NCBI GenBank assembly: GCA_015063485.1
Contig: SVUA01000002.1
Location: 1,454-65,453, forward strand
Source of the DNA: Oscillospiraceae bacterium
GTDB taxonomy: Bacteria > Bacillota > Clostridia > Oscillospirales > CAG-272
Direction: 5' to 3'
Length of the DNA stretch: 64,000 nt
The notes beneath the pieces are model-generated. The model saw only the letters and a program-made list of their open reading frames with translations. It ran no database searches and was not told where the DNA came from. Both the position numbers and the translations under genes were made by a program. Positions within the stretch are counted from its first letter, which is position 1, and every line of letters starts with the position of its first letter. This document shows positions 1-64,000 of this stretch, in pieces.

Positions 1-1
1 A

Positions 2-103
2 CAGATAGAATATCTCCTCACGGAATGTGTCAAGCAACGCAAAAAAGACGGCAAGTACGTACCTCACGAGCTTGACACACCGCCTGAATTTGATATCAAA
101 TAA
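2..103 (+). CDS. 3' end of an unidentified gene (5' part lies outside the window)
   Basis: Frame 2 is open from the window edge (...QRKKDGKYVPHELDTPPEFDIK) to TAA at 101-103. A strong hairpin terminator follows. The fragment is too short to assign a family. Confidence 0.35.
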   Translation, partial: QIEYLLTECVKQRKKDGKYVPHELDTPPEFDIK

Positions 104-112
104 AAAGACACA

Positions 113-156
113 CCGCCAAGAGCGACCAAACGGTCGCTCTTGGCGGTATTTTTTTA
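113..156. terminator. bidirectional rho-independent terminator between convergent genes
   Basis: 15-bp perfect stem CCGCCAAGAGCGACC (113-127) / GGTCGCTCTTGGCGG (132-146) with loop AAAC. It is followed by a T-run at 149-155 and preceded by an A-run at 102-106. Confidence 0.75.
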
Positions 157-2502
157 TTATTCTTTATCGGCTATCTTTTTTGCCCGTTCAACGTATTCTT
201 TAAAGCGATCCTCGTTTCTTACAGAATTGAACCACTCCCAGCCGTGACGCGCGGTCATGCCGTAATACATAAGATTACAAGTTCCCTCAAATAAATGATC
301 GTAGGTTATCGGTTCTGTTGTATCGTCGGGAAGTTTTATCAGACCCTTTCCCTTAACAACCTTAATACCGCCATAAATCAGTGGATCACCCACATCCAAT
401 TCAGTTCCATCGGTAATATTGTCCCACTTTGTATAGGCTTCAAATGCTTTTTCAAGCCACTCGTATCCTTCGTCTTTTCTCTCACAACCAAACAAAGCAC
501 ACGCGGTACGGAAGATTGTGCTTGCGTAATGTCCGAGCCAAGCATTAGGTACTTCCCCATCGCCAAGCCCCTCCATTATCTTAACACGATATTTGTTCCA
601 TGCGACCGCCTTCTCGGGTGCTGCCCAATACCTTGACGGACGACCAAAGAAATGGCAAAGAAGATGAAAATTGTTAACGTCGTGACAAAGACGGCTTTCC
701 TTGTGCTTACCTGCATCCCACAAACGATCTTCTACAATCTCTGCTTCAATAAAGCTATACTGCGTAATCGGTGGCGGAACTTCTCGGATACCCGTACGGT
801 CGGAAAATACGACGATATCGCCGTCATCGTCTGCAACGTAGGTATATTCCACCGCGCCCACAAAGCCGTCGGTAAGACCGATCGCGTCGTATCGGCGCAT
901 AAAACCGTCAGCGAGAGGCATAAATTCCTCGCCTGTTCCCTCGTAAGAGGTCAGCTCGTAAACTGCCGTTCTCGCGCCGCCGCAATATTCGTTTTCAACG
1001 CGCACGATTCCGATACCCTTGGCAAAATAATAGACCTTTTTGCCGCCGCGGTACGACAGGCCGCCATCCATTCCGCCGATATCGAGGCAGAGCTTGAAGC
1101 AGTTTTCAAACTCTCCCGCCTTTGTTCTGACCGTTCCGCCATCCTCACAGGTTATCTGCGTTTTGACGGTTCTGTCCCATTTCGTATATTCAATGATAGG
1201 CGACGCTCCGACACGCCACTCGTCCGACCAGATGCAGTTCGTTGCATCCTGCAAAATACCTAAAATATCATTATAAAGAATGGGACGCTCAGAAGCCATG
1301 CTACCGTCATTTTTCCATTCAAACGACCAACGCGGATTGTAGTCGGTGAGATACAAGGAATCGTTTTTCTTTCGAATATATTCTCTGCCAAAGAAATTCC
1401 AATGTCCAGTAGCTGTACACTCGGGATTGAACTTGGTATCTGTCGCAAGTATACGGCGCGCGACCGATGCCGCCGCCTTGGTGTACGCCTTTTCCATAGG
1501 AGTCGCGGCAAGAAGTTCAGCACGCTCAATGGCGGGATAAACGTCACAAATATACTGTCCGCCGCCCTTCTTTGTATGATAATACTCGTTGGCGATCTCT
1601 TGTACCGTATCAAGCCAAGAATTTTTATCATAGCCTATCCTTTCGGTATTTACCCAATAGGAAACAAGAGTACGTTCGTCATCGGCAAAGGAGACCTTAA
1701 TTTTTAATTCAGACAAGAGTACATCGGGCGAATGATTGGAGACGTATTCCCAAGTATTTCCCGAAGCACATGGAAGAAGTCCGCTTCCGCCTTTTATCTC
1801 GTATGTACTAAGAGTACAGGTGTCTGTCGTTCCGTCGGTAATATGATCCTGACGAACGATGCCTACACCGTCTTTGTAGTAGGTTTTACATATTATTTTT
1901 TGCGTATCCGTCCATCGTCTGACCTCCCAAAGCTGACAGCTTTCAAATCTGCCCGCGGGAGTATCTACCGACTCATTATCGGAGATAAACGAAAGCCTTG
2001 TTCCGTCAGAACCCACAAAGCTTTCTCCGAGAGAAATATCCGCAAAGAAATACCCGTCACAGCTTGACGCGTTGCGTAAGATACGTGCGTTCTGTCTGTC
2101 TATTGAGCAAAGATAGCCTTCTCCAAAGCTTTCCTGTGCCCAAAATCGCGGCTTGCCGTCTATAATACGATATTCTTCCGCAGTACCGCCAATCAGATAG
2201 CGTTCTTTTACTGCTTCCTTATACCGTGTTGCTAATTCCTCCTCCATTTTTCTCGCAAGAGGAACGAGTGCGCGATAGGCGTCCCCATCGCTGAGTATAT
2301 GCTCTACCTTGTCGTATGCGGCGTGTCCCTCTTCCCTTTTTCCGTTGCGGAAGAGATAATATCCGAGCCAGAACCATTCGCGCCCGAGAGCCTTTACAAA
2401 TCCCGCTTTTTCAAGGCGCGGGATCTGCTTGTCGCGGATAAATTCAATTTTCGCACTCTTTCCCGATACCCTTGAATCCTCACGGGTGACGATAAAGGTC
2501 AT
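157..2502 (-). CDS. hypothetical soluble 781-aa protein, translationally coupled to the upstream ECF sigma factor
   Basis: The ATG at 2502-2500 shares its A with the TAA stop of the sigma gene (TAATG). No signal peptide or TM helix is visible. There are two internal copies of a beta-rich module: VDTPAGRFESCQLWEV..YYKDGVGIVRQ..STYEIKGG and VRTKAGEFENCFKLCL..YYFAKGIGIVRVE..ELTSYEGTG. W/Y-rich helical regions flank these modules. No family recognised. Confidence 0.8.
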   Translation of the reverse strand: MTFIVTREDSRVSGKSAKIEFIRDKQIPRLEKAGFVKALGREWFWLGYYLFRNGKREEGHAAYDKVEHILSDGDAYRALVPLARKMEEELATRYKEAVKERYLIGGTAEEYRIIDGKPRFWAQESFGEGYLCSIDRQNARILRNASSCDGYFFADISLGESFVGSDGTRLSFISDNESVDTPAGRFESCQLWEVRRWTDTQKIICKTYYKDGVGIVRQDHITDGTTDTCTLSTYEIKGGSGLLPCASGNTWEYVSNHSPDVLLSELKIKVSFADDERTLVSYWVNTERIGYDKNSWLDTVQEIANEYYHTKKGGGQYICDVYPAIERAELLAATPMEKAYTKAAASVARRILATDTKFNPECTATGHWNFFGREYIRKKNDSLYLTDYNPRWSFEWKNDGSMASERPILYNDILGILQDATNCIWSDEWRVGASPIIEYTKWDRTVKTQITCEDGGTVRTKAGEFENCFKLCLDIGGMDGGLSYRGGKKVYYFAKGIGIVRVENEYCGGARTAVYELTSYEGTGEEFMPLADGFMRRYDAIGLTDGFVGAVEYTYVADDDGDIVVFSDRTGIREVPPPITQYSFIEAEIVEDRLWDAGKHKESRLCHDVNNFHLLCHFFGRPSRYWAAPEKAVAWNKYRVKIMEGLGDGEVPNAWLGHYASTIFRTACALFGCERKDEGYEWLEKAFEAYTKWDNITDGTELDVGDPLIYGGIKVVKGKGLIKLPDDTTEPITYDHLFEGTCNLMYYGMTARHGWEWFNSVRNEDRFKEYVERAKKIADKE

Positions 2503-3320
2503 TACCTCCTCGTTCTTGCCATCGAGTGCCGCCTCTGCAATACGGCGAAAAGCGCGTCGTTCTTTTTACCCGGAAGCCACCACCAGCCACGCATCAAGAC
2601 ATCGGCAAGCGCGTGTTGCTTTTCCTTACATTCGGGAAGCTCCTCGACCTCATGAAGAACTTCTTTATATTCCTTTTCAAATCCGCTCTTATCGTTTTTG
2701 ACCTGCCATAATTTAAGCTCCTCAACCTTTTTCATAACACGCTGCACAAGCGTATCACTATACTTTTCATTCATAGCGCAAAGCTCCTTTCTGATCCGTT
2801 TTCTTCCGTCGTGAAGCTGCCACTTGACCGTTCCCTCGGAAATGCGCATTCTATCCGCGATATCCGCTATGGAAAGTCCCTCAAAATAGTGCAGATGAAT
2901 TATCTGACGCACCTTTTCGGGCAGCATCTCAACACTTTTGTTGACCTCGTTTCTTTCCTCGGACAATGCATAAAGCTCTGCGGGATTCTCCGCACCGTCA
3001 TCGGAAATGTTCAGATTTTCCACTATGTCAAACGGAAGAAAGCTGCGGTAACGGCTTATCATATTCAAAGCACAGTTCTTGGCGATACGGCAGACCCAAG
3101 CGCCGTACTTTTTCGGCTCTTGCAGGGTATTAAGCTTCATCCAAGCCGTAACAAAAGCGTCCTGCGCCGCGTCTTCTGCCATAAAATGATTTTTGGTAAC
3201 AGATATCGCGGAAGCTATTACCGCTCTTTGATAGCGTGTTACCAAGACCTCATATGCCGTTTGCTCGCCCGCAAGTGTAAGCATTACCAATGTCTCGTCT
3301 GTTTCGTTATAATAGTACAA
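2502..3320 (-). CDS. ECF-type (group 4) sigma-70 family RNA polymerase sigma factor with a ~90-aa C-terminal extension
   Basis: Region 2 (DAAQDAFVTAWMKL) and the region 4 HTH (LSIADIADRMRISEGTVKWQLHDGRKRIR) lie within the first ~180 aa. About 90 extra residues follow (..LADVLMRGWWWLPGKK..). The TTG start at 3320 is preceded by AAAGGAGAA. Confidence 0.8.
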   Translation of the reverse strand: MYYYNETDETLVMLTLAGEQTAYEVLVTRYQRAVIASAISVTKNHFMAEDAAQDAFVTAWMKLNTLQEPKKYGAWVCRIAKNCALNMISRYRSFLPFDIVENLNISDDGAENPAELYALSEERNEVNKSVEMLPEKVRQIIHLHYFEGLSIADIADRMRISEGTVKWQLHDGRKRIRKELCAMNEKYSDTLVQRVMKKVEELKLWQVKNDKSGFEKEYKEVLHEVEELPECKEKQHALADVLMRGWWWLPGKKNDALFAVLQRRHSMARTRR

Positions 3321-3466
3321 TATGCATTCTCCTTTGTAAGATCGAAAATTTTCGTTTTTTAAGCGCTTGTCTTTTAGACACAGATCAAAATAAAAAGGTT
3401 GGGGGTTTTTAATAATTATATCATAAATTTGTGAATTAGTCTACGTATACTTTTTAGTCCCATATC

Positions 3467-3495
3467 TTGACACGTAATGTTTTTGATGTTATAAT
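3467..3495 (+). promoter_or_regulatory. sigma-A type promoter for the riboswitch-controlled operon
   Basis: TTGACA (3467-3472), 17-nt spacer, TATAAT (3490-3495), with TGATGT upstream of the -10. Confidence 0.6.
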
Positions 3496-3508
3496 TATAT
3501 GGTATATT

Positions 3509-3631
3509 GATCGATAAGCGACTGCACACGGGTCGCTTCAAGTAGGGAAAGTACGGTGAAAAGCCGTCGCAGCAGCCACTGCCGTAATAAAGGTGTGCCG
3601 CCTTTTAAGTCGGAAGGCCTGCCGATCGATA
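3509..3631 (+). promoter_or_regulatory. cobalamin (B12) riboswitch
   Basis: The core GGGAAAGTACGGTGAAAAGCCGTCGCAGCAGCCACTGCCGTAA and the B12 box AAGTCGGAAGGCCTGCC (3607-3623) are present. P1 is ATCGAT/ATCGAT (3510-3515 / 3625-3630) and the P2 hairpin is AAGCGAC..GTCGCTT (3516-3538). This matches the cobalamin riboswitch consensus as I remember it. It sits between a consensus promoter and the first ORF. Confidence 0.85.
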
Positions 3632-3673
3632 TTTGGTAAAAAATACTTTGGGTAAATGAAAGGAAAAACCAAA

Positions 3674-4189
3674 ATGAAAAAAACAAAATTTTTACGTGTA
3701 TTAGCTCTTTTAATGGCGCTCTGTCTCGTTTCTCTGCTCTTTGTCGGATGCGAAAAAAACGATAAAGGCGACACAGCAGAAACAGGAACAACCGCAGAAT
3801 CTCTAACAGAAGCAGCCTCTCAAAACGTCAAGGGCTATTGCAAGATAGTTCTCGGCGACACAAACAAGACCGAATATGAGATAAACCTCGATCTTGTAAA
3901 AACAGATAAGGGGCTTTTATCGGTACTTGACTATCTCAAAGAAACCAAGGGGCTTACTTACGCTTGCGATGCTTCGGGCTTTCTGACCGAGGTAGGCGGC
4001 GTTAAGCAGGATACCGCTGCGGGCGTTTACATTTATCTTTATACCTCTGTCGTAAAGGATCAAGACGTGTCACAGTATGCTACAACTGTAAAATATAATG
4101 ATCTTACGCTCGTTAGCGCGGGAGTGGGTACAAAGGACATGACTATTGAAAAAGACGCGATTATCTACATAGGAACTATCGTTTGGTAA
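3674..4189 (+). CDS. lipoprotein, DUF4430/transcobalamin-like candidate B12-binding protein
   Basis: Signal peptide with lipobox (LLFVGC). ATG 3674 is preceded by AAAGGA (alternative ATG at 3656). The mature part (..GLLSVLDYLKETKGLTYACDASGFLTEVGGVK..GVYIYLY..) resembles DUF4430-type proteins. It is the first gene after a B12 riboswitch. Confidence 0.55.
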   Translation: MKKTKFLRVLALLMALCLVSLLFVGCEKNDKGDTAETGTTAESLTEAASQNVKGYCKIVLGDTNKTEYEINLDLVKTDKGLLSVLDYLKETKGLTYACDASGFLTEVGGVKQDTAAGVYIYLYTSVVKDQDVSQYATTVKYNDLTLVSAGVGTKDMTIEKDAIIYIGTIVW

Positions 4190-4713
4190 TGCGAAAAAAC
4201 ACTATCCTTCGTATTGCGCTTATAGGACTTATGGCAGCTATGCTCGAATGCGGAAAGCTTGTTCTTGCAGTTCTGCCAAACATCGAGGTCGTTACACTTC
4301 TGTGCGCTCTGTTCGGCTACGTTTTCGGCGGAGCGGGAGTTGTTGCTACCATCGTCTTTATCGCAATAGAGCCACTTATATACGGATTCGGCACTTGGAT
4401 GATATCCTACTGTTTATATTGGCCCCTCGTTACTATAATTTTTATGTTACTTGGACGCGCAAAGGTCAGAAACCGTGTGATACTGACCGTAATTGCCGTT
4501 ATTCTTACCGTTTGGTTCGGAGTTCTTAGCTCTCTCGTTGACACAGGATTGTTTTCGGGATATCTCGATAACTTCTTCTCACGATTTTCAATTATTTATC
4601 TTCGCGGAATAAGCTTCTACGTTACGCAGATACTCTGCAACGCAGTACTCTTCCCTCTTCTTTTCCGAACTCTGTCTGAACTTCTTATAAAATTGAAAAA
4701 ACGTATGATATAA
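4189..4713 (+). CDS. small multi-TM protein, ECF-transporter S-component-like (candidate corrinoid-specific)
   Basis: About 175 aa with ~6 hydrophobic helices, matching the size and topology of ECF S components. ATG 4189 overlaps the upstream stop (TAATG). It is under the same riboswitch. Confidence 0.45.
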   Translation: MRKNTILRIALIGLMAAMLECGKLVLAVLPNIEVVTLLCALFGYVFGGAGVVATIVFIAIEPLIYGFGTWMISYCLYWPLVTIIFMLLGRAKVRNRVILTVIAVILTVWFGVLSSLVDTGLFSGYLDNFFSRFSIIYLRGISFYVTQILCNAVLFPLLFRTLSELLIKLKKRMI

Positions 4714-4754
4714 AATCGACCCACTTGGGAAAATTCCAAGTGGGTCGATTTTTA
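4714..4754. terminator. bidirectional rho-independent terminator
   Basis: Stem AATCGACCCACTTGG / CCAAGTGGGTCGATT with loop GAAAATT, followed by a T-run. It lies between convergent genes. Confidence 0.8.
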
Positions 4755-4759
4755 TTCTT

Positions 4760-5461
4760 TTATTTTAAAAGTATCTCTCTGTTAGTTCCGTAAAAAATAT
4801 CGTCACGTCCTGCTATCTTCTGGCAAAATTTTTCCATCATATCCCATGAATCGTCAATATCAAATTCAAATGTATGCCCCCATATATAAAATATCTTTGG
4901 CGTTTCGGTTATTTCAGGCAATGCAAGAAATTCATCGGCAAGCTCGAAAAGTTTTTCCCAATTTTGATGATATACCGTAGGATCAAATCGATACAAATTA
5001 TCTTGAAGCTCAAAGCTATGATTTTCGGTGATCGTACGAGCGTATTTGATCTTTGTATTCTCGCGTATTACCTGCGCTACACGGTCGTCGTTATTTACTC
5101 CGCCGCATGGGTATGCCATTCCAACGACCTCATATCCGCATATACGCTCAAGATTTTTTCTGTCCTCTTCTACCTGTCTTATTACCTCGGCATCGTCAAG
5201 CGTTGTCAAACGAGGATGATCTAGCGTATGTACCGCTATCTCGTGTCCTGCGTATATATCGGCTATCTCCTCGGCGGTAGGCTTACAGTGAGCTACCGTT
5301 ACGCCATTCCTGATAAGAGAATTAGGTTCTCCGAATTTATTGGAATTGAGATTAAAAGTTGCCCTCAACCCGTATTTATTAAGCATTTTTATAAAACGCT
5401 TATCTTGTGTAGAACCGTCATCGTAACTAAACGTTACCGCTTTCATTCTTCCGTCAAACAT
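4760..5461 (-). CDS. polysaccharide deacetylase (NodB homology / CE4 family)
   Basis: Carries the TFSYDDG and HEIAVHTLDHP motifs typical of NodB-domain deacetylases. No signal peptide. Confidence 0.8.
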   Translation of the reverse strand: MFDGRMKAVTFSYDDGSTQDKRFIKMLNKYGLRATFNLNSNKFGEPNSLIRNGVTVAHCKPTAEEIADIYAGHEIAVHTLDHPRLTTLDDAEVIRQVEEDRKNLERICGYEVVGMAYPCGGVNNDDRVAQVIRENTKIKYARTITENHSFELQDNLYRFDPTVYHQNWEKLFELADEFLALPEITETPKIFYIWGHTFEFDIDDSWDMMEKFCQKIAGRDDIFYGTNREILLK

Positions 5462-5462
5462 T

Positions 5463-6026
5463 TTACATCCTCTCTCTCTTTGTATTCTTTAAAAACCAAT
5501 CCTGTCTTGAGATGCATGAAACATACTCGTTTCTGCTTGCGCCCAAGGAATCCCAATAAACGTTTTTATTAACGTGATGCGGAGAAAAGCCAAGCTTCTC
5601 TTGAACCTTTTGCGAGGACAGATTCCCTTCAATGTAACTGCAAAAAACTCTTTGCATCGAAAGATCCTCAAACGCGTGACGTATGAGCACACTCGCCGCC
5701 TCGGTGCAATATCCGTTTTCCCAATAAGGTACGCCTAACCAATATCCAAGCTCACAATCGGTTTTGGAAAGACCAATATTGCTATTGTGGTACGTCATAA
5801 GCCCCACGCTTCCGATCACTTCGCCCGTTGAACGCAAAACAAGCGCGTATATCTCGGGTTGAGAGTAAACGTCTCTTATGACCGCAAGACTTTCCTTTGG
5901 ACTTTTATGCGGTCTCCAGCCTGCCACTACACTTACGCGAGGATCTTGGGCAAGTCTATATAAGCTTTTGGCATCTGTTTCGCGCCATGCGCGAAGTATC
6001 AGCCTTTTCGTCATAAGTACGGGCAT
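5463..6026 (-). CDS. GNAT family N-acetyltransferase (RimJ/RimL-like)
   Basis: The N-terminus TKRLILRAWRETDAKSLYRLAQDPRV and the ..GYWLGVPYWENGYCTEA.. segment are typical of Acetyltransf_3-type GNATs. Confidence 0.8.
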   Translation of the reverse strand: MPVLMTKRLILRAWRETDAKSLYRLAQDPRVSVVAGWRPHKSPKESLAVIRDVYSQPEIYALVLRSTGEVIGSVGLMTYHNSNIGLSKTDCELGYWLGVPYWENGYCTEAASVLIRHAFEDLSMQRVFCSYIEGNLSSQKVQEKLGFSPHHVNKNVYWDSLGASRNEYVSCISRQDWFLKNTKRERM

Positions 6027-6060
6027 TAGCGTATCCTTTCATTTTTTATTTTACAAAAAA

Positions 6061-6089
6061 ATTATACCACAAAAAGCATCTATTGTCAA
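6061..6089 (-). promoter_or_regulatory. sigma-A type promoter for the GNAT-deacetylase pair
   Basis: On the minus strand: TTGACA (6089-6084), 17 nt, TATAAT (6066-6061), with a TGTGG -16 extension. Confidence 0.6.
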
Positions 6090-6092
6090 CAC

Positions 6093-6128
6093 AAAAAGCC
6101 GTTCGCGCATTTGCGCGAACGGCTTTTT
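6093..6128. terminator. rho-independent terminator ending the large ABC operon (bidirectional geometry)
   Basis: Stem GCCGTTCGCGCA / TGCGCGAACGGC, flanked by AAAAA on one side and TTTTT on the other. Confidence 0.75.
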
Positions 6129-6168
6129 GTATATGACCGATATGAAATATCGGTGTTTTGCAGTAGTA

Positions 6169-7296
6169 TCAGTCTGCGGTAAGACCCGAACGTTCAATAC
6201 CCTGTACGAGATATCTCTGACAGAAGAGATACATAACGATAAGGGGAAGAATGATCATAATTCCGCAAGTGTTACGGATTGCAGCTTCGTAGAGGTTCTG
6301 TCCTGCATAATCTGTATCAAGAGATGAAGGAATACCAACGATCTTAGGCATCAAAACGATATCCGAGCTATCCGTGAAGAATACCGTAGTGTAGAAGTCG
6401 TCGGTCCACTGCCACGAGAACGCGAACAGGAACACGGTGATCATCATAGGTACGGACAAAGGAAGAATGATCGTGAAGAAGGTGTGCATAACACCCGATC
6501 CGTCGATGTACGCGGACTCTTCAAGCTCATCGGGTACGCCTCTGAAGAACTGACGAAGCATAAAGATATAAAGACCGTTCTTAAATGCAAGACCACAAAG
6601 TGAAAGAATGATCAAAGGCCAATAAGAGTCAGTCAATTTAAGACCCTGTGCGCCGTCAAGGAACTTTTCAAAGGTGTCGGGAATAATATCAATAGACTTC
6701 ATAAACTCCGGACAGAAGTTCTTTCCGAAGAAGTTGATACCGCCTCCGTTCAAGAAGTTTCCGATTCCGAAAATATCGAAATAACGGAAATTCATAAACA
6801 TTGAAAGCTGAAGCGTCTGGTGAGGAATTACGAGCGAGAAAATAACCGCCATAAATACCAGCTTGTTACCTTTAAACTTAAACTTTGCAAGTCCGTATCC
6901 TACAAGACAGCAGATAAACGTCTGTATAAGTGCCGTGCTCAAGGAGAGGAAAAGCGTGTTTGTAAAGGCTTGGAGATAGTGTTGATCTACCCATATTGCT
7001 TTATAGGTATCAAGTGTAAAGTTCTTCGGGATAAGTCGTACCGTTACGTCAACGAAGTCATCGGGAGCCATGAATGAACCCGCGATCTTTGTGAAGAACG
7101 GGAAAAGTACGATGTAGGAAATACCGATCAGAAGAACAAGTCTGAACAAATACCATACTACTTTTTTCAAGAAGAAGAGAGACAAGAATTTTGCTTTAAG
7201 TCTTTCCTTCAAGGGAGTTCTTTCGAACTCTACTCTTATCTTGTTTTTGCTCTCTTTCGTTACCTTAGGCTTGTTGTCAATATTCTGTGCGTTCAT
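6169..7296 (-). CDS. carbohydrate ABC transporter permease (MalG-like), second pair
   Basis: Multi-TM protein with the EAA loop ESAYIDGSGVMHTFFTIILPLSVP. It has an unusually long N-terminus and a long extracytoplasmic loop. Confidence 0.8.
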   Translation of the reverse strand: MNAQNIDNKPKVTKESKNKIRVEFERTPLKERLKAKFLSLFFLKKVVWYLFRLVLLIGISYIVLFPFFTKIAGSFMAPDDFVDVTVRLIPKNFTLDTYKAIWVDQHYLQAFTNTLFLSLSTALIQTFICCLVGYGLAKFKFKGNKLVFMAVIFSLVIPHQTLQLSMFMNFRYFDIFGIGNFLNGGGINFFGKNFCPEFMKSIDIIPDTFEKFLDGAQGLKLTDSYWPLIILSLCGLAFKNGLYIFMLRQFFRGVPDELEESAYIDGSGVMHTFFTIILPLSVPMMITVFLFAFSWQWTDDFYTTVFFTDSSDIVLMPKIVGIPSSLDTDYAGQNLYEAAIRNTCGIMIILPLIVMYLFCQRYLVQGIERSGLTAD

Positions 7297-7307
7297 TCTT
7301 TACCTCC

Positions 7308-8267
7308 TTAATCACGTCTCTGGTAGAAGACGAATGCCGAGAATACTGCGGCAAAGATCGCGATGATTCCAATTACTATCAAGAAATACATCCATGCCAT
7401 TGCCGAGCCGATAACGTCTCCGTCGGTCTTCTGCGACATACCTGAAATGTACGTCATTACTACGTTCGATTCCGTTGTAAACGAGTCGATGATCGTATAA
7501 ACGGCATTAACAAGTATCATCGGGCTTATCATCGGGAACGTTATCTTCCAGAAGGTCTCCCAAGCGGTTGCACCGTCGATCTGTACCGACTCATAAATAG
7601 CGGGAGAGATAGACTGCAGACCCGAAAGGAAGATAAGCATCTGTACACCGGAGCGGTTTACGATATCGTAAATGTTATTTATCGCGGTTACAACGTATGT
7701 AACAAGACCTTCGCCGACCGCCATTCCTGAGAACAATCTTTCAACGTCCATCGCAGATACGATACTGTTCGCGGCGCTCTGTCCCGAACCGTCATCGATT
7801 CCTTCCGCGGAATCCATGTAAGAATTAAGAACGTTGTTCGCATCGATCGATTCCATAATACCCGTTGAAAGAATAACGGGAATAAAGAATATCGCGCGGA
7901 ATAAAGCTCTACCAACCATCTTCTGATTCAACAGAACTGCCATAAACAGCGAGAAGATAAGTATCATAGGAATATCGAATACCATATCCTTCAAGCCTGT
8001 AACGAGCGTTTGTACGTAATCTGCATCTTCAGTAATTGCATTTACGTAGTTTGCCCATCCAACGGGGGTAAATGCCATACCCCCGCCCATGATAGGTCTC
8101 ATCGTGTGGAAACTATACCAAATCGAATCGTAAACGATAGGTAAGTAAACCAAAATAAATCCAATTACGAAAGGAAGGACAAATATCCAACCCGCTCTTG
8201 CTTTTCTTTTATCAAGAGAGGCATTTTTTCTCTTTTTAGGAGCTTTTACTTTTACTTCTTTTGTCAT
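7308..8267 (-). CDS. sugar ABC transporter permease (MalF-like), second pair
   Basis: Multi-TM protein with the EAA loop ESVQIDGATAWETFWKITFPMISP. Confidence 0.8.
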   Translation of the reverse strand: MTKEVKVKAPKKRKNASLDKRKARAGWIFVLPFVIGFILVYLPIVYDSIWYSFHTMRPIMGGGMAFTPVGWANYVNAITEDADYVQTLVTGLKDMVFDIPMILIFSLFMAVLLNQKMVGRALFRAIFFIPVILSTGIMESIDANNVLNSYMDSAEGIDDGSGQSAANSIVSAMDVERLFSGMAVGEGLVTYVVTAINNIYDIVNRSGVQMLIFLSGLQSISPAIYESVQIDGATAWETFWKITFPMISPMILVNAVYTIIDSFTTESNVVMTYISGMSQKTDGDVIGSAMAWMYFLIVIGIIAIFAAVFSAFVFYQRRD

Positions 8268-8288
8268 TTTGCTTTTACCTCCCTTTCA

Positions 8289-11200
8289 TCAAGCATTAGT
8301 GGACTTAATAACTATGTAGCCATAAGCCTCAAGTGTGTAAGTGATTCCGTTATCAGCAGTTACGGTTACTGCGTAGTTGTTGAAGTTAAGGATAAACGCC
8401 GTAACACTTGCGTTTTCGGAGTTTACGTATTCCATGTAAACGATCTTGTTTGTATCAGATGCGTACTTGTTATACGCCTCTTCCATCTTATCAGCAGCAA
8501 CGCCTTCATCCTTTTTATTATCTTCCTCAGCAACGTATTCGTAATCCTTGAAACCGTTTATTTCCGCAGGAGCTTCGGTTGCCTCGCCCTTATTAGCATC
8601 AGCATAGAGAGCGAATGCGTCCTTTGCGATCTCTACGATTGAATATTCTGCGGAGTTCGCAGCAACACCGTTACCGGAAATAGTTTCGTAAGCGGTCTTG
8701 TTAGCATCGAGAATAGTCTTGAGCTCGTTTCTGATCTTTGCGGTGAAAGCATCTTCCTTCTCAAGAAGCGCGAGCCCTTCAACTGCCTTTTCATAATCTG
8801 CGATCAACGCACGAGCATCCGCTATCGAGGTATCTGCGAGCTTGTAAATACGGTTGAGAATATCCTCTTGAGAACCGTTGCTCTTTGCAGTTACAAGAGC
8901 AGCTTCTGCATCCTCTTTCTCTTTCTGAGTTGCGTTAGGATCAGCTAAAACAGCATCGTATGCCTTTTGCGCATTGATAAGAATTTCCAACTTAGCGTAC
9001 CACTCCGAAAGAGCTACATAGTTTTCCATGAGATTATAGGTAGATTCACCGTCATCTGGAAGCAATGCTTTACTTATTTCGGGAATACGCTCAAGAATGA
9101 GGATTCTTGCTTCGTGAAGCTGCTTACGAAGTTCTTCCTTCTTAGCCACGCTCAATTCAGCCTCATTCTTTATAGCTTCCTCAACTGCGTTCTTAAGGTC
9201 CTCTTCAAGCTCATCCGCATCGGGAATACGAGTTCCTTCAAGGAACTTATGAGTCTCGATGGTACTTGTCTGAAGATCCTTAAGCAGACCGTTAAGCTCA
9301 CTGTAAAGCGAAACAACGTCATTGAACCAAATATCATATCTTATAGAATAGTAGTGGCTGAGCAGGATATCATTCTTAAGGTTATCAGTATTCTGATAAG
9401 AAAGAATGAAGTTAAGACCCGCACCGCTTTCAAGTGCCTTAAGGAAAGCATATTCCATGTTTCCTTCCATGTTAATAGCAGTACCTGCGTACTCTACGTA
9501 ACCATGGAGAACGATCGCAAGGAAAGGAACTGCTGCAGAAGACTCTGCGAAACGGCTGGAGTCAAGTGCGATATCGGTTATGTAGTCAACGTACTTCCAC
9601 GTGAATACGTTACCGCCCGCGGTCATGACCTTGTTGTAATTCTCACGGATATACTGGAATGCGCGCTCCGTAAAGTCTCTCGAGTCGGAGCGGTTATAAG
9701 GCTCATCCTCGTCGAAGTCGGAGTTCAAGTAAGATCCGAGAGTAGATACCGAAATACCTATCGGGTTGTATTCAAGATACTTCTGCGTGAATTTCTCGTA
9801 GAAGTGGTTGAAGTATGCGGGTGAAAGTGCTAACTCATAATAGCTGATGTAAGTCTGCTTGGTAGCACTGTATTCACGCTTACTGGTATAACGGTCGTCG
9901 ATCGTCTTGACTGCGTGGTTCTTAAGGTTCACACCGTCGAAGAGCGTGTTTGTTTTAGTAAATGCGAAGTCAAAGTCCGGGAAGAGCTGGAAGCCCTTTT
10001 CTCTTGCGGCGGCAGTCAACGCCTCGAAATCCATTCCGCCTTCCTCAACTGCCTTTTCCCACTTGAGATTGTACGGAGCTCTCGGTTCGGTCAAGCCGCC
10101 CTTAGTATAACCCGTCATTATAAAGTTGATGTTGCTGATACCCTTTGCCGCGAACTCGTCGTACATCGTGTTGATATCTGCAAACGTCGTAAGAGGAGTC
10201 ATAACAGTAAAAGGTATGGACAAGAAGCGCTCGGTAGTTTCCATTGCGCCAAACGTCTCGATATAGAGCGGAATATCACTCTTTACGTCCTCGCTTGTCA
10301 GCTTGGTGAGCACTCCCTTCTTGACAAGGTAATCACGGTATGCCTTAGCCATTCCTACATAAGAGGTATCGTAAGTTCCCGTAAGTCCCTTCTCTGCCGC
10401 TACCTCGTCAGAGGTAAGCATAATATAACGAACCTTGTAGCTACCCGTATATTTTCTTGCGGATACGACTGTCCAGGTATCGTTCTGACCTACCGAAATA
10501 GCGTCTGCAACGTTATATGTATCGTTAGGTCTTGGCTTAACCGTCATTTTAACGGTATTGTAGTTATGAGGTATGATCGCATGATATGCCGACAGCTCCA
10601 TCAAAGCGTCGCCTTCTTCAACTATTGCAACGAAGCCGCGCTCTTTATGGTAAGTTTCTACAGGTACTTCTACCTTTTCTTCTTCCTCACCTTCAACCTC
10701 TTCGCCCTCATCTTCCTCAGGCGCTTCCTGCTTTACGATCAACTCTTCGTTCTCGTAAATACCGAATACGGGATAACGAATAGTCTCTTGGTGAGTTCCT
10801 GTGATATCGTGGTAAGCGTAGTCTACGCCGTAGATCTTACCCTGAACGTTTGTGGAGACTCCCAAAGCTGCGGTGTCCTCAAAATCGAAGAGCGTACCCG
10901 AGCCGTCCGGGAAGAATGTGTAACCCGAGTTGGGGTTTTCTCCTGCGCCCATGTAAGGCAGAATGTCTATGCTGTTAAGACGGTAAAGAGACTCGGAGAA
11001 ACGGATACCGTTTGCGGGAAGTCTTACCGATACGCCCATATCATCGAGCGTGTACTCAAGAGCCATCTTGAAGAGCGGAGGATTATCATCTTCACTTTCC
11101 CACTCAACCTTAAGATGGTCTTCATCAAGATCGTCATAGCTATAGTTAGGAGCATAAGTCTTTACGATCTGCTCAAGTCTTGCCTTTTCTGCGTTAGACG

Positions 11201-12014
11201 TTGTGGGGTCCAAAACGTAGATAGGCATCTTCTTGGTGATTGGGAAAGACTTTTGCATCTCTGCTATAATTGTCTGAACGGTCTCAGAACTGGGATCCTT
11301 AAGCAAATAGTAAGAATGGAATTTGTTTTCGAGGATAAACCTATCTGTTTTTGAGTATTCGCCGTCATCATTCGTAAGCATTTCCTTAATAGGATTAAAG
11401 AGCTTAGTTTCATAAGAGGTCTTTTCTATACGTTCGGGAACGAGGTACTTTGCCTGCTCACGTCCGATAGTATACTCTACACGAATACCATTTTTGATAT
11501 TCTTTACGATTATCTGTCCTCTTGAAGCTGCCCATTCATAGCTCCAATATTCCTCTTCCTCGTCAGTTGCAATGTTGGTAAAGTTTACCTTTAACTGAGA
11601 AAGAAGCTGAGATTTGATATCTTCGGTTGCATCCTTGTCTTTATAGACATCATAGGGATTGGAGAAAAGGATCTCGCCGCTAGCAATACACTCAACAGCA
11701 ACCTCTCCGCTATATGCGTCAACGTACAGACGGTAACCGTCCTTCTCAAGACGAAGGTCCATAAGAGCAAGCTTATCTTGAGGAGTTTCGACAATTACGT
11801 CGCCATCGGCAAACTCAATATACGTAGGAGTATCCTTAGTTTCATCCAACATAACGGGCTTTCCCGAAAAATACCAATACGTAGGCTTTGCAGACGTGGT
11901 GTTCTTGGTATAAACAGGACCTTGCGCTCCGTCATTTGCGCTTACCATCATGGTAAATGCGCCCAAAAGCATCAAAACAGCTAAGAGTGTCGATATTATT
12001 CTATTTTTTACCAT
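8289..12014 (-). CDS. 1241-aa secreted protein of unknown function (possibly DUF5696-like)
   Basis: Signal peptide MVKNRIISTLLAVLMLLGAFTMMVSA. The central region has segments such as FFPDGSGTLFDFED and IPLYIETFGAMETTERFLSIPF..NINFIMTGYTKGG..VPFLAIVLHGYVEYAG. There is a poly-acidic insert (EAPEEDEGEEVEGEEEEKVEVPVE) and a ~300-aa Ala/Glu/Lys-rich helical tail, then a short beta-rich C-terminus. The DUF5696 assignment is from memory only. Confidence 0.6.
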   Translation of the reverse strand: MVKNRIISTLLAVLMLLGAFTMMVSANDGAQGPVYTKNTTSAKPTYWYFSGKPVMLDETKDTPTYIEFADGDVIVETPQDKLALMDLRLEKDGYRLYVDAYSGEVAVECIASGEILFSNPYDVYKDKDATEDIKSQLLSQLKVNFTNIATDEEEEYWSYEWAASRGQIIVKNIKNGIRVEYTIGREQAKYLVPERIEKTSYETKLFNPIKEMLTNDDGEYSKTDRFILENKFHSYYLLKDPSSETVQTIIAEMQKSFPITKKMPIYVLDPTTSNAEKARLEQIVKTYAPNYSYDDLDEDHLKVEWESEDDNPPLFKMALEYTLDDMGVSVRLPANGIRFSESLYRLNSIDILPYMGAGENPNSGYTFFPDGSGTLFDFEDTAALGVSTNVQGKIYGVDYAYHDITGTHQETIRYPVFGIYENEELIVKQEAPEEDEGEEVEGEEEEKVEVPVETYHKERGFVAIVEEGDALMELSAYHAIIPHNYNTVKMTVKPRPNDTYNVADAISVGQNDTWTVVSARKYTGSYKVRYIMLTSDEVAAEKGLTGTYDTSYVGMAKAYRDYLVKKGVLTKLTSEDVKSDIPLYIETFGAMETTERFLSIPFTVMTPLTTFADINTMYDEFAAKGISNINFIMTGYTKGGLTEPRAPYNLKWEKAVEEGGMDFEALTAAAREKGFQLFPDFDFAFTKTNTLFDGVNLKNHAVKTIDDRYTSKREYSATKQTYISYYELALSPAYFNHFYEKFTQKYLEYNPIGISVSTLGSYLNSDFDEDEPYNRSDSRDFTERAFQYIRENYNKVMTAGGNVFTWKYVDYITDIALDSSRFAESSAAVPFLAIVLHGYVEYAGTAINMEGNMEYAFLKALESGAGLNFILSYQNTDNLKNDILLSHYYSIRYDIWFNDVVSLYSELNGLLKDLQTSTIETHKFLEGTRIPDADELEEDLKNAVEEAIKNEAELSVAKKEELRKQLHEARILILERIPEISKALLPDDGESTYNLMENYVALSEWYAKLEILINAQKAYDAVLADPNATQKEKEDAEAALVTAKSNGSQEDILNRIYKLADTSIADARALIADYEKAVEGLALLEKEDAFTAKIRNELKTILDANKTAYETISGNGVAANSAEYSIVEIAKDAFALYADANKGEATEAPAEINGFKDYEYVAEEDNKKDEGVAADKMEEAYNKYASDTNKIVYMEYVNSENASVTAFILNFNNYAVTVTADNGITYTLEAYGYIVIKSTNA

Positions 12015-12039
12015 AACAAATATACTTCCTCCTATCTGT

Positions 12040-14262
12040 TTACATTCGGAACTGAATTTCGGTAACGATATTAGTTACAAAGCTTACCAACTTTCCGAGC
12101 AACGTCGAGAAGAGGAGAGCGATGAACATAATAACTATCATACCGCCAAGCGTTCCAAGGGTAGTTCCTATACCCTTACCCATTGAGTAATCGTGTGTAA
12201 CCATCATTCCAAAGAACAACAGCATTCCCATCCAAATGAATCCGATGGTCGTGATAACCGAAAGGATATCAGCTTCCTTAGAAAGAAGGACATTAGATGC
12301 GATAGTTGTAGGAATAATGACCAAGGACAAAGGCATCAACGAATAAGTCGAAGCTATATAAATGTCCTTAAAGCTTCCTTCACCGTCAAACAACGTTGTC
12401 AAGCACCAGTTAGCGATCATCCAAAGTGCCAAAGGCACGCATACGCTAAGCACTACTGCAAAGAACGATGCATACGTCTGTCTCGGGTTAAGTATATAAC
12501 CGCGACCGATCGCCTGATAGTAGAAAGCAATTATAGTGATTCCGAGTATTGTTGTACCTGCGCGAACCGATCCACGCTTTTCATGCTTAAGGTCCCAATA
12601 TCCGTCGAACGGGTGGAACATAAGATGGAATACGTAAAGCAATTCCTGACCGTAGGTTCTCTTCTGTCCCGCTGTAGCAACGCGCTTGTTTACCTTCTTT
12701 GCATACTTGAGGAAGAAGGAACAGCCAAGGCAGATAGCAACTACGAAGATCGGGATAAGAATGATATACTTGGATATCCATTCCTTACGGATCTCCTGAT
12801 ATGCGTTAGAGTAGTTTTCGGTATCGTAAGCAGCCTGATAGTACTCTATAGCTTCTTCGTACTTACCGCTTCTGTAAAGAGCGTTACCGATTCCTATGTA
12901 TGCCGCGTCGAAGTTGGAGTTTCTCTTAAGGATCTCCATCCAGTCGTCGATCGCTTTGTCATACAAACGGTCGTTCTGGTTCTCTATAGCCTTGATAAGA
13001 ATGTTACCGTATTCAGTTCTCTGATACACAGTAAATGATTTCGCGGTCTGGTCGAGAAGCAACATATTGTCGCCCTGATATACGATTCCGGCAAGCTTTA
13101 CTATGTTACCGAGCTGTTTGCCGGTGTCACCGAACGCGAAGAGCAAGTTACCCTGCGTATCGTAAGTAAATACTTTGCTTCTCTTCTGGTCGATTATAGA
13201 CCAAGTTTCCTCAGGACCTACTGCTACGTCAACGACTTTTGATGCGCCGTAGATCTTGTCAGAAGGCTGATTTCTTGCATTATCAACTTCACCCGAAGGC
13301 GGATAGAATCCGTTTCGAGCCATGATCTCCGTACCTGCCGCGTTGAGCATCTTTACGGGAGCGTAGTCACCAGATTTGCTCTTGCTGCTGATAGCGGAAA
13401 GCATCTTGCCTGAATCTACCGAAGAAGTGGTAACGTATATAAATTCTCCTGCAAGAGCGATATTGTTAAATTCCTTCGAAACCAAAGCTTCGGAATTTGC
13501 CTTCTGCTCTTCTGTCTGGAACTTTCTCCAGATCTTATCCCAAGTGCTGATAGAAACCTTCTGTGCACCGATAAATCCGGTGAACTCTCCCGTATCGGTC
13601 ATAACGATGATACCCTGATATGTAGTCGAGGATACAACGTAAAGTCTGTCATACTTATCGACAGCTACCGCAACGGGCTTATAAACCGAACCTTCATCGA
13701 AAAGTTCGGATTCAGGCGCGGGAATAATACGCATGAAGTTACCGTCGTGGTCGAAAGTTACTATACGGTTATTGTTAGTATCGCAAACGAAGATCCTTCC
13801 GGGAACCGTTTCGGTACCTTCTACTCTGTCGGGAGTAATAAATACACCTTGGGGTTTTACAAGGCTATCCGGTACGCCCTGTTCGTTTACGAAGTTTTCG
13901 ATAATGAACTTAAGCTTATAGTAACGGTCCAATACTACGATACGGTTGTTATCCGTGTCAGCGATGTAAACGTTTTCATTAGCGTCTACTTCTATATCAG
14001 AGGGATTACCAAGCGCTACCGCTTTCTTTGCAAGGTCTGCGGAAGAAAGTCCGGGGTAGTGTTTCGCCATGATATTCTTATCGGTAAGTCCCATATAAGC
14101 CGAGTCGACATTCTTTGCGGGAGTATACGCGTCAGGCGAATACAGAGCCGTTCCCGAAATAGAATAGGTATAAGTCTGATACGGAGCAGATGCGCTGATC
14201 GGCAAAGCCATGATCATTACAAAAGCAAATATCAAAGCTATAATTGATGTTACTTTTTTCAT
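12040..14262 (-). CDS. signal peptide + NHL-repeat beta-propeller + TPR + C-terminal Yip1-like multi-TM domain protein
   Basis: Signal peptide MKKVTSIIALIFAFVMIMALPISASA. NHL-type motifs are NENVYIADTDNNRIVVLD and GRIFVCDTNNNRIVTFD. The TPR-like segment is IGIGNALYRSGKYEEAIEYYQAAYD. Five or six TM helices follow in the last ~230 aa, consistent with a Yip1-type architecture. Confidence 0.65.
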   Translation of the reverse strand: MKKVTSIIALIFAFVMIMALPISASAPYQTYTYSISGTALYSPDAYTPAKNVDSAYMGLTDKNIMAKHYPGLSSADLAKKAVALGNPSDIEVDANENVYIADTDNNRIVVLDRYYKLKFIIENFVNEQGVPDSLVKPQGVFITPDRVEGTETVPGRIFVCDTNNNRIVTFDHDGNFMRIIPAPESELFDEGSVYKPVAVAVDKYDRLYVVSSTTYQGIIVMTDTGEFTGFIGAQKVSISTWDKIWRKFQTEEQKANSEALVSKEFNNIALAGEFIYVTTSSVDSGKMLSAISSKSKSGDYAPVKMLNAAGTEIMARNGFYPPSGEVDNARNQPSDKIYGASKVVDVAVGPEETWSIIDQKRSKVFTYDTQGNLLFAFGDTGKQLGNIVKLAGIVYQGDNMLLLDQTAKSFTVYQRTEYGNILIKAIENQNDRLYDKAIDDWMEILKRNSNFDAAYIGIGNALYRSGKYEEAIEYYQAAYDTENYSNAYQEIRKEWISKYIILIPIFVVAICLGCSFFLKYAKKVNKRVATAGQKRTYGQELLYVFHLMFHPFDGYWDLKHEKRGSVRAGTTILGITIIAFYYQAIGRGYILNPRQTYASFFAVVLSVCVPLALWMIANWCLTTLFDGEGSFKDIYIASTYSLMPLSLVIIPTTIASNVLLSKEADILSVITTIGFIWMGMLLFFGMMVTHDYSMGKGIGTTLGTLGGMIVIMFIALLFSTLLGKLVSFVTNIVTEIQFRM

Positions 14263-14277
14263 CTTGTCCTCCTATTA

Positions 14278-15150
14278 TCAGTCCTTCATACCGGACGAAC
14301 CCATCGTTTCGATGATGTTCGACTGGGTAATAACGAATACCATGATCGGAACGAGCATCATTACGACGGTTGCCGCCGCAGACGCGCCCGCACGCTTGAT
14401 ACCGCCGGCAGTGATCTGCTGAATAGCGTAGTTGAGCGATTTGAGCTGCTCCGAGTGGATGTAGATAGACGCGCCTTTGTTCCAAAGATCCTGGAACGAG
14501 TACACGATAAGAGTCAACCAACCGGGCTTAACCATAGGCATCGCGATGATCCAGAAGGTACGAAGCTCTCCTGCACCGTCCAAACGCGAACTTTCAAGCA
14601 CTGCGTCGGTTACGTTGGTCTCCATGAACTGCTTCATCAAGTAAAGTCCGAGCGACGTACCCCATGCGGGAACGATGATAGCCCAATAGGTATCGATCAT
14701 ATTGAGTGCGCTCATAAGAATGAAGCTTGTTACTGCGGTAACGGTCGAGTGGAACATAAGAGATGTTCTTACCGCTTTGAACATCATCTTTCCGCCGGGA
14801 AACTTGATCTTTGCCATCGCATAAGCCGCGAGAGACGAGAAGAACAGGTTTCCTACAGTACCTGCGACAGATGTAAATACTGTGTTAAATACGTACCTTG
14901 AGAACGGAACAAGGTTTCCGCTCATCAAAGTAAACAGATCCTTAAAGTTTCTTCCTGTAGGCTGCATTACGTAGAAGCGAGGGGGGAACATCCAAAGCTC
15001 GTCAAGAGGCTTGAGAGACTGGATAACAACGTAATACATAGGGAGGAACATGAATGCTCCCAATATAACCAGAATGAAAGTAATTCCTGCGTCGCCGCCT
15101 CGGGATCGCGCGAGGACGACTTTATGCTTTCTTGTTCTTAACTTTGCCAT
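14278..15150 (-). CDS. carbohydrate ABC transporter permease (MalG-like), first pair
   Basis: Multi-TM protein with the EAA loop ESSRLDGAGELRTFWIIAMPMVKPG. Confidence 0.85.
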   Translation of the reverse strand: MAKLRTRKHKVVLARSRGGDAGITFILVILGAFMFLPMYYVVIQSLKPLDELWMFPPRFYVMQPTGRNFKDLFTLMSGNLVPFSRYVFNTVFTSVAGTVGNLFFSSLAAYAMAKIKFPGGKMMFKAVRTSLMFHSTVTAVTSFILMSALNMIDTYWAIIVPAWGTSLGLYLMKQFMETNVTDAVLESSRLDGAGELRTFWIIAMPMVKPGWLTLIVYSFQDLWNKGASIYIHSEQLKSLNYAIQQITAGGIKRAGASAAATVVMMLVPIMVFVITQSNIIETMGSSGMKD

Positions 15151-15151
15151 G

Positions 15152-16099
15152 TTACGATCCCACCTTTGACAGAACTTTCTTGATAAGCCCGTTAGCGCCT
15201 ATCATGACCACGAACAGTATAACTGCTATGGTTGAGGAATAACCGATCTCGAAACGCTGCGAACCGTAGTCCTCAAGATGATGGACTATGGTATGCGCCG
15301 CGTAGTCAACTGACGGGAAGCCGCAGAGCGCGGTAACGATTCCGCCGAAACCGAAAGACTGAGTAATGGACATGACCGCACCGAACATAAGCTGAGGCTT
15401 CATGTTAGGAAGCGTTATGTACCAAAGCTCTTGCCAACGGTTACGGATACCGTCAACGGCGCCGGCTTCGAACTGAGCCTTATCAATACCCTGAAGACCT
15501 GCGATAAACGAAAGGAACGTAGTACCGAGTGAGGTCCAAAGAGCAACGATTATACACAGTGGCATTACGTAGTCCGCATCCTGGAACCACGCAATTTCTT
15601 TACTTATAACACCGAGCTTCATAAGCCAAGCGTTTGCCCAACCGTAAGAGTCAGCTGAGAACAAAGTTGCCCATACGAGATATACCTGACCCGAAATGGA
15701 GGGCGCATAGAAGATAAGCGTTACGACCGCTCTGATCTTAGGCGAAAGCTCATTGATGAACCATGCGATCATCAATGCGAGAATATATGAACAAGGTCCT
15801 ACGATCACCGCGAAGATAAGTGTATTCTTTGCTGCGGTGAGGAAGATGTCGTCGTCAAGGAACAGGCGGATATAGTTGTCGAGCCAGACTATGTTCGGCA
15901 TCTCGAGCATGTTAAAGTCTGTAAAGCTCATTATAATTGAAAGCAATACGGGGAGGACGGTAAAGCAGGTGAATACCAGCATATAAGGTGCTACCATAAG
16001 ATACGCTACCTTATTGCGCTTCATCTCTTTCCATGTCCATTGCGCTTTAGTCATATCTTTACGCGCAACTGCTTTCTTTTCAGCCGTTTTTTGTGACAT
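15152..16099 (-). CDS. sugar ABC transporter permease (MalF-like), first pair
   Basis: Multi-TM protein with the EAA loop EAGAVDGIRNRWQELWYITLPNMKPQ. Confidence 0.85.
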   Translation of the reverse strand: MSQKTAEKKAVARKDMTKAQWTWKEMKRNKVAYLMVAPYMLVFTCFTVLPVLLSIIMSFTDFNMLEMPNIVWLDNYIRLFLDDDIFLTAAKNTLIFAVIVGPCSYILALMIAWFINELSPKIRAVVTLIFYAPSISGQVYLVWATLFSADSYGWANAWLMKLGVISKEIAWFQDADYVMPLCIIVALWTSLGTTFLSFIAGLQGIDKAQFEAGAVDGIRNRWQELWYITLPNMKPQLMFGAVMSITQSFGFGGIVTALCGFPSVDYAAHTIVHHLEDYGSQRFEIGYSSTIAVILFVVMIGANGLIKKVLSKVGS

Positions 16100-16133
16100 G
16101 AACTTTTGTCTCCTTCATAAGATTTTTTGCTGA

Positions 16134-19100
16134 TTATTTGTATGCTTCATAGGATTCAAGAGCGTTAGCAGCATCTCTGAGATACTGAACTGCCGACTTT
16201 CTCTCTCCATTTTGAGGCGTACCGAACAGGTCTGCATTCAACTCTTCAAGTGCATCTGCCATTGCGCGGATAGAAGCATAATCTTCGGTTTCATATCCTG
16301 AAATAAGCTTTAGAACGCTGTTTACTGCCTCATCATACGCACTGTTATAAGCAGAAGAGGTCTTGATCGCATTCAACGCCGTCTCTGCCTGAGCCATACG
16401 TTTTTCAGCAAGTGTCTGTCCGACATAGTCAAGCGTTTCGAGTCCGAACTCTGCACGCTTACGTGTGATTTCTTTATTAATTATATTAATGTAGCTCTGA
16501 AGCTCGGTTACGGGGTCTGCATTTTCGTTATACGCATCAAGGAATGCGAAGTTTGTATAACGTCCGATAATGTAAGAACCGGGGTAGTTAGGAATAGATG
16601 CAAGGCTGTTGAACTGTCTTTCAAGCTGGTCGTATTCCTCTGCGGTCCAAGGCAAACTCTCAAGAGCATCAAGATTTGCCGTAGCATGCTTTGCGGAGGG
16701 ACCCATGATAGCAACCATTTCGTTTGCGTAAGCTATCTGACATTCAGAGTCAACGTGCCACTTCATGAATTCCCATGAGCCGTTAACGTTATCGCAACCT
16801 ACTATCATAACGATAGCGGTCATCGTCGATACAGACTTGTTGTTCAAAACGCCTTCTTCATTATAATATCCGGGCATCGGGTAGAAGTTCCACAAACCTT
16901 CGATCTCGGTAGCGAATACCTTAAGCTGATTGTAGGTCGCGGTATAAGAAGGAGCGAATACGATAGGCATCTCACCCGTTCTGAAACGGTTTGCAAGGTC
17001 AAACTGGAAGGGGAAGGAATACATCGTGAACATATCGCACATGGTCTCGAAGGACTCAAGAGCAACGTTCGAATCGAGGTTTATTCTCATTCCGTTGTCA
17101 GCGAAGAGCTCACCGTCCTTCTGATAAAGGAATACTCGGTAGTCTTTCTGCATTCCTATCTGCATATTGTTAGCCTGAAGTACGGGGATCGCTTCCTTAA
17201 CGTCATCCCAAGTCTTAGGAATATCAATATTAAGGTCTGCAAGAATGTCCTCACGAACGAACATCATCGGGAAGGACTGTGTTTCAGGAAGTCCGTAATA
17301 ATGCATTTTATCTTCAGCATCTTCGATTCCCATAACTACCATCGCGGAGTCTGTAAAGTCAGCCGCGATATCGTCAAAGCCATTCATGTCTTCTATCGGG
17401 AGAAGCGCTCCACGAATAGCGTAGTTGATAACGTTATCCTCGCTAAGACCGATATATACGTCAGGTCCCATTTGCGAAAGGATAGAAGGAAGCAACGTTG
17501 CCGCAGCTACGAGCTTAAGGTTTACAGCAATGTTATTTCTGCTCGTAAACTGGTCGTTGATAAGTCCGCGGATAACCTGAGACTGATCTCGACCGTAAGC
17601 AAGCCATACCTCAACGGTATCATCGTCGGTTACTTCAGTCATAGCTCCCATACGGTTGTAGTTACGGAAGAAGGACTGCATAAAGCTTGCGATCTCGTGA
17701 ACGAGTGCTTTCCAGAAGCTTGCCTTAGCCTTGGGCAACGCTTCATTATCAGAAGGCTGGATCATAAGGTAATCAAGCGTCAAAGGCTGTGTCTTTGCGT
17801 CGCTGAGCCAAGTACCGAGCGAACCGATATATGTCTTGAGCTGTTCAAGGTTCTTTGCGATAGTTGAGTCGTCGGTATACATGGTGTCAAGCAAACGCGC
17901 TACCTTTTCAAGAGTTGCTGTCATCGAGCTCTTTATGTTAGCCGCATTAGCAAGTTCCTCTGCTACCGCATTAAGAGCGTTACGCTGGTCACGAAGGTCG
18001 ATGATCGTATCACCCATAACTCGCTTAAAGCCGTAGTCACGGTTTTCATCGGGTTTCGAACCGGTAAGCTTCAATATATTAAGATAGTCGGAGTTTATCG
18101 CGTCAAGAGATTCCTGAACTCTTCTTACGACATCTCCCATGTTGCCAAGAGAAACCTCAAGGCGAAGAGTGTATGTAACACCCTTTTCGAAATAGAACTC
18201 AAGCTGTTGCTCCTTTGCCTCCTGTGTTCCATCCTCATGCTTGACAACGGTTACACCTGTAAGGAAGTCGGACTGCCAATCGGAGCTGTAATCAAACTGA
18301 ACTCTGTTAGCCTCATCGTAAGGAACTCCGTTGTAATAGCCCTTAGCATCAGCGTTAAGTCCCTCGCTGTAAAGCGAAAGTATTCTCGAGGTATACATAC
18401 CGTCAAGCACCGCCTGTTTAAAGCGAGCCGCGATCTTGTACATACCGCTTTGATCTACCGAGAACTTGTATTCGATCCACTGACCGGGAGACTGCCACTT
18501 GTCACCGCCGACAGTGTTAAGGATCGCGAACTTCGTGGACGAAGGAGAGTTCATCGCACTAGTCGTATCGGATATAGGATAAATGGTCTGAGAAGACGCT
18601 GCCGAATAATATTCACCCTCTATCTTGATCTGACCCGCTCCCGCAGCATCGTTATACTGCTTTTTCCAAGTCTCATAAGAAGGAAGATCCACAGGAGTTA
18701 CCATATTTATATTGGAAATAACGATAGGCTCGTTTACAGATTCAAGCGAAACAGTAACAAGTCCCGTTTCATCGTGAGGTTTGAGAACAAGCTCAAACGG
18801 AGTCTGAAGGAATCCGTTTGAATCCTTAAACTCATAAGTCACCCACTCAGGAATGTCGTCAAGACCCGTACGGATCTCGTTAAGGTCAATATCCTTTATA
18901 AAGAAGCGCAACACCTGATCATTAACCACCGCAGAGTTAGCCACGGTCCACGTATCCGGAATAGTATAATTAATGTAGACTTTTCCGTCGCGATCCTCTC
19001 TTACGGGAGCAAATCCCGCAGCAACACCCGTTGCGATGAACTCGTCAACGTTTCCGTCCTTAGGCACTTCAAACGAAGCCTGAGGACGTCTGCTCTGCTC

Positions 19101-19670
19101 AAGCTTCCAAATCTTAGATATCATAAGCGAACGAGCTTCGGAAAAAGGAATAGTTCCGTTTATACGAAGCATTCTCTCGATAGACGCCGATTTGTTTTCC
19201 TCTGGATAATACTCGATCTGCATATTGTAACGAGCAGCCTCTTTAAGAGCAGCATACTCTTCACTATTAGGATCAAGCGTCCAAGTTACGCTACCTGAGC
19301 TGGGTACGTAGATAGCCTTACGACCGTATTTCTCACATATGTGAGGAATAGCGTTCTTATGTGCTTCTTCCTCTTCAGCATCGGTTGCGGGGTCAATAAG
19401 TTCCACTTCCTTACCGTTAGCGCCCGTATACACACCCGCTGCGCCATCGATATAAAGGGGAGCCTTCGCACGACCAACATCTGCGTTTTCCGAGATGTAA
19501 TCGTTGTACGAAATCGCACTCAGCAACTCTTTAATATCCCCGATGTCCGTAATGATCGAAGAGTCGTCATCCTTGCTGCCGCTTGCGCTTGCCGCAACAG
19601 TACCTCCGCCGACCAAGAGAACAAACGCCAGGATAAACGCTGCTACCCTTTGAAATTTCGCAATTTTCAT
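16134..19670 (-). CDS. giant (1178-aa) extracellular solute-binding protein with a long N-terminal extension including a CBM-like module
   Basis: I place the start at ATG 19670 (MKIAKFQRVAAFILAFVLLVGGGTVAASA, a signal peptide), which is preceded by GGAGGA. The track start at 19730 is a GTG with no RBS. The C-terminal ~450 aa look like a family-1 SBP (VEVWLAYGRDQSQVIRGLINDQF..). The N-terminal ~650 aa include IKIEGEYYSAASS..GGDKWQSPGQWIEYKFSVDQSGMYKIAARF, which resembles CBM6/35-type sandwiches. Confidence 0.7.
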   Translation of the reverse strand: MKIAKFQRVAAFILAFVLLVGGGTVAASASGSKDDDSSIITDIGDIKELLSAISYNDYISENADVGRAKAPLYIDGAAGVYTGANGKEVELIDPATDAEEEEAHKNAIPHICEKYGRKAIYVPSSGSVTWTLDPNSEEYAALKEAARYNMQIEYYPEENKSASIERMLRINGTIPFSEARSLMISKIWKLEQSRRPQASFEVPKDGNVDEFIATGVAAGFAPVREDRDGKVYINYTIPDTWTVANSAVVNDQVLRFFIKDIDLNEIRTGLDDIPEWVTYEFKDSNGFLQTPFELVLKPHDETGLVTVSLESVNEPIVISNINMVTPVDLPSYETWKKQYNDAAGAGQIKIEGEYYSAASSQTIYPISDTTSAMNSPSSTKFAILNTVGGDKWQSPGQWIEYKFSVDQSGMYKIAARFKQAVLDGMYTSRILSLYSEGLNADAKGYYNGVPYDEANRVQFDYSSDWQSDFLTGVTVVKHEDGTQEAKEQQLEFYFEKGVTYTLRLEVSLGNMGDVVRRVQESLDAINSDYLNILKLTGSKPDENRDYGFKRVMGDTIIDLRDQRNALNAVAEELANAANIKSSMTATLEKVARLLDTMYTDDSTIAKNLEQLKTYIGSLGTWLSDAKTQPLTLDYLMIQPSDNEALPKAKASFWKALVHEIASFMQSFFRNYNRMGAMTEVTDDDTVEVWLAYGRDQSQVIRGLINDQFTSRNNIAVNLKLVAAATLLPSILSQMGPDVYIGLSEDNVINYAIRGALLPIEDMNGFDDIAADFTDSAMVVMGIEDAEDKMHYYGLPETQSFPMMFVREDILADLNIDIPKTWDDVKEAIPVLQANNMQIGMQKDYRVFLYQKDGELFADNGMRINLDSNVALESFETMCDMFTMYSFPFQFDLANRFRTGEMPIVFAPSYTATYNQLKVFATEIEGLWNFYPMPGYYNEEGVLNNKSVSTMTAIVMIVGCDNVNGSWEFMKWHVDSECQIAYANEMVAIMGPSAKHATANLDALESLPWTAEEYDQLERQFNSLASIPNYPGSYIIGRYTNFAFLDAYNENADPVTELQSYINIINKEITRKRAEFGLETLDYVGQTLAEKRMAQAETALNAIKTSSAYNSAYDEAVNSVLKLISGYETEDYASIRAMADALEELNADLFGTPQNGERKSAVQYLRDAANALESYEAYK

Positions 19671-19821
19671 TCCATAATTCCTCCTGCAGAATAAAATTTT
19701 GAAGAATGCGTGGAAAGGCACATCCTTCACCGCTTTGATGTTTCCATCTATACTTTTTTACCTTACGCTCAAGGCCATCGCAAACAGACGCGCTCGGCTT
19801 TGCGCAGCTGCCGCTTGTCTT

Positions 19822-19854
19822 GAAAAACGCGGTGCGTCGGTAAAATCGCACCGC
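19822..19854 (-). terminator. intrinsic terminator (possible attenuator) inside the 5' leader of the ABC operon
   Basis: The minus-strand RNA would read GCGGUGCG-AUUUUACCGA-CGCACCGC followed by GUUUUUC. It lies between the predicted promoter (19908-19936) and the SBP start (19670). Confidence 0.45.
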
Positions 19855-19907
19855 TAACAACATCCACAAACGCTTTGCGCCGCGAATGCTCACAAAATCG
19901 TACACAT

Positions 19908-19936
19908 ATAATATCATAGAACACAAAAAAAGTCAA
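19908..19936 (-). promoter_or_regulatory. candidate sigma-A promoter of the seven-gene ABC operon
   Basis: On the minus strand: TTGACT (19936-19931), 17 nt, TATTAT (19913-19908). Confidence 0.45.
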
Positions 19937-19984
19937 GCAGTCTTTGAGAATCTCTGTTCCAAGCATTTCATGCAAAAAAAGTCA

Positions 19985-20237
19985 TTTGTGAACATCATTT
20001 TTACAGCCATTGTCATTTTTGCGCAACGCTCAATCTGAAACTCACAATATGTAAATTCAATTTACTGATTTTTGTGAGTTATACAATACTCCGACGCCAG
20101 TTTTTGTGAATATTTTACAGAACTACCGCTCTTATTTTTGCGGCAATTGATTCGGGTAAATAATTTTTACCTTGGCTTTTTCAGAACGAAACTTTTTGAT
20201 TCGTAAATTGTTTATATTTTTTGTGAATTTTATACAA
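19985..20237 (+). promoter_or_regulatory. cluster of four TTTGTGA(A/G)..T(T/A)TACA(G/A) repeats plus a palindrome, candidate regulator-binding region
   Basis: TTTGTGA(A/G) occurs at 19985, 20071, 20103 and 20220, each followed within 2-9 nt by TTACAG or TATACAA. The outer arms CTCACAA (20041-20047) and TTGTGAG (20072-20078) flank an inner palindrome GTAAAT-TCA-ATTTAC (20051-20065). Confidence 0.3.
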
Positions 20238-20432
20238 TTTTCGCTCTCGATTTTCTACACATCGAAAAAACGACTTTTTAAACCATTTCTCACTATCAAA
20301 GCAAAATTCAAGCAAAAATTCCAAAATTATCTACCTTTTATTACCATATATTACATTAATATACATTAATTCAATTTTATTACATATTTATCATCCGTTC
20401 GCGGATCCCAAATAAAGCGCACAGCAAAAAGT

Positions 20433-20475
20433 ACAAAAAAAGAGCCGCGCGCAACACAAAGTGTACGCGCGCGGC
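20433..20475 (-). terminator. rho-independent terminator after the suf pair
   Basis: Stem GCCGCGCGC (20444-20452) / GCGCGCGGC (20467-20475). A T-run follows on the minus strand (plus-strand A-run 20434-20441). Confidence 0.75.
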
Positions 20476-20505
20476 ATATATGGCGTATATCGAATTTATA
20501 TAAAA

Positions 20506-21423
20506 TCAACGCAAGAATCCGTTAACGATCTCTTCTTCGGCTTCCTTTTCAGTGAGCCCGAGAGTCATCAGCTTGACAAGCTGCTCACCCGCGATCTTTC
20601 CGATAGCCGCCTCGTGTATCAAAGACGCATCAGGATGCTCGGCAAGAATTTCAGGAATAGCCTTAACGGTAGCGTTGTTCATAATTATAGCATCGCACTC
20701 GGTGTGACCGTTGCAACAAGAATTGCCCTTTACCCGGGAAATAAATTCCTGCAAAGAACGATCGCAAGCCACCGATCGCGACACAACGTGAGCCCCCGAT
20801 CCCTCACCGTTAAGCTCAACGTCAAACTCCGTACGCGCATATTGGCTTCCGTGAGTCATTATTTTTTCACGAACCGTAAGCGTTGCATTTTTCGACAGTT
20901 TTGCGCGAGTGATTCTATCCGTGGAATCAACGCCCTTTATCTGCGCAGTCTCCATTTCCATATAGGCATTTTCAGCAAGTTCAACGTAAGTTTCGGGATT
21001 CATGACGTTTTTACCCTCGCCATCTCCCTCGCCGTAATGCTTTTCAATATATTTCAATTTTGCATTTTTCGACACAAAAAATGAATGAACTCCGCTATGC
21101 TCCGAGTTTTTCGAACCGCCGTTATGAATACCACAGCCCGCAACTATCGTAACATCGCAATCCTCTCCGATATGAAAATCATTATAAACGAGTTCCTTAA
21201 GTCCCGTCTGCGAAAGTATTACAGGGATATGCATACTTTCATTTTTAGTACCCGCCTTGATATAGATATCTATACCCGGCTTATCAGTCTTTTGAACTAT
21301 CTCTATATTCTCAGAGGAATTTTTTCCGTGAAGCTTTCCGTTTATACGTAAAGAATACGCTCCCGCAGGAACTTCATGAATGCCGGCTACTTGCTCAAGA
21401 AGATTTTGTTGAATCTTATCCAT
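20506..21423 (-). CDS. SufB/SufD family Fe-S cluster assembly scaffold protein (short form, ~305 aa)
   Basis: The C-terminal signature LIHEAAIGKIAGEQLVKLMTLGLTEKEAEEEIVNGF matches the SufB/SufD C-terminus. I place the start at ATG 21423 (MDKIQQN..), preceded by AAGGAGGAA. Confidence 0.8.
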   Translation of the reverse strand: MDKIQQNLLEQVAGIHEVPAGAYSLRINGKLHGKNSSENIEIVQKTDKPGIDIYIKAGTKNESMHIPVILSQTGLKELVYNDFHIGEDCDVTIVAGCGIHNGGSKNSEHSGVHSFFVSKNAKLKYIEKHYGEGDGEGKNVMNPETYVELAENAYMEMETAQIKGVDSTDRITRAKLSKNATLTVREKIMTHGSQYARTEFDVELNGEGSGAHVVSRSVACDRSLQEFISRVKGNSCCNGHTECDAIIMNNATVKAIPEILAEHPDASLIHEAAIGKIAGEQLVKLMTLGLTEKEAEEEIVNGFLR

Positions 21424-21437
21424 TTTTCCATTCCTCC

Positions 21438-22145
21438 TTACGCCTTTTTGGTATAACGGCAACCGCTCTGAACATCCATCAGCTTCGGGAATATCTTATC
21501 CTTTTCGCCGTAATCCGCGAGCTCTCCGTTAGCGATAACGATTATCTTGTCCGCAATATTAAGTATCCTCTCCTGATGGGATATTATAAGGATAGTTCCC
21601 TTTGTGCGCTCATACATACGCTCAAAGACCTTTATAAGATTCTGGAAGCTCCAAAGATCTATGCCCGCCTCGGGTTCATCAAAGACAGACAGACGTGTAC
21701 CGCGAGCATTTATCATAGCTATCTCAATACGCTTAAGCTCTCCGCCCGACAAAGATCCGTTGACCTCTCTGTTGATATAGTCCTTAGCGCAAAGTCCAAC
21801 CTCCGAAAGATATTCACAAGCCTCGGAAACGCTTGTATTCTTACCCGCCGCAAGCGATATGAGATCGCGTACGGTAATTCCCTTAAAGCGAACGGGTTGT
21901 TGAAAAGCAAAGCTCACACCCGCTTTCGCACGTTCAGTTATCGACATATCGGTTATGTCGACACCATCAAAGATAATACGTCCGGATGTAGGCTGAAGTA
22001 TACCTGCTATCAGCTTTGCAACCGTCGATTTTCCGCTTCCGTTAGGTCCTGTTATAGCTACAAAGCGGTCTTCTATTTTAAAGCTTATGTTCTTAAGGAT
22101 CTCTTTTTCGGGAACCGTATAAGACACATTTTGAAATTCTAACAT
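21438..22145 (-). CDS. sufC: Fe-S cluster assembly ATPase SufC
   Basis: Walker A GPNGSGKST, signature LSGGE and Walker B SVFDEPEAGID are present. The size (235 aa) and adjacency to a SufB/D protein fit SufC. Confidence 0.8.
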   Translation of the reverse strand: MLEFQNVSYTVPEKEILKNISFKIEDRFVAITGPNGSGKSTVAKLIAGILQPTSGRIIFDGVDITDMSITERAKAGVSFAFQQPVRFKGITVRDLISLAAGKNTSVSEACEYLSEVGLCAKDYINREVNGSLSGGELKRIEIAMINARGTRLSVFDEPEAGIDLWSFQNLIKVFERMYERTKGTILIISHQERILNIADKIIVIANGELADYGEKDKIFPKLMDVQSGCRYTKKA

Positions 22146-22179
22146 CTTTTTCTCCTAAAATTTTATTTACCGAATTAAT

Positions 22180-22208
22180 ATTATATCTTATTTCTTCTCA
22201 TTTTTCAA
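22180..22208 (-). promoter_or_regulatory. candidate sigma-A promoter for sufC
   Basis: On the minus strand: TTGAAA (22208-22203), 17 nt, TATAAT (22185-22180). Confidence 0.45.
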
Positions 22209-22392
22209 GTATTTTATCAAGTATTTTGTGAAAATTATCATATTTCTTGCATTTTTTGCTTACCCAAAGCACAAAAAGCTCATTGTTTGCATCGAATTTT
22301 TTGTGTTGCTTTTTTCAATTACAAACACGATTTTTGTTGTATTTTCACGAATTTCGTTGTTTTATATGTGTTGTTTTATTTAATCGAGCTCG

Positions 22393-23433
22393 TTATTTAA
22401 GTAACGCCTCAAGTTCGCTTTCGCGTATCATTCTGATAACTATATCAGGAAGATGCTTTTCCGCGGCAGAAGCAATATTTATACCCCCTCCTTCGTAATA
22501 CACCTTGTCAAATGTGTTTGAAAAAAGCGGCATCATCTGTATTCTATCCCATTCATTAGAAAATTTTATCAGCAAAGTCGGAATATTTTCATCAGAATTT
22601 TTGCACCTTGTAGTAAAGCAGTTCCATCTTCGGTCTTCTATTTCGTAACCGTTGGTCATTTCATCGGTAAGAGATACCGTTCGATTTTGCACGATATTTT
22701 CAAGCCCCGCGTTTATAGCGGCAGTCTTTCCATCTGTCATGCGAACCGAAAACGCTATATCCTCGTATCTCAAACTCTCGACATCGTTCCCTATACGATC
22801 CATTACCGTACTATAAATACAGTACGCACCGAACGCATTGATAGAATTCTCGGTATTGTTATATGGAATTTCGATCTCCGATAGCTCCTTTAATTTTTCT
22901 GTCGGATCTACATACGAGTTCTCGTCAGAAAGATAAGCGCTAAGAGCTTCAAGACGGGCATTTTCGCTTCTCTCGCCAAGAAATCCGGGAAGCTTATCCT
23001 CGCACACGGACATAGAGTTTGGAATTATCACCACCATATAATCCATGCCTAACTCTTGATAATATTCTCGCTCTTGCTCTATATTAGTCTTTATACGTAA
23101 AAGCGCCTCTTCGGAAAAAGCCGAACCTCCGATATGATCGAGAAGATAATTGTAACCGTTTTCAGAGTTAACAGTTTCAAATATCCAACCATCATTGCCG
23201 ACGAGAACATTGTTTGCCTCGGTATGACCGAAAAATTTGTAATCTATATAGCGAATAAAATAATTTAAATTATCATCCTCGTAATAAGAGTTCGCAAACA
23301 GCTCCCCCTCTTCCTTTTTGTGTTCAGTACGCCAGTCTATAAGCGCTCCGATACCAACGTATATAGTAAGGGAAAGCAAAACTCCAAAGAACAAAACGAT
23401 AGTTAAAAAATCTATTATCTGTTTTCTTTTCAT
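22393..23433 (-). CDS. membrane-anchored extracytoplasmic protein, AlgJ/AlgX-N/DHHW-like partner of an MBOAT O-acyltransferase
   Basis: I place the start at ATG 23433 (MKRKQIIDFLTIVLFFGVLLSLTIYV, an N-terminal TM anchor), preceded by GGAGGA. A VGNDGWIFE motif resembles the GxDGWLF motif of AlgJ-type proteins. It lies immediately downstream of an MBOAT gene. Confidence 0.5.
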   Translation of the reverse strand: MKRKQIIDFLTIVLFFGVLLSLTIYVGIGALIDWRTEHKKEEGELFANSYYEDDNLNYFIRYIDYKFFGHTEANNVLVGNDGWIFETVNSENGYNYLLDHIGGSAFSEEALLRIKTNIEQEREYYQELGMDYMVVIIPNSMSVCEDKLPGFLGERSENARLEALSAYLSDENSYVDPTEKLKELSEIEIPYNNTENSINAFGAYCIYSTVMDRIGNDVESLRYEDIAFSVRMTDGKTAAINAGLENIVQNRTVSLTDEMTNGYEIEDRRWNCFTTRCKNSDENIPTLLIKFSNEWDRIQMMPLFSNTFDKVYYEGGGINIASAAEKHLPDIVIRMIRESELEALLK

Positions 23434-23444
23434 TTTTTCCTCCA

Positions 23445-24863
23445 CTATATGAACAAATACAAAAACGGAATATAGTCATATATCTCGAACTGAGGCAAAA
23501 AGAACACCACCGTAAAGGAAAACATGACCAATATAAGCAAAAAGGATATATACTGTGTCATGGGATATGCCTTTTTCTCCGAAAGCTCGGGGGCCCTCAT
23601 ATACGCTTCTATTCTGCTCACCCACATAGAAAGTCCCGCGATTATCATTACAAAAATGTATTTCATACCAGAAAAGATCGATAATATCTGGTCCATTCTG
23701 TATTCAGAGTTTTCTCCCGTCATATCTCCAATATAGTTGACTATGAGCCTTGGGTCGCCAAGTATTATAAAAACCCAAACGATCGCCACCGAGAACATGG
23801 TTACAAGAGTCATCAAGGTACGCAATCCTGTTCTGTTCGCAAGACGTTCGTCAAGTCGGAAGCGGAACGCCAAATAAAAGAACATGACAACGGGCACGGA
23901 AAGGGCTATCATTGCGGGAGTAGAACGGATAAACAGAATAGATACCACGCCGTAACAAACGGCGCGTATAAAGCTTGGCAGTCTTTTTTTATTTTTTTCC
24001 ACACGAGAGATCATGGGATGCACAAGATAATCGTCGATCCACAAAGACAATCCTGTAAAGAGATTTCCGAAGTAGACCGAAAAGGTAGCCGCTCTGAACG
24101 GGTCGGCAACTACGTAGGTTTCAAAGGAAAGACCGTACATTTTAGCAAGTCCCACTCCGATATCTATGTATCCCGCTATTGTAAAGAAGGTCGCAAAATA
24201 GACGGTGACTAATATGAATACTGTCACCAAAAGGTTCGGCGTATCATAGAAAAGTCCAAAAAACACGTCGTACATCTCGTAAAGCACAGCACCGACAGCA
24301 ACGCGTTTTATGATCCCTATGCAGAAAAGTCTTATGCCCGACGCTACGTTTGCTTTGTCAAAACAAATAGCGTCTTCATTGGATATACGCAAAAAATCCT
24401 CATACCTTACAATAGGTCCTACTATCATAACGGGGAAAAACAGAATATAAAGAGCAAGGTCCAAAAAGCTTCCCAATTCCTTGTTTTTTTGACGGTACTG
24501 CGTAATGATATAGGATGTGGAAAATAAGACCGCAACAGTAGACCCTATGGGATATATAAAGCCATCATTTCCGAAATATGCAATTCCGCGTACCGTAAAC
24601 AAAGCCAAATACGGAACAATACAAAGGATCGCGCATAGAAGTGCGCTTCGTTTTATACGCAAAAGCTTCATAGCAAGATAAGAATACGCTATAAGGCAAG
24701 GCAGATATATAAGATTAAGCGGTGAACGCAGATTCAACAACAGATAAAACGCTACAAATATTATCGAAAGGCATATCCGCCTCCGTCTTTTACCTACAAG
24801 AGCGTATACGCACATACTTATCGGAAGAAACAAAAACATAAATAGCGGTGAAGTAAAAAGCAT
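23445..24863 (-). CDS. MBOAT family membrane-bound O-acyltransferase (AlgI/DltB/PatA-like, divergent)
   Basis: The product is ~470 aa with at least 10 TM helices. The segment FTGLSLWIDDYLVHPM resembles the conserved His-containing MBOAT region. I place the start at ATG 24863 (MLFTSPLFMFLFLP), preceded by GAGGAGGA. Confidence 0.65.
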   Translation of the reverse strand: MLFTSPLFMFLFLPISMCVYALVGKRRRRICLSIIFVAFYLLLNLRSPLNLIYLPCLIAYSYLAMKLLRIKRSALLCAILCIVPYLALFTVRGIAYFGNDGFIYPIGSTVAVLFSTSYIITQYRQKNKELGSFLDLALYILFFPVMIVGPIVRYEDFLRISNEDAICFDKANVASGIRLFCIGIIKRVAVGAVLYEMYDVFFGLFYDTPNLLVTVFILVTVYFATFFTIAGYIDIGVGLAKMYGLSFETYVVADPFRAATFSVYFGNLFTGLSLWIDDYLVHPMISRVEKNKKRLPSFIRAVCYGVVSILFIRSTPAMIALSVPVVMFFYLAFRFRLDERLANRTGLRTLMTLVTMFSVAIVWVFIILGDPRLIVNYIGDMTGENSEYRMDQILSIFSGMKYIFVMIIAGLSMWVSRIEAYMRAPELSEKKAYPMTQYISFLLILVMFSFTVVFFLPQFEIYDYIPFLYLFI

Positions 24864-24990
24864 GTCCGTCCTCCTCTCTTTGTAATTTTCGCATTTTTCC
24901 ACCATTATAAATATGATAGCATATTTTTTGCTTTTTTTCAACATTTTTGCGGCAAATATTTGTCTTTCTTTCCCAAATGTGTTTTACGAT

Positions 24991-25326
24991 TTCAAATTTT
25001 GATTTGTCGGTTGGTTTGATTTGACGAAATGGCTATGCACGAATAAAACGGTTATCATAAACTCTGTAGGGTCTGACGTCCTCGACAGCCCGAGACAAAT
25101 GGCAAAAAACGGACAAAACGGGAGGCTGATAGCCTCCCCTACAAATACCATATATTCTATTACCGTAGGGGAGGATATTATCCTCCCGCAAAACAAACGT
25201 CAAAATCCAAACGAAACGTGCTGTCGAGGACGTCAGACCCTACAGAGTTTATTCGTCGATATTTCGTTCAATTTTGCATTTTGCATTTTGCATTTATCAA
25301 TCTCCTCGATAAACCGCAATTTGTTT
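24991..25326 (-). repeat. TIR-bounded modular palindromic intergenic element, copy E1
   Basis: The left end is TTCAAATTTTGATTTGTCGG and the right end is CGATAAACCGCAATTTGTTT. Inside is a perfect 28-bp inverted repeat (25062-25089 / 25220-25247). Two GTAG-headed hairpins are also present: GGGAGGCTGATAGCCTCCC at 25120-25138 and GGGAGGATATTATCCTCCC at 25168-25186. Confidence 0.85.
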
Positions 25327-25469
25327 ATTGTAAAATTATTTTTTATCACGCAAAAGCAAATACTTTGTCATTGGATAGCCAAAAATTATCATTTTATATA
25401 CCAAAAACTTGACAATCAATATATATTTTGTTAAAATTTATATAACGACATTTTTTAAGGAGAATAAAA

Positions 25470-27443
25470 ATGAAATTAAGAGCACCTTCTTATCCTTTGA
25501 TAACCATAGACCCCTATTTCAGCGTATGGTCGTCGGACAACACCCTTACGGGTTCGGATACTGTTCACTGGACCCAAAAGCCAAACGTTATTTCCGCGAT
25601 CGCAACTATCGACGGCAAGGAATATCGCGTTATGGGCGCGAGATACGCGGACACTATTCCCGCTATGAAGCAGACGAGCGTTGATATGACCGCGTTTTCC
25701 ACTATCTACACCTTTGAGGAAAACGGCGTAAAACTTACGCTTACCTTTACCTCTCCCATAATTCCGAGCGACCTCTATCTTCTCACCCGTCCCGTAAGCT
25801 ATCTTTCGGTACAGAAAGAGATAACCGACCGCCACAAGCACACCGTTTCCTTTAAGATAGCAGTATCCGAGCAGATATGCATGAACCTCGCGGGTGACGA
25901 CGAGGTCGTATGCGAGGAGCTTACGCTCGGCAACCTTTCAAGCGTAAAAATGGGTACTAAATCTCAAAATATCCTTGGACGCTACGGCGATGACCTCCGT
26001 ATAGAGTGGGGTTACTTCTACCTCTCGGGCAAGGGCGAGACCTTTGTTGCAAAAGAGGATATGACCTTTGTGGGAATAAAGACCGAGCTTTCCTCTACTC
26101 CCGCTCTCTTTAGCTTTGCATATGACGATATCGAGTCTATCGAATACTTCCACACTCACCTCAAGAGCTACTGGAACAAGGACGGCGCGCTCATCACCGA
26201 TGAGATAGTAAAAGCACACGCTGATTACAAGACCACAATGCGCCGTTGTCGTGAAATGGAAGATAAAATGTTCATCGACGCTGTTCGCGCGGGCGGTGAA
26301 AAGTACGCAGAGCTTCTCGAGCTTGCGTTCCGTCAGACCATCGCCGCTCACAAGCTCGTGCTTGATACGGACGGCAAGATCCTCTTTATCTCCAAGGAGT
26401 GCTTCTCCAACGGCTGCGCTGCAACCGTTGACGTAAGCTACCCCTCTATTCCTCTCTTCCTTATCTACAACCCCGAGCTTGTCAAGGGTATGATGCGCCC
26501 CATCTATAAGTACGCGGCTATGGACGTATGGACAAAGGAATACAAATACGATTTCGCGCCTCACGATGCGGGAAGATATCCCGTACTTAACGGTCAGATG
26601 TACGGCTACGACGTCTACACGGGCATTATGAAGTATGAAAAACAGATGCCTGTTGAGGAATGCGGAAATATGCTCGTTATGGAAGCCGCTGTCGCTATCG
26701 CTACAAAGGACGTCTCTTTTGCTAAAGAGCATCTTGACGTTCTCGAGCAGTGGGTTAAATATCTTATAGAGAACGGCAGAGACCCTGAAAATCAGCTCTG
26801 CACAGACGACTTCGCGGGTCATATGGCTCATAACTGCAACCTCTCTCTCAAGGCTATCATGGGAATTGCCGGACTCGGTATCCTTTACGGAATGATGGGC
26901 AACAAGCGCGACGAAAGAAAATACATGAAGCTCGCTCGCGATATGGCTCTTGATTGGACAAAGCGCGCATCAAACGGCGACGGAAGCTACCGCCTTGCGT
27001 TTGACGCTCCCAACACCTTCTCAATGAAGTACAATATCGTTTGGGATAAGCTCTTCGGCACGAATATCATGCCCCGTGACGTTATCGCATCGGAAGTAGC
27101 AAGCTACAAGAAGCATATGCACCCCTACGGACTGCCGCTTGACAACAGACAGCCCTACACCAAGAGTGACTGGACGGTCTGGACGGCAACGCTTGCCGAG
27201 GATCGCGCCGACTTTGAAGCGCTTATCGAGCCTATGTGGGACGCGTTCAACTATTCCATCACCCGCGTTCCTATGACCGACTGGTATTGGACTCTCACCG
27301 CAAAGCAGAGGACCTACGTGAGCCGTACCTACGTTTCGGGCGGACACGAAAACGATCCTCTAACACATGGCTTCCACAACCGTACCGTTCAGGGCGGACT
27401 TTTCATCAAGCTTCTTGAATATAAGGGCATTATGAAAATATAA
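25470..27443 (+). CDS. glutaminase A-like protein (DUF4964/DUF5127/DUF4965/DUF1793 architecture), probable glycoside hydrolase-like enzyme
   Basis: The N-terminus MKLRAPSYPLITIDPYFSVWS and later segments (..FISKECFSNGCAATVDVSYPSIPLFL.., ..CTDDFAGHMAHNCNLSLKAI.., ..SDWTVWTA..) match the fungal/bacterial glutaminase GtaA-like family as I remember it. No signal peptide. Confidence 0.7.
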   Translation: MKLRAPSYPLITIDPYFSVWSSDNTLTGSDTVHWTQKPNVISAIATIDGKEYRVMGARYADTIPAMKQTSVDMTAFSTIYTFEENGVKLTLTFTSPIIPSDLYLLTRPVSYLSVQKEITDRHKHTVSFKIAVSEQICMNLAGDDEVVCEELTLGNLSSVKMGTKSQNILGRYGDDLRIEWGYFYLSGKGETFVAKEDMTFVGIKTELSSTPALFSFAYDDIESIEYFHTHLKSYWNKDGALITDEIVKAHADYKTTMRRCREMEDKMFIDAVRAGGEKYAELLELAFRQTIAAHKLVLDTDGKILFISKECFSNGCAATVDVSYPSIPLFLIYNPELVKGMMRPIYKYAAMDVWTKEYKYDFAPHDAGRYPVLNGQMYGYDVYTGIMKYEKQMPVEECGNMLVMEAAVAIATKDVSFAKEHLDVLEQWVKYLIENGRDPENQLCTDDFAGHMAHNCNLSLKAIMGIAGLGILYGMMGNKRDERKYMKLARDMALDWTKRASNGDGSYRLAFDAPNTFSMKYNIVWDKLFGTNIMPRDVIASEVASYKKHMHPYGLPLDNRQPYTKSDWTVWTATLAEDRADFEALIEPMWDAFNYSITRVPMTDWYWTLTAKQRTYVSRTYVSGGHENDPLTHGFHNRTVQGGLFIKLLEYKGIMKI

Positions 27444-27457
27444 AAAGCAAATAAATT

Positions 27458-27511
27458 AAAAGGACTTGTACCATTTTGCGTTATAAAAAGCATTTGGCGC
27501 AAGTCCTTTTT
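27458..27511 (+). terminator. rho-independent terminator
   Basis: A long imperfect hairpin AAAAGGACTTG...CAAGTCCTTTT followed by a T-run, 15 nt after the stop codon. Confidence 0.65.
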
Positions 27512-27536
27512 ATTAATTATTAAACGCTTGATATAA

Positions 27537-27777
27537 AAACAAATTGCGGTTTAGCGGGGAGATCGTTATATCGATTGATTGGTTAAAATCGTTTGTATTA
27601 GGACCGTCGAGGACGCCGTTCCCTACAAAATAAATTATGATCGTTAGGTTTTACCATCGCCTCACGGCGAGGAATATGTGTACAAATTTTTCTACACTGT
27701 AGGGACTGGCGTCCTCGACGGTCCGTTACCATTCGGTTAAATTTATGCGAACATAACACACCGATAAATCAAAATTT
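27537..27777 (+). repeat. TIR-bounded modular palindromic intergenic element, copy E2
   Basis: The ends are AAACAAATTGCGGTTTAGCGGGGA and CACCGATAAATCAAAATTT. The internal 27-bp inverted repeat is GGACCGTCGAGGACGCCGTTCCCTACA (27601-27627) / TGTAGGGACTGGCGTCCTCGACGGTCC (27698-27724), with 2 mismatches. Confidence 0.85.
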
Positions 27778-27979
27778 AGCTAAGTTGTTCTTTATAAATA
27801 TTTTTAATCTGTAAAAATATTTTATGTCGTAATGCTTTTGCTCATTTGTTTTCAAAGATCTCGTGAAATTGCTCATAGGTAAACGCTTAACATGAAAAAT
27901 GATTTGATTTCTCGCCGCATATTGACTTTTTATCTGTTTTAGTTTAATATAAAAAATAAGAGTACAAATTTGAGCCCAT

Positions 27980-28009
27980 AAAAAAATGAGCGAGAATTTT
28001 TTCTCGCTC
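27980..28009 (-). terminator. rho-independent terminator after the CotF-like gene
   Basis: Stem GAGCGAGAA / TTCTCGCTC, followed by a T-run on the minus strand. Confidence 0.7.
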
Positions 28010-28018
28010 CGTGTTTTA

Positions 28019-28300
28019 TTATCCTATATTACAAGCCGTGCAGAAATTCTGCTTCGCCTGTTCGAGCTTTGTCTGCTCGGCTGTCTCGGTCTGATACCAA
28101 CCGCGGCTCTTCATCTGCATGAAAAGCTCGTTCTGCATGGTATGCTCCTCCTTTAGTATCGACGACAGGCAGTTTCTGACTGCCATCGTTTCACTCTCAC
28201 ACAAGGAAGTATTGTATATTGCCGTCATCTGCTTTTCGGAATTGAGCATATCCATAAGGCGCGCCTTTTCGTCAAATCCGCTGTTACAATTCTGTTGCAT
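28019..28300 (-). CDS. spore coat protein, CotF-like (Coat_F domain)
   Basis: The product is 93 aa. The segment DEKARLMDMLNSEKQMTAIYNTSLCESETMAVRNCLSSILKEEHTMQNELFMQMKSRGWY has the typical Coat_F pattern. Confidence 0.7.
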   Translation of the reverse strand: MQQNCNSGFDEKARLMDMLNSEKQMTAIYNTSLCESETMAVRNCLSSILKEEHTMQNELFMQMKSRGWYQTETAEQTKLEQAKQNFCTACNIG

Positions 28301-28316
28301 ATTTTCCCCCTCTTTA

Positions 28317-28502
28317 TTACTTTAAATTTGATACCATGCTGTCAAAATGATTCTGATGCTTCGTAGCGCACTGCTCGTACTGACTCTTAAGCGCCATATC
28401 TGTCGTTTCAGAAGCGTATTGCTTACACTTTGCGATAAGATTTTCCTCCATCGTTAAAAGGTCGGAAAGAGAACCTAGCTCTTTGGTCGTGATCTGTGCC
28501 AT
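28317..28502 (-). CDS. small helical protein co-transcribed with the CotF-like gene (spore coat associated, unknown)
   Basis: I place the start at ATG 28502 (MAQITTKELGSLSDLLTMEENLIAK..), preceded by AAAGGAGA. The product is 61 aa. The longer track ORF has no RBS. Confidence 0.55.
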   Translation of the reverse strand: MAQITTKELGSLSDLLTMEENLIAKCKQYASETTDMALKSQYEQCATKHQNHFDSMVSNLK

Positions 28503-28566
28503 AAAAATCTCCTTTCGTTTTTTGCTGATATTATTATGCGCCCAATTTTTCCATTTATACAAACGC

Positions 28567-28595
28567 TTGACATTTTTATATTCACATGATATAAT
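28567..28595 (+). promoter_or_regulatory. sigma-A type promoter for the AraC regulator gene
   Basis: TTGACA (28567-28572), 17 nt, TATAAT (28590-28595). Confidence 0.6.
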
Positions 28596-28674
28596 CAGCT
28601 TATAACGCATTTTGAGTGTATTTTATACTTTATTTTGGCAAAAAACTGCGATTTTCGATACAAAAGGAGAAATT

Positions 28675-29520
28675 ATGAGATACCGTTTTCAAAATCATCT
28701 CTCAAACGGCGAATGTATTACAGCAAAGCACAAGGTCGAATTTTCCACCCTAAACGGTGACCACCGCGACTATCATCCCCATTATGAGCTGTATTTTTGC
28801 TGTGAGCATAAGCCGCAAAACGTTACGATAAACGGTCAAAGCACCTATCTTGACACGCCTAGTGTTATTTTGAGCGCGCCGTTTTCAATACACTCAATGT
28901 TTACCGCCGACGGCGAGGACGCACAGCTTGACCGCCACGTCATATATTTCAATGAAAACGCCGTATCTCTTTTTGACGAATCCCTCTTTCCAAAGGATTT
29001 TTTTAAGGTATTTTCTAACTGTATTTTCCCACTTACCGACGAACAAAGCGAAAAGCTTTTTCCGATAATTGAAAAAATAACCGATACTAAAACAGATGAT
29101 ACGCAAAGAAAGCTTCTCTTCGCTCTGCTCATAAACGATATTGACAAAAACGTCTCGCGGGAAGCTCGAATAGCCTACGGAACGACAAGTTACTATATAA
29201 TCGAGGTCTTGAAATATATTTACAGTAATCTGTCAAAAAATATCTCATCCGACAGTATCGCCGCGGAGTTTCACGTCAGCCGCGCGAAGCTTGACAGAGA
29301 TTTTCGCCGCTTCGTAGGTCGGTCAGTGCATAACGCCGTTATGGATTGCCGTCTCGCCTGTGCATGTGATATGCTATCCTCAACAGAGCTTTCGGTAAAA
29401 GAGATAGCTATGCTTTGCGGCTTTGAGAGTGAATATTATTTTTACTCGTTTTTCAAGCGAGGCACGGGCAAAACGCCGCTTGCGTGGAGACGTATGATGC
29501 AAGTAACCATAAAAACTTAA
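28675..29520 (+). CDS. AraC family transcriptional regulator
   Basis: The C-terminal double HTH is ..SSDSIAAEFHVSRAKLDRDFRRFVGRSVHNAVMDCRLACACDMLSSTELSVKEIAMLCGFESEYYFYSFFKRGTGKTP. I place the start at ATG 28675, preceded by AAAGGAGA. Confidence 0.85.
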   Translation: MRYRFQNHLSNGECITAKHKVEFSTLNGDHRDYHPHYELYFCCEHKPQNVTINGQSTYLDTPSVILSAPFSIHSMFTADGEDAQLDRHVIYFNENAVSLFDESLFPKDFFKVFSNCIFPLTDEQSEKLFPIIEKITDTKTDDTQRKLLFALLINDIDKNVSREARIAYGTTSYYIIEVLKYIYSNLSKNISSDSIAAEFHVSRAKLDRDFRRFVGRSVHNAVMDCRLACACDMLSSTELSVKEIAMLCGFESEYYFYSFFKRGTGKTPLAWRRMMQVTIKT

Positions 29521-29537
29521 AAGGAAGATATTGGGAC

Positions 29538-31349
29538 ATGAAAAACAAATTAATACGACCGATATGCGTTTTGGTACTCTTATGTATGCTATTACCTTGC
29601 TCTATCTTAGCGGTATCTGCAACAAACACAACGACAGGCGTTGATTTTAACGGTTTATCCTTTTATGATACCCAAGCGGTCTCCATTGGTATGCCTGTTA
29701 CTTTTGAGGCAACCATCTGTCTGCCTGAAAACATTTCTGGCAGAGGCGGAGTTATCATAGGCAATTACGACGGTCAGAAAAAAGCTCTTTTCAATTTTGA
29801 GATATATAACAACGGCGCGCCGAGAATTTACATTAATGATACTTCTCTCGTAAATTATGACGTAATATTCTCCAACGTGGACCTCCGTAACGGCAAACCT
29901 ACTCACGTTGCCATAACTTACGATGCCGAAGCTTCAAGCTGGTATTGCTACATAAACGGCGAATTAAAGCAGACTGTAAACAAAGCCGCACCCGAAAAAT
30001 TTCAAATGCCTACTTCTCAGTTCCGTCTCGGCGGAGATTATCGCACGGGTAACACACAATATTTTAAGGGAATAATACAAAGAGTTGCTCTGTATTCTGA
30101 TGTTAGAACCGCACAAGAAATAGCCGCTGATGTTACCGCGACCGCTGTCGATACTTCAAATCTTATCACCGCATACGATATATCAAAAAATCCTCTCGGG
30201 AATTATCCCAAAAGCATTGAAAGCGCGACCAATCAAAAGCTTAATTTCTCGTATTATAGCGATTGGTTGCTCGAAGTCGATGAGCCTAAAAATTACGCAT
30301 ACTCCTTTGCCGTTCTCGGTGATATACAAACACTAACATACGGTTATCCCGATGTCCTTAACAACATGTATAAATGGATACGCGATAACGCGGAGAGCAA
30401 AAAGATAAAATTCGTTGTAGGCTTAGGAGATATAACTGACAAAAATACAGATGTCGAGTACGAACGTGTAAATGCGGCGTACGATATAATAGACGGAACA
30501 GTTCCCTTTTCGATCATTCGCGGAAACCATGACAGATCGGGTACGTCAAGTACGGCAAGCGCAAAGTTTGATTCGTATATCACAAAAGCAAAATACGGAG
30601 ACGAGATAAGCGGCTCTTACGATAACACCATGAAAAACACCTACCGTATCTTACAGATAGGCGATATTAAATATATGTTTATGAATCTCGACTTTCTCAT
30701 GAAGGACGAGGTCATCGAATGGGCGGGAGATGTAATATCGAGCAACCAAGACTGCCATGTGATAGTCTCTACGCATATATATATGAACGCGTCTGGCTCT
30801 TACAATAGCCTTGACAGTATTACCAAATACGGTTGTGAAAATAACGGGGAGGATCTGTGGAACAAGCTTTTATCTCAACATAAAAACATAGTTATGCTTC
30901 TCACGGGACACAATCCCACCGATGATATCTTATGTAGAAAAAGATACGGAAAGCACGGCAATACCGTTACCGAAATACTTGTTGATCCTCAAACGACCGA
31001 TAAAGACCGTGGCGGAACGGGACTTGTAGCTATGTTGTATTTTTCGGAGGATGGAAAACAGCTCGACGTTCGTTACTATTCTACCGCAAAGAATGCTTAT
31101 TTCAAGCGCAATAATCAATTCAGCAGAAGCATCGACTATATTAAGCGTCCCGAGACAAATAAGCAAAACGAGGTATCAGAGAATACGACCAAGCAACCTG
31201 AAACTACGACCCAAGCGATCGAGACCACTGTAGTTCATATAGATAAAAAGAATGGTTGCAATTCTTCGATCTCTCTTACAAGCATATTTATTGTAACTAC
31301 GATAAGCGCTTTCGCGGTATTTATCTACAAAAAGAAAAAGGAATATTGA
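29538..31349 (+). CDS. surface protein: signal peptide + LamG/concanavalin-like lectin domain + calcineurin-like metallophosphoesterase + C-terminal TM anchor
   Basis: The signal peptide is MKNKLIRPICVLVLLCMLLPCSILAVSA. The LamG-like part is GGVIIGNYDG..FNFEIYNNGAPRIYIN..HVAITYD..WYCYINGEL. Phosphoesterase motifs are AVLGDIQ, GLGDITD, RGNHD, STHIY and TGHN. A Thr-rich linker and the terminal helix LTSIFIVTTISAFAVFIYKKKK follow. Confidence 0.7.
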   Translation: MKNKLIRPICVLVLLCMLLPCSILAVSATNTTTGVDFNGLSFYDTQAVSIGMPVTFEATICLPENISGRGGVIIGNYDGQKKALFNFEIYNNGAPRIYINDTSLVNYDVIFSNVDLRNGKPTHVAITYDAEASSWYCYINGELKQTVNKAAPEKFQMPTSQFRLGGDYRTGNTQYFKGIIQRVALYSDVRTAQEIAADVTATAVDTSNLITAYDISKNPLGNYPKSIESATNQKLNFSYYSDWLLEVDEPKNYAYSFAVLGDIQTLTYGYPDVLNNMYKWIRDNAESKKIKFVVGLGDITDKNTDVEYERVNAAYDIIDGTVPFSIIRGNHDRSGTSSTASAKFDSYITKAKYGDEISGSYDNTMKNTYRILQIGDIKYMFMNLDFLMKDEVIEWAGDVISSNQDCHVIVSTHIYMNASGSYNSLDSITKYGCENNGEDLWNKLLSQHKNIVMLLTGHNPTDDILCRKRYGKHGNTVTEILVDPQTTDKDRGGTGLVAMLYFSEDGKQLDVRYYSTAKNAYFKRNNQFSRSIDYIKRPETNKQNEVSENTTKQPETTTQAIETTVVHIDKKNGCNSSISLTSIFIVTTISAFAVFIYKKKKEY

Positions 31350-31362
31350 GCACACAAGAAAA

Positions 31363-31398
31363 GGCGGAGAGATCAATAAGACCTCTCCGCCTCTTTTT
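31363..31398 (+). terminator. rho-independent terminator
   Basis: Stem GGCGGAGAG / CTCTCCGCC, followed by TCTTTTT. Confidence 0.75.
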
Positions 31399-31427
31399 CA
31401 ATAAACAGATAAATATTCCAAAAATTG

Positions 31428-31456
31428 TTGACAACTCAACGATTGTGTGGTATAAT
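31428..31456 (+). promoter_or_regulatory. sigma-A type promoter for the degV-family gene
   Basis: TTGACA (31428-31433), 17 nt ending in TGTGG, TATAAT (31451-31456). Confidence 0.65.
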
Positions 31457-31525
31457 ATAGCGGTATTTTTGTTGATGTCTCAACAAATTTCAAAAATCGA
31501 CAACATACCGATATGGAGGAAAATC

Positions 31526-32362
31526 ATGAGAAAAATCAAGATCGTTGCAGACTCGTCCTGCGATCTGTTTGAATTGAACCACACTGAGTTTGCTTACGCA
31601 CCGATGAAGATCATTACCGCAGAGAGTGAATTTATTGACGACCCCGCGCTTGACACCGATGCTATGGTCGAGCACTTTGATAAATACAAAGGAAAATCCA
31701 AATCTTCTTGCCCGAATACTGCCGATTGGCTCGACGCGTTCGGCGATGCCGACGATATTTTTTGCGTGACTATCACGAGCGGCCTTTCGGGCAGCTTCAA
31801 TTCCGCTTGCGCCGCAAAAAAGATCTACGAGGCAGATAATGAGGGGAAGCGCGTATTCGTGATAGATACCCTCTCCGCAGGACCTGAGGTCACGCTTACG
31901 GTAGAAAAATTAGAGGAATATATCGCGCAAGGTATGGCTTATGAGGATATTTGCAACCACATTACAGGTTATCTAAAAAAGACGGGACTTGTCTTTATGC
32001 TGAAATCCCTCAAGACCTTTGCAAACAACGGCAGAGTTTCTCCTGTCGTAGCAAAGATCGTCGGTATCGCGGGAATATGCATAGTCGGCAAGGCGAGCGA
32101 CGAAGGCACGCTCGAACCTATGCACAAATGCAGGGGCGAAAAGCGTTCGCTTGAGACCTTAGTCGAAACGCTTAGATCCGAAGGCTTCCGTTCTGGTAAG
32201 ATAAGCATAGGTCACTGTCAGAATCTCTCTGCGGCGGACCAATTAAAAAAATCAATACTTGCTAAATTCCAAAACGCGCAGGTCGAGATCCATAAATTGA
32301 AAGGACTTTGCAGCTTTTACGCTGAAAAAGGCGGTGTTCTCGTAGGCTTTGAAAAAGCGTGA
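31526..32362 (+). CDS. DegV family fatty-acid-binding protein
   Basis: The sequence MRKIKIVADSSCDL.. ..ITSGLSGSFNSA.. ..VIDTLSAGPE.. matches the DegV pattern. I place the start at ATG 31526, preceded by GGAGGA. The track ORF start at 31256 runs through the promoter and terminator region. Confidence 0.85.
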   Translation: MRKIKIVADSSCDLFELNHTEFAYAPMKIITAESEFIDDPALDTDAMVEHFDKYKGKSKSSCPNTADWLDAFGDADDIFCVTITSGLSGSFNSACAAKKIYEADNEGKRVFVIDTLSAGPEVTLTVEKLEEYIAQGMAYEDICNHITGYLKKTGLVFMLKSLKTFANNGRVSPVVAKIVGIAGICIVGKASDEGTLEPMHKCRGEKRSLETLVETLRSEGFRSGKISIGHCQNLSAADQLKKSILAKFQNAQVEIHKLKGLCSFYAEKGGVLVGFEKA

Positions 32363-32424
32363 GGGACGCGGGGGATGCGCTTACTTTTCTTTTGAAAAAG
32401 AAAAGTAAGCAAAAGAAAACAAAA
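32361..32424 (+). repeat. polypyrimidine/polypurine hairpin element abutting a stop codon, copy D1
   Basis: The sequence is GAGGGACGCGGGGGATGC + hairpin GCTTACTTTTCTTTT/AAAAGAAAAGTAAGC (32379-32410) + AAAAGAAAAC. It starts inside the degV TGA. Confidence 0.8.
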
Positions 32425-32545
32425 CATGGGGTATATATGTTTACTGTTAGTTTGTGCTAATTTCGAAAAAAGCAGGAGTAACCTGCGGTAACTCCGCAAA
32501 AAGAAAGCAAAATAATGGATTATTTATAAATAACTTTTTGTAATA

Positions 32546-32597
32546 CAAAGGACGGTTCTGTATGTGGCAGCACACGCAGAGCCGTCCTTTGTTTTTT
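32546..32597 (+). terminator. rho-independent terminator (likely the real degV 3' end)
   Basis: Stem CAAAGGACGGTTCTG / CAGAGCCGTCCTTTG (one mismatch), followed by TTTTTT. Confidence 0.65.
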
Positions 32598-32637
32598 ATA
32601 TGTTTTAGTATTTACTGAAATACTTTTGTGAAAAGTA

Positions 32638-32666
32638 TTGACAAATTCAAAAACGCATGATATACT
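32638..32666 (+). promoter_or_regulatory. sigma-A type promoter
   Basis: TTGACA (32638-32643), 17 nt, TATACT (32661-32666). Confidence 0.55.
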
Positions 32667-32694
32667 AAAACAAAGAGGAAAGCGAGGTGCTAAA

Positions 32695-33231
32695 ATGAGA
32701 AAACGCAAATTAATTAAAGTAATAATATTTTGTGCCATTGTTTTCGTCAGCGTTTTGCCTATGTTGATATTCATGCAAGATCTTAAAATAACAAAATACT
32801 CTATTGCTGCGATAGGTTTACTTGTTTTTCATTTACTGTACGGTCTTTTGGCGTATATATATCAAAACAAAGGCAACTATTTGAGATTCAGCGGATACTT
32901 CATAAGGCGTTTAGATATCATTCTTCTCCGAAAAAATCAAGAGTACACGTTTACAACTGAATACGAGAAAAATTTCAATAGAATGTTGGCAACGTATTAC
33001 AGCGTTATACCAATGTATCTGCCATGCATATTTTTGACTTCAAAGCCCTCGCAAATGCCGATCGCTTTAATTGTTTTCTTGATCCCTCAAGTGATATTCA
33101 TTTTCAAAGAATATCAAGAGAAGATCGCATATATCAAAGAAAGAAAACGATTGAAACAACTAAATGAACAATTAATGGAAAAAGAATTGCGAGAACAAGA
33201 AAAACGAGAATCCATGGGAAAGTGGAAATAA
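32695..33231 (+). CDS. hypothetical membrane protein with charged coiled C-terminus
   Basis: I place the start at ATG 32695 (MRKRKLIKVIIFCAIVF..). There are about 4 hydrophobic helices, then KERKRLKQLNEQLMEKELREQEKRE. No family recognised. Confidence 0.6.
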   Translation: MRKRKLIKVIIFCAIVFVSVLPMLIFMQDLKITKYSIAAIGLLVFHLLYGLLAYIYQNKGNYLRFSGYFIRRLDIILLRKNQEYTFTTEYEKNFNRMLATYYSVIPMYLPCIFLTSKPSQMPIALIVFLIPQVIFIFKEYQEKIAYIKERKRLKQLNEQLMEKELREQEKRESMGKWK

Positions 33232-33234
33232 TAT

Positions 33235-33267
33235 AAAAAAGACGGTTATCATAAGACCGTCTTTTTT
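33235..33267. terminator. bidirectional rho-independent terminator
   Basis: The sequence AAAAAAGACGGT-TATCATAAG-ACCGTCTTTTTT has A- and T-runs on either side. Confidence 0.7.
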
Positions 33268-33324
33268 ATTTTGATTTTTAAATTTCACGCAAGCTAACGG
33301 TAAATACATAATATCCTATGTATA

Positions 33325-33398
33325 GTTTTCTTTTTTGGTTACTTTTTTCTTTTTTAAAAGAAAAAAGTAACGCGCGTCCTCCGCGTCCCTCGCGTCCC
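33325..33398 (-). repeat. polypyrimidine/polypurine hairpin element abutting a stop codon, copy D2
   Basis: On the minus strand the sequence reads (TA)GGGGACGCGAGGGACGCGGAGGACGCGC + hairpin GTTACTTTTTTCTTTT/AAAAGAAAAAAGTAAC + CAAAAAAGAAAAC. It starts at the rnc TAG. Confidence 0.8.
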
Positions 33399-34112
33399 CT
33401 ATTCGACCTCGCCGAAAAGGGCAAGAGCCTCGCGAGCGGCGTTCTGCTCGGCTTCGCGTTTGGATTTTCCAACACCTTTACCGATAATATTGGTATTCAA
33501 GCGCGCCTCGACCTCAAAGACCTTATCGTGATCGGGTCCGCTTTCCTTGACAGTAACGTACTCAAGGAAATCGCCCTCCGCTTGCTGAATAAGCTGTTGA
33601 AGCTCGGTCTTTGCGTCGTTGTTTATTGGGCTGTAATTTTGCTCAAGCTCTTCGGATACTATCGGTATCAAAAATTTTCTGATAACGTCAAGCCCTCGAA
33701 CTCCCGCGTCAAGATACATAGCGGCAAGAAGTGCCTCAAACGCGTCCTCTAAATTCGAGCGCTTTTGTCTGCCGTTGCACTTCTCTTCTCCGCGGCCAAG
33801 ATAAAGATAATCGCCAAGATTTATTTTTTTCGCGTACGAAGCAAGTGCTTGCGAGCGCACGAGCGCAGCTCTGCGCTGCGTAAGCTCACCCTCGGGCAAT
33901 TCACCGAATTTGCTGAAAAGGAATTCGCTTACCACTATCGAAAGAACGGAATCTCCAAGAAACTCAAGTCTCTCGTTACAGACCGCGTTCTGCTTCTTCG
34001 CTTTAAGCTCATTTGCGTACGATGAATGTGTCAGAGCTTGTATCAATATTTTTTCGTCGGAAAATTTATATCCGATCGCTTTTTCCAATTTTCCGATATC
34101 GATCTGCTGCAT
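33399..34112 (-). CDS. rnc: ribonuclease III
   Basis: Carries the signature NERLEFLGDSVL and a C-terminal dsRBD (..GPDHDKVFEVEA..GKGVGKSKREAEQNAAREAL). Confidence 0.95.
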   Translation of the reverse strand: MQQIDIGKLEKAIGYKFSDEKILIQALTHSSYANELKAKKQNAVCNERLEFLGDSVLSIVVSEFLFSKFGELPEGELTQRRAALVRSQALASYAKKINLGDYLYLGRGEEKCNGRQKRSNLEDAFEALLAAMYLDAGVRGLDVIRKFLIPIVSEELEQNYSPINNDAKTELQQLIQQAEGDFLEYVTVKESGPDHDKVFEVEARLNTNIIGKGVGKSKREAEQNAAREALALFGEVE

Positions 34113-34133
34113 ATTTTTTCCTTTCGATAAATA

Positions 34134-35162
34134 TCATTCGTCAGCCTTCTTTTGAGCTTTCTTTCGCTCGGCAAGAGAAGCAAGAGTTGCTTCCATGTCC
34201 GAGGTAAGATCGGCTTCCGAAAAAGCGATAGCCTGACGGATAGCGTTCTTGAACGCCTTGGCGTCCGACGATCCGTGAGCCTTTATTACAGGCTTGGATA
34301 TACCCAAAATAGGAGCTCCGCCAAACTCACGCGTGTCAAATTTTTTCTTAACGTCTTTTATCTGGTGTTGAACCATCAGTGCGCAGACCTTGGTCTTTGT
34401 ATTCGTGTAAAAAATACCCTTCAGGGTCTTGAGCATAAGCTTGCCCATGCCCTCCATGGTCTTTAGGAAGATATTTCCCGTAAATCCGTCGGCTACAAGA
34501 ACGTCGCAAACGTTCGACATCACGCGATTTCCCTCTACGTTTCCGACAAAATTTATATCCTCGTTTTCTCTCAAAAGCTTGTACGTGTCGACCTGAAGCT
34601 GTGTTCCCTTATGTTCCTCTTCTCCGTTATTTAAAAGTCCTACTCTTGGATTCTCAAGTCCGTGAATGTATTTCATATACGCAGAACCCATTACGGCAAA
34701 CTGCTCAAGATATTCGGGCGTTACCGAAATATTAGCTCCCGAATCGAGAAGAAGAACGGGTGGCTGCATGGGCAAAAGAGCCGCGATTGCGGGACGTCTC
34801 AAATTCTTCATCTTGCGGACTATAAGCGTCGAGCCCGTAAAGAGCGCGCCCGTATTGCCCGTACTTACTACGGCGTCTCCCTTACTCTCCGCAAGCATAC
34901 GGAGTGCCACACTCATCGACGAGTCGGATTTTGAACGAGTTACGCTTATCGGATCGTCGTCCATAGTAATTACCGTCGGTGTATCGACTATTTCAAAATC
35001 GTCGAGAGATATATTATTCGCATCTGCCGCCGCCAAAAGCTCGTCCTTTATTCCGACTAATATGTATTTTGCATCAAATTCCTTTGCCGCAAGAGCTACG
35101 CCCTTGACGGTCTCTGCGGGCGCTTTATCTCCGCCCATCATATCTACGATAATAGTTTTCAT
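34134..35162 (-). CDS. plsX: phosphate acyltransferase PlsX
   Basis: The motifs IIVDMMGGDKAP.., ..STGNTGAL.. and ..KAHGSSD.. are typical of PlsX. The rnc-plsX neighbourhood is conserved. Confidence 0.9.
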   Translation of the reverse strand: MKTIIVDMMGGDKAPAETVKGVALAAKEFDAKYILVGIKDELLAAADANNISLDDFEIVDTPTVITMDDDPISVTRSKSDSSMSVALRMLAESKGDAVVSTGNTGALFTGSTLIVRKMKNLRRPAIAALLPMQPPVLLLDSGANISVTPEYLEQFAVMGSAYMKYIHGLENPRVGLLNNGEEEHKGTQLQVDTYKLLRENEDINFVGNVEGNRVMSNVCDVLVADGFTGNIFLKTMEGMGKLMLKTLKGIFYTNTKTKVCALMVQHQIKDVKKKFDTREFGGAPILGISKPVIKAHGSSDAKAFKNAIRQAIAFSEADLTSDMEATLASLAERKKAQKKADE

Positions 35163-35253
35163 TTTTTACCTCCGCATTTGCTAAATGTGCTAAGGTCAAT
35201 TAAAATAATTTTGTGTCTGCTTTGTATTTTTGGATATGTCACCAAATGTAATA

Positions 35254-35541
35254 TTCAAATTTTTATTTGTCGAGCAGTATGTGTTCGCACTAACCATGAG
35301 CCTTCTCCAGCGTGAGAATCTTGTTGCAAGCAACAGCCAAGTCCGACAAGTCGGACATTGGGTGGATTTTGCGAAGCAAAAGACGGATGAGGAGATCGTC
35401 GTTTAGTTTTTTTAAACCGTGTTCTCCTCATCAGTCGCTATCGCGACAGCTTCTCCGCTGGAGAAGCCCTTGGTTCTAACCGTTCACTTTTAATTTCGCC
35501 GTTTTAATATTTCAATCTTCTCGACAAATTACAATTCATTT
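35254..35541 (-). repeat. TIR-bounded modular palindromic intergenic element, diverged copy E7 (carries cruciform module C)
   Basis: The ends TTCAAATTTTTATTTGTCGAG and CTCGACAAATTACAATTCATTT are diverged versions of the family termini. The right ~75 bp align with copy E5. The interior at 35298-35469 is cruciform module copy 1. Confidence 0.65.
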
Positions 35542-35551
35542 AAGTATCAAT

Positions 35552-36889
35552 TCAATTTTCCTTTTTCAAAAGAAAATCGAACTTTTCTATCTCCTCAAGA
35601 GAACGAGCCGCTAAAGCCTCATTTTTGGCTACCTTTCCGCCCTTAACTCTATGCGGCAAAGGTTCTATAATACCGAAATTCGCATTCATCGGAACGAACG
35701 ACGAGTTTCCGCCGTTTTTAACGTAATCCGCCATCGCGCCTATCATGGTAGTTCGCGGAAAAACTATCGGCTCAAGTCCTTGAGCTCTGCGCGCGGCATT
35801 GAGTCCCGCAACGAATCCCGAGCCTGCAGACTCTATATAACCCTCAACTCCCGTCATCTGCCCCGCAAAGCGTATATCCTCGCGGCCTATGAGCGCATAG
35901 GTAGCATCAAGAAGTCCGGGGGAATTCAAGTAAGTGTTTCTATGCATAATTCCGTAGCGCAAAAACTCCGCATTTTCAAGTCCGGGTATCATTCGAAATA
36001 CCCTTCTCTGCTCGGGAAAACTCAAATGAGTTTGGAATCCGACGAGATTATACATAGTTCCCTCCGCATTTTCGCGGCGAAGCTGTACTACCGCGTGCGA
36101 CTGCTTACCCGTACGCTTATCAATAAGTCCGACGGGTTTGAGCGGTCCAAACAAAAGCGTATCACGACCGCGTTTCGCCATTACCTCAACGGGCATACAC
36201 CCCTCAAACACCTTGAGCTTTTTCTGTTCCTCGCGGTCAAAATCCTTTAAGGGCGCTTCCTCTGCCGAGATAAGCTCTTGCCAAAAAGCGTTGTACTGCT
36301 CTTCTGTCATCGGGCAGTTTATGTAATCCGCGTCTCCCTTGTCGTAACGTGAAGCAAAGAACGCGACTTCCATATTGATAGTTTCAGCATCAACGATAGG
36401 CGCTGCCGCATCAAAGAAGTGAAGCGAGCCGCAACCGAGTCCGTTTGAGATATAGTCCGCCATCTTGTCGGACGTCAAAGGTCCTGTCGCTATAACAGTG
36501 ACCTCTCCGTCAGTAACTCCGTCGGCTTCCTTTGAAATTATCTCTATGTCGGGACAATTCTTTATTTTTTCGGTAATATACGCGGAAAATTTCTCACGGT
36601 CAACGGCAAGTGCCGAACCCGCGGGAACGCGCGTTGAGTCAGCCGCTTCCATTATGAGCGAGCCCATACGGCGCAATTCCTCTTTGAGAAGTCCTACGGC
36701 GTTGGAAACACTGTCGGAACGCAAGGAGTTCGAGCACACAAGCTCGGCAAAGCCTTCCGAATGATGCGCGGGAGTGTACTTTTCGGGCTTCATTTCATAA
36801 AGGCGTACGCGCGCTCCCGCGCGCACCGCTTGCCACGCCGCCTCGCAGCCCGCAAGTCCCGCGCCGTAAACAGTAACAGTTTTTTTCAT
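35552..36889 (-). CDS. trmFO: methylenetetrahydrofolate--tRNA-(uracil-5-)-methyltransferase TrmFO
   Basis: Carries the FAD motif VYGAGLAGCEAAWQ and the ..ELVCSNSLR.. and ..FAGQMTGVEGYIESA.. segments typical of TrmFO/Gid. Confidence 0.9.
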   Translation of the reverse strand: MKKTVTVYGAGLAGCEAAWQAVRAGARVRLYEMKPEKYTPAHHSEGFAELVCSNSLRSDSVSNAVGLLKEELRRMGSLIMEAADSTRVPAGSALAVDREKFSAYITEKIKNCPDIEIISKEADGVTDGEVTVIATGPLTSDKMADYISNGLGCGSLHFFDAAAPIVDAETINMEVAFFASRYDKGDADYINCPMTEEQYNAFWQELISAEEAPLKDFDREEQKKLKVFEGCMPVEVMAKRGRDTLLFGPLKPVGLIDKRTGKQSHAVVQLRRENAEGTMYNLVGFQTHLSFPEQRRVFRMIPGLENAEFLRYGIMHRNTYLNSPGLLDATYALIGREDIRFAGQMTGVEGYIESAGSGFVAGLNAARRAQGLEPIVFPRTTMIGAMADYVKNGGNSSFVPMNANFGIIEPLPHRVKGGKVAKNEALAARSLEEIEKFDFLLKKEN

Positions 36890-36904
36890 ATTTTTCCGTA
36901 TAAA

Positions 36905-39187
36905 TTATTCTTTTTCGTTTTCTATCGGCTTTTTAAATCCGCAATCCTTATTATGACAAACGAGCATGGACTGTCCTTTCTTGCGGAAAAGAAGTCCTCC
37001 GCAATCGGGACACTTTTCATTCACGGGAAGATCCCAAGACGAAAAATCACATTCGGGATACTTTTCACAGCTATAAAATACGGTACGGTTTCTGCCCGTT
37101 TTCATAACTATTTTTGAAGCGCACTTCGGACACGAAACACCGATATCGCGTGTTTTCTGTTTTGTAAAGTTACACTCGGGATAACGGCTGCAAGCAAAGA
37201 AGCTTCCGAACTTGCCGCTTCTCTGAACCATATCCGAACCACACTTTTCACACTTGAAGTCGGCAATAACGACCTTCTTTTCCGCTGCCTTTTCCTCGCC
37301 CTCTGTGTTTGTGTTCGTATTCAAAGGCTTTGTATTCTTACACTGCGGATAATTCGGACAAGCCGCGAATTTTCCGAAGCGACCGTTCTTTACTATCATC
37401 TTGCTTCCGCACTTGTCACAGATGATGTCGGTCTCCTCAACGGGTATCTCAAGTTCTTCGGTCTTGATATTCTCATTAGCCTTTTCAAGCTCACGCTCAA
37501 AATCGCGCCAGAAGCCCTCAAGCACGGAGTTCATTTCCTTCTCGCCGTTCTCAATACTGTCAAGGTCAGTCTCCATCTGCGCCGTAAAGCGATAGTTCAC
37601 GATATCGGGGAAATGATCCTTCATAAGCTTGTTGGTAAGCTCTCCCGTAGGAGTAGGAACGAGAGATTTTCCCTCTCTCTTAACGTAATTTCTCGTTATA
37701 ATAGTCGTGATGATAGTAGCAAAGGTACTCGGACGTCCGATCCCCATCTCCTCAAGAAATTTGATGAGAGACGCGTCGTTATAGCGTGCGGGAGGCTCGG
37801 TAAAGTGCTTATCGGGCGTAATACCGCCATACTTAACGGTCTGTCCTTCCTTTACGTCGGGAAGACGGATATTCTTCTGTTCGCTGACCTCGTCCGCGCT
37901 TACGCGGGTATCGTCCTCGCTCTCCTCGTAAACAGCCATATATCCTTGGAAATCAACGGTATATCCGCTCGTACGGAAGATATATCCCGAAGCTTCGAAA
38001 TCGGCGGTAACGGTAGAAAGCACCGCGGACTCCATCTGGCTTGCGACAAATCTCTCCCAGATAAGCTTATAAAGCTTGAATTGGTCGAGAGTAAGATATT
38101 TCTTTATCTTTGCGGGTTCGATGTCAACGCGAGTGGGGCGTATAGCCTCGTGAGCGTCCTGCGCGCCCGCGCGCATCTTATAAACTCTGGGAGTTGCGGG
38201 ACAATATTTGTCGCCGTACTTTTCAAATATATAATTCTTTGCATCTGCCTGCGCATCTGCGGAAACTCTTAACGAATCGGTACGCATATAGGTAATAAGA
38301 CCCTGTACCCCGCCGTTTTCCGAGCCGATATTTACACCCTCGTAAAGCTCCTGCGCTATTCGCATGATACGTTGAGACTGGAAGCCGAGCTTACGCGATG
38401 CTTCCTGTTGCATAGTCGACGTCGTAAAGGGAGGAGCGGGAAGCTTCTTTTTCTTTGACTTTTTAACAGCCGCAACCGAAAAATCCTTGCCCTCGACAGC
38501 GTTTACGACTCTCATAGCGTCGTCCTCGCAATTAAGCTTTACTCTTCCGTTTTTATCGCCGTAAAAGCGAACCGCAAACTCGTGTCCGTCAGCAGAAACA
38601 AGCGTTGCGTCTACCGTCCAATATTCAACGGGTACGAATGAGCGTATCTCCTCCTCGCGCTCAACTATGATGCGGGTCGCAACAGACTGTACGCGTCCCG
38701 CGGAAAGTCCGCTGCGTACGTTCTTCCAAAGGAACGGAGAAAGCTTGTATCCAAGTATTCTATCGAGTATTCTTCTCGCCTGTTGAGCATTTACAAGGTT
38801 CATATCGATAGTTTTGGGGGATTTTATAGCGCTCTTTACCGCATTTTTTGTAATTTCATTAAAGCTTACTCGGAGCGTTTTCTCAACGGGTATTCCAAGC
38901 GCCGCGGCAAGATGCCAAGAAATAGCCTCTCCCTCGCGGTCAGGGTCGGTCGCTAAAAATACTTTGTTTGCGTTTTTAGCTTCCTTACGTATCTCACGGA
39001 TAAGGTCGCCCTTTCCGCGAATATTGATATAATGCGCGTCAAAATTGTTTTCGATATCGACACCGAGCGAGCTTTTGGGAAGATCGCGCACGTGTCCTTT
39101 AGACGCTATTACCTTATAATTAGATCCAAGATATCCCTTTATCGTAGATGCCTTGGAAGGTGACTCCACTATAACAAGATTTGCCAT
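36905..39187 (-). CDS. topA: DNA topoisomerase I
   Basis: The Toprim domain is LVIVESPSKA and the active-site region is ITYMRTDS. There are several C-terminal C4 zinc-ribbon repeats (CDKCGSKM..CPNYPQC, CEKCGSDM..CSRYPEC, CPKCASKI..CEKYPEC, CPDCGG..). Confidence 0.95.
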   Translation of the reverse strand: MANLVIVESPSKASTIKGYLGSNYKVIASKGHVRDLPKSSLGVDIENNFDAHYINIRGKGDLIREIRKEAKNANKVFLATDPDREGEAISWHLAAALGIPVEKTLRVSFNEITKNAVKSAIKSPKTIDMNLVNAQQARRILDRILGYKLSPFLWKNVRSGLSAGRVQSVATRIIVEREEEIRSFVPVEYWTVDATLVSADGHEFAVRFYGDKNGRVKLNCEDDAMRVVNAVEGKDFSVAAVKKSKKKKLPAPPFTTSTMQQEASRKLGFQSQRIMRIAQELYEGVNIGSENGGVQGLITYMRTDSLRVSADAQADAKNYIFEKYGDKYCPATPRVYKMRAGAQDAHEAIRPTRVDIEPAKIKKYLTLDQFKLYKLIWERFVASQMESAVLSTVTADFEASGYIFRTSGYTVDFQGYMAVYEESEDDTRVSADEVSEQKNIRLPDVKEGQTVKYGGITPDKHFTEPPARYNDASLIKFLEEMGIGRPSTFATIITTIITRNYVKREGKSLVPTPTGELTNKLMKDHFPDIVNYRFTAQMETDLDSIENGEKEMNSVLEGFWRDFERELEKANENIKTEELEIPVEETDIICDKCGSKMIVKNGRFGKFAACPNYPQCKNTKPLNTNTNTEGEEKAAEKKVVIADFKCEKCGSDMVQRSGKFGSFFACSRYPECNFTKQKTRDIGVSCPKCASKIVMKTGRNRTVFYSCEKYPECDFSSWDLPVNEKCPDCGGLLFRKKGQSMLVCHNKDCGFKKPIENEKE

Positions 39188-39246
39188 GAATTTGCATATA
39201 TCCTTTCTGAAAAAATGCGTTAATCTAAAATTTATAAAAACCGTCT

Positions 39247-40590
39247 TTAATTGCGCACGTATGCTCCGCCGGGAAGCGAAGACACGAGTCCCGCAAGCTC
39301 AAGCATTGTAAGCGCCGTTATCACGTCGCCTACGTCGAGTCCGCGCGCCGCTATAACGTCGGCGGTCACGCTGCTTTTATCGGACGGCATATATTCATAC
39401 ACCTTTTGCGACACGTTGTCAAGAGAAGCGAGTATCTCCTTGCGTTTGATATCGTCTCCGTCGTTTTGCATCGCTTGTTCTTTTGCCGTATCGGTTACGG
39501 CTTTTACATTCTTTTGAGATGCAAAATTCTTTTGCTCCGACGTTTCATTTTTTGTCTGAACATAAGAAGCTTCTTCTGTTTCAATATTTGTGCCGCCCTC
39601 ATAGCGTTCCCCGTATTTTTTCCATGAAACGCCGTATCTTGAGAGCGCTCTTTCGCTTACAAGCGAATCGTTCTTTGCCCGCGCATGCGCTCTTCTGTCT
39701 ATAACGTCGCGGTAAAGAAAATTATAATGGTCGAGAATATCGTCGCTGCCAAGCGCGACATTCGCTCCCTGTCTTATCAAGAGATTAGGTCCGTCCGAGT
39801 TGCTCTCGTTGACCTTACCGGGAAGCGCGAAAAGCTCTCTTCCCTGATCTATCGCTCTTGACGCGGTTATCATCGCTCCGCTTTTTACGGAACATTCGAT
39901 TATTAAAGTGCCTTGACAAAGTCCGCTGATTATGCGGTTTCTTTTTGGAAAATTGTACCCGTGCGCGATCTCATCAGGCGGATATTCGGAGATAACCGCT
40001 CCCCTTTTGGCTATTATCTGCATGAGCTTTTTATGCTGACGGGGATAAACGACGGATATTCCGCAACCAAGCACGGCAACAGTCTCACCGCCCGCTTCAA
40101 GCGCCCCGCAAGCGCAGACCGAGTCAATGCCGAGCGCCATTCCGCTTACGACTACAACTCCCGCCGAAGCAAGCTCGTAGGCTATGCCGTACGACGTCTG
40201 CATTCCGTATTCGCTCATTTTTCTCGTTCCGACCATGCCTATACACAAGCGCGTATTAAAGTCGGGAAATCTTCCGAGACAGTAAAGCAAAACGGGCGGG
40301 TCTTCAATAGCGCGAAGCCTTGCGGGATATCTTTTATCGGCATAAGTGATTATATCCGCTTTTTCCTTTTGACAGGTCTTTAATATAGAATACGCAGTCT
40401 CAAGCGATTTATCACAGAGTTTTTCCTTTAAAGTCCGTCCTATTCCGTCAAGATGCTCTATCTCCTCTTCGTCCATACGATAAAGCTCAAACGGATCGTC
40501 ATGAGCCGCAACGAGTTTGCCGAATTCTCTCGACGCAACGCCGAATTTTTCCGAAAGCCATATCCAATATAAAATCTTATCGTCTCTCAT
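39247..40590 (-). CDS. dprA: DNA-processing protein DprA (Smf)
   Basis: The Rossmann-like core is ..VVSGMALGIDS..AVLGCGI..YP.. and ..IISGL..GTLIIE. A low-complexity linker and a C-terminal winged-helix-like segment follow. Confidence 0.85.
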   Translation of the reverse strand: MRDDKILYWIWLSEKFGVASREFGKLVAAHDDPFELYRMDEEEIEHLDGIGRTLKEKLCDKSLETAYSILKTCQKEKADIITYADKRYPARLRAIEDPPVLLYCLGRFPDFNTRLCIGMVGTRKMSEYGMQTSYGIAYELASAGVVVVSGMALGIDSVCACGALEAGGETVAVLGCGISVVYPRQHKKLMQIIAKRGAVISEYPPDEIAHGYNFPKRNRIISGLCQGTLIIECSVKSGAMITASRAIDQGRELFALPGKVNESNSDGPNLLIRQGANVALGSDDILDHYNFLYRDVIDRRAHARAKNDSLVSERALSRYGVSWKKYGERYEGGTNIETEEASYVQTKNETSEQKNFASQKNVKAVTDTAKEQAMQNDGDDIKRKEILASLDNVSQKVYEYMPSDKSSVTADVIAARGLDVGDVITALTMLELAGLVSSLPGGAYVRN

Positions 40591-40613
40591 GGCGACCTCC
40601 CAGTATCTTAACT

Positions 40614-41453
40614 TTAACGCTTACGAACAGTCTCCCATATGCATATAGCCGCCGCTGCCGCCGCGTTGAGTGATTCCGCGCCCTCTGACATCGGAATAAT
40701 GGCGCAAGAAGTACACGCGTTTATGACCTCTTCGCTAAGACCATGACCCTCGTTACCGATAACGAACGCGTCTCCCGCGGACATCTCGATAGCGTCTATA
40801 TTCAACGCCTCGCGATGCAAAGCCGCGGCGTATATCCGTCTTCCGTTCTTTCTCAAAAGCTCTATCGCGTACGGCATTTGCGAAAGAGGGACCGTTACTG
40901 TCTTTTGCTTGAAAAGCGCGCCCATAGCGGCTCTTACCGTTCGAGGCGAGTATATATCGGCACAATCATCTGTAAGGATAAGCCTGTCTATCCCAAGCGC
41001 CGAACAGCTTCTCATAACTGTTCCGAGGTTGCCCGGATCTCTCAAGGATTCGGCTAAAAGGATTTTCTCACCTACGGAAAGCTCTGATAAAAGCTCCTCG
41101 GCAGAAAGCTTCTTATGAAGCCCATCTTGCATCTTCGCTACGCATATAACTCCCTCGGGCGACTTTTCCTCGCTTATCTTCTCAAAGACCTCGGTACTTA
41201 CGCATACGATCCCCTCTCTCTCCACAAGTCCGCACTCTACGGCATACTCACAAAGAGGTTCAAGGCTTTCTGCCACGTCCTCGCGGATAACGATATTCAA
41301 AAGAGATATATTGCTTTTTACCGCTTCCTCGAAAAGCTTTACGCCATCAAAACGAAAGCTTCCCGTCTGCCGTCTTTTCTTTTTATCAGATAGTGCGCAA
41401 AGCTCCTTTACGAAAGGATTCTGACGTGAGGTAACTGTACGATAAAGGTTCAT
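40614..41453 (-). CDS. TrmH/SpoU family RNA 2'-O-methyltransferase
   Basis: The SpoU motifs ..LRDPGNLGTVMRSCSALG.., ..FVIGNEGHGLS.. and ..IPM..GAESLNAA.. are present. Confidence 0.85.
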   Translation of the reverse strand: MNLYRTVTSRQNPFVKELCALSDKKKRRQTGSFRFDGVKLFEEAVKSNISLLNIVIREDVAESLEPLCEYAVECGLVEREGIVCVSTEVFEKISEEKSPEGVICVAKMQDGLHKKLSAEELLSELSVGEKILLAESLRDPGNLGTVMRSCSALGIDRLILTDDCADIYSPRTVRAAMGALFKQKTVTVPLSQMPYAIELLRKNGRRIYAAALHREALNIDAIEMSAGDAFVIGNEGHGLSEEVINACTSCAIIPMSEGAESLNAAAAAAICIWETVRKR

Positions 41454-41487
41454 TTTTTCTCCGTTTTTTCACCTTAAATTAGTACAA

Positions 41488-41514
41488 ATAAAACCCCGTG
41501 AAAACGGGGTTTTA
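41488..41514. terminator. hairpin terminator after rplT
   Basis: The sequence is AAAACCCCGT-GAAA-ACGGGGTTTT. Confidence 0.7.
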
Positions 41515-41522
41515 AATTGTAC

Positions 41523-41876
41523 TTAAAGTGCTGCCTTTGCCTTTGCTACGAGAGCTGCGAACGCAGCCTTATCCGACACTGCGAGTTCAGAAAGCATCTT
41601 TCTGTTGAGGTCGATACCAGCGAGCTTAAGACCGTGCATAAAGGTGGAATAGTTCATTCCGTTTGCCTTTGCTTCTGCAGAGATACGAGCGATCCAGAGG
41701 CTTCTGAAATCTCTCTTCTTCATCTTTCTTCCTGCGAAAGCATAGTTTCCGCTCTTGAGTACGGCTTGCTTTGCCATCTTGAAATGCTTGGACTTTGCGC
41801 CCCAGTATCCCTTTGCAGCCTTAAGAACTTTATTTCTTCTCTTGCGCGTCATCATAGCGCCCTTGATTCTTGCCAT
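41523..41876 (-). CDS. rplT: 50S ribosomal protein L20
   Basis: The N-terminus is [29 protein letters not shown]. Confidence 0.97.
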
Positions 41877-41906
41877 TTTAAATATCCTCCCTTAAATTCT
41901 TCTGTC

Positions 41907-42101
41907 TTACTTCTGGATAAGAGTTCTGATGTTAGCGGTCATCGATTCGCTGAGGATCGCGCTGCTACGCAGATGTCTCTTTCTCTTAGCGGTCTTAAGA
42001 CCGGTGTTGTGTCTGTGATGGCAGTGACCCATCTTTACTTTACCCGATGCGGTAACAGAAAATCTCTTAGCGGATGCTTTATGTGTCTTGACTTTTCCCA
42101 T
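41907..42101 (-). CDS. rpmI: 50S ribosomal protein L35
   Basis: The N-terminus is MGKVKTHKASAKRF. The product is 64 aa and lies between infC and rplT. Confidence 0.95.
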   Translation of the reverse strand: MGKVKTHKASAKRFSVTASGKVKMGHCHHRHNTGLKTAKRKRHLRSSAILSESMTANIRTLIQK

Positions 42102-42188
42102 TTTTAATTTTCTCCTTTTTATATTTGTGATTGCGGCGTCGCCGATATATCATAAATCACGGTCTTTGCCGAGCTATTATGAACTGTG

Positions 42189-42707
42189 TTATTTTTGCTT
42201 GACGGGTGTTATCACCATGCTCAATATTCTTCCGTCGAGCACGGGATCTTTATCAACGCTGCCAAGCTCAGAGCAGGTATCGCGGAACTTCTGCATGATT
42301 TCCTGACCGATAGCGATGTGACTCATCTCTCTGCCCTTAAAGCGCATGACTACACGAACCTTATTACCGTCTGTCAAGAACCTTTGCGCGTGACGAGCCT
42401 TCGTTTCGAAGTCGTGCGTATCGATACGGCAAGAAAGCTGTATCTCCTTAAGTTCGACGGTCTGCTGTTTCTTTTTGGCTTCCTTTTCCTTTTTGTCTCT
42501 CTCGAAACGGAATTTGCCGTAATCCATAATACGACATACAGGCGGCTGTGCCTGAGGAGCCATCAGTACCAGGTCGTATCCCTGATCGTAAGCGATCTTA
42601 AGTGCTGCTTCCGAGGTCATTATTCCGATGGGGTTACCCTCCGTGTCAACTACACGTACCTCTTTTAATTTGATCGCCTCGTTGATCAACATTTCTTTTG
42701 CGCTAAT
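42189..42707 (-). CDS. infC: translation initiation factor IF-3 (ATT start codon)
   Basis: The sequence ISAKEMLINEAIKLKEVRVVDTEGNPIG.. is the canonical IF-3 N-terminus. The in-frame ATT at 42707 lies 9 nt after GGAGGTG. The long track ORF reaching 42968 runs through the promoter and leader. A non-AUG start is the known autoregulatory feature of infC. Confidence 0.85.
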   Translation of the reverse strand: MSAKEMLINEAIKLKEVRVVDTEGNPIGIMTSEAALKIAYDQGYDLVLMAPQAQPPVCRIMDYGKFRFERDKKEKEAKKKQQTVELKEIQLSCRIDTHDFETKARHAQRFLTDGNKVRVVMRFKGREMSHIAIGQEIMQKFRDTCSELGSVDKDPVLDGRILSMVITPVKQK

Positions 42708-42880
42708 GTTAAATACACCTCCGTATTTTGCCCTTTGGGCAAAAAAAATCATGCGAGAAGAGAATTTCCCCGCACGACACACACTTTTCACCCACCTATT
42801 TCGCGCGTGAAAAGAAAAAATATCAACCGAGCGCGCTCCATGGCGGCACGGTGAGAACGGAGAGTTCTGCTTCATTTGCT
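42708..42880 (-). promoter_or_regulatory. ~170-nt 5' leader of infC-rpmI-rplT (candidate L20-responsive leader)
   Basis: A long untranslated region lies between a perfect promoter and the infC RBS. It contains GC-rich segments and a GCCC-AAA-GGGC hairpin flanked by T/A runs just before the SD. Firmicute infC operons are known to carry an L20 leader. I did not fold it. Confidence 0.35.
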
Positions 42881-42885
42881 CATGT

Positions 42886-42914
42886 ATTATACCACAACCT
42901 TTTTTGATTGTCAA
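42886..42914 (-). promoter_or_regulatory. consensus sigma-A promoter of the infC operon
   Basis: On the minus strand: TTGACA (42914-42909), 17 nt ending in TGTGG, TATAAT (42891-42886). Confidence 0.7.
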
Positions 42915-42966
42915 GAGTTTTTTGAATTTTTTTGAAAATTTGTTTTTTATAACGAAATAAACAGAC

Positions 42967-43213
42967 AAACAAATTGCGGTTTATCGGGGACGCGATGAGG
43001 AAGACTTTTTTGAAAAACTCCTTCGCTTCGCTACGGGGCATGAACAAAGTTCATGCTCGTCCCCCTCAAACTCCCCTCAAAAACTTTCAAAAACAAGGCT
43101 TTGCATAACCGTTATGGCTATTTTTTTAACTTCTTTTAGGAAGTTTTTTGCCAAGCTTTTTTTCAAAAAAGCGGAAATCGCGTCCTTCGCGTCCCCGATA
43201 AATCAAAATTTGA
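42967..43213 (+). repeat. TIR-bounded modular palindromic intergenic element, copy E3
   Basis: The ends are AAACAAATTGCGGTTTATCGGGGACGCGA and TCGCGTCCCCGATAAATCAAAATTTGAA. These form a 25-nt terminal inverted repeat with 3 mismatches. The internal hairpins are GCATGAAC-AAA-GTTCATGC (43038-43056) and AACTTC..GAAGTT. Confidence 0.85.
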
Positions 43214-43411
43214 AATCTGATCATAAGGGGCAAAAAATCCCACTATTTTCTTTTGCGAAAAAATCAGGACGTGTCTTTGCGTCTCCTTCTACGACAAATG
43301 TCGCACCTTTCTGTATATCGCTCACAAAAATGCGGTCTGTTTTAATAAAAATTTTCTAATATGTATCTTTTTTCACGAAAAAATCTCCAAAAAATCGTTC
43401 AATTTGAACTA

Positions 43412-43440
43412 TTTACAAAATCGAATTTTTAAGTTATAAT
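43412..43440 (+). promoter_or_regulatory. sigma-A type promoter with no ORF downstream
   Basis: TTTACA (43412-43417), 17 nt, TATAAT (43435-43440). Confidence 0.5.
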
Positions 43441-43446
43441 ATTATA

Positions 43447-43588
43447 GCTGTCAGGCGGCACCAAGTCCACAGCGCCACGCACAACGGTCATCGTTCATTT
43501 GCGGAATATCAATCTTATGATACCAACGCGCAGATGAGATCTCGGTTGTGCTTTTTTATTTTTCTCGGAGCTTTTACTCCGTTTTTTT
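43447..43588 (+). ncRNA. candidate small RNA (unknown family) upstream of lon
   Basis: No ORF longer than 6 codons is present. A long imperfect hairpin (GCACAAC..TCATC / GATGA..GTTGTGC) ends in TTTTTTATTTTT at 43552-43563. A second clean terminator follows: CGGAG-CTTTTA-CTCCG + TTTTTTT (43566-43588). Confidence 0.3.
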
Positions 43589-43771
43589 AGTATATTTTCG
43601 GACAATTATAATAATTATTGAACAAATTTAAAATAATTGCGAAAACCAGTAGAAATTTTTTAGAAATTGTGTTATAATATTATATTGAATCGGTGTGCCT
43701 TCACATCGGTCGTCCGTAAACCGCGGACATCTTACCAAACGTAGCACAAGTGAACTCGAAAGGAACAACAA

Positions 43772-46204
43772 ATGCCAAAATATATAGAAAAAATAGAACA
43801 GCTTTACCTACCCGTCATATATCTTCGCGGTATCGTAGCCTTTCCGTCAATTCCTTTAAGCTTTGAATTGTCGGACGAAAGCGCGATACACGCCGCAGAG
43901 GCTGCTTTTGAGACCGATTCTCTCGTTCTCATTTGCGCCGTTCGTGATATAGAAGCAGAAAATATCACCCACGATTCTCTCTTCCGTACGGGTACGGTAT
44001 CAAAGATAAAACAATCTGTAAAGACTCCCGAAGGAAACATGAGAATAATAACTGAGGGTTACTCTCGCGCGAGCGTAAGCGAATTCCGCAGCTTTGCCGA
44101 TTACATAGCCGCAGACGTCATCTGCAAGACACTTACCATGACCGATGAGGACAGCATACGCTCCGAGGCATATTGCCGCGCTATGCTCACCGAAACAAAG
44201 GAGCTTGTAGACGTACTTCCCTCGATATCAAACGATATTTTGACTACCGCAAGCGCGATAAAGACTCCCGCGCTTCTCGCGGACTTTATCGCGGCGAATA
44301 TCCTCGTAAAATATCCCGATAAGCAAGAGATACTCGAATGCTTTGACCCTATCCGCCGTATCGAAAAGATAATCGCTCTCATCAGAGCGGAGCGAGAATT
44401 ACTTGAATGTGAATTACGTATTCACAAAAAGGTACGCTCAAACCTTAACCAGAATCAAAAGGACTTTTATCTGCGTGAGCAGGTAAGAGTTATTCAGGAA
44501 GAGCTTGGCGACGCATCAGATATCGACGAATACGAAGAACGCATTATGAAAGCAAAGCTTCCAGACGAGGTAAGAAAAAAGCTTCTTAAAGAAAACGACA
44601 GACTTGCTAAAACCCCGTTCGGCTCGTCCGAGGCTACGGTCATTCGCGCGTATCTTGACACCTGTCTTGAAATTCCGTGGAGCGCGGAAACACGCGACCG
44701 CGTTGACGTAAAGGCGGCTCAAAAGGTACTCGATGCCGACCACAACGGACTTGAAAAGGTCAAAGAAAGAATACTTGAATACCTTGCGGTAAAACAGCTT
44801 TCTCCCGAGCTTCGAAATCAGATGATCTGTCTCGTCGGCCCTCCCGGCGTTGGTAAGACCTCGGTGGGAGCTTCTATCGCTAAAGCGATGAAACGTAAGT
44901 ATGTACGCGTATCCTTAGGCGGTGTGCGTGACGAGGCTGACATTCGCGGTCACAGAAAGACCTATATCGGAGCAATGCCGGGACGTATAATCGACGCGCT
45001 TATAAAAGCCGAGGTAAAAAACCCTCTCATTCTTCTTGACGAGATAGACAAGCTGACCAGAGACTCACACGGTGACCCCGCGTCCGCTCTTCTTGAGGTG
45101 CTTGACGGCGAGCAGAACAAGGCTTTCCGCGACCATTTCGTAGAGCTCCCGTTCGACCTTTCAAACTGTGTCTTTATAGCTACCGCGAATACGCTCGACA
45201 CCGTTCCAAAGCCTCTGCTTGACAGAATGGAGGTAATAGAGCTTAAATCTTACACACGCAGAGAAAAGATAGCGATAGCACACGACCACCTTATTCCGAA
45301 GCAGTTAAAGCGCCACGGACTTTCAAAGCGTAACGTCAATATCACCGACGGCGCTGTTGGAGAAATAGTAGACTATTACACGAGAGAAGCGGGTGTCCGC
45401 AATCTCGAACGCAATATCGCCGCTATCGCAAGAAAGGCGGCAAAGAAGCTCGTCGAAAACGAGGAGCTTAAAAAGATAAAGGTCGACGAGACCGTCGTTT
45501 CCGAGTATCTCGGTGCGCGCAAGCTTTTGCCCGAGCGTATAAAGCAGCAGGACGAGATAGGCGTTGTAAACGGTCTTGCATACACCGATGCGGGCGGAGA
45601 TATGCTCCGCGTTGAAGTTGCGGTGCTTGACGGAACGGGCAAGATAGAGCTCACAGGCTCTCTCGGCGACGTTATGAAGGAATCGGCCAAAATAGCTGTA
45701 AGCTACGTTCGTTCCATCGCTTCAAGATACGGTATCCCCTCTGATTTCTACGCAAAGAAAGACATTCACATACATTTCCCCGAGGGAGCAGTTCCAAAGG
45801 ACGGTCCTTCGGCTGGAGTTACGATGGTAACGGCTCTTGTCAGCGCGCTCACAGGCAGATATGTTCGCCGTGACGTAGCGATGACGGGAGAGATATCTCT
45901 GCGCGGAAACGTCCTTGCCATAGGCGGTCTTAAAGAAAAGACCGTAGCCGCTTATTCGGCGGGGGTCACCACGGTGCTTATTCCCGAGGACAATATGCGA
46001 AATCTTGAGGAGCTTGATCCTCTCGTTCGCGAGCATCTTCGCTTTATCCCCTGCAAAACGGCGGCAGACGTTCTCGCAAACGCTCTTGTGCCAAAGGAAA
46101 GAGAAAACGTTTACGCAGAGAAAAAAGAAAAAAACGACAAGCTTTCGGATATTCTGCCCACAATAAACACAACGGATAACGTAAGCGCAACGGTATCAAG
46201 ATAA
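43772..46204 (+). CDS. lon: ATP-dependent Lon protease (LonA)
   Basis: It has an N-terminal LON domain, Walker A GPPGVGKTS, Walker B ILLDEIDK and the protease active site PKDGPSAGVTM. Confidence 0.95.
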   Translation: MPKYIEKIEQLYLPVIYLRGIVAFPSIPLSFELSDESAIHAAEAAFETDSLVLICAVRDIEAENITHDSLFRTGTVSKIKQSVKTPEGNMRIITEGYSRASVSEFRSFADYIAADVICKTLTMTDEDSIRSEAYCRAMLTETKELVDVLPSISNDILTTASAIKTPALLADFIAANILVKYPDKQEILECFDPIRRIEKIIALIRAERELLECELRIHKKVRSNLNQNQKDFYLREQVRVIQEELGDASDIDEYEERIMKAKLPDEVRKKLLKENDRLAKTPFGSSEATVIRAYLDTCLEIPWSAETRDRVDVKAAQKVLDADHNGLEKVKERILEYLAVKQLSPELRNQMICLVGPPGVGKTSVGASIAKAMKRKYVRVSLGGVRDEADIRGHRKTYIGAMPGRIIDALIKAEVKNPLILLDEIDKLTRDSHGDPASALLEVLDGEQNKAFRDHFVELPFDLSNCVFIATANTLDTVPKPLLDRMEVIELKSYTRREKIAIAHDHLIPKQLKRHGLSKRNVNITDGAVGEIVDYYTREAGVRNLERNIAAIARKAAKKLVENEELKKIKVDETVVSEYLGARKLLPERIKQQDEIGVVNGLAYTDAGGDMLRVEVAVLDGTGKIELTGSLGDVMKESAKIAVSYVRSIASRYGIPSDFYAKKDIHIHFPEGAVPKDGPSAGVTMVTALVSALTGRYVRRDVAMTGEISLRGNVLAIGGLKEKTVAAYSAGVTTVLIPEDNMRNLEELDPLVREHLRFIPCKTAADVLANALVPKERENVYAEKKEKNDKLSDILPTINTTDNVSATVSR

Positions 46205-46222
46205 ATTTTTACGGAGGAGATC

Positions 46223-46822
46223 ATGGCGCTCAACATTCAAAACGTAAATTTAAAAATAAGCGCGGGAACACCTAAGCAGATCCCTTCCGATCCTCGCGCG
46301 CAAGTTGCATTCTCGGGACGTTCTAACGTCGGAAAGAGCTCGCTTATAAACACCTTGCTTGGCAGAAAGAGCCTCGCGCGAGTTTCTTCATCGCCAGGAA
46401 AAACGATAACGATAAATTTTTACGACGTTGACAAGAAGCTTTACCTTGTCGACCTTCCTGGCTACGGATTCGCGAAGCGCAGTCCCGAGGAAAAAAGACA
46501 GTGGTCGGCTCTTACCGACGGATTCTTTACACAGAATAAAAATATCGACAGGCTTTCTCTCGTTCTTCAGCTCATAGACAGCCGAATAGGTCCTACGGCA
46601 GACGACGAAATGATGCTCGATTTTCTTACACAATCCGAAATACCGTTTGCCGTGGTCGCTACAAAGATAGACAAGCTCAACGCGACCGAACGAAAGAAAA
46701 ATCTTGAAGCTATAAGCAACCACCCGCTAATAAAGGACGTTTCAGTCATTCCCTTCTCCTCTCTTAAGGGAGAGGGCAAAGAGGAGCTTTGGAAAACGAT
46801 ATTCAAATACACCAAGCTTTAA
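46223..46822 (+). CDS. engB: ribosome biogenesis GTP-binding protein YsxC/EngB
   Basis: The G1 motif is GRSNVGKSSLIN and the G3 motif is LVDLPGYG. The NKxD-type motif is ATKIDK. It follows lon, as is typical in Firmicutes. Confidence 0.9.
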   Translation: MALNIQNVNLKISAGTPKQIPSDPRAQVAFSGRSNVGKSSLINTLLGRKSLARVSSSPGKTITINFYDVDKKLYLVDLPGYGFAKRSPEEKRQWSALTDGFFTQNKNIDRLSLVLQLIDSRIGPTADDEMMLDFLTQSEIPFAVVATKIDKLNATERKKNLEAISNHPLIKDVSVIPFSSLKGEGKEELWKTIFKYTKL

Positions 46823-46831
46823 GGAGAAAAA

Positions 46832-47488
46832 ATGACCCGCATTTTCATGGTTCGCCACGGACAGACCAATTATAACGTATACAAATATTATCAAGGACAG
46901 CTTGATACCCCTCTTAACGAGACAGGTATAGAGCAGGCGAACGCGCTTAAAGAACGTATTTTAAAAAGCAATATCCATATTGATGAAATATGGTCGAGCG
47001 ATCTTCAGCGTACAAGAGCGACCGTCACTCCGATTGCCGAAGCACTCTCGCTGACGCTTCATCTTCACGCAGGACTACGCGAGGTACACGTCGGAGATTT
47101 CACGGATAAGCCCAACGCGCTCGTCAAAGAGATATACAAAGAAAAGCTCGAAGAAATGGAAAAGAACTGGCACGACGCGACTTATCCAAACGGAGAAAGC
47201 AATGCGGGCGTTTGTAAAAGAATTCATAAAACAGTTTGTGAGATAGCAGAAAAAAACGACGGCAAGACCTTGCTTATCGCGTCTCACGGCGGTGCTATGC
47301 ATTGCCTTGTCACCGAAATATTTGACCGTCTTTGTATGGAAGCTCCCCAATTTTCAATTCCAAATTGCTCCATATTCACCTTTGAATACGAAAACGGCAA
47401 CATAGCTTTAATATCAATGGAGACCGCAGAGGGCGAAGAAATAAAATTTACAGATACTCAAAACAAAAAGGATATTAACGTATTATGA
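46832..47488 (+). CDS. histidine phosphatase family protein (phosphoglycerate mutase-like), paralogue 1
   Basis: Carries the RHG motif MVRHGQTNYN, the ..SSDLQRTRATV.. segment and the ..ASHGGAM.. segment. Confidence 0.8.
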   Translation: MTRIFMVRHGQTNYNVYKYYQGQLDTPLNETGIEQANALKERILKSNIHIDEIWSSDLQRTRATVTPIAEALSLTLHLHAGLREVHVGDFTDKPNALVKEIYKEKLEEMEKNWHDATYPNGESNAGVCKRIHKTVCEIAEKNDGKTLLIASHGGAMHCLVTEIFDRLCMEAPQFSIPNCSIFTFEYENGNIALISMETAEGEEIKFTDTQNKKDINVL

Positions 47489-48126
47489 CGAGAATGATAT
47501 TCGTGCGCCACGGATACAGCGTGGCAAACGAGGAGGAACGCTTTGCGGGACACTCGGACTTTACGCTTGCCGCGATAGGTCTTGAGCAAGCAAAGTGTGT
47601 GGCTGAATATATTACCAAAAATGAAAAGGTCGACAAGATATATTCAAGCGGACTTTTACGCACGACCCAGACAGTTCAACCTACCGCCGATGCGTTAGGA
47701 CTCCCCGTCATAGCCGATCACGGCTTGCGTGAGATATTCGCGGGCGAATGGGAAGGTATGAAATTCGTCGATATATTCAACCAATACAACGACGATTTCA
47801 GCATATGGCTGAACGAACTCGCGAACGTTCGTTGCACGGGCGGAGAATCAGCAAAAGAGCTTTTTGAACGTGTCTCCGACGCGGTCGTGCGACTTGGCGA
47901 GGAAAACGACGGAAAAACGCTTTTACTTGCCACTCACGCAACACCGATGAGAGTGGTAGATGCATTCGCTGACGGAGATACCTATGAAAAAATAGCAAGC
48001 CACAAAGCTCCGCCAAACGCATCGCTTCATATCTACGAATACGAAAACGGCAAATTGACACGAATAAAGACGAATATCGTCGAACACCTTAACGGACAGA
48101 TAACGAAGCTGCCCCCCACAGTTTGA
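47485..48126 (+). CDS. histidine phosphatase family protein, paralogue 2
   Basis: Carries FVRHGYSVAN, ..SSGLLRTTQTV.. and ..ATHATPM... Its start overlaps the upstream stop (ATGA). Confidence 0.8.
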   Translation: MTRMIFVRHGYSVANEEERFAGHSDFTLAAIGLEQAKCVAEYITKNEKVDKIYSSGLLRTTQTVQPTADALGLPVIADHGLREIFAGEWEGMKFVDIFNQYNDDFSIWLNELANVRCTGGESAKELFERVSDAVVRLGEENDGKTLLLATHATPMRVVDAFADGDTYEKIASHKAPPNASLHIYEYENGKLTRIKTNIVEHLNGQITKLPPTV

Positions 48127-48144
48127 TAAATAGAGGAACAAAAA

Positions 48145-49446
48145 ATGATAATCCATTCACATTTTGATGTAAACGAAAAAGGACACCTTACAATAGGCGG
48201 AGTTGACACAGTCGATCTTGCAAATGAATTTGGCACTCCCGCGTATATCCTTGACGAAAACGTAATAAGAGAAAACTGCCGTACTTACAGACGCGCGGCG
48301 GCGGAATATTTCGGCGAGGACGCGCTCCCTCTTTACGCTTCAAAAGCGCTCTGCTTCACGGGCATCTATAAGATAGCCGCACAAGAGGGCATGGGCGTTG
48401 ACTGCGTTTCGGGCGGTGAGCTTTACACCGCAAAGAAAGCGGGTTTCCCCGCAGAGAAGATCTATTTCCACGGAAATAATAAGACCGACAAGGATATCCG
48501 CGACGCTATGGATATGGGAGTAGGCACTTTCGTCGTAGACAATCACGAGGAGCTTTGCGCTATATCAAAAGAGGCGAAAAAGCGCGGAATAACGCAGAGA
48601 ATACTGCTTCGAATAACCCCTGGCATCGACCCCCACACGCATCGTGCGGTAGTTACGGGCAACGTCGATTCAAAATTCGGAAATCCGATAGTTACGGGAC
48701 AGGCAATGGAGATAGTCAAAGCGGCTCTTCAAACCGAAGGAGTGCACCTTGTTGGTCTGCATTGTCATATCGGCTCACAGATATTTGACCTTGAGCCCTT
48801 CTCCGATGCCGCAAGTATAATGGTTCGCTTTATTGCCGACATCAAGCGCGAATGCGGCTTTGAGGTCGAGGAGCTGAACCTCGGTGGCGGCTTTGGCGTT
48901 CGCTACACCGAATACGACAGAGAGATAGATTACGCTTCCTCGATTCGCGATATCGCATCTATCGTTACAGGTTTCTGCAAGGAAAATGATATCAGTATGC
49001 CGAGAGTTATACTCGAACCCGGTCGCTCTCTTGTTGCGGCGGCGGGCATTACGCTCTATACGGTAGGCTCGGTAAAGGAGATACCGGGATTCCGTACTTA
49101 CGTTTCTGTCGACGGCGGTATGCCTGACAATCCAAGATACGCTCTTTATCAGTCGCAATACACGGCAGTTATCGCAAACAAAGCAAATCAAGCGAAGGAT
49201 CAACGCGTGACTATCGCGGGAAGATGCTGTGAGTCGGGCGACCTTCTCGGCGAAAATATGGAGCTTCAAAGTGCGGAGCGCGGAGATATTCTCGCCGTTC
49301 TCGTAACGGGCGCGTACAATTATTCTATGGCATCAAACTATAACCGACTTCCCCGCCCGCCCATAGTTATGGTAAAAGACGGAAAGGCTCGTATAGCCGT
49401 CAAGCGCGAGACCTACGAAGACATCACGGCAAACGACGTTCTTTGA
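48145..49446 (+). CDS. lysA: diaminopimelate decarboxylase
   Basis: The PLP-binding Lys context is LYASKALC. The motifs ..HCHIGSQI.., ..EPGRSLVA.. and ..GRCCESGD.. are present, and the length (433 aa) fits. Confidence 0.9.
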   Translation: MIIHSHFDVNEKGHLTIGGVDTVDLANEFGTPAYILDENVIRENCRTYRRAAAEYFGEDALPLYASKALCFTGIYKIAAQEGMGVDCVSGGELYTAKKAGFPAEKIYFHGNNKTDKDIRDAMDMGVGTFVVDNHEELCAISKEAKKRGITQRILLRITPGIDPHTHRAVVTGNVDSKFGNPIVTGQAMEIVKAALQTEGVHLVGLHCHIGSQIFDLEPFSDAASIMVRFIADIKRECGFEVEELNLGGGFGVRYTEYDREIDYASSIRDIASIVTGFCKENDISMPRVILEPGRSLVAAAGITLYTVGSVKEIPGFRTYVSVDGGMPDNPRYALYQSQYTAVIANKANQAKDQRVTIAGRCCESGDLLGENMELQSAERGDILAVLVTGAYNYSMASNYNRLPRPPIVMVKDGKARIAVKRETYEDITANDVL

Positions 49447-49473
49447 TCTACGTCACAAAATATGGTTGTTTTC

Positions 49474-49606
49474 TTCAAATTTTGATTTGTCGGTTGGTCG
49501 TTTCCGTAGGGGAGCATTCCATATGCTCCCGAAATAACGGGCGGATATTGAATCCGCCACTACGGGTTTGTGCGAACACATCTCCCCGCTAAACCGCAAT
49601 TTCTTT
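49474..49606 (-). repeat. TIR-bounded modular palindromic intergenic element, copy E4 (short)
   Basis: The ends are TTCAAATTTTGATTTGTCGG and TCTCCCCGCTAAACCGCAATTTCTTT. The interior has an outer stem CCGTAG (49504-49509) / CTACGG (49560-49565). This stem encloses the hairpins GGGAGCAT..ATGCTCCC (49510-49530) and GGCGGAT..ATCCGCC (49540-49558). Confidence 0.85.
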
Positions 49607-49608
49607 GC

Positions 49609-49913
49609 TTCAAATTTTGATTTGTCGGTGGGTTTGATTTGACGAAACGGGAACGCACGAATGAAACGGTAATGCACGAACGAAACAGTTTTCACCAAGA
49701 GCCTTCTCCAGCGGAGAAGGTGGCAAAACGGGCGGACGTAACTCCCGTTTTGACGGATGAGGAGATCGCCGTTTAGTCTATGTATAATTTGATCTCCTCA
49801 TCAGTCACCTTCGGTGACAGCTTCTCCGCTGGAGAAGCCTCTTGGTTCTAAACGTTTACTTTTATTCTTGACATTTTAATATTTTAAACTGTCCGATAAA
49901 CCGCAATTTGTTT
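49609..49913 (-). repeat. TIR-bounded modular palindromic intergenic element, copy E5 (carries cruciform module C)
   Basis: The ends are TTCAAATTTTGATTTGTCGG and CCGATAAACCGCAATTTGTTT. The left ~70 bp align with E1 and the right ~75 bp align with E7. The interior at 49699-49839 is cruciform module copy 2. Confidence 0.85.
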
Positions 49914-49976
49914 GAATTTCAATCATTTAACGTGACAAATCAAAACAAAAAAACACAAAACGGAGTTGCTTTTATT

Positions 49977-50654
49977 ATGCTCAATTATTTAATAGGCGGA
50001 GGAGATATACGCTCTTACGTCATTCAGCTTTTGCTTTGTCTGCCCGTAGTTATGTTAGCCCTTTCGTTTCACGAAACGGCGCACGGCTATATAGCTTACA
50101 AGCTCGGAGACCCCACGGCACGTAATTTAGGCAGACTTACCATGAATCCCGCAAAGCATCTCGATATCCTCGGATTTATATGTATGCTTCTGTTTGGATT
50201 CGGTTGGGCAAAGCCCGTGCCGATAAATACACGATACTTCAAAAAGCCGAGACGCGATATGCTGCTCACATCAATAGCAGGACCGATATCGAACGTAATC
50301 ATGGCGTTCATCTTCGCTCTCATTATGAAGTTGTTTATCATGTTTGCAGGCTATATTCCAATGCCCCTTGACCCTGTAAGCACTATGAAATTTCTTTTCT
50401 ACTGCTTCTTGTTCTATGGCATACGCCTTAATATCAGCCTTGCGGTATTCAATCTTTTGCCCATTCCCCCGCTTGACGGCTCAAGGCTCATCACCTCATT
50501 TCTGCCTCCAAAGGCAGCTTATTGGGTGATAAGAAACGAGCGCATCATTTATATAGTTCTTTTGGTCGCTCTCTTCGTCGGCGTTCTCGACCCTCTGCTC
50601 AATTTTGCAACGAGCGGTCTTATGAATCTTATTTATCTCATTTTCGGCATTTGA
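49977..50654 (+). CDS. site-2 protease family (peptidase M50) membrane metalloprotease
   Basis: Carries the HExxH motif FHETAHGYIAYKLGDP and the second motif NLLPIPPLDGS, and is multi-TM. I place the start at ATG 49977. The TTG start at 49908 lies inside repeat E5. Confidence 0.85.
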   Translation: MLNYLIGGGDIRSYVIQLLLCLPVVMLALSFHETAHGYIAYKLGDPTARNLGRLTMNPAKHLDILGFICMLLFGFGWAKPVPINTRYFKKPRRDMLLTSIAGPISNVIMAFIFALIMKLFIMFAGYIPMPLDPVSTMKFLFYCFLFYGIRLNISLAVFNLLPIPPLDGSRLITSFLPPKAAYWVIRNERIIYIVLLVALFVGVLDPLLNFATSGLMNLIYLIFGI

Positions 50655-50690
50655 CACAATCTATAAATTTTACCGAGGTTTATCAACAGT

Positions 50691-51488
50691 ATGGAATCAG
50701 TTACTTACCGCCTTGAGCAGTTTGAAGGCCCTCTCGACCTTCTTCTGACTCTCATACAAAAGAATAAGGTCAGTATTACCGATATACCCATCTCTATCAT
50801 CTGCGATCAGTATATGGAATACATCACTGAAGCACAGTCGCTTGATATGGAGGTCGCCTCGGAATTTATCGTAATGGCAAGCGAGCTGATGCTTATAAAG
50901 AGCAAGATGCTTCTGCCAAGACCCGAGGAAGAGGAAGCAGACCCGCGCGCAGAGCTTACCGATGCCCTTCTCCGCTACCAACAAGCAAAGGAAGCGGCAG
51001 GCAAGCTTACGCCGCTATACGCTTATCACAGCGCGCGAATGGTCAAGGATACCGACGAGATATCGGTAGACAAGACCTTTGTTGCCGATCAGGACGTCAC
51101 CGCGCTTTGCTCTGCAGTCCGCAGGATCATAGCTTACAACAATGCGCTTGAAAAGGCGGCGAATACGGCGTTCAAGCCAATGATAAGCAAACCCATAATC
51201 CCCGTCGAGATAAAAATAGTTTCCATTCTACGCCACATGGAAACAAAAACGGTAGCATCGCTTGAGGAGCTTATAATTGATGAAGCCTCTCTCCCCGACC
51301 TTATCGCTTCTTTTCTCGGAGTGCTTGAGCTTATAAAAATACGAAAGCTCCTTATCGCCGACGATATCGACGAGGAAAACGCGCTTCTCAAGGCATCGAC
51401 AAGACTTATACTTAACACAGACGACTCTACCGTTGAGGAAAGCGAATATATCACAGACCTAAATGCTACGAATGAAGACGGCGAATAA
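50691..51488 (+). CDS. scpA: segregation and condensation protein A
   Basis: The N-terminus is YRLEQFEGPLDLLLTLIQKNKVSITDIPIS. Confidence 0.9.
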   Translation: MESVTYRLEQFEGPLDLLLTLIQKNKVSITDIPISIICDQYMEYITEAQSLDMEVASEFIVMASELMLIKSKMLLPRPEEEEADPRAELTDALLRYQQAKEAAGKLTPLYAYHSARMVKDTDEISVDKTFVADQDVTALCSAVRRIIAYNNALEKAANTAFKPMISKPIIPVEIKIVSILRHMETKTVASLEELIIDEASLPDLIASFLGVLELIKIRKLLIADDIDEENALLKASTRLILNTDDSTVEESEYITDLNATNEDGE

Positions 51489-51520
51489 AAGCCACTATAT
51501 ATAAAAGGAAGATATACGTT

Positions 51521-52138
51521 ATGGAAGAACAGATAAACGAATTAAAAAATATAGAGGGCGCTATCGAGGCTATACTCTTTGCCGCGGGATATCCCGTCAA
51601 GTACGCGAAAATAGCCGAGGTCTTGGGGCTTGATATCAAAAACACAAAAACGCTTATCGACCACATGAGCAAGGAATACAATAGTGAGAAGTCAAAGCGC
51701 GGTATATATCTGCTCACCTTTGAGGATACCTGTCAGCTTTGTACCAAAGAACCCTACGCTCCATACATACGCGAGGCTCTGGGTATCAAGAGAGGCGGTA
51801 ACCTCTCGGCTTCCTCAATGGAAGTCCTTGCCGTTGTGGCTTACAATCAGCCTGTTACGAGAACATTTGTTGACAAGGTGCGCGGAGTCGATAGCTCGTA
51901 TGCCGTAAACTCGCTTATCGATAAAGGACTTATCGAAGCTTGCGGAAGACTCGATGCGCCCGGTCGTCCCATGCTTTACGCTACCACCGATAAATTCTTG
52001 CGCGTATTCGGTCTTACCTCGCTCTCCGAGCTTCCCGCAACCGAAATAATGCTTCCACCCAAGGAAGATACCCCCATAGTCGACGAAAACACAGACGACC
52101 TCGTCGACGAACAAGCAGGTATCGTAATCGAGGAGTAA
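51521..52138 (+). CDS. scpB: segregation and condensation protein B
   Basis: Carries IEAILFAAGYPV.. and ..LSASSMEVLAVVAYNQPVTR..VDKVRGV.., and lies downstream of scpA. Confidence 0.9.
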   Translation: MEEQINELKNIEGAIEAILFAAGYPVKYAKIAEVLGLDIKNTKTLIDHMSKEYNSEKSKRGIYLLTFEDTCQLCTKEPYAPYIREALGIKRGGNLSASSMEVLAVVAYNQPVTRTFVDKVRGVDSSYAVNSLIDKGLIEACGRLDAPGRPMLYATTDKFLRVFGLTSLSELPATEIMLPPKEDTPIVDENTDDLVDEQAGIVIEE

Positions 52139-52192
52139 AGGATGCGTGTTACTTTCTTTTTCGAGAAAAAGAAAGTAACCAAAGAAAAAAAA
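52139..52192 (+). repeat. polypyrimidine/polypurine hairpin element abutting a stop codon, copy D3
   Basis: The sequence is AGGATGCGT + hairpin GTTACTTTCTTTTT-CGAG-AAAAAGAAAGTAAC (52148-52179) + CAAAGAAAAAAAAC. It starts 1 nt after the scpB TAA. Confidence 0.8.
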
Positions 52193-52210
52193 CGAAAGGA
52201 GAAAAAGTAA

Positions 52211-52933
52211 ATGACAGCACTTATCGTACTTGGCTGTATTCTGTTATTTTTCATATTTCTTCTTTCTATCAAGGTCAAGATAATCATATCTTACAGCGAT
52301 GAGATAGCATTGACCGTTCACGTTCTCGGATTAAAAATAAAGATCCTCCCCGCGAAAAAGAAAAAAGGTCCTCATAGCATGAGCGCGAAAAAAGCGGAAA
52401 AGATAAAAAAGAAGCTTCGCGCAAAAAAGCTAAAAAAGAACGAGGCTTCGAGAAAAAAAGCCGCAAAGAAAGAAGAGGAAAAGCAAAACAAAACCGAGAA
52501 GCCTAAAAAAACGCTTCCAGAGATACTCTATATCATAGGACTTGTGCGCACACTCGCCGCAAAGGTGATAAAGACATTTTTCAAGCATCTGCGAATTGAT
52601 ATAGCGAAGCTCAAGGTCGTTGTCGCAACAGGAGACGCGGCAAGTACCGCCATAGCTTACGGTGCGATAACGCAAGCGATAAATCTTCTCTTCCCCATTC
52701 TTGAAGAGGTCAAAAACTTTAGTCTGCCAAAGGAGACCGACATAGATGTTTCGGTAGACTATCTTTCGGAGGGCATTACCGCCGATATCAAGCTCGGCTT
52801 TGCTTTGCGCGTATGGCACGTATTCGCCGTAGCGTTCGGAGCGTTGTTTAAGCTTATCGGCTACCTCATAAAAAATCCGCGTCCGCAAAAGAAAGCTACC
52901 CCGGAAAACCACAAGGTCGGCGCAAAAAAGTGA
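52211..52933 (+). CDS. DUF2953-type sporulation membrane protein (YtfI-like)
   Basis: It has an N-terminal TM helix, then ..IKVKIIISYSDEIALTVHVLGLKIKILPAKKKK.. and a Lys-rich stretch. It lies directly upstream of a ytfJ homologue, as in Bacillus ytfI-ytfJ. Confidence 0.6.
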   Translation: MTALIVLGCILLFFIFLLSIKVKIIISYSDEIALTVHVLGLKIKILPAKKKKGPHSMSAKKAEKIKKKLRAKKLKKNEASRKKAAKKEEEKQNKTEKPKKTLPEILYIIGLVRTLAAKVIKTFFKHLRIDIAKLKVVVATGDAASTAIAYGAITQAINLLFPILEEVKNFSLPKETDIDVSVDYLSEGITADIKLGFALRVWHVFAVAFGALFKLIGYLIKNPRPQKKATPENHKVGAKK

Positions 52934-53005
52934 CGTTTCGCGGTCAACCGCTTACGTATATAAATTTGAATTTCTGAAATAAAAATATCGAAAGGAACTT
53001 AAAAA

Positions 53006-53425
53006 ATGGCAACTGAAAACAAAATTCCCGAGATCATTCGCTCCTCTATGGAGAACATTCGCTCTATGGTAGACGCAAACACCGTAGTAGGCGATCCTAT
53101 CGTAACGGCAACGGGTACGACCATTATTCCTATCTCAAAGATCTCCGTAGGCATAGCTTCCGGCGGTGTTGACTACAATCCCAAGAAAGAGGCTGCTCCC
53201 CGTCCCCAAAACTTCGGCGGAGGCGGAGGAACAGGTCTTACCGTTTCTCCTGTTGGCTTCCTCGTAGTAGATACCGACGGCGACGTTGAATTTATCAACA
53301 TAGGTCAGAAAGGCAAGCCCGATCCCGTGGATCAGATAGCTGACTTCGTTGAGCGTACCCCCGATATTATTGCAAAGATCAAGGATATCTTCTCAAAGGA
53401 CGAAAAGATAGACGACGATATCTAA
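53006..53425 (+). CDS. ytfJ: sporulation protein YtfJ (GerW family)
   Basis: The sequence is ..VVGDPIVTATGTTIIPISKISVGIASGGVDY.. GGGGGTGLTVSPVGFLVV... Confidence 0.85.
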   Translation: MATENKIPEIIRSSMENIRSMVDANTVVGDPIVTATGTTIIPISKISVGIASGGVDYNPKKEAAPRPQNFGGGGGTGLTVSPVGFLVVDTDGDVEFINIGQKGKPDPVDQIADFVERTPDIIAKIKDIFSKDEKIDDDI

Positions 53426-53509
53426 AACTTTTATCGCGAAGTAACATTTTTTCTCCTGCCCTTCCCATATTATTATATTAAAATGATGATATGGAAAGGA
53501 AATTCCGTA

Positions 53510-54652
53510 ATGACAAAAAGAATACTCTCCTCTATGCTTTGTATAAGCCTCGTTCTGCTCTTTTCATGTCCCGTATGCGCTCAGCCGAACGGTGATACTG
53601 TCTCGCTGTCCGCGTCTGCCATAAGCGCGCAAAGCGCGGTGCTTATAGACGCGCACGACGGAACGGTGCTGTTTGAGAAAAACGCGCGGACGAAAATGGG
53701 CATGGCAAGTACGACAAAAATAATGACGGCACTCGTTGTCGCCGACTCGTGCGACCTAAACGTGAGCGTTGAAATAGACGCGCGGGCAGTGGGAGTCGAG
53801 GGTTCTTCTATCTATCTTACAGCGGGAGAAAGGCTCACCGTGGAACAGCTTTTATACGCGCTCCTTTTAGCATCGGCAAACGATGCTGCGGTAGCGCTTG
53901 CTTTGCACGTCTGTGAAAGTGTCGAAGCTTTCGCGGATAAAATGAATGAAAAAGCGAACGCTTTAGGCTTGACGGACACGCGTTTTGTAAATCCGCACGG
54001 ACTATACGACGAAGCGCATTATACGACGGCGTATGACCTCGCTATCATATCAAAAGAGGCTCTGAAAAATGAAACCGTCAAAAAAATAGCTTCCACCTAC
54101 AAAACTACTATCCCTCTTTGCAACGGTGAGGGTACACGTGTGCTTGTCAATCACAACAAGATGCTAAAGCTTTACGACGGCGCGATAGGAGTAAAAACGG
54201 GATTTACAAAAAAGACAGGACGAACGCTTGTCAGCGCGGCTGAACGCGACGGACTTCGCTTGATAGCCGTTACTTTGAACGCGCCAAGCGATTGGAACGA
54301 CCATACCTTGATGCTCGACTACGGATTCGAAAATTACACCCGTATGACCTTTTTTAAGGCGGGTGAATTTCGTTATGCGCTCGGCATTTGCGGCGGTAAG
54401 GAAGAGTATGCTGTGCTTACCAACTCAAATCCTATTGAACTCACGTTGAAAAAGGAGCATGGCAAAGAAAACCATACAGTTGAGACTTGCTCTCGTTTTA
54501 TCTGTGCGCCTATAAACGCAGAAGCAGAGCTTGGTCGCGTGGTATTTGAGTGTGACGGACAGACAGTATCCTCTCCGCTTATTGCGGTATGTGATATTCC
54601 CATGCAAGAGGAAAAGAGCTTTTTTGAGAAAATATTTGGAGCATCAAAATAA
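53510..54652 (+). CDS. D-alanyl-D-alanine carboxypeptidase (peptidase S11, DacB/DacF-like)
   Basis: It has a signal peptide, the SxxK motif MASTTKIMTA, the SxN motif LASANDAA and the KTG motif GVKTGFT. Confidence 0.85.
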   Translation: MTKRILSSMLCISLVLLFSCPVCAQPNGDTVSLSASAISAQSAVLIDAHDGTVLFEKNARTKMGMASTTKIMTALVVADSCDLNVSVEIDARAVGVEGSSIYLTAGERLTVEQLLYALLLASANDAAVALALHVCESVEAFADKMNEKANALGLTDTRFVNPHGLYDEAHYTTAYDLAIISKEALKNETVKKIASTYKTTIPLCNGEGTRVLVNHNKMLKLYDGAIGVKTGFTKKTGRTLVSAAERDGLRLIAVTLNAPSDWNDHTLMLDYGFENYTRMTFFKAGEFRYALGICGGKEEYAVLTNSNPIELTLKKEHGKENHTVETCSRFICAPINAEAELGRVVFECDGQTVSSPLIAVCDIPMQEEKSFFEKIFGASK

Positions 54653-55410
54653 TGGAAGAAATAAAGATCCAGAAATATTTTACCGATTGCGGAGTAATGT
54701 CACGGCGCGCGGCTGAAGCCGAGATAGAACGCGGCAAGGTGACCGTAAACGGCAGACCCGCAACACTCGGTATGCGTATCCGCGCAGGCGTTGATACCGT
54801 TGAATATAACGGCAGACCGATAGTTCCCATGGTCGACGAGCGCATATGCATAATACTTAATAAGCCTCGCGGATTCGTTACCACGATGTCGGACGAAAAA
54901 GGACGACCTACGGTTCGTATGCTTACCGAAGGGCTTCACGCGCGTGTGTATCCCGTTGGCAGACTCGATATGGATTCTGACGGACTTTTGCTTCTTACAA
55001 ACGACGGCGCACTTGCCGAAAAGCTTACCCACCCGCGCCACAGTATTCCGAAGATATATCACGTCACCGTCAAGGGAGACGTGAGCGACGAAATTTTGCG
55101 CACTCTTAATTCGCCAATGACTATCGATGGATACAAGCTCCGTCCCACAAAAACGCGAATATATCAAAAACATGAAAAAAACGAACGCTCTTGCGTTCTT
55201 GAAATGACTCTTTTTGAAGGTCGAAACCGACAGATACGCAAAATGTGCGACACCGTCGGACTTAAAATAACACGCCTTTCCCGCGTAGCTCTCGGATACA
55301 TAAAGCTTGGTTCTCTGCCCGAGGGTAAATGGCGCAGACTCACAAAGGACGAGCTTTCCTATCTCGACAAAAGTCTCACATCTTCGACTTCAAAGCAAAC
55401 GAAAGGATAA
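54652..55410 (+). CDS. rluB: rRNA pseudouridine synthase (RluB/RsuA family)
   Basis: It has an N-terminal S4 domain and the catalytic motif VGRLDMDSDGLLLLTNDG. Its ATG overlaps the upstream stop (TAATG). Confidence 0.85.
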   Translation: MEEIKIQKYFTDCGVMSRRAAEAEIERGKVTVNGRPATLGMRIRAGVDTVEYNGRPIVPMVDERICIILNKPRGFVTTMSDEKGRPTVRMLTEGLHARVYPVGRLDMDSDGLLLLTNDGALAEKLTHPRHSIPKIYHVTVKGDVSDEILRTLNSPMTIDGYKLRPTKTRIYQKHEKNERSCVLEMTLFEGRNRQIRKMCDTVGLKITRLSRVALGYIKLGSLPEGKWRRLTKDELSYLDKSLTSSTSKQTKG

Positions 55411-55413
55411 AAA

Positions 55414-55803
55414 ATGCTTAAGATTCTACCCATTCAATCAAAACCCGAGCAAGAAAAGATATGCTCACTCTGCAACGTAAAATACAATGCGGATCTGCTC
55501 GCTTACGCGGTGTATGACGATGATACACTGCTTGGCGTATGCCAATTCCGCCTTACCGCAAACGGCGGCGAGATATACGATCTGGCTCACGCGAACGGTA
55601 CGGATAGTATTGACGCCCTCTTTATAATGGGGCGCGGCGCGCTCAATTTCATAGACCTTTGCGGTGTTCACTACGCTCGCTTCTGCGGAGAGGTAAAGAA
55701 CGAAATGCTTCTGAAGGCCATAGGCTTCAAAAAGCAGGATAACGGAAGCTTTGAAATAGATCTTAACGGATTCTTTACCGAGCATTGCGGAAATCATAAA
55801 TAA
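55414..55803 (+). CDS. hypothetical 129-aa protein (possibly a small acetyltransferase-fold protein)
   Basis: The ORF is tightly packed after rluB. No family is recognised with confidence. Confidence 0.5.
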   Translation: MLKILPIQSKPEQEKICSLCNVKYNADLLAYAVYDDDTLLGVCQFRLTANGGEIYDLAHANGTDSIDALFIMGRGALNFIDLCGVHYARFCGEVKNEMLLKAIGFKKQDNGSFEIDLNGFFTEHCGNHK

Positions 55804-55845
55804 TATTATTTGCTTTGATTTTTTTAATTATGTTTATTATTTTGG

Positions 55846-55874
55846 TTGACTTTTTTTAAAAGCCATGTTATAAT
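55846..55874 (+). promoter_or_regulatory. sigma-A type promoter for the tyrosine-kinase module
   Basis: TTGACT (55846-55851), 17 nt, TATAAT (55869-55874). Confidence 0.6.
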
Positions 55875-55938
55875 AATATATAATGTGCAAAAATGTTGAT
55901 TTTTGCATATCCCGAAAACTTGGAGGTTAAAAATTCAA

Positions 55939-56829
55939 ATGGAAAAAGAACTTACATTAAGCGAATTATTTTCATGTTTTAAGAAAAACTGGTGGAAGAT
56001 CATCGCTTTTGCGATCCTTGCCGCTGTTATTGCGGGAACTTTTACCCATTTCTTTATAGCAAAAAAATATTCGTCAAAAATAGAATTCTACGTAATAAAC
56101 ACAAATGAGACCGATGACTTCTCTCAAACGGGAATTCTTGCGGCTTCTACATATCTTGCCAACGACTATATCGACGTTATAAACGGTGATGATATCATGA
56201 ACGAAGCCTGCAAGAAGCTTGAAGAAAAAGGATATACGGGGGTTACTCCGAACAAGCTTCGAGCAAGACTTTCGGCTTCTACCTCAGAGAATTCCTGTTT
56301 CACATTGAAGGTGACCGATGTTAACAGTGAATTCGCTTACGATTTTGCTTGCGTACTTGCCGATATCGTTCCGCCTATGCTTACGGAAATAACCAAGCCC
56401 GACGAACGCATGGCATCTATTCCGATCTCGACTGCGCTCAATGAGATCGCAAAAGAGATAGAAAAATCTTATCCTGAACATTCAGAAGCGATCAGAGCTG
56501 CTGCAACTGAACTTAAAGAGAGCAAAAGTTCCGCTACTATTAGCGCCGTTCTTGATAAAAAAATGGCAGTAAGAGTTAACCTTGCCCCAAAGCTTGCAAC
56601 GACACATGATTCCCCCAGTTTGATCCTTTATAGCTTTATAGCTGCCGTTTTAGGCGCTTTCATAAGCTTTGCATACTTCGTAATACGTTCTCTTTTGAAT
56701 ACGGTGATCCGCACCGAAGAAGATATAGCTACAATACTGTCAAAATATCCTCTTATTGGTACTGTTCCTTCTTGGGACTTTAACAAAAAGAGTAACTATA
56801 ATAAAACCGATTACCGCCGCAACAGATAA
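55939..56829 (+). CDS. Wzz/CpsC/YwqC-type chain-length determinant, transmembrane modulator of a BY-kinase
   Basis: I place the start at ATG 55939, preceded by GGAGG. An N-terminal TM helix follows LSELFSCFKKNWWKII, then an extracellular coiled region and a second TM near the C-terminus. Confidence 0.8.
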   Translation: MEKELTLSELFSCFKKNWWKIIAFAILAAVIAGTFTHFFIAKKYSSKIEFYVINTNETDDFSQTGILAASTYLANDYIDVINGDDIMNEACKKLEEKGYTGVTPNKLRARLSASTSENSCFTLKVTDVNSEFAYDFACVLADIVPPMLTEITKPDERMASIPISTALNEIAKEIEKSYPEHSEAIRAAATELKESKSSATISAVLDKKMAVRVNLAPKLATTHDSPSLILYSFIAAVLGAFISFAYFVIRSLLNTVIRTEEDIATILSKYPLIGTVPSWDFNKKSNYNKTDYRRNR

Positions 56830-56846
56830 TGAAAGGAGAGATCGAT

Positions 56847-57602
56847 ATGAGCACTAATTCACGTAGTTTGACATCAAGCGAAAGGATTCTTGACGATAAC
56901 AGCCCTTTTGCCGTACGCGAAGCCTTTAACCTTATTCGTACAAACTTAATGTATACTCGCAAGGACGATCAAAAAGGAAATCCCGTATATGCGATCACCT
57001 CCGCCGGCGAAGCTACCGGAAAGAGCACGATCATCGCAAACCTTGCGTTGTCTTATTCTAAAACAAATAAAAAGGTACTCGTTATAGATGCAGATATGCG
57101 TTGCCCTGTTCAGAACCTTATTTTTGAACTTGACAACGACCACGTTGGTCTTTCCGAGATCCTCTCAAGTATAGTAGATGACCCAAGCGAAGCTATCCGC
57201 GAAACCAAATTTGAAAATCTTGATATTATCACGAGCGGAGCTATTCCGCCCAATCCATCCGAGCTTCTTCTCGGTACACGCTTTTCCGATATTCTCTATA
57301 AGCTCAGACACATTTACGACGTCATATTCGTTGACTTTCCCCCCACGGGAATCGTAACCGATGCTATTACTCAGTTTGAAAGCATCACGGGATACATTTT
57401 CGCAGTACGTTCAAATCACAGCGATAGCAAAAAGGTGTGCGCAACCATTGAAACGATGGAACACGTTGGAGCAAAGATCGTCGGTATAGTTCTTAACGAC
57501 GCAAATATTAAAACGCATAAGTCATATTACCGTTCCTCATACAGCCACTACGACAGCCACTATAATACCGACAATAAAAAAAGCTCCAAAAAGGAGAAAT
57601 AA
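56847..57602 (+). CDS. CpsD/CapB/YwqD-type bacterial tyrosine protein kinase (cytoplasmic subunit)
   Basis: Carries Walker A SAGEATGKST, Walker A' VIDADMR and a Walker B-like VDFPP. A C-terminal Tyr cluster is present (KSYYRSSYSHYDSHY). I place the start at ATG 56847, preceded by AAAGGAGAG. Confidence 0.85.
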   Translation: MSTNSRSLTSSERILDDNSPFAVREAFNLIRTNLMYTRKDDQKGNPVYAITSAGEATGKSTIIANLALSYSKTNKKVLVIDADMRCPVQNLIFELDNDHVGLSEILSSIVDDPSEAIRETKFENLDIITSGAIPPNPSELLLGTRFSDILYKLRHIYDVIFVDFPPTGIVTDAITQFESITGYIFAVRSNHSDSKKVCATIETMEHVGAKIVGIVLNDANIKTHKSYYRSSYSHYDSHYNTDNKKSSKKEK

Positions 57603-57605
57603 CTT

Positions 57606-58301
57606 ATGACCGTTATCGACTTTCATTCTCACTTTTTACCGAAAGCCGATCATGGATGTGACTCAACGAGCGAAGCGACAAACCAGCTCAAGCTGCTCAA
57701 AAAGGCAGGAGTCGACATAGTTGTTGCCACCTCGCATTTTTATCCGAATCGGCATACAGTAACACAATTCAAGCAACAGATCCAAGAAGCTCTTGAAGAT
57801 ATCCTTCTCTCTGACGTATCAGAACGTCCGCGCATCGCTATGGGCGCTGAAGTATTGATATTCGAGAACATAGACCGCATGGACGGCATTGAAGAGCTAT
57901 GCATTGAAGGAACTCGCGTTATGCTTATTGAAATGCCAATGATAGAAACTTGGAACGACGGATTGTTTAAAACGATAAATAACCTTTTAAAAAAAGGTGT
58001 CGTTGTTGTACTCGCGCATATTGACCGCTATCTGCCAAGTCACAAGGAGGACATAGAATATCTTCTCGACATTGGCGCGTATGCGCAGATAAACGCAAGA
58101 TCTTTTAAACGTTTCCTTTTCAAAAAGCATCTTGCACCTTTTCTCTGCGATGACAGGCTCGTAGCCTTCGGCTCCGACCTTCACGGTGCGGACGAAGGAG
58201 CAACGACCGCCTTTTCAGACCTTGCCGGTTTGAAGGATAACATATTTGAGCGCGTCATGGAACGAACCGAAGAAATTATCAAAAACGCTAAGCTTTATTA
58301 A
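57606..58301 (+). CDS. CpsB/YwqE-type PHP-family protein-tyrosine phosphatase
   Basis: The N-terminus MTVIDFHSHFLP and later His/Asp motifs (VATSHF.., LAHIDRY) fit the family. Confidence 0.8.
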   Translation: MTVIDFHSHFLPKADHGCDSTSEATNQLKLLKKAGVDIVVATSHFYPNRHTVTQFKQQIQEALEDILLSDVSERPRIAMGAEVLIFENIDRMDGIEELCIEGTRVMLIEMPMIETWNDGLFKTINNLLKKGVVVVLAHIDRYLPSHKEDIEYLLDIGAYAQINARSFKRFLFKKHLAPFLCDDRLVAFGSDLHGADEGATTAFSDLAGLKDNIFERVMERTEEIIKNAKLY

Positions 58302-58306
58302 ATAAC

Positions 58307-58350
58307 AAAAATATCGCTCAAGAAGCTTTAACTTCTTGAGCGATATTTTT
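58307..58350. terminator. bidirectional rho-independent terminator between convergent genes
   Basis: A 19-bp stem AAAAATATCGCTCAAGAAG / CTTCTTGAGCGATATTTTT with loop CTTTAA. Confidence 0.8.
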
Positions 58351-58356
58351 AAGATT

Positions 58357-59238
58357 TTAAAACAATCTTTGTGGATATGTTCCATTATCATGCATAGCTT
58401 TAAGCTCAGCAACAACGCAAGGACGGTCCTCTTTATACGTTACGCCAAACCATACAGCATCGGTCGAAAGAACGCTTACGAAAAGCTCACCGTCTGAGAT
58501 CATCTTATCGACCATGGTAGGAAGAGCGTATTCCGCTTTGATCTCTCCATCGGGTATCGCGCGTAAAAATTCGTTAAAGCTCTCTTCCATTTTCGCAAAA
58601 ATATCCGCGCCAAATCCCCACATATTCATGGAAACGAGGGATTCGGGATCAAGAATACCGCACTCGTCATCGCGGATAACATCGTTTTCGTCAATGGTTA
58701 TCTTATAAGTCTCACGTACTCCCGCAAGCTTTCCGTCAGAAAGCTCACAAACTCCGCGCGTTACCGCACCGTTCTTGCTGACGGTATTCTTAAGACGGTA
58801 GGACACCATAGTAGCCTCGCCCTCTTTTAGCTCACGAAGCTTCTTGTTCATTACGAAGAAAGCGTCTGAGCCGTAAAAATCGTCCGCGTTGATGACCGCA
58901 AAAGGCTCCGCGATAACGTCACGCGCGCAAAGAACTGCGTGTACCGTACCAAAAGGCTTTACACGCTCCGCGGGGATCTTGTAAAAATCAGGGATAGAAT
59001 CGAACTCCTGATAAGCAAAAGCTATCTCTACGCCCTTGATACCCGAGCACACGCGCTCGATTATCTCGCGATGGTTAGGCTTGATAACGAATACTACCTT
59101 TTCAAAGCCTGCACGGATAGCATCAAATATAGAATACTGCATAAGGATCTCGCCATTAGGTCCAAGACCGTCTATCTGCTTGTCTCCGCCATAACGCGAA
59201 CCAAGTCCCGCTGCCATTATAAGCAAAGTTGTTTTCAT
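58357..59238 (-). CDS. sugar-phosphate nucleotidyltransferase family protein (substrate unknown)
   Basis: The N-terminal motif LLIMAAGLGSRYGGDKQ is the GxGxR NTP-transferase signature. Confidence 0.7.
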   Translation of the reverse strand: MKTTLLIMAAGLGSRYGGDKQIDGLGPNGEILMQYSIFDAIRAGFEKVVFVIKPNHREIIERVCSGIKGVEIAFAYQEFDSIPDFYKIPAERVKPFGTVHAVLCARDVIAEPFAVINADDFYGSDAFFVMNKKLRELKEGEATMVSYRLKNTVSKNGAVTRGVCELSDGKLAGVRETYKITIDENDVIRDDECGILDPESLVSMNMWGFGADIFAKMEESFNEFLRAIPDGEIKAEYALPTMVDKMISDGELFVSVLSTDAVWFGVTYKEDRPCVVAELKAMHDNGTYPQRLF

Positions 59239-59298
59239 AATAAGCCTCCATATCAGAAAATTTAAAGCAAACGCAAGTCAGCGCGCCTTTACCGTATA

Positions 59299-59327
59299 AT
59301 TATACCACAATATCCTTATTATGTCAA
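59299..59327 (-). promoter_or_regulatory. sigma-A type promoter for the nucleotidyltransferase gene
   Basis: On the minus strand: TTGACA (59327-59322), 17 nt ending in TGTGG, TATAAT (59304-59299). Confidence 0.6.
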
Positions 59328-59332
59328 GAACT

Positions 59333-60232
59333 TCACTTCTTTATCCTTTTGCTCGGCAATTCGCACGCCACAGCCGCGCCCAAAATAAGCACTGCGCCTA
59401 CTATCTCCCACACTCCCATAGGCTCTTTCAGAACGAGCGCGGACAAGATTATAGCAACGACTGGATCTATATAGCTACATATCGCTACGCTCTGCGTTGG
59501 CAAAGACCCCACCGAATTGAAATAAAGCGCGTACGAGATACCCGTATGTATTATTCCCACGACCAAAAGTAAAATAACGGTTTTTAAGTTAAACACGTAT
59601 AACGGAATATCCTCCGCTATAAGCGTATACGGCAATATCACGATAGCCGCCGAGGCGAGCTGAATGATAGTTTTATCATACGCAGAAAGCGCTCCGAGAC
59701 CTCGGTTTATAAGAATTACCGAAGCGTAAAGCAGAGCCGACAAAAGCCCGAAAATTATGCCCTTTACGGCTATCTTTCCGCCATTAAGAACGCCCGAAAC
59801 GAAAACCATGCCGATAAGCGCGCAAGCCGCGCAAAGTCCTTGCTTTATGCCAAAACGTTCCTTGAATATAAAAGGAGCGGCTATCAACACGATTATCGGC
59901 GCGGTATAATAGCATAGCGTTGCCGTTGCCACCGAGGTGTAATTGTAAGCTTCAAAAAGAAATATCCAGTTAAACCCTATCAACGCGCCTGACAGACAAA
60001 GCAATATCAAGTGCTTTTTTATTGCCCTCAAATCAAGCTTTTTTCTTGATATAAGGACGATAAGCAAAAGCGCGAGAGTTCCGATAAGTCCCCTAAAAAA
60101 CGCTATCGCTCCCGACGGAAGTGGTATCAGCCTCCTGAACAGTCCGATAGTTCCGAAGACCGACATCGAAAGTATAAGCGCTCCTCGAGCAAGTTTTGCG
60201 CTATTTTTGCCGTTATTTCGGTTAATATCCAT
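59333..60232 (-). CDS. EamA/DMT superfamily transporter
   Basis: It has about 10 TM helices in two similar halves. I place the start at ATG 60232 (MDINRNNGKNSAKLARGALILS..). Confidence 0.75.
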   Translation of the reverse strand: MDINRNNGKNSAKLARGALILSMSVFGTIGLFRRLIPLPSGAIAFFRGLIGTLALLLIVLISRKKLDLRAIKKHLILLCLSGALIGFNWIFLFEAYNYTSVATATLCYYTAPIIVLIAAPFIFKERFGIKQGLCAACALIGMVFVSGVLNGGKIAVKGIIFGLLSALLYASVILINRGLGALSAYDKTIIQLASAAIVILPYTLIAEDIPLYVFNLKTVILLLVVGIIHTGISYALYFNSVGSLPTQSVAICSYIDPVVAIILSALVLKEPMGVWEIVGAVLILGAAVACELPSKRIKK

Positions 60233-60274
60233 TAAAAAAATACCTCTGACTCTAAAAATCAAATCTATTATATC

Positions 60275-60305
60275 ACAAAATCGGCAGAGACACAATATCT
60301 CTGCC
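60275..60305 (-). terminator. hairpin terminator
   Basis: The hairpin is GGCAGAGA-CACAATA-TCTCTGCC (60283-60305). ATTTTGTG follows on the minus strand. Confidence 0.5.
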
Positions 60306-60340
60306 GAAATTTGTTGCTTAAGTGTGCGTCTATAAATTTA

Positions 60341-60508
60341 AAACAAATTGCGGTTTATCGCTGAGTTTAACAAACATGGTAGGGCGGGGGGCTTGCTCCC
60401 GCCGAAATAAACATATTAAACCGAACATAACGGCGGGAGATAAACCCCCGCCCTACAACGAATACGCGTAGGTGCGAACATAACCCCACCGACAAATCAA
60501 AATTTGAA
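60341..60508 (+). repeat. TIR-bounded modular palindromic intergenic element, copy E6
   Basis: The ends are AAACAAATTGCGGTTTATCG and CCACCGACAAATCAAAATTTGAA. The interior has nested stems: GTAGGGCGGGGG (60379-60390) / CCCCCGCCCTAC (60445-60456) and CTCCCGCCG (60396-60404) / CGGCGGGAG (60431-60439). Confidence 0.85.
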
Positions 60509-60532
60509 GATTGACGTATATTTATTCAATTA

Positions 60533-60841
60533 TTACTCATTCTCCGTACGCGATTCCACAAGATACTCATAAAGCTCCTTTTCAACGCTTTCGTACTCTT
60601 TGAGCGCCGAGGACATCTCACCGTTCGTCTTGCCGTCACGCAGGGCGATACTGTTCGCGACAGTAAGCTTACCCAGCGCGTTGAGCGAACGCAGAATAAG
60701 CGCGCTTTCCTTCGCCTTTGCGCTATCGCGGCGGTTTTCTATCTCGTGATGCTCCCCGAAATACCGCTTCATAAAAAACAGTATAGCTCCGCTTATAGCC
60801 GTTGCCAACGTCGTAAGCAACATACTGATAACAGAATCCAT
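60533..60841 (-). CDS. hypothetical small membrane protein (N-terminal TM helix + helical tail)
   Basis: I place the start at ATG 60841 (MDSVISMLLTTLATAISGAILFFMKRYF..), preceded by GGGAGGTGA. The product is 102 aa. Confidence 0.55.
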   Translation of the reverse strand: MDSVISMLLTTLATAISGAILFFMKRYFGEHHEIENRRDSAKAKESALILRSLNALGKLTVANSIALRDGKTNGEMSSALKEYESVEKELYEYLVESRTENE

Positions 60842-60885
60842 TTCTTCACCTCCCTTCTGTAAATCACGAGAGAAAAGAATATATA

Positions 60886-61065
60886 TCAAACATTCGAGCG
60901 CCTTGAAAGTGCTCGAAGATATCTCTGCTCGGCATAATCGTCCCCTGCGTCAGCCGCCATACGCATCATTTTTTCAAGTTCGCATAAAAGCTCTTGCTGT
61001 ATACTAAGTGAGCGCATAAGCTCGTCAATAAGCGTTTTGGTGTGTTCATTTATTGCTTTGTTCAT
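60886..61065 (-). CDS. hypothetical small helical protein (59 aa)
   Basis: I place the start at ATG 61065 (MNKAINEHTKTLIDELMRSLS..), preceded by AAAGGAGA. It is divergent from the XRE gene. Confidence 0.5.
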   Translation of the reverse strand: MNKAINEHTKTLIDELMRSLSIQQELLCELEKMMRMAADAGDDYAEQRYLRALSRRSNV

Positions 61066-61118
61066 TAGATCTCCTTTTCTCATTTTTTAATATTTTTATT
61101 CTGATTATAAAATTCCCC

Positions 61119-61214
61119 TTGACAGAAGTTTACTTCTGTGTTATAATCATAATCGGAAGTTACAATCCGATTATACCACAAAATCGGAAGTTTGTCAAGT
61201 GTTTATCGGAAGTT
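61119..61214 (+). promoter_or_regulatory. promoter plus repeated operator-like sites of the XRE/ImmA module
   Basis: The promoter is TTGACA (61119-61124), 17 nt, TATAAT (61142-61147). A palindrome CAGAAGT-TT-ACTTCTG lies in the spacer. Three direct ATCGGAAGTT repeats sit at 61152, 61183 and 61205. The first is part of the palindrome AATCGGA-N7-TCCGATT. Confidence 0.6.
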
Positions 61215-61241
61215 TTTGAAATATTTTTGGAGGTTTATGCC

Positions 61242-61700
61242 ATGACCTTAGGTGAAAAATTAAAAAACGCAAGACTTGCTCTTGATATGTCTCAAACCGA
61301 GCTTGCTAAAAAAACAGGAATATCGGAGCGTTCGCTCTATACTTACGAGCAGATGGGAGCTGTTCCCCGTACGAGCAACATAAAAAAGCTCGCCGATGCG
61401 CTCAACGTTACCGTTACCTATTTGATGGACGAGGATGAGACAGACACGGAAAAAGACGCCAATCTCGATATTTTCCTCGCAAACGTAAAAAACGAATACG
61501 GCTCTCGCGGAGCGCGAGAAGCCTCCGAGGTACTTGACAGAGCATCCGCGCTCTTTGCGGGCGGTGAGCTTGACGAAGAGGCAAAGGAGGTCTTTTTCCG
61601 TGCGCTCATGGAAGTATATCTCGATTCAAAGTCAGAAGCAAAAGAAAAATTCGCTCCCAAGCAGAGAGCGAGCAAAAAAACAACAAAACAAGACGTTTGA
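61242..61700 (+). CDS. XRE family helix-turn-helix transcriptional regulator
   Basis: The sequence MTLGEKLKNARLALDMSQTELAKKTGISERSLYTYEQ is a classic HTH_3 domain. I place the start at ATG 61242, preceded by GGAGG. Confidence 0.85.
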   Translation: MTLGEKLKNARLALDMSQTELAKKTGISERSLYTYEQMGAVPRTSNIKKLADALNVTVTYLMDEDETDTEKDANLDIFLANVKNEYGSRGAREASEVLDRASALFAGGELDEEAKEVFFRALMEVYLDSKSEAKEKFAPKQRASKKTTKQDV

Positions 61701-61737
61701 TCTATATTTCAGATATTTATCGTGAAAGGAGGCGTGA

Positions 61738-62271
61738 ATGAACACGGTAGAATATGTATCGAAAACCGTAAATACTCTTACCAAAAAGCATGGCTCGCAT
61801 GACCCGTTTGAGCTTTGCGACGCGCTTGGAATAAGAGTTAGATATATGCAACTAAAAAAGGTTAAAGGCTTTTATTTTTATCAATCGCGCATAAGAACTA
61901 TCGTGCTTAACGCCGAGCTTGAGGAAGAGACGCAAAGAATACTTTGCGCGCATGAGCTTGGACACGCGTGTCTCCATTCGGATATGCTTATCAATATGCG
62001 AACACTGCACGGATATGAGCCTCATAACGCAAAAAACGCCTCCGAATATGAGGCGAACGTGTTTGCCGCCGAGCTGCTGATTTCGGATGAAAGTATAAAA
62101 GAGCTTCTCGAAAACGAAGGTGAAAGCTTTTATTTTCTGGCAAAGCAATTGTCTGTTCCCGCCGAATTTATTGATTTTAAACTACGTGTTATGAAGACCA
62201 AAGGATACGCAATAGATGTACCTTATCTCGCCCAATCCGATTTTTTAAAAGGTAATATAAACAACATATAA
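61738..62271 (+). CDS. ImmA/IrrE family metallopeptidase
   Basis: Carries HEXXH (CAHELGHACLH) followed by ..EYEANVFAAELL.., which is typical of ImmA/IrrE. It is paired with an XRE regulator. Confidence 0.8.
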   Translation: MNTVEYVSKTVNTLTKKHGSHDPFELCDALGIRVRYMQLKKVKGFYFYQSRIRTIVLNAELEEETQRILCAHELGHACLHSDMLINMRTLHGYEPHNAKNASEYEANVFAAELLISDESIKELLENEGESFYFLAKQLSVPAEFIDFKLRVMKTKGYAIDVPYLAQSDFLKGNINNI

Positions 62272-62313
62272 TATAGTTTTCATTTATAATGAAAACAGTT
62301 AACCATAATAATA

Positions 62314-62349
62314 AAAACTCCGATCGATTTAAAATCTATCGGAGCTTTT
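62314..62349. terminator. bidirectional hairpin terminator
   Basis: The sequence is AAAACTCCGAT-..-ATCGGAGCTTTT, located between convergent genes. Confidence 0.65.
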
Positions 62350-62350
62350 A

Positions 62351-63061
62351 TTATTTCAATGTATTAACGTATTCAAGAAGAGCATCAAAGTTTCCGTGAG
62401 GATATACCGAAATATCCTTCTCTTCCTTGTTGATAAGACAGTCCGTTAAAAGGAACACCTTCATTCCAAGCTTTTGTGCGATCATGTCCTCATCAACGTC
62501 GTTTCCGACCATCAAGCAATCCTCAGGATCGATGTTCAAAGCGTCAACGACAGCCCTGTAATAAAGAGGGTTTGGTTTACAGTAGCAAGAGTTTTCATAT
62601 GTAGTGAAAAGTTCAAAGTCTGTCGGTTCAAATCCTGCCCAAGCCATTCTCTTTTCGGTAGCTATCGACGGAAAAATCGGATTCGTAGCAAGAGCCACTC
62701 TAAATCCTCTCGCCTTTATCGCATCAACCGTTTCCTTTGCTCGTTTGTCATAACCGCAGGATACGCTTACCTTGTCAAAATCCTCGCGGTAAAAGGCGTC
62801 AAACTTCGGCTCGTCGGCTCTAACGCTCTCGCCGAAAATGTTCGCAAATGCATCCCAGAATACCGCTTCATTGGTCTTTGACCCATCGTTTTTAACCATA
62901 GCGCCCGTTCCCTTCCATATAGCCGCAATAAGCTTTTCCGAATCGTAGCCGTAAGGTGCTAAACGCTTTGCAAGTCCTCCGAAATAGGCTTTAACGAAGG
63001 TATTTTGATCCATAGGCAAAAGCGTACCGTCAAGGTCAAAAAGAATCATTTTTATTGACAT
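62351..63061 (-). CDS. HAD superfamily hydrolase
   Basis: Motif I is MILFDLDGTLL and the C-terminal motif is VGNDVDEDM. Confidence 0.8.
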   Translation of the reverse strand: MSIKMILFDLDGTLLPMDQNTFVKAYFGGLAKRLAPYGYDSEKLIAAIWKGTGAMVKNDGSKTNEAVFWDAFANIFGESVRADEPKFDAFYREDFDKVSVSCGYDKRAKETVDAIKARGFRVALATNPIFPSIATEKRMAWAGFEPTDFELFTTYENSCYCKPNPLYYRAVVDALNIDPEDCLMVGNDVDEDMIAQKLGMKVFLLTDCLINKEEKDISVYPHGNFDALLEYVNTLK

Positions 63062-63084
63062 TATTTGGATCTCGCTTTCTTTAA

Positions 63085-64000
63085 TTATAATCCGATATTT
63101 TTCAAAAATTCCTGCGTCTTTGCAGCAATTTCATCGGATATATTTCTATTGTAGTTCAATTCGTGAAACGATCTTTTTGCAGCACCGCAAAAAACCAACT
63201 TGAACCATCTGCGGACCTCCATAAACGGAGTCAAAAAGCGATATTTCTGCAGTATCGGATAGTGGAATTTAATAACGTCGTAAGGTAAAAATATCCTTGA
63301 TAGCGCATACCTTAAACGACCGCCCTTTTTCTGCTGTTGAACGGTGACTCGATTCTCTTGGCTTCCGTAAACTCCGCCGCGAAGAATATAGTCCTCCATT
63401 TGTTGAGATACAGGGTCGTGTTCGTCGCCGCAAAGCCAAACTCTGCTCAATTTCCGTACAGCTTCCGCAAACTTCAAAAGATCACCTTTGCGAAGCAGAT
63501 GATCACGTTTGTCAAGGTCAACATCCTTCATATTGTCCAATATCCAAAGATCGATAAAAGGCTTGATGCCGCAGCCTCCTACCTCAAAATGCTTCGCCAT
63601 GTGCGCGATATGATAGAAATAGAACATTTCGTCGGTCATTTCGTACATGGCTTGACCGTCTTTACAAACAACGCCGTTATCCCAAACCGATCTCAATATA
63701 GCCGATGATCCGTTTGCAACACCGTCCTCAACAAGATCATAATGCAATTCAACATGTGTTTTTTGGTCAGGCGAAAACAAGGATATATCATGTGAGCTTT
63801 TACCGTTATTTTGGTATCCGCATTCTTTTACCAGAATATTAGCCGCATTATCTACGTCTTCCTTGTGAACAAGAATATCTATATCACAGCTTGTACGCAT
63901 CCAAGGTTCAGGATAATGTTTGCGAATGATCGCACCCTTGAGCAAAACAAATGGAATACGCTCCTTTTGAAAGACATTGCAGACCCTATCAAGCTCGTAA
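63085..64000 (-). CDS. nucleotidyltransferase family protein (NTP_transf_5-like), N-terminus outside the window
   Basis: The motif LKGAIIRKHYPEPWMRTSCDIDILV is characteristic. The frame stays open upstream of the track's TTG start to the window edge (..YELDRVCNVFQKERIPFVLLKG..), so the gene is truncated by the window. Confidence 0.65.
   Translation of the reverse strand, partial: YELDRVCNVFQKERIPFVLLKGAIIRKHYPEPWMRTSCDIDILVHKEDVDNAANILVKECGYQNNGKSSHDISLFSPDQKTHVELHYDLVEDGVANGSSAILRSVWDNGVVCKDGQAMYEMTDEMFYFYHIAHMAKHFEVGGCGIKPFIDLWILDNMKDVDLDKRDHLLRKGDLLKFAEAVRKLSRVWLCGDEHDPVSQQMEDYILRGGVYGSQENRVTVQQQKKGGRLRYALSRIFLPYDVIKFHYPILQKYRFLTPFMEVRRWFKLVFCGAAKRSFHELNYNRNISDEIAAKTQEFLKNIGL

Follow-up and report, generated by a model that had tools for sequence, protein, structure and literature searches.

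The window analyzed here is a 64,000-nt stretch of DNA from Oscillospiraceae bacterium (GCA_015063485.1 SVUA01000002.1:1454-65453), and all coordinates count from its first letter. Seven tightly packed ORFs (g1–g7), all on the minus strand, run from 19670 to 6169, where a preliminary description of this DNA had placed them. In 5' to 3' order, they encode a giant solute-binding protein (SBP), a MalF/MalG-like permease pair (pair A), an NHL-TPR-Yip1 protein, a DUF5696 protein, and a second permease pair (pair B) (Table 1). The gaps between them measure, in order, 34, 1, 15, 25, 21, and 11 nt, which together with the ORF calls bears out the earlier claim of seven same-strand ORFs separated by 1–34 nt, and a GGAGG-like ribosome-binding site precedes every one of the seven starts. 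ORF and domain searches also confirmed the parts of the locus as described and their arrangement as a single operon-like unit. The DUF5696 and YIP1 families named in the preliminary description are indeed present, as PF18952 in g5 and PF04893 in g4.

Table 1. Features of the seven-gene locus, in window coordinates
Feature	Position	Strand	Details and basis
Promoter-like site	19908-19936	-	TTGACT-17-TATTAT, extended TG; consensus match 10/12
5' leader, ~240 nt	19671-19907	-	hairpin and U-run at ~19815-19855
g1, giant SBP	16134-19670	-	1178 aa; ORF from ATG
g1 CBM35/CBM6-like beta-sandwich, aa 338-512	18135-18659	-	profile matches in PDB
g1 oligosaccharide-type SBP domain, aa ~630-1080	16431-17783	-	Foldseek and Pfam
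g2, MalF/UgpA-like permease, pair A	15152-16099	-	315 aa; BPD_transp_1
g3, MalG/UgpE-like permease, pair A	14278-15150	-	290 aa; NCBIfam UgpE, E 1e-20
g4, NHL-TPR-Yip1 membrane protein	12040-14262	-	740 aa; domain searches
g4 Yip1 domain (PF04893), multi-TM	12124-12627	-	E 2.3e-13, 50.8 bits vs cut-off 28.6
g5, secreted or anchored DUF5696 protein	8289-12014	-	1241 aa; PF18952, E 1.7e-133
g5 core, aa 300-940	9195-11117	-	predicted beta-sandwich and (beta/alpha)8 barrel, GH129/GH101/GH31-like
g5 helical insert, aa ~933-1140	8595-9218	-	long helices in model
g5 terminal beta-sandwich, aa ~1191-1237	8304-8444	-	model; faint Glyco_hydro_42C match, E 0.087
g6, MalF-like permease, pair B	7308-8267	-	319 aa; BPD_transp_1
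g7, MalG-like permease, pair B	6169-7296	-	375 aa; BPD_transp_1
Intrinsic terminator	6093-6128	-	11-bp GC-rich stem, 4-nt loop, T-run; read from sequence

A promoter-like site precedes the operon, and a strong terminator follows it. The predicted promoter is present as described, within an intergenic region of ~800 nt, but matches of this kind are not enriched over shuffles (23 seen, 27.9 expected), and the site is thus only a plausible promoter. The terminator was not flagged by the terminator scan but is evident on direct reading as GCCGTTCGCGC-aaat-GCGCGAACGGC, then TTTTTGTG, a stem-loop and T-run that uphold the earlier call. The hairpin and U-run of the leader were considered as an attenuator and rejected, as the hairpin is not kept among 58 relatives. 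An Rfam search of the entire window gave no match.

The predicted structure of g1 (AF2, pLDDT 79) consists of a signal or anchor segment, beta-sandwich modules, a helical bundle, an SBP domain, and a C-terminal helical tail. The longest ORF offers an alternative GTG start at 19730; the ATG start is favored by a 100% identical public protein of 1178 aa (P0121, annotated as an extracellular solute-binding protein) and by a GGAGG 9 nt upstream. Full-length g1 matches nothing in Pfam or NCBIfam. When the C-terminal 488 aa are searched alone, SBP_bac_8 is found with an E value of 1.6e-16 (61 bits against a cut-off of 27) and SBP_bac_1 with 4e-12; Foldseek aligns the same domain with 5yse (E 1.6e-14, target TM-score 0.82), and there is a weaker sequence match in the PDB. 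The C-terminal part of g1 is a true oligosaccharide SBP domain, and it follows a CBM35-like module. For the latter, the best profile match is the CBM35 of cycloisomaltooligosaccharide glucanotransferase (CITase; 5x7g, E 1.5e-5), with lesser matches to the CsxA CBM35 (2vzp, E 0.01) and a CBM6 (2y8k, E 0.2). An earlier guess of CBM6/35 modules in the large SBP thus holds at the profile level. No Pfam match to this region reaches threshold, and CBM_6/CBM_35 match 1 of 16 members with E values of 0.04–0.06. The architecture of g1 is retained in Butyrivibrio (34% identity) and Paenibacillus (27%).

All four permeases are, from their sequences, type-I ABC importer subunits with EAA loops. BPD_transp_1 scores above the Pfam cut-off in g2, g6, and g7 and below it in g3 (20.3 versus 26.4 bits), and EAA-like loops are visible in all four, that of g2 reading FEAGAVDG...ITLP. 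An additional loop of ~60 aa (aa ~165–230) is found in g7. Pairs A and B share just ~21–24% identity with each other. Across loci, g2 is 40–59% and g3 33–55% identical to the corresponding pair-A permeases, and g6 is 32–42% identical to the pair-B F permeases of other loci compared with ~23% to pair A. A recent duplication of the permease pairs was therefore rejected, each pair resembling the pair at the same position in other classes more closely than the other pair of its own operon. Because each pair is orthologous by position across Clostridia and Bacilli, the double-translocator design is ancient.

Between the two pairs lie g4 and g5. The g4 protein comprises a signal peptide, an NHL beta-propeller (aa ~30–420), a TPR region (aa ~430–490), a TM helix (aa 500–518), and a Yip1 domain (aa 546–713), with hydrophobic segments at aa 598–726. 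Its Yip1 domain is 41% identical to a stand-alone YIP1 protein of Butyrivibrio, and in Butyrivibrio, Cohnella, and loci L088, L089, and L090 two genes (NHL+TM and Yip1) take the place of g4. A precedent for a bacterial Yip1-domain membrane protein encoded together with an ABC transporter is YknWXYZ of Bacillus, in which YknW is reported to modulate assembly of the YknXYZ transporter (PMC4887032, citing Yamada et al. 2012). The two systems differ in that YknYZ is an exporter of the MacB type that has a membrane fusion protein, whereas the g1–g7 transporters are type-I importers, and in that the Yip1 domain of the present module comes either as a fusion with an extracellular NHL propeller or as its partner. 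The tie between Yip1 and the transporters of the g1–g7 module is a genomic association, always between the permease pairs, to which the YknW precedent can be added.

The preliminary description had listed the locus as lacking a hydrolase, a statement that is probably mistaken in view of the predicted fold of g5. In the AF2 model, an N-terminal beta-sandwich, a (beta/alpha)8 barrel, and a C-terminal beta-sandwich are arranged as in glycosidases of GH129, GH101, GH31, and GH97. Foldseek matches the model to the GH129 enzymes 5opq, a 3,6-anhydro-D-galactosidase from Zobellia (E 1e-18), and NagBb of Bifidobacterium (5wzn, E ~1e-13 to 3e-13), as well as to GH101 (5a59, E 6e-9), GH31 MYORG (7qqf, E 1e-6), and GH97 (E 5e-5), with a model pLDDT of 73.8 and target TM-scores up to ~0.6 only. 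In contrast to the likeness in fold, g5 has no significant sequence similarity to these families, and it differs from them in its variable helical insert and in always being encoded inside an ABC transporter operon. Full-length g5 has no sequence match in the PDB, and the matches of its full-length profile were discarded as coiled-coil noise of the helical insert. The profile of the core reaches NagBb weakly (E 0.066) over barrel strands 1–3, pairing LTGYANGG with LDGWAQPGY; a profile of the core's C-terminal half retrieves no glycosidase and gives no alignment to a known catalytic site. Because PF18952 is the sole Pfam family matched by g5 and NagBb is reached only at E 0.066, g5 falls outside existing GH families by sequence.

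Five residues of g5 (D398, D766, N848, E862, and H922) are invariant among 17 sequences of 21–61% identity. D766 is part of an NSD motif. As a further likeness to these glycosidases, an invariant Asp comes after the predicted fourth barrel strand. The catalytic pairs of the structurally similar enzymes are D435/E478 in NagBb and D764/E796 in GH101. D766 and E862 are candidates for the nucleophile and acid/base, respectively; the surroundings of D766 are of low confidence, and parts of the barrel are poorly modeled (aa 640–687, 719–732, and 771–783 in model numbering). By its predicted fold, g5 is probably a glycosidase and the likely enzyme of the g1–g7 system. Each of the DUF5696 homologues inspected carries a signal peptide, lipobox, or TM anchor. 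The length of the DUF5696 protein ranges from about 750 to 2016 aa across lineages, and that of its helical insert from 0 to ~1000 aa. The idea of a wall-spanning pair, in which the helical regions of g5 and g1 would co-vary in length, was unconvincing (Spearman 0.29, non-independent data).

All 58 other related loci with enough sequence keep the seven-gene order, as do 9 of 9 distant contexts, which include Butyrivibrio, Paenibacillus, Cohnella, and Neobacillus and in which DUF5696 identity drops to 21–28%. Over a range of 22% to 99% identity, the order is fixed and g4 and g5 always lie between the pairs, while the flanks turn over. In the Paenibacillus version, the genes overlap by 4–14 nt, indicative of translational coupling. 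The preliminary description had named a lack of conservation in related genomes as grounds for giving up its proposal; because the order is conserved in relatives, those grounds fall away.

What surrounds the module depends on the lineage. Among the Oscillospirales, no regulator, ATPase, or glycoside hydrolase recurs in the flanks. The most frequent flank cluster occurs at 17 loci or fewer (62 loci with upstream and 70 with downstream sequence), and the clusters are housekeeping genes or spurious ORFs, with SufBD, AlaRS, and NifS/U-like genes as examples. In the window, the cassette neighbors a GNAT and polysaccharide deacetylase pair and an MBOAT gene. In Bacilli and Lachnospiraceae, regulators of the LacI or AraC type and a variety of glycoside hydrolases adjoin the module, and the flanking CAZymes change with each distant locus (GH43; GH26/113/9; GH2/38; GH30/35; GH95/GH10), which is odd if g5 has a single fixed specificity. 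The claim that the system has no regulator therefore stands for the window cassette, which has none in or beside it, and for its Oscillospirales relatives, but not for Bacilli and Lachnospiraceae.

The absence of an ATPase is likewise true of the window, where the search for a MalK/MsmX-type protein found only a SufC-like ATPase of 23% identity, but not of the system as a whole. In the Bacilli loci L083, L084, and L085 (Paenibacillus, Neobacillus), a MalK-type ATPase with ABC_tran, OB_MalK, and TOBE_2 domains is the first gene of the operon, directly upstream. In Firmicutes, importers commonly share an ATPase encoded at another locus. The proposal that both translocators share one SBP is uncertain. 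The 64-kb window contains no second SBP, and none recurs next to the 58 Oscillospirales loci, but an ordinary SBP of ~460–500 aa adjoins the split-gene modules of Butyrivibrio, Cohnella, L089, and L090, in which NHL and Yip1 are encoded apart; these ordinary SBPs are related to one another.

The g1–g7 operon shares features with several characterized systems. Like the CUT1 importers MalEFGK2, MsmEFGK, and UgpBAEC, it has an SBP_bac_1/8-type domain and MalF/MalG-like permeases with EAA loops, and its ATPase is unlinked here, as is the shared MsmX/MsmK of Firmicutes, and linked in the Bacilli versions. Unlike those importers, it holds two non-identical permease pairs, an SBP ~2.5–3 times the normal size with CBM-like and helical modules, and two large surface or membrane proteins that are always inserted between the pairs. 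With gpPULs it has in common the joining of an ABC carbohydrate transporter to a surface glycosidase-like protein and, in the Bacilli and Lachnospiraceae versions, neighboring CAZymes with LacI or AraC regulators. It differs from them in the absence of a regulator from the window and close relatives and in having an invariant seven-gene core amid changing CAZymes, more a portable engine than a substrate-specific locus. Surface-coupled binding, cleavage, and import functions are also co-encoded in the Sus-like utilisomes of Bacteroidetes (SusCD with a glycan-binding protein and a glycoside hydrolase), a likeness that we infer as a functional analogy only; the g1–g7 system has no TonB-dependent transporter or outer membrane, and its import would be ABC-driven. 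The searchable literature contains no mention of DUF5696, and we found no functional study, in agreement with the earlier statement that none was known. Searches for PF18952, for YIP1 with ABC permease, and for GH129 with DUF gave nothing relevant.

On balance, we lean slightly toward the view that the locus encodes a self-contained Gram-positive cell-surface apparatus that captures, cleaves, and imports a glycan. A machine for capturing, processing, and importing an extracellular polymer had been suggested before; the unit and its parts are as then described, but the statements that it has no hydrolase and no ATPase need correction. In the apparatus we envisage, extracellular polysaccharide would be held at the membrane surface by g1 through its CBM-like modules, and perhaps also by the g4 propeller (NHL), and membrane-tethered g5 would cleave it there, probably at alpha-glycosidic linkages by analogy with enzymes of similar fold. 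The SBP domain of g1 would take the oligosaccharide products and dock onto a permease pair, and import through the two non-identical translocators would be powered by a shared MsmX/MalK-type ATPase encoded elsewhere in the genome. The two translocators may handle two product classes, although any role given to the second permease pair is conjectural. By analogy with YknW and the part it is reported to play for YknXYZ, the Yip1 domain of g4 may be an assembly scaffold that ties the extracellular parts to the translocators.

One could suppose that chance, or no more than recent shared ancestry, has put the seven genes side by side and that they form no functional unit. An identical order in the 58 other complete loci and the nine distant contexts, spanning two classes, together with unrelated flanks, short gaps, and overlapping genes in Bacilli, means that this explanation is by now effectively refuted. 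More serious, if still unlikely, is the possibility that the locus encodes two CUT1 importers of the ordinary kind, independent of each other and sharing no more than a transcript. Pair A would work with the giant SBP, and pair B with a conventional one from a neighboring gene or from elsewhere. In that case, g4 and g5 would not be subunits but co-regulated surface proteins, and g5 may be a glycan binder that does no cleaving. The low identity between the pairs is as expected from independent importers, as are the related ordinary SBPs beside the split-gene modules, and the acid/base residue of g5 could not be placed. Yet no such SBP is present in the window or recurs at the Oscillospirales loci, a strict order within flanks that turn over is a pattern typical of physically interacting products, and the invariant Asp, Asn, Glu, and His residues of g5 point to either an active site or a site of precise binding.

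The apparatus might also serve not nutrient foraging but the housekeeping task of trimming and recycling the cell's own envelope or an extracellular glycopolymer, a function that we regard as improbable. The window neighbors, with their polysaccharide deacetylase and MBOAT genes, would suit such a role but are not conserved. The Oscillospirales cassette, without a regulator and amid housekeeping genes, is also consistent with it, whereas the modules of Bacilli and Lachnospiraceae lie amid plant-polysaccharide hydrolases with LacI or AraC regulators, and some Paenibacillus genomes have two DUF5696 paralogues, as expected of diversified nutrient loci.

A bolder form of the surface apparatus, which we put forward tentatively and consider doubtful, is that g1–g7 and a MalK-type ATPase form one stable supercomplex, a new class of ABC importer in which the Yip1/NHL scaffold would join both translocators to a DUF5696 enzyme of a new GH family. 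Such a complex would physically link the cutting of the polymer to the uptake of its products, as a Gram-positive counterpart of the Bacteroidetes utilisome, and how far the enzyme extends through the cell wall would depend on its variable helical insert. If the capture, cleavage, and import model holds, a new glycoside hydrolase family would be defined, bacterial Yip1 and NHL proteins would gain a role in nutrient import, and there would be an explanation of how Gram-positive fiber degraders couple surface depolymerization to ABC uptake through two translocators.

At least 434 species-level genomes carry a DUF5696 relative, and the DUF5696 core matches 3,849 cluster representatives (50% identity) at E ≤ 0.001. 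The relatives occur in abundant, uncultured Oscillospirales of the rumen and gut and in cultivable Paenibacillus, Cohnella, Neobacillus, and Butyrivibrio. WP_073386913.1 of Butyrivibrio fibrisolvens D1 is one g5 homologue from a cultured organism, and P. mucilaginosus has another. Because cultured, genetically tractable hosts carry the seven-gene module, the system is directly testable.

The order of the seven genes (g1 to g7) is strictly preserved. When each species was scanned through a single genome, 434 genomes carried a relative; 80 loci were fetched, and the seven window proteins served as tblastn queries to check their gene order. Every other locus with enough sequence (58/58) has g1 to g7 in this order, and truncated loci are all collinear subsets of it. 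Permease identity across those loci is 58–99%, with the g7 match in L041 (28%) as the sole exception, and g5 identity is only 41–85%. No conserved flanking genes were found beside the related loci; the commonest flank clusters, in ≤17 loci, are housekeeping (SufBD, alanyl-tRNA synthetase). The same core is present in all nine distant versions: Butyrivibrio fibrisolvens plasmid pNP243, a 508-kb replicon of Paenibacillus cellulosilyticus, P. mucilaginosus, Neobacillus kokaensis, Cohnella luojiensis, and four further contigs. In these, g5 identity is ∼21–28% in eight and 40% in one (L087), and five of the nine encode NHL+TM and Yip1 in two neighboring genes (the split-gene subtype).

The seven minus-strand ORFs of the preliminary description were confirmed by ORF listing and sequence, and its terminator, a GC-rich hairpin with an 11-bp stem and a T-run behind it, closes the operon. 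Gaps from g1 to g7 are 34, 1, 15, 25, 21, and 11 nt, a GGAGG-like ribosome-binding site precedes every start, and the stretch is also present on a JGI metagenome contig. A GTG start for g1 from a mechanical ORF list (60 nt upstream, 1198 aa) was rejected; the 1178-aa form is taken as real because its ATG has a ribosome-binding site and a public 1178-aa protein, annotated as an extracellular solute-binding protein, is 100% identical. An AT-rich spacer of ∼800 nt upstream of the operon holds the site described earlier as a predicted promoter, which stands as a consensus match only, since matches of this kind are no commoner than in shuffled sequence. Within the ∼240-nt leader, a terminator-like hairpin, AGCGGTGCG-(10 nt)-CGCACCGCG with TTTTTC after it, could act as an attenuator; it is not conserved across 58 related leaders, and the leader has no Rfam match.

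Coordinates of features in the window and in related loci (L numbers)
Feature	Sequence	Coordinates	Strand
Operon g1–g7	Window	19670–6169	−
g1 ATG start	Window	19670	−
g1 GTG start, rejected	Window	19730	−
Promoter-like site	Window	19936–19908	
Leader hairpin	Window	∼19815–19855	−
Operon terminator	Window	6093–6128	
Sigma-70 consensus	Window	6061–6089	−
GNAT acetyltransferase	Window	5463–6026	−
Polysaccharide deacetylase	Window	4760–5461	−
Sigma factor and 781-aa protein	Window	157–3320	−
Sigma factor	Window	2502–3320	−
Upstream neighbor genes	Window	20506–22145	−
Upstream neighbor genes	Window	22393–24944	−
657-aa ORF	Window	25470–27443	+
Upstream ATPase	L083 (P. cellulosilyticus)	2979–4088	as giant SBP gene
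Upstream ATPase	L084 (Bacilli)	1787–2896	as giant SBP gene
Upstream ATPase	L085 (Bacilli)	1774–2892	as giant SBP gene
Ordinary SBP	L082 (Butyrivibrio)	16534–18039	
Ordinary SBP	L086 (Cohnella)	1555–2931	
Ordinary SBP	L089	1660–3042	
Ordinary SBP	L090	10096–11511	
ABC exporter-type genes	L084 (Bacilli)	14272–17827	
ABC exporter-type genes, with DUF1854	L089	14534–17222	
Long-insert g5 homologue	L081	9830–15880	
Long-insert g5 homologue	L057	9824–15871	

The giant solute-binding protein (SBP), g1, has no family match at full length. Its last 488 residues searched alone match SBP_bac_8 (E = 1.6e-16) and SBP_bac_1, and oligosaccharide SBPs can be superposed on its AF2 model (pLDDT 79), among them a β-1,2-glucooligosaccharide binding protein at a target TM-score of 0.82. 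The earlier guess of a carbohydrate-binding module holds at profile level, as the profile of residues 338–512 hits CBM35/CBM6 modules, including the CBM35 of a cycloisomaltooligosaccharide glucanotransferase (E = 1.5e-5). The entire architecture is retained in Butyrivibrio (34% identity over 980 aa) and Paenibacillus (27%). In g4, a signal peptide is joined to NHL repeats and a TPR, and the protein also has a single TM helix and a Yip1 domain (50.8 bits). All four permeases (pair A, g2 and g3; pair B, g6 and g7) are BPD_transp_1 proteins of the MalF/UgpA and MalG/UgpE kinds with an EAA-type coupling loop, read from the sequences. Orthology of each pair follows position, with pair A sharing 33–59% identity with pair A elsewhere against ∼21–24% with pair B. 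The two-pair design is therefore older than the Bacilli/Clostridia split or moved across it as a block.

The g5 protein belongs to DUF5696 (E = 1.7e-133), the core of which matches 3,849 of the protein library's 50%-identity cluster representatives at E ≤ 0.001; one library representative of the family is 2545 aa long. The AF2 model of residues 46–1241 (pLDDT 73.8, pTM 0.64; poor around Asp766) was matched by Foldseek against the PDB to Zobellia 3,6-anhydro-D-galactosidase (5opq, GH129-type; E = 1e-18, target TM-score 0.59), Bifidobacterium NagBb (GH129, E ∼1e-13), pneumococcal endo-α-GalNAcase (GH101, E = 6e-9), MYORG (GH31, E = 1e-6), and GH97 enzymes (E = 5e-5). A sequence profile of the g5 core places NagBb among its top PDB matches, weakly (E = 0.066), with LTGYANGG aligned with LDGWAQPGY; the same kind of search with the C-terminal half of the core found no glycosidase. 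Across 17 homologues (21–61% identity), six residues are invariant (D398, N486, D766, N848, E862, and H922) and two more, D370 and R775, almost invariant, and every homologue inspected carries a signal peptide, lipobox, or TM anchor. The preliminary description saw no hydrolase here. That is probably wrong: judged from its modeled fold and invariant residues, g5 probably serves the system as a surface glycosidase. After the core and ahead of a small terminal β-sandwich, g5 carries a helical insert; it is missing from Bacilli (proteins of ∼750 aa) and grows to ∼1000 aa in certain Clostridia, whose proteins are 2016 aa long.

No MalK/MsmX-type ATPase gene lies within the 64-kb window, as first described, in line with the shared, unlinked ATPase that is common in Firmicutes. 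The description does not carry over to P. cellulosilyticus, P. mucilaginosus, and Neobacillus, where such a gene (ABC_tran, OB_MalK, TOBE_2) directly precedes the giant SBP gene to give an eight-gene operon. ABC exporter-type genes (ABC_membrane and ABC_tran) directly follow the module in two distant loci.

On balance, we favor the operon as a surface complex for glycan capture, cleavage, and import. The CBM-like modules of g1, perhaps with the NHL propeller of g4, would hold the polymer, g5 would cut it, and the SBP domain of g1 would hand products to translocators powered by a MalK-type ATPase. The Yip1 domain of g4 would organize the complex, as suggested by the Yip1 protein YknW, which is described as modulating assembly of the YknXYZ ABC transporter (PMC4887032). 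The analysis shows which domains the proteins carry, what folds they are predicted to adopt, that gene order is conserved, that the permease pairs are orthologous, and that an ATPase gene is linked in Bacilli. We infer catalysis, complex formation, a division of labor between pairs A and B, and the Yip1 scaffold role, and the function of the system rests on prediction.

The main rival, two independent importers with co-regulated surface proteins, draws on the split-gene subtype, in which an ordinary SBP of ∼460–500 aa adjoins the module. These SBPs are mutually related (24–31% identity) and may serve as receptor for one permease pair; the window has no such second gene. The two-importer reading is weakened by the invariant interleaved gene order, and we consider it rather unlikely. 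A housekeeping role in envelope-glycan recycling would suit the regulator-free, housekeeping neighborhood in Oscillospirales but not the CAZyme-rich neighborhoods elsewhere, and we consider it improbable. Distant modules are surrounded by varied sets of plant-glycan CAZymes (GH43; GH26, GH113, and GH9; GH2 and GH38; GH30 and GH35; GH95, GH10, and an esterase) and accompanied by LacI or AraC-type regulators.

The glycan-import complex that we favor would share the working logic of a CUT1 ABC importer with a surface glycosidase, as in Gram-positive polysaccharide utilization loci. To our knowledge, it differs from every described example in four respects: its two permease pairs are ancient and distinct, its binding protein is roughly threefold the normal size, an NHL/Yip1 membrane protein is obligatory, and its enzyme-like protein falls in no CAZy family by sequence. 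We found no mention of DUF5696 (PF18952) in the searchable literature. Conservation of the gene order is striking, and hosts in culture make the system testable.

A perfect sigma-70 consensus (TTGACA, 17-nt spacer, TATAAT, extended TG; 12/12) comes immediately behind the operon terminator and precedes GNAT acetyltransferase and polysaccharide deacetylase genes that look like a separate unit and are not conserved beside related cassettes. Upstream of the operon are genes for a weakly MBOAT-like 499-aa protein (22.0 bits, under the 27-bit Pfam cut-off) and a 350-aa protein with no Pfam match, then SufC-like ATPase and SufBD genes; SufBD recurs upstream in 17 related loci, probably as shared synteny of one clade. 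A 657-aa ORF on the opposite strand, upstream of the promoter-like site of the cassette and facing away, lies outside the cassette. By position and length, it would match a gene on the near-identical JGI contig (L001) with DUF4964, DUF5127, and GtaA six-hairpin domains (glutaminase-A-like, glycosidase-like fold); an AraC-type regulator lies further along that contig. At the other end of the window, the gene for a 272-aa sigma-70-family factor matching an ECF model is followed by one for a 781-aa protein that carries a DUF3108-like segment; the two may form a sigma/anti-sigma pair.

Follow-up and report, generated by a model that had tools for sequence, protein, structure and literature searches.

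A family of small non-coding, hairpin-forming repeats with asymmetric inverted ends and variable interiors in uncultured gut Clostridia

The window, i.e. the whole stretch of 64 kb analysed here, carries ordinary chromosomal genes of a spore former, and those neighbouring the repeats described below code for MBOAT, a GtaA-type glutaminase, CotF, PlsX, TrmFO, IF3, Lon, LysA, an M50 peptidase and EamA. Seven elements, hereafter called E1 to E7, were found between these genes, each at the position given in the preliminary description: E1 (24991-25326, 336 bp) in the spacer that separates the divergent genes for MBOAT and GtaA, upstream of the GtaA promoter (25409-25437), which is conserved; E2 (27537-27777, 241 bp) between the convergent GtaA and CotF genes, past the GtaA terminator; E3 (35254-35541, 288 bp) between plsX and trmFO; E4 (42967-43213, 247 bp) between infC and lon; E5 (49474-49606, 133 bp) and E6 (49609-49913, 305 bp), arranged head-to-tail 2 bp apart; and E7 (60341-60508, 168 bp) between two genes of the minus strand. 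Together they amount to 1,718 bp, or 2.7 % of the window. The preliminary description had placed all copies between genes, and under realistic gene starts this holds for all seven, none of which interrupts a gene. Inside the elements no open reading frame with a family match was present. The public annotation calls a gene over E1, an open reading frame of 137 amino acids (25021-25434); it has no Pfam match and is therefore probably spurious, in line with the spurious reading frames that had been suspected earlier.

Every copy is bounded by two different ends in inverted orientation. The A end reads AA-CAAATTGCGGTTTAKCGG(GGAS) and the B end is the reverse complement of TT-CAAATTTTGATTTRTCGG; oriented alike, the copies read AA-CAAATTGCGGTTTAKCGG... 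...CCGAYAAATCAAAATTTG-AA, with the A end to the left and the B end to the right. Read from A to B, E2, E4 and E7 lie on the plus strand and E1, E3, E5 and E6 on the minus strand. The end pair is asymmetric and 18-25 nt long. A and B have 15 of 18 positions in common. In E4, whose ends match best, the inverted repeat reaches 26 nt at 88 % identity, which bears out the earlier claim that inverted ends bound each copy, most clearly E4. The ends of E1 are located at 24991-25010 (B) and 25303-25326 (A) and those of E2 at 27537-27560 (A) and 27758-27778 (B), while E3 has ends diverged on both sides (GAATTGTAATTTGTCGAG / CAAATTTTTATTTGTCGAG). With up to three mismatches allowed, the A-end 21-mer CAAATTGCGGTTTATCGGGGA had seven matches in the window and the B-end 21-mer CAAATTTTGATTTATCGGGGA five, and neither was found in dinucleotide-preserving shuffles.

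The interiors sort into subfamilies, and each interior is itself a nested palindrome. In E1, a pair of 36-nt inverted outer arms (25057-25092 and 25217-25252), each with a GTAG-tagged unit resembling the commonest such unit, REP-X (GTAGGGACMGGCGTCCTCGACKGTCC), encloses an inner pair of GTAG hairpins (25120-25142 on the minus and 25165-25187 on the plus strand). E2 has REP-X arms at 27601-27627 and 27698-27724 on either side of a central spacer (27628-27697), in which the mini-hairpin CGCCTCACGGCG lies. In E5 there are two GTAG hairpins, unlike each other and with outward-facing tags (49506-49531, plus strand, and 49538-49563, minus strand), and in E7 a single long GTAG...CTAC palindrome (60379-60456). 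The remaining three copies are built from other palindromes such as GCTTCTCCAGCGGAGAAGC, GATGAGGAGA...TCTCCTCATC and GAGGGAGAC-T/A loop-GTCCCCCTC. E3, with its GCTTCTCCAGCGGAGAAGC and GATGAGGAGA hairpins, is akin to E6, which has an interior of the E3/L053 type and 80 % identity to the copy at locus L053. E4 is composed of AT-loop hairpin modules tagged GGGGACGCG and has in addition a small hairpin of ~40 bp (~43019-43060), inserted at the junction of loop and stem and absent from the related copies L042 and L022. A subterminal GTGCGAACA(Y)A box had been described in E2, E4, E6 and E7. It was confirmed in E2 and in E7 (60472-60482) and is lacking in E4 and E6; it also occurs in E3 and in E5, where it is inverted (GTGCGAACACA, 49570-49580) and adjoins the A end.

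Four copies, E1, E2, E5 and E7, contain tight GC-rich GTAG hairpins, which are absent from E3, E4 and E6. The preliminary statement that the hairpins are almost always headed by GTAG was thus overstated, and the E4 hairpin "CTACGGGGCATGAAC", which had been offered as an example, carries the tag on the wrong side for a canonical head. In the clostridial loci GTAG was the most frequent tetranucleotide beside perfect GC-rich hairpins (15 of 260 flank positions), above AAAA. Within the window, such GTAG hairpins are confined to the elements. Two inverted REP-X units recur as a doublet, separated by ~72 nt that include a central mini-hairpin; this core of ~125 bp is contained in E2 and its relatives. 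The same core is found with neither A nor B end at L005, L031, L060 (twice) and L187, where it either is bounded by different inverted repeats that vary from copy to copy or stands unflanked. The REP-X 21-mer was also present in 13 IMG/VR contigs, mostly as singlets beside other GTAG hairpins, and these contigs stem in large part from the metagenomes that also yielded the genome of the window. (Four IMG/VR matches to a 17-mer of the A end lacked the features of the element and were set aside as chance.) Since GTAG hairpins are found without the inverted ends, and three of the seven copies have no GTAG hairpin, the GTAG hairpins are a separable class of repeat and not intrinsic to the element with the inverted ends.

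In a second class of module an AT-loop hairpin follows a GGGGACGCG-type tag; such modules make up the interiors of the E4 type and also stand alone just past stop codons. One such related module in the window (32362-32411, plus strand) starts at a stop codon with TGAGGGACGCGGGGGATGCG, followed by the AT-rich hairpin CTTACTTTTCTTTTGAAAAAGAAAAGTAAG, and similar small modules lie at 33326-33398 and 52141-52180, all of them outside the seven copies noted at first. Units are further combined into larger structures. Head-to-tail tandem arrays were seen in E6-E5, L054 and L041, and in the genomes SGB_3099 and SIG562 the whole element is enclosed by a further, outer inverted repeat, GGWTCTTCACGGAAAGTTGTGGGAT.

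As single strands, all seven copies form long hairpins, with DNA z-scores from -4.2 to -10.5 (-10.5 for E1, -8.8 for E3), and in each of the seven the folding energies of the two strands are nearly equal. None of the elements matched a covariance model of Rfam 15, at the gathering score or at E ≤ 0.5, and a scan for tRNA and tmRNA genes found none. The very strong folding, the terminator-like scores of some hairpins and the small related modules directly after stop codons might be read as signs of elements selected by the host and acting primarily as RNA or DNA hairpins, such as terminators, mRNA stabilisers or insulators, in place of mobile DNA. This is quite unlikely: no Rfam family is recognizable, the two strands fold equally, copies lie in either direction with respect to transcription, related genomes retain the operon junction with 12-100 bp between the genes and no element, and copies break assemblies and mark a synteny breakpoint. 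Side effects of the copies on flanking transcripts are plausible all the same.

To determine the distribution of the family, 185,579 species genomes were scanned for the exact pattern of the 18-mer ACAAATTGCGGTTTAKCG, and 83 stretches were returned. About 50 of these belong to ~14 MAG species of Oscillospirales, namely Eubacteriales SGB_429, SGB_1902, SGB_8045 and SGB_3400, Acutalibacteraceae SGB_3099 and SGB_1827, Oscillospiraceae SIG650, SIG562 and RGIG1849, three Faecousia species, Clostridia RGIG1903 and Ruminiclostridium RGIG4199, so that the family is multi-copy beyond the window, as had been supposed. About 30 of the 83 were single matches in unrelated phyla, close to the expectation from the length of the pattern. 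These are chance matches, and they are what could be said for chance similarity, or an assembly artefact, as the source of the whole family; the probability of that is negligible, given the empty shuffles and the identical copies in independent assemblies from five samples. A relaxed end pattern had 13 matches in the 64-kb window, none in 890 kb from more distant Clostridia and none in 26 kb from the next-closest species. From the loci of the scan 35 end-paired copies of 87-534 bp were extracted. The asymmetry of the ends (GCGG in A versus TTGA in B) is retained in the closer relatives of the window, whereas in SGB_3099 and SIG562 both ends are A-like.

The genome closest to that of the window was SGB_429 (GCA_045533915.1), with a GtaA protein of 95 % identity and DNA identity of 82-90 % across a syntenic stretch of 22 kb. 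The organism of the window is itself uncultured; contigs of 99.97-100 % identity are found in the JGI metagenomes 3300031555, 3300024270, 3300018475 and 3300018495 and in one ENA assembly. A literature search with the end sequence and for reports of MITEs or REPs in Clostridia yielded nothing relevant, only general REP/RAYT papers. Together with the Rfam result above and the plasmid and phage searches below, which were likewise without match, this upholds the earlier suggestion that the family had not been described: E1 to E7 are a real, previously undescribed family of small non-coding, hairpin-forming repeats of uncultured gut Clostridia.

Orthologous intergenic sites differ between species. 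The lysA-M50 spacer, ~545 bp in the window with E5 and E6, is only ~35-100 bp in L090, L091 and L093 (65-82 % LysA identity), in which both elements are absent. The E1 site of SGB_429 has no A end; a B-type end occupies the homologous position, and next to it lie ~85 bp of a different interior. Its E3 site contains an E4-type module that lacks ends, together with tandem repeats. Downstream of RNase III a REP-X doublet is present in SGB_429 and absent from the window. An operon junction of 12 bp in L022 (SGB_1902) corresponds to a block of 473 bp with an element in L059 (SGB_429), the flanks being 96 % and 84 % identical. At the orthologous site of E7 in SGB_1902 (L071) the A end is present too, and the contig breaks there.

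Interiors are exchanged at orthologous sites and inverted among paralogous copies, with the ends kept in place. SGB_3099 and SIG562 share flanks of 96-98 % identity and the same end pair around unrelated interiors of 248 and 534 bp, and synteny breaks at the element. The subfamily of the E2 type comprises six copies with 80-97 % identity, and copies in L047 are 90-91 % identical to E2. Compared with the copy in the window, the 72-nt centre is direct in two (86-88 % identity) and reverse-complemented in three of the six (93-94 %), and the asymmetric outer parts hold one orientation throughout. Similarly, the A and B ends of L023 and L073, both copies of a single genome, are identical, and the interiors of these two, ~370 bp long, match (89-90 %) only as reverse complements. 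Nesting, tandem arrays, swaps and inversions were thus seen directly, as the preliminary description had expected when it ascribed the modular interiors to recombination or nested insertion.

Strains were compared using contigs that code for exactly the Lon, GtaA and LysA proteins of the window; its EamA protein was not on record. The 99.97-100 % identical contigs and a strain of 98.7 % identity carried the same copies, i.e. no polymorphism was found. The variation in presence and absence that had been anticipated is therefore between species only, and since strains of 98.7-100 % identity showed none, present activity of the repeats is putative.

Conserved inverted ends around variable interiors, with interiors in both orientations relative to fixed ends, are also what invertons would look like, i.e. 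sites of a master invertase at which the interior is flipped to regulate the neighbouring genes. Both flipped pairs, however, are paralogous copies at different loci and not alleles of one locus, and seven independent contigs of the same species, from five samples, had a single orientation. In addition, inversion of a palindromic interior changes little, E2 lies between convergent genes with no target for a promoter switch, the elements are absent from the orthologous sites of relatives, and the A and B ends are consistently different. Invertons are accordingly a very improbable explanation.

Target-site duplications, for which the preliminary description had recommended a search of the flanks, were not detected in any of 34 copies by flank comparison, nor was any longer repeat. 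AA was common next to the elements, on the left in 25-30 and on the right in 23-27 of the 34, always in one orientation relative to A->B, and copies without AA on one side had no matching dinucleotide on the other. The two orthologous comparisons of high identity gave no clean empty site, L022 and L059 differing by a compound block of 473 bp. Neither a RAYT nor any other transposase turned up in the window or across 1.73 Mb of related DNA. In the loci of the 18-mer scan no end pair 0.7-3 kb apart surrounded an open reading frame, and no full-length insertion sequence with these ends was found in plasmids, phages or IMG/VR; BLAST searches with E5+E6 against the plasmid collection and with E2 against the phage collection gave no match. 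Tblastn with IS200 TnpA, E. coli RayT and COG1943-like Y1 queries gave no hit in the 1.73 Mb of loci; two of these queries, RayT and the COG1943-like one, had support from NCBIfam NF047646 on validation, and the IS200 query was used unvalidated. A scan of the same 1.73 Mb for an HUH motif followed by Y..NP was also negative. With a RAYT profile, one fragment was obtained from IMG/VR and only RayT of Enterobacteriaceae from the protein database. A weak transposase match in L080 was rejected, as it lay within an open reading frame of 915 amino acids.

These results bear on the possibility that the family is a classical MITE, i.e. that the outer shell is an internally deleted insertion sequence of a DDE transposase, moved by cut-and-paste via its terminal inverted repeats, and that the GTAG hairpins and other palindromes are later passengers in neutral intergenic DNA. 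Terminal inverted repeats of 18-25 nt, a length of 87-534 bp, the lack of coding capacity, many dispersed intergenic copies whose presence differs between species, subfamilies with conserved interiors such as the E2 type, and the demonstrable separability of the GTAG modules from the shell all agree with a MITE. It is nevertheless a somewhat unlikely account, as the 34 copies show no target-site duplication and a missing AA is not matched on the other side, the flank keeps a single orientation with respect to A->B, unlike what a symmetric staggered cut would produce, no locus has an end pair enclosing an open reading frame at 0.7-3 kb, and the plasmid and phage collections gave no match.

Several MITEs of Firmicutes and other bacteria, such as RUP, bcr1, EFAR and Correia/NEMIS, are small non-coding intergenic repeats with inverted ends and long hairpins, present in dozens to hundreds of copies, and BOX of Streptococcus pneumoniae is modular, with the structure boxA-boxBn-boxC. 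The elements described here share all these features with them, and with BOX the conserved end modules around a variable interior; this likeness is architectural and not drawn from sequence comparison. They differ in having no target-site duplication and no cognate insertion sequence found, in that the interiors of different subfamilies are unrelated and not repeats of one module, and in that interiors change orientation and are exchanged between ends that stay the same. PATEs derived from IS200/IS605 have subterminal hairpins but no terminal inverted repeats and insert 3' of a fixed tetra- or pentanucleotide. Compared with them, the absence of target-site duplication and the A-rich left flank of fixed orientation fit, whereas the clear terminal inverted repeats do not.

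The closest resemblance of the GTAG units is to REP and REPIN elements and to the BIME mosaics of E. coli. Like these, the units in E1, E2, E5 and E7 are imperfect palindromes, GC-rich, 20-40 nt long and tagged at the 5' side by an unpaired GTAG, they frequently form inverted doublets with a spacer (the REP-X doublet recurs with and without the shell, and singlets occur as well), and they are extragenic and clustered in mosaics of palindromic and non-palindromic sequence, with different units at orthologous intergenic sites of related species. In contrast to the REP/RAYT system, in which the RAYT gene is usually flanked by REPs of its own, the host is a Firmicute (Oscillospirales), the GTAG units in the window occur only inside a second shell bounded by inverted ends, no RAYT was found in 1.73 Mb, and the sequences are unrelated to the Y and Z REPs of E. 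coli. By resemblance only, the units may belong to a REP/RAYT system. The earlier proposal that properties of REPs and MITEs are combined in these elements is thus correct as to the presence of both GTAG hairpins and terminal inverted repeats, and has to be qualified in that the GTAG hairpins are separable and that neither a RAYT nor a target-site duplication was found. Di Nocera et al. (2013, PMC3733652), in their survey, report GTAG repeats from Proteobacteria, Cyanobacteria, Chloroflexi and the PVC group; Firmicutes go unmentioned there. RAYT group 1 was noted in Clostridia (Bertels et al. 2017).

Composites of GTAG units with other stem-loops are known too. TIRtrons are moderately abundant long inverted repeats tied to Y1 transposases (TIRYT) instead of or together with GTAG REPs, and in the Pseudomonas TIRs a GTAG unit is joined to an unrelated stem-loop (PMC3733652). 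The present elements are similar composites, and their inner ends (GGGGAGAT / GGGGACGC) loosely resemble the GGGGWSAS motif of these families, in a comparison by motif and not by full sequences; the match is partial, GGGGAGAT agreeing by eye at 7 of 8 positions and GGGGACGC being imperfect as well. A difference is that no TIRYT gene is known for the family in Oscillospirales.

On these grounds we favour, with a probability of roughly 45 %, the reading that the copies are a lineage-specific family of non-autonomous foldback-type repeats of uncultured Oscillospirales, moved in trans and with interiors reshaped afterwards. The multi-copy dispersal, the differences at orthologous sites, the nesting, the tandem arrays and the flipping were observed; the enzyme and a single-strand route are what we infer. 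An asymmetric inverted end pair forms an outer shell enclosing nested palindromic modules, of which the GTAG-tagged REP-like hairpins are one class, often as REPIN-like inverted doublets, and these hairpins are also repeats by themselves. Both layers, shell and modules, would depend for their movement in trans on enzymes whose genes lie elsewhere in the genome and which recognise hairpins in single-stranded DNA. Because no target-site duplication was detectable, the ends are consistently different, and the elements are rich in hairpins with GTAG tags, a strand-specific, duplication-free route is favoured. The IS200/IS605-RAYT-TIRYT kind fits this best, which makes a Y1 HUH transposase of the RAYT or TIRYT type the most likely candidate enzyme. 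Genuine terminal inverted repeats, a typical feature of DDE elements but not of IS200/IS605, speak against the proposal, as do the three of seven copies with no GTAG hairpin, the missing mention of Firmicutes in the 2013 survey, the lack of polymorphism between strains of 98.7-100 % identity and the fact that no transposase of either kind was found in the 1.73 Mb of loci; the absence of target-site duplication, moreover, was judged by flank comparison alone.

According to the foldback reading, new units would land within or directly beside existing ones, and each such insertion would create repeats in direct and inverted orientation. Through recombination or template switching among them, interiors would then be deleted, exchanged or inverted while the outermost bases of the ends stay in place, with the tandem arrays and the nested hairpin of E4 as expected intermediates. 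Swapped and flipped interiors require no special enzyme, because recombination or template switching between repeats arising from nearby insertion suffices. An unlikely reading is that the A and B ends are not transposon termini but fixed recombination sites, at which a dedicated hairpin-processing enzyme (HUH or recombinase) exchanges and inverts palindromic "cassettes". If true, this, along with the GTAG REPINs that Clostridia share with IMG/VR contigs, would make the family the first system of the REP/RAYT type in Firmicutes and one that exchanges cassettes in a new way.

The family is a new variant of the familiar MITE/REP-like genomic parasite and does not amount to a system of a new kind. 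With it, the range of GTAG-tagged REP-like repeats would come to include Firmicutes, and, if a Y1 transposase were found, the family would provide a testable REP/RAYT system outside Proteobacteria. Its nested, flipped and swapped palindromes form a natural series for the evolution of foldback repeats, and they illustrate how such repeats reshape intergenic regions and operon junctions, as in the expansion of the lysA-M50 spacer from ~35-100 to ~545 bp. The family also breaks metagenome assemblies of an uncultured gut lineage, and its recognition improves MAG assembly and removes spurious gene calls. Many matches in the carrier species lay less than 200 bp from a contig end, the signature expected of repeats that break assemblies, and some of the contigs with 99.97-100 % identity to the window break within E1 or E4.

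In the genomes of SGB_3099 and SIG562, two Oscillospirales MAG species carrying related elements, each end-bounded element is surrounded by a second inverted repeat, GGWTCTTCACGGAAAGTTGTGGGAT...ATCCCACAAYTTTCCGTRAAGAACC. Elements within this outer repeat were found at positions 6063-6230 of locus L074 and 5422-5750 of L077, and also in L049 and L066. The junctions between the outer repeat and the element, GAAGAAAA and CATTTCCCTTAA, were the same across different loci of these species. The outer inverted repeat may be another repeat family, which is host to the end-bounded elements.

The 21-mer of REP-X, the commonest GTAG-tagged hairpin unit, was present together with other GTAG hairpins in 13 IMG/VR contigs (L174-L186), derived from metagenomes which were the same as, or similar to, that of the window. 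The GC content of some of these contigs was apparently higher than that of the window. Either the contigs are fragments of other Clostridia, of prophage or host origin, or they point to horizontal spread of REP-like units.

In the sister species SGB_429 (locus L187), the position of element E2 (window 27537-27777), flanked by GtaA and CotF, holds a TetR-family gene (L187 12042-12722). At the site of E3 (window 35254-35541), in the spacer between plsX and trmFO, SGB_429 has a unit of approximately 70 bp, GGTTACTTTTCCTTTTTTATTGGTATGAATTAACAAGAAACAGATAACCTCTGCAACGTTTTCTTTTT, as a tandem duplicate (L187 20330-20490). A contig of the window's own species (L084, JGI 3300024270) has 99.98 % identity with the window, the divergence starting past window position 47547. 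Beyond this point the window contains a second His_Phos_1 gene, in place of which L084 (region 5768-6701) has a PLDc_2 gene; this is a gene replacement at strain level.

The repeat families D2, D12, I2, I6 and I20 of the window, direct and inverted, are ordinary promoters and do not belong to the element family. They represent strong promoters of the form TTGACA-N17-TGTGGTATAAT, in which the -10 region is extended, and recur at 6050-6089, 31411-31465, 42875-42931, 59288-59333 and 61159-61228.

Outside the elements, a cobalamin riboswitch (RF00174) was identified on the forward strand at window positions 3495-3640 (45.8 bits, E value 2.6e-8); its score exceeds the Rfam gathering score of 31.5, and the match was seen only in the permissive Rfam run, being absent from the default gathering run. 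The block between element E4 and lon (window 43352-43557) contains a promoter-like sequence, TTCAATTTGAAC...TATAAT, followed by a GC-rich stretch of approximately 110 nt which closes with a terminator-like hairpin and a T-run. The permissive Rfam run gave no match to this block. In L090, a related contig, the block is inverted with respect to the genes on either side. It probably represents a small RNA gene in its own right.
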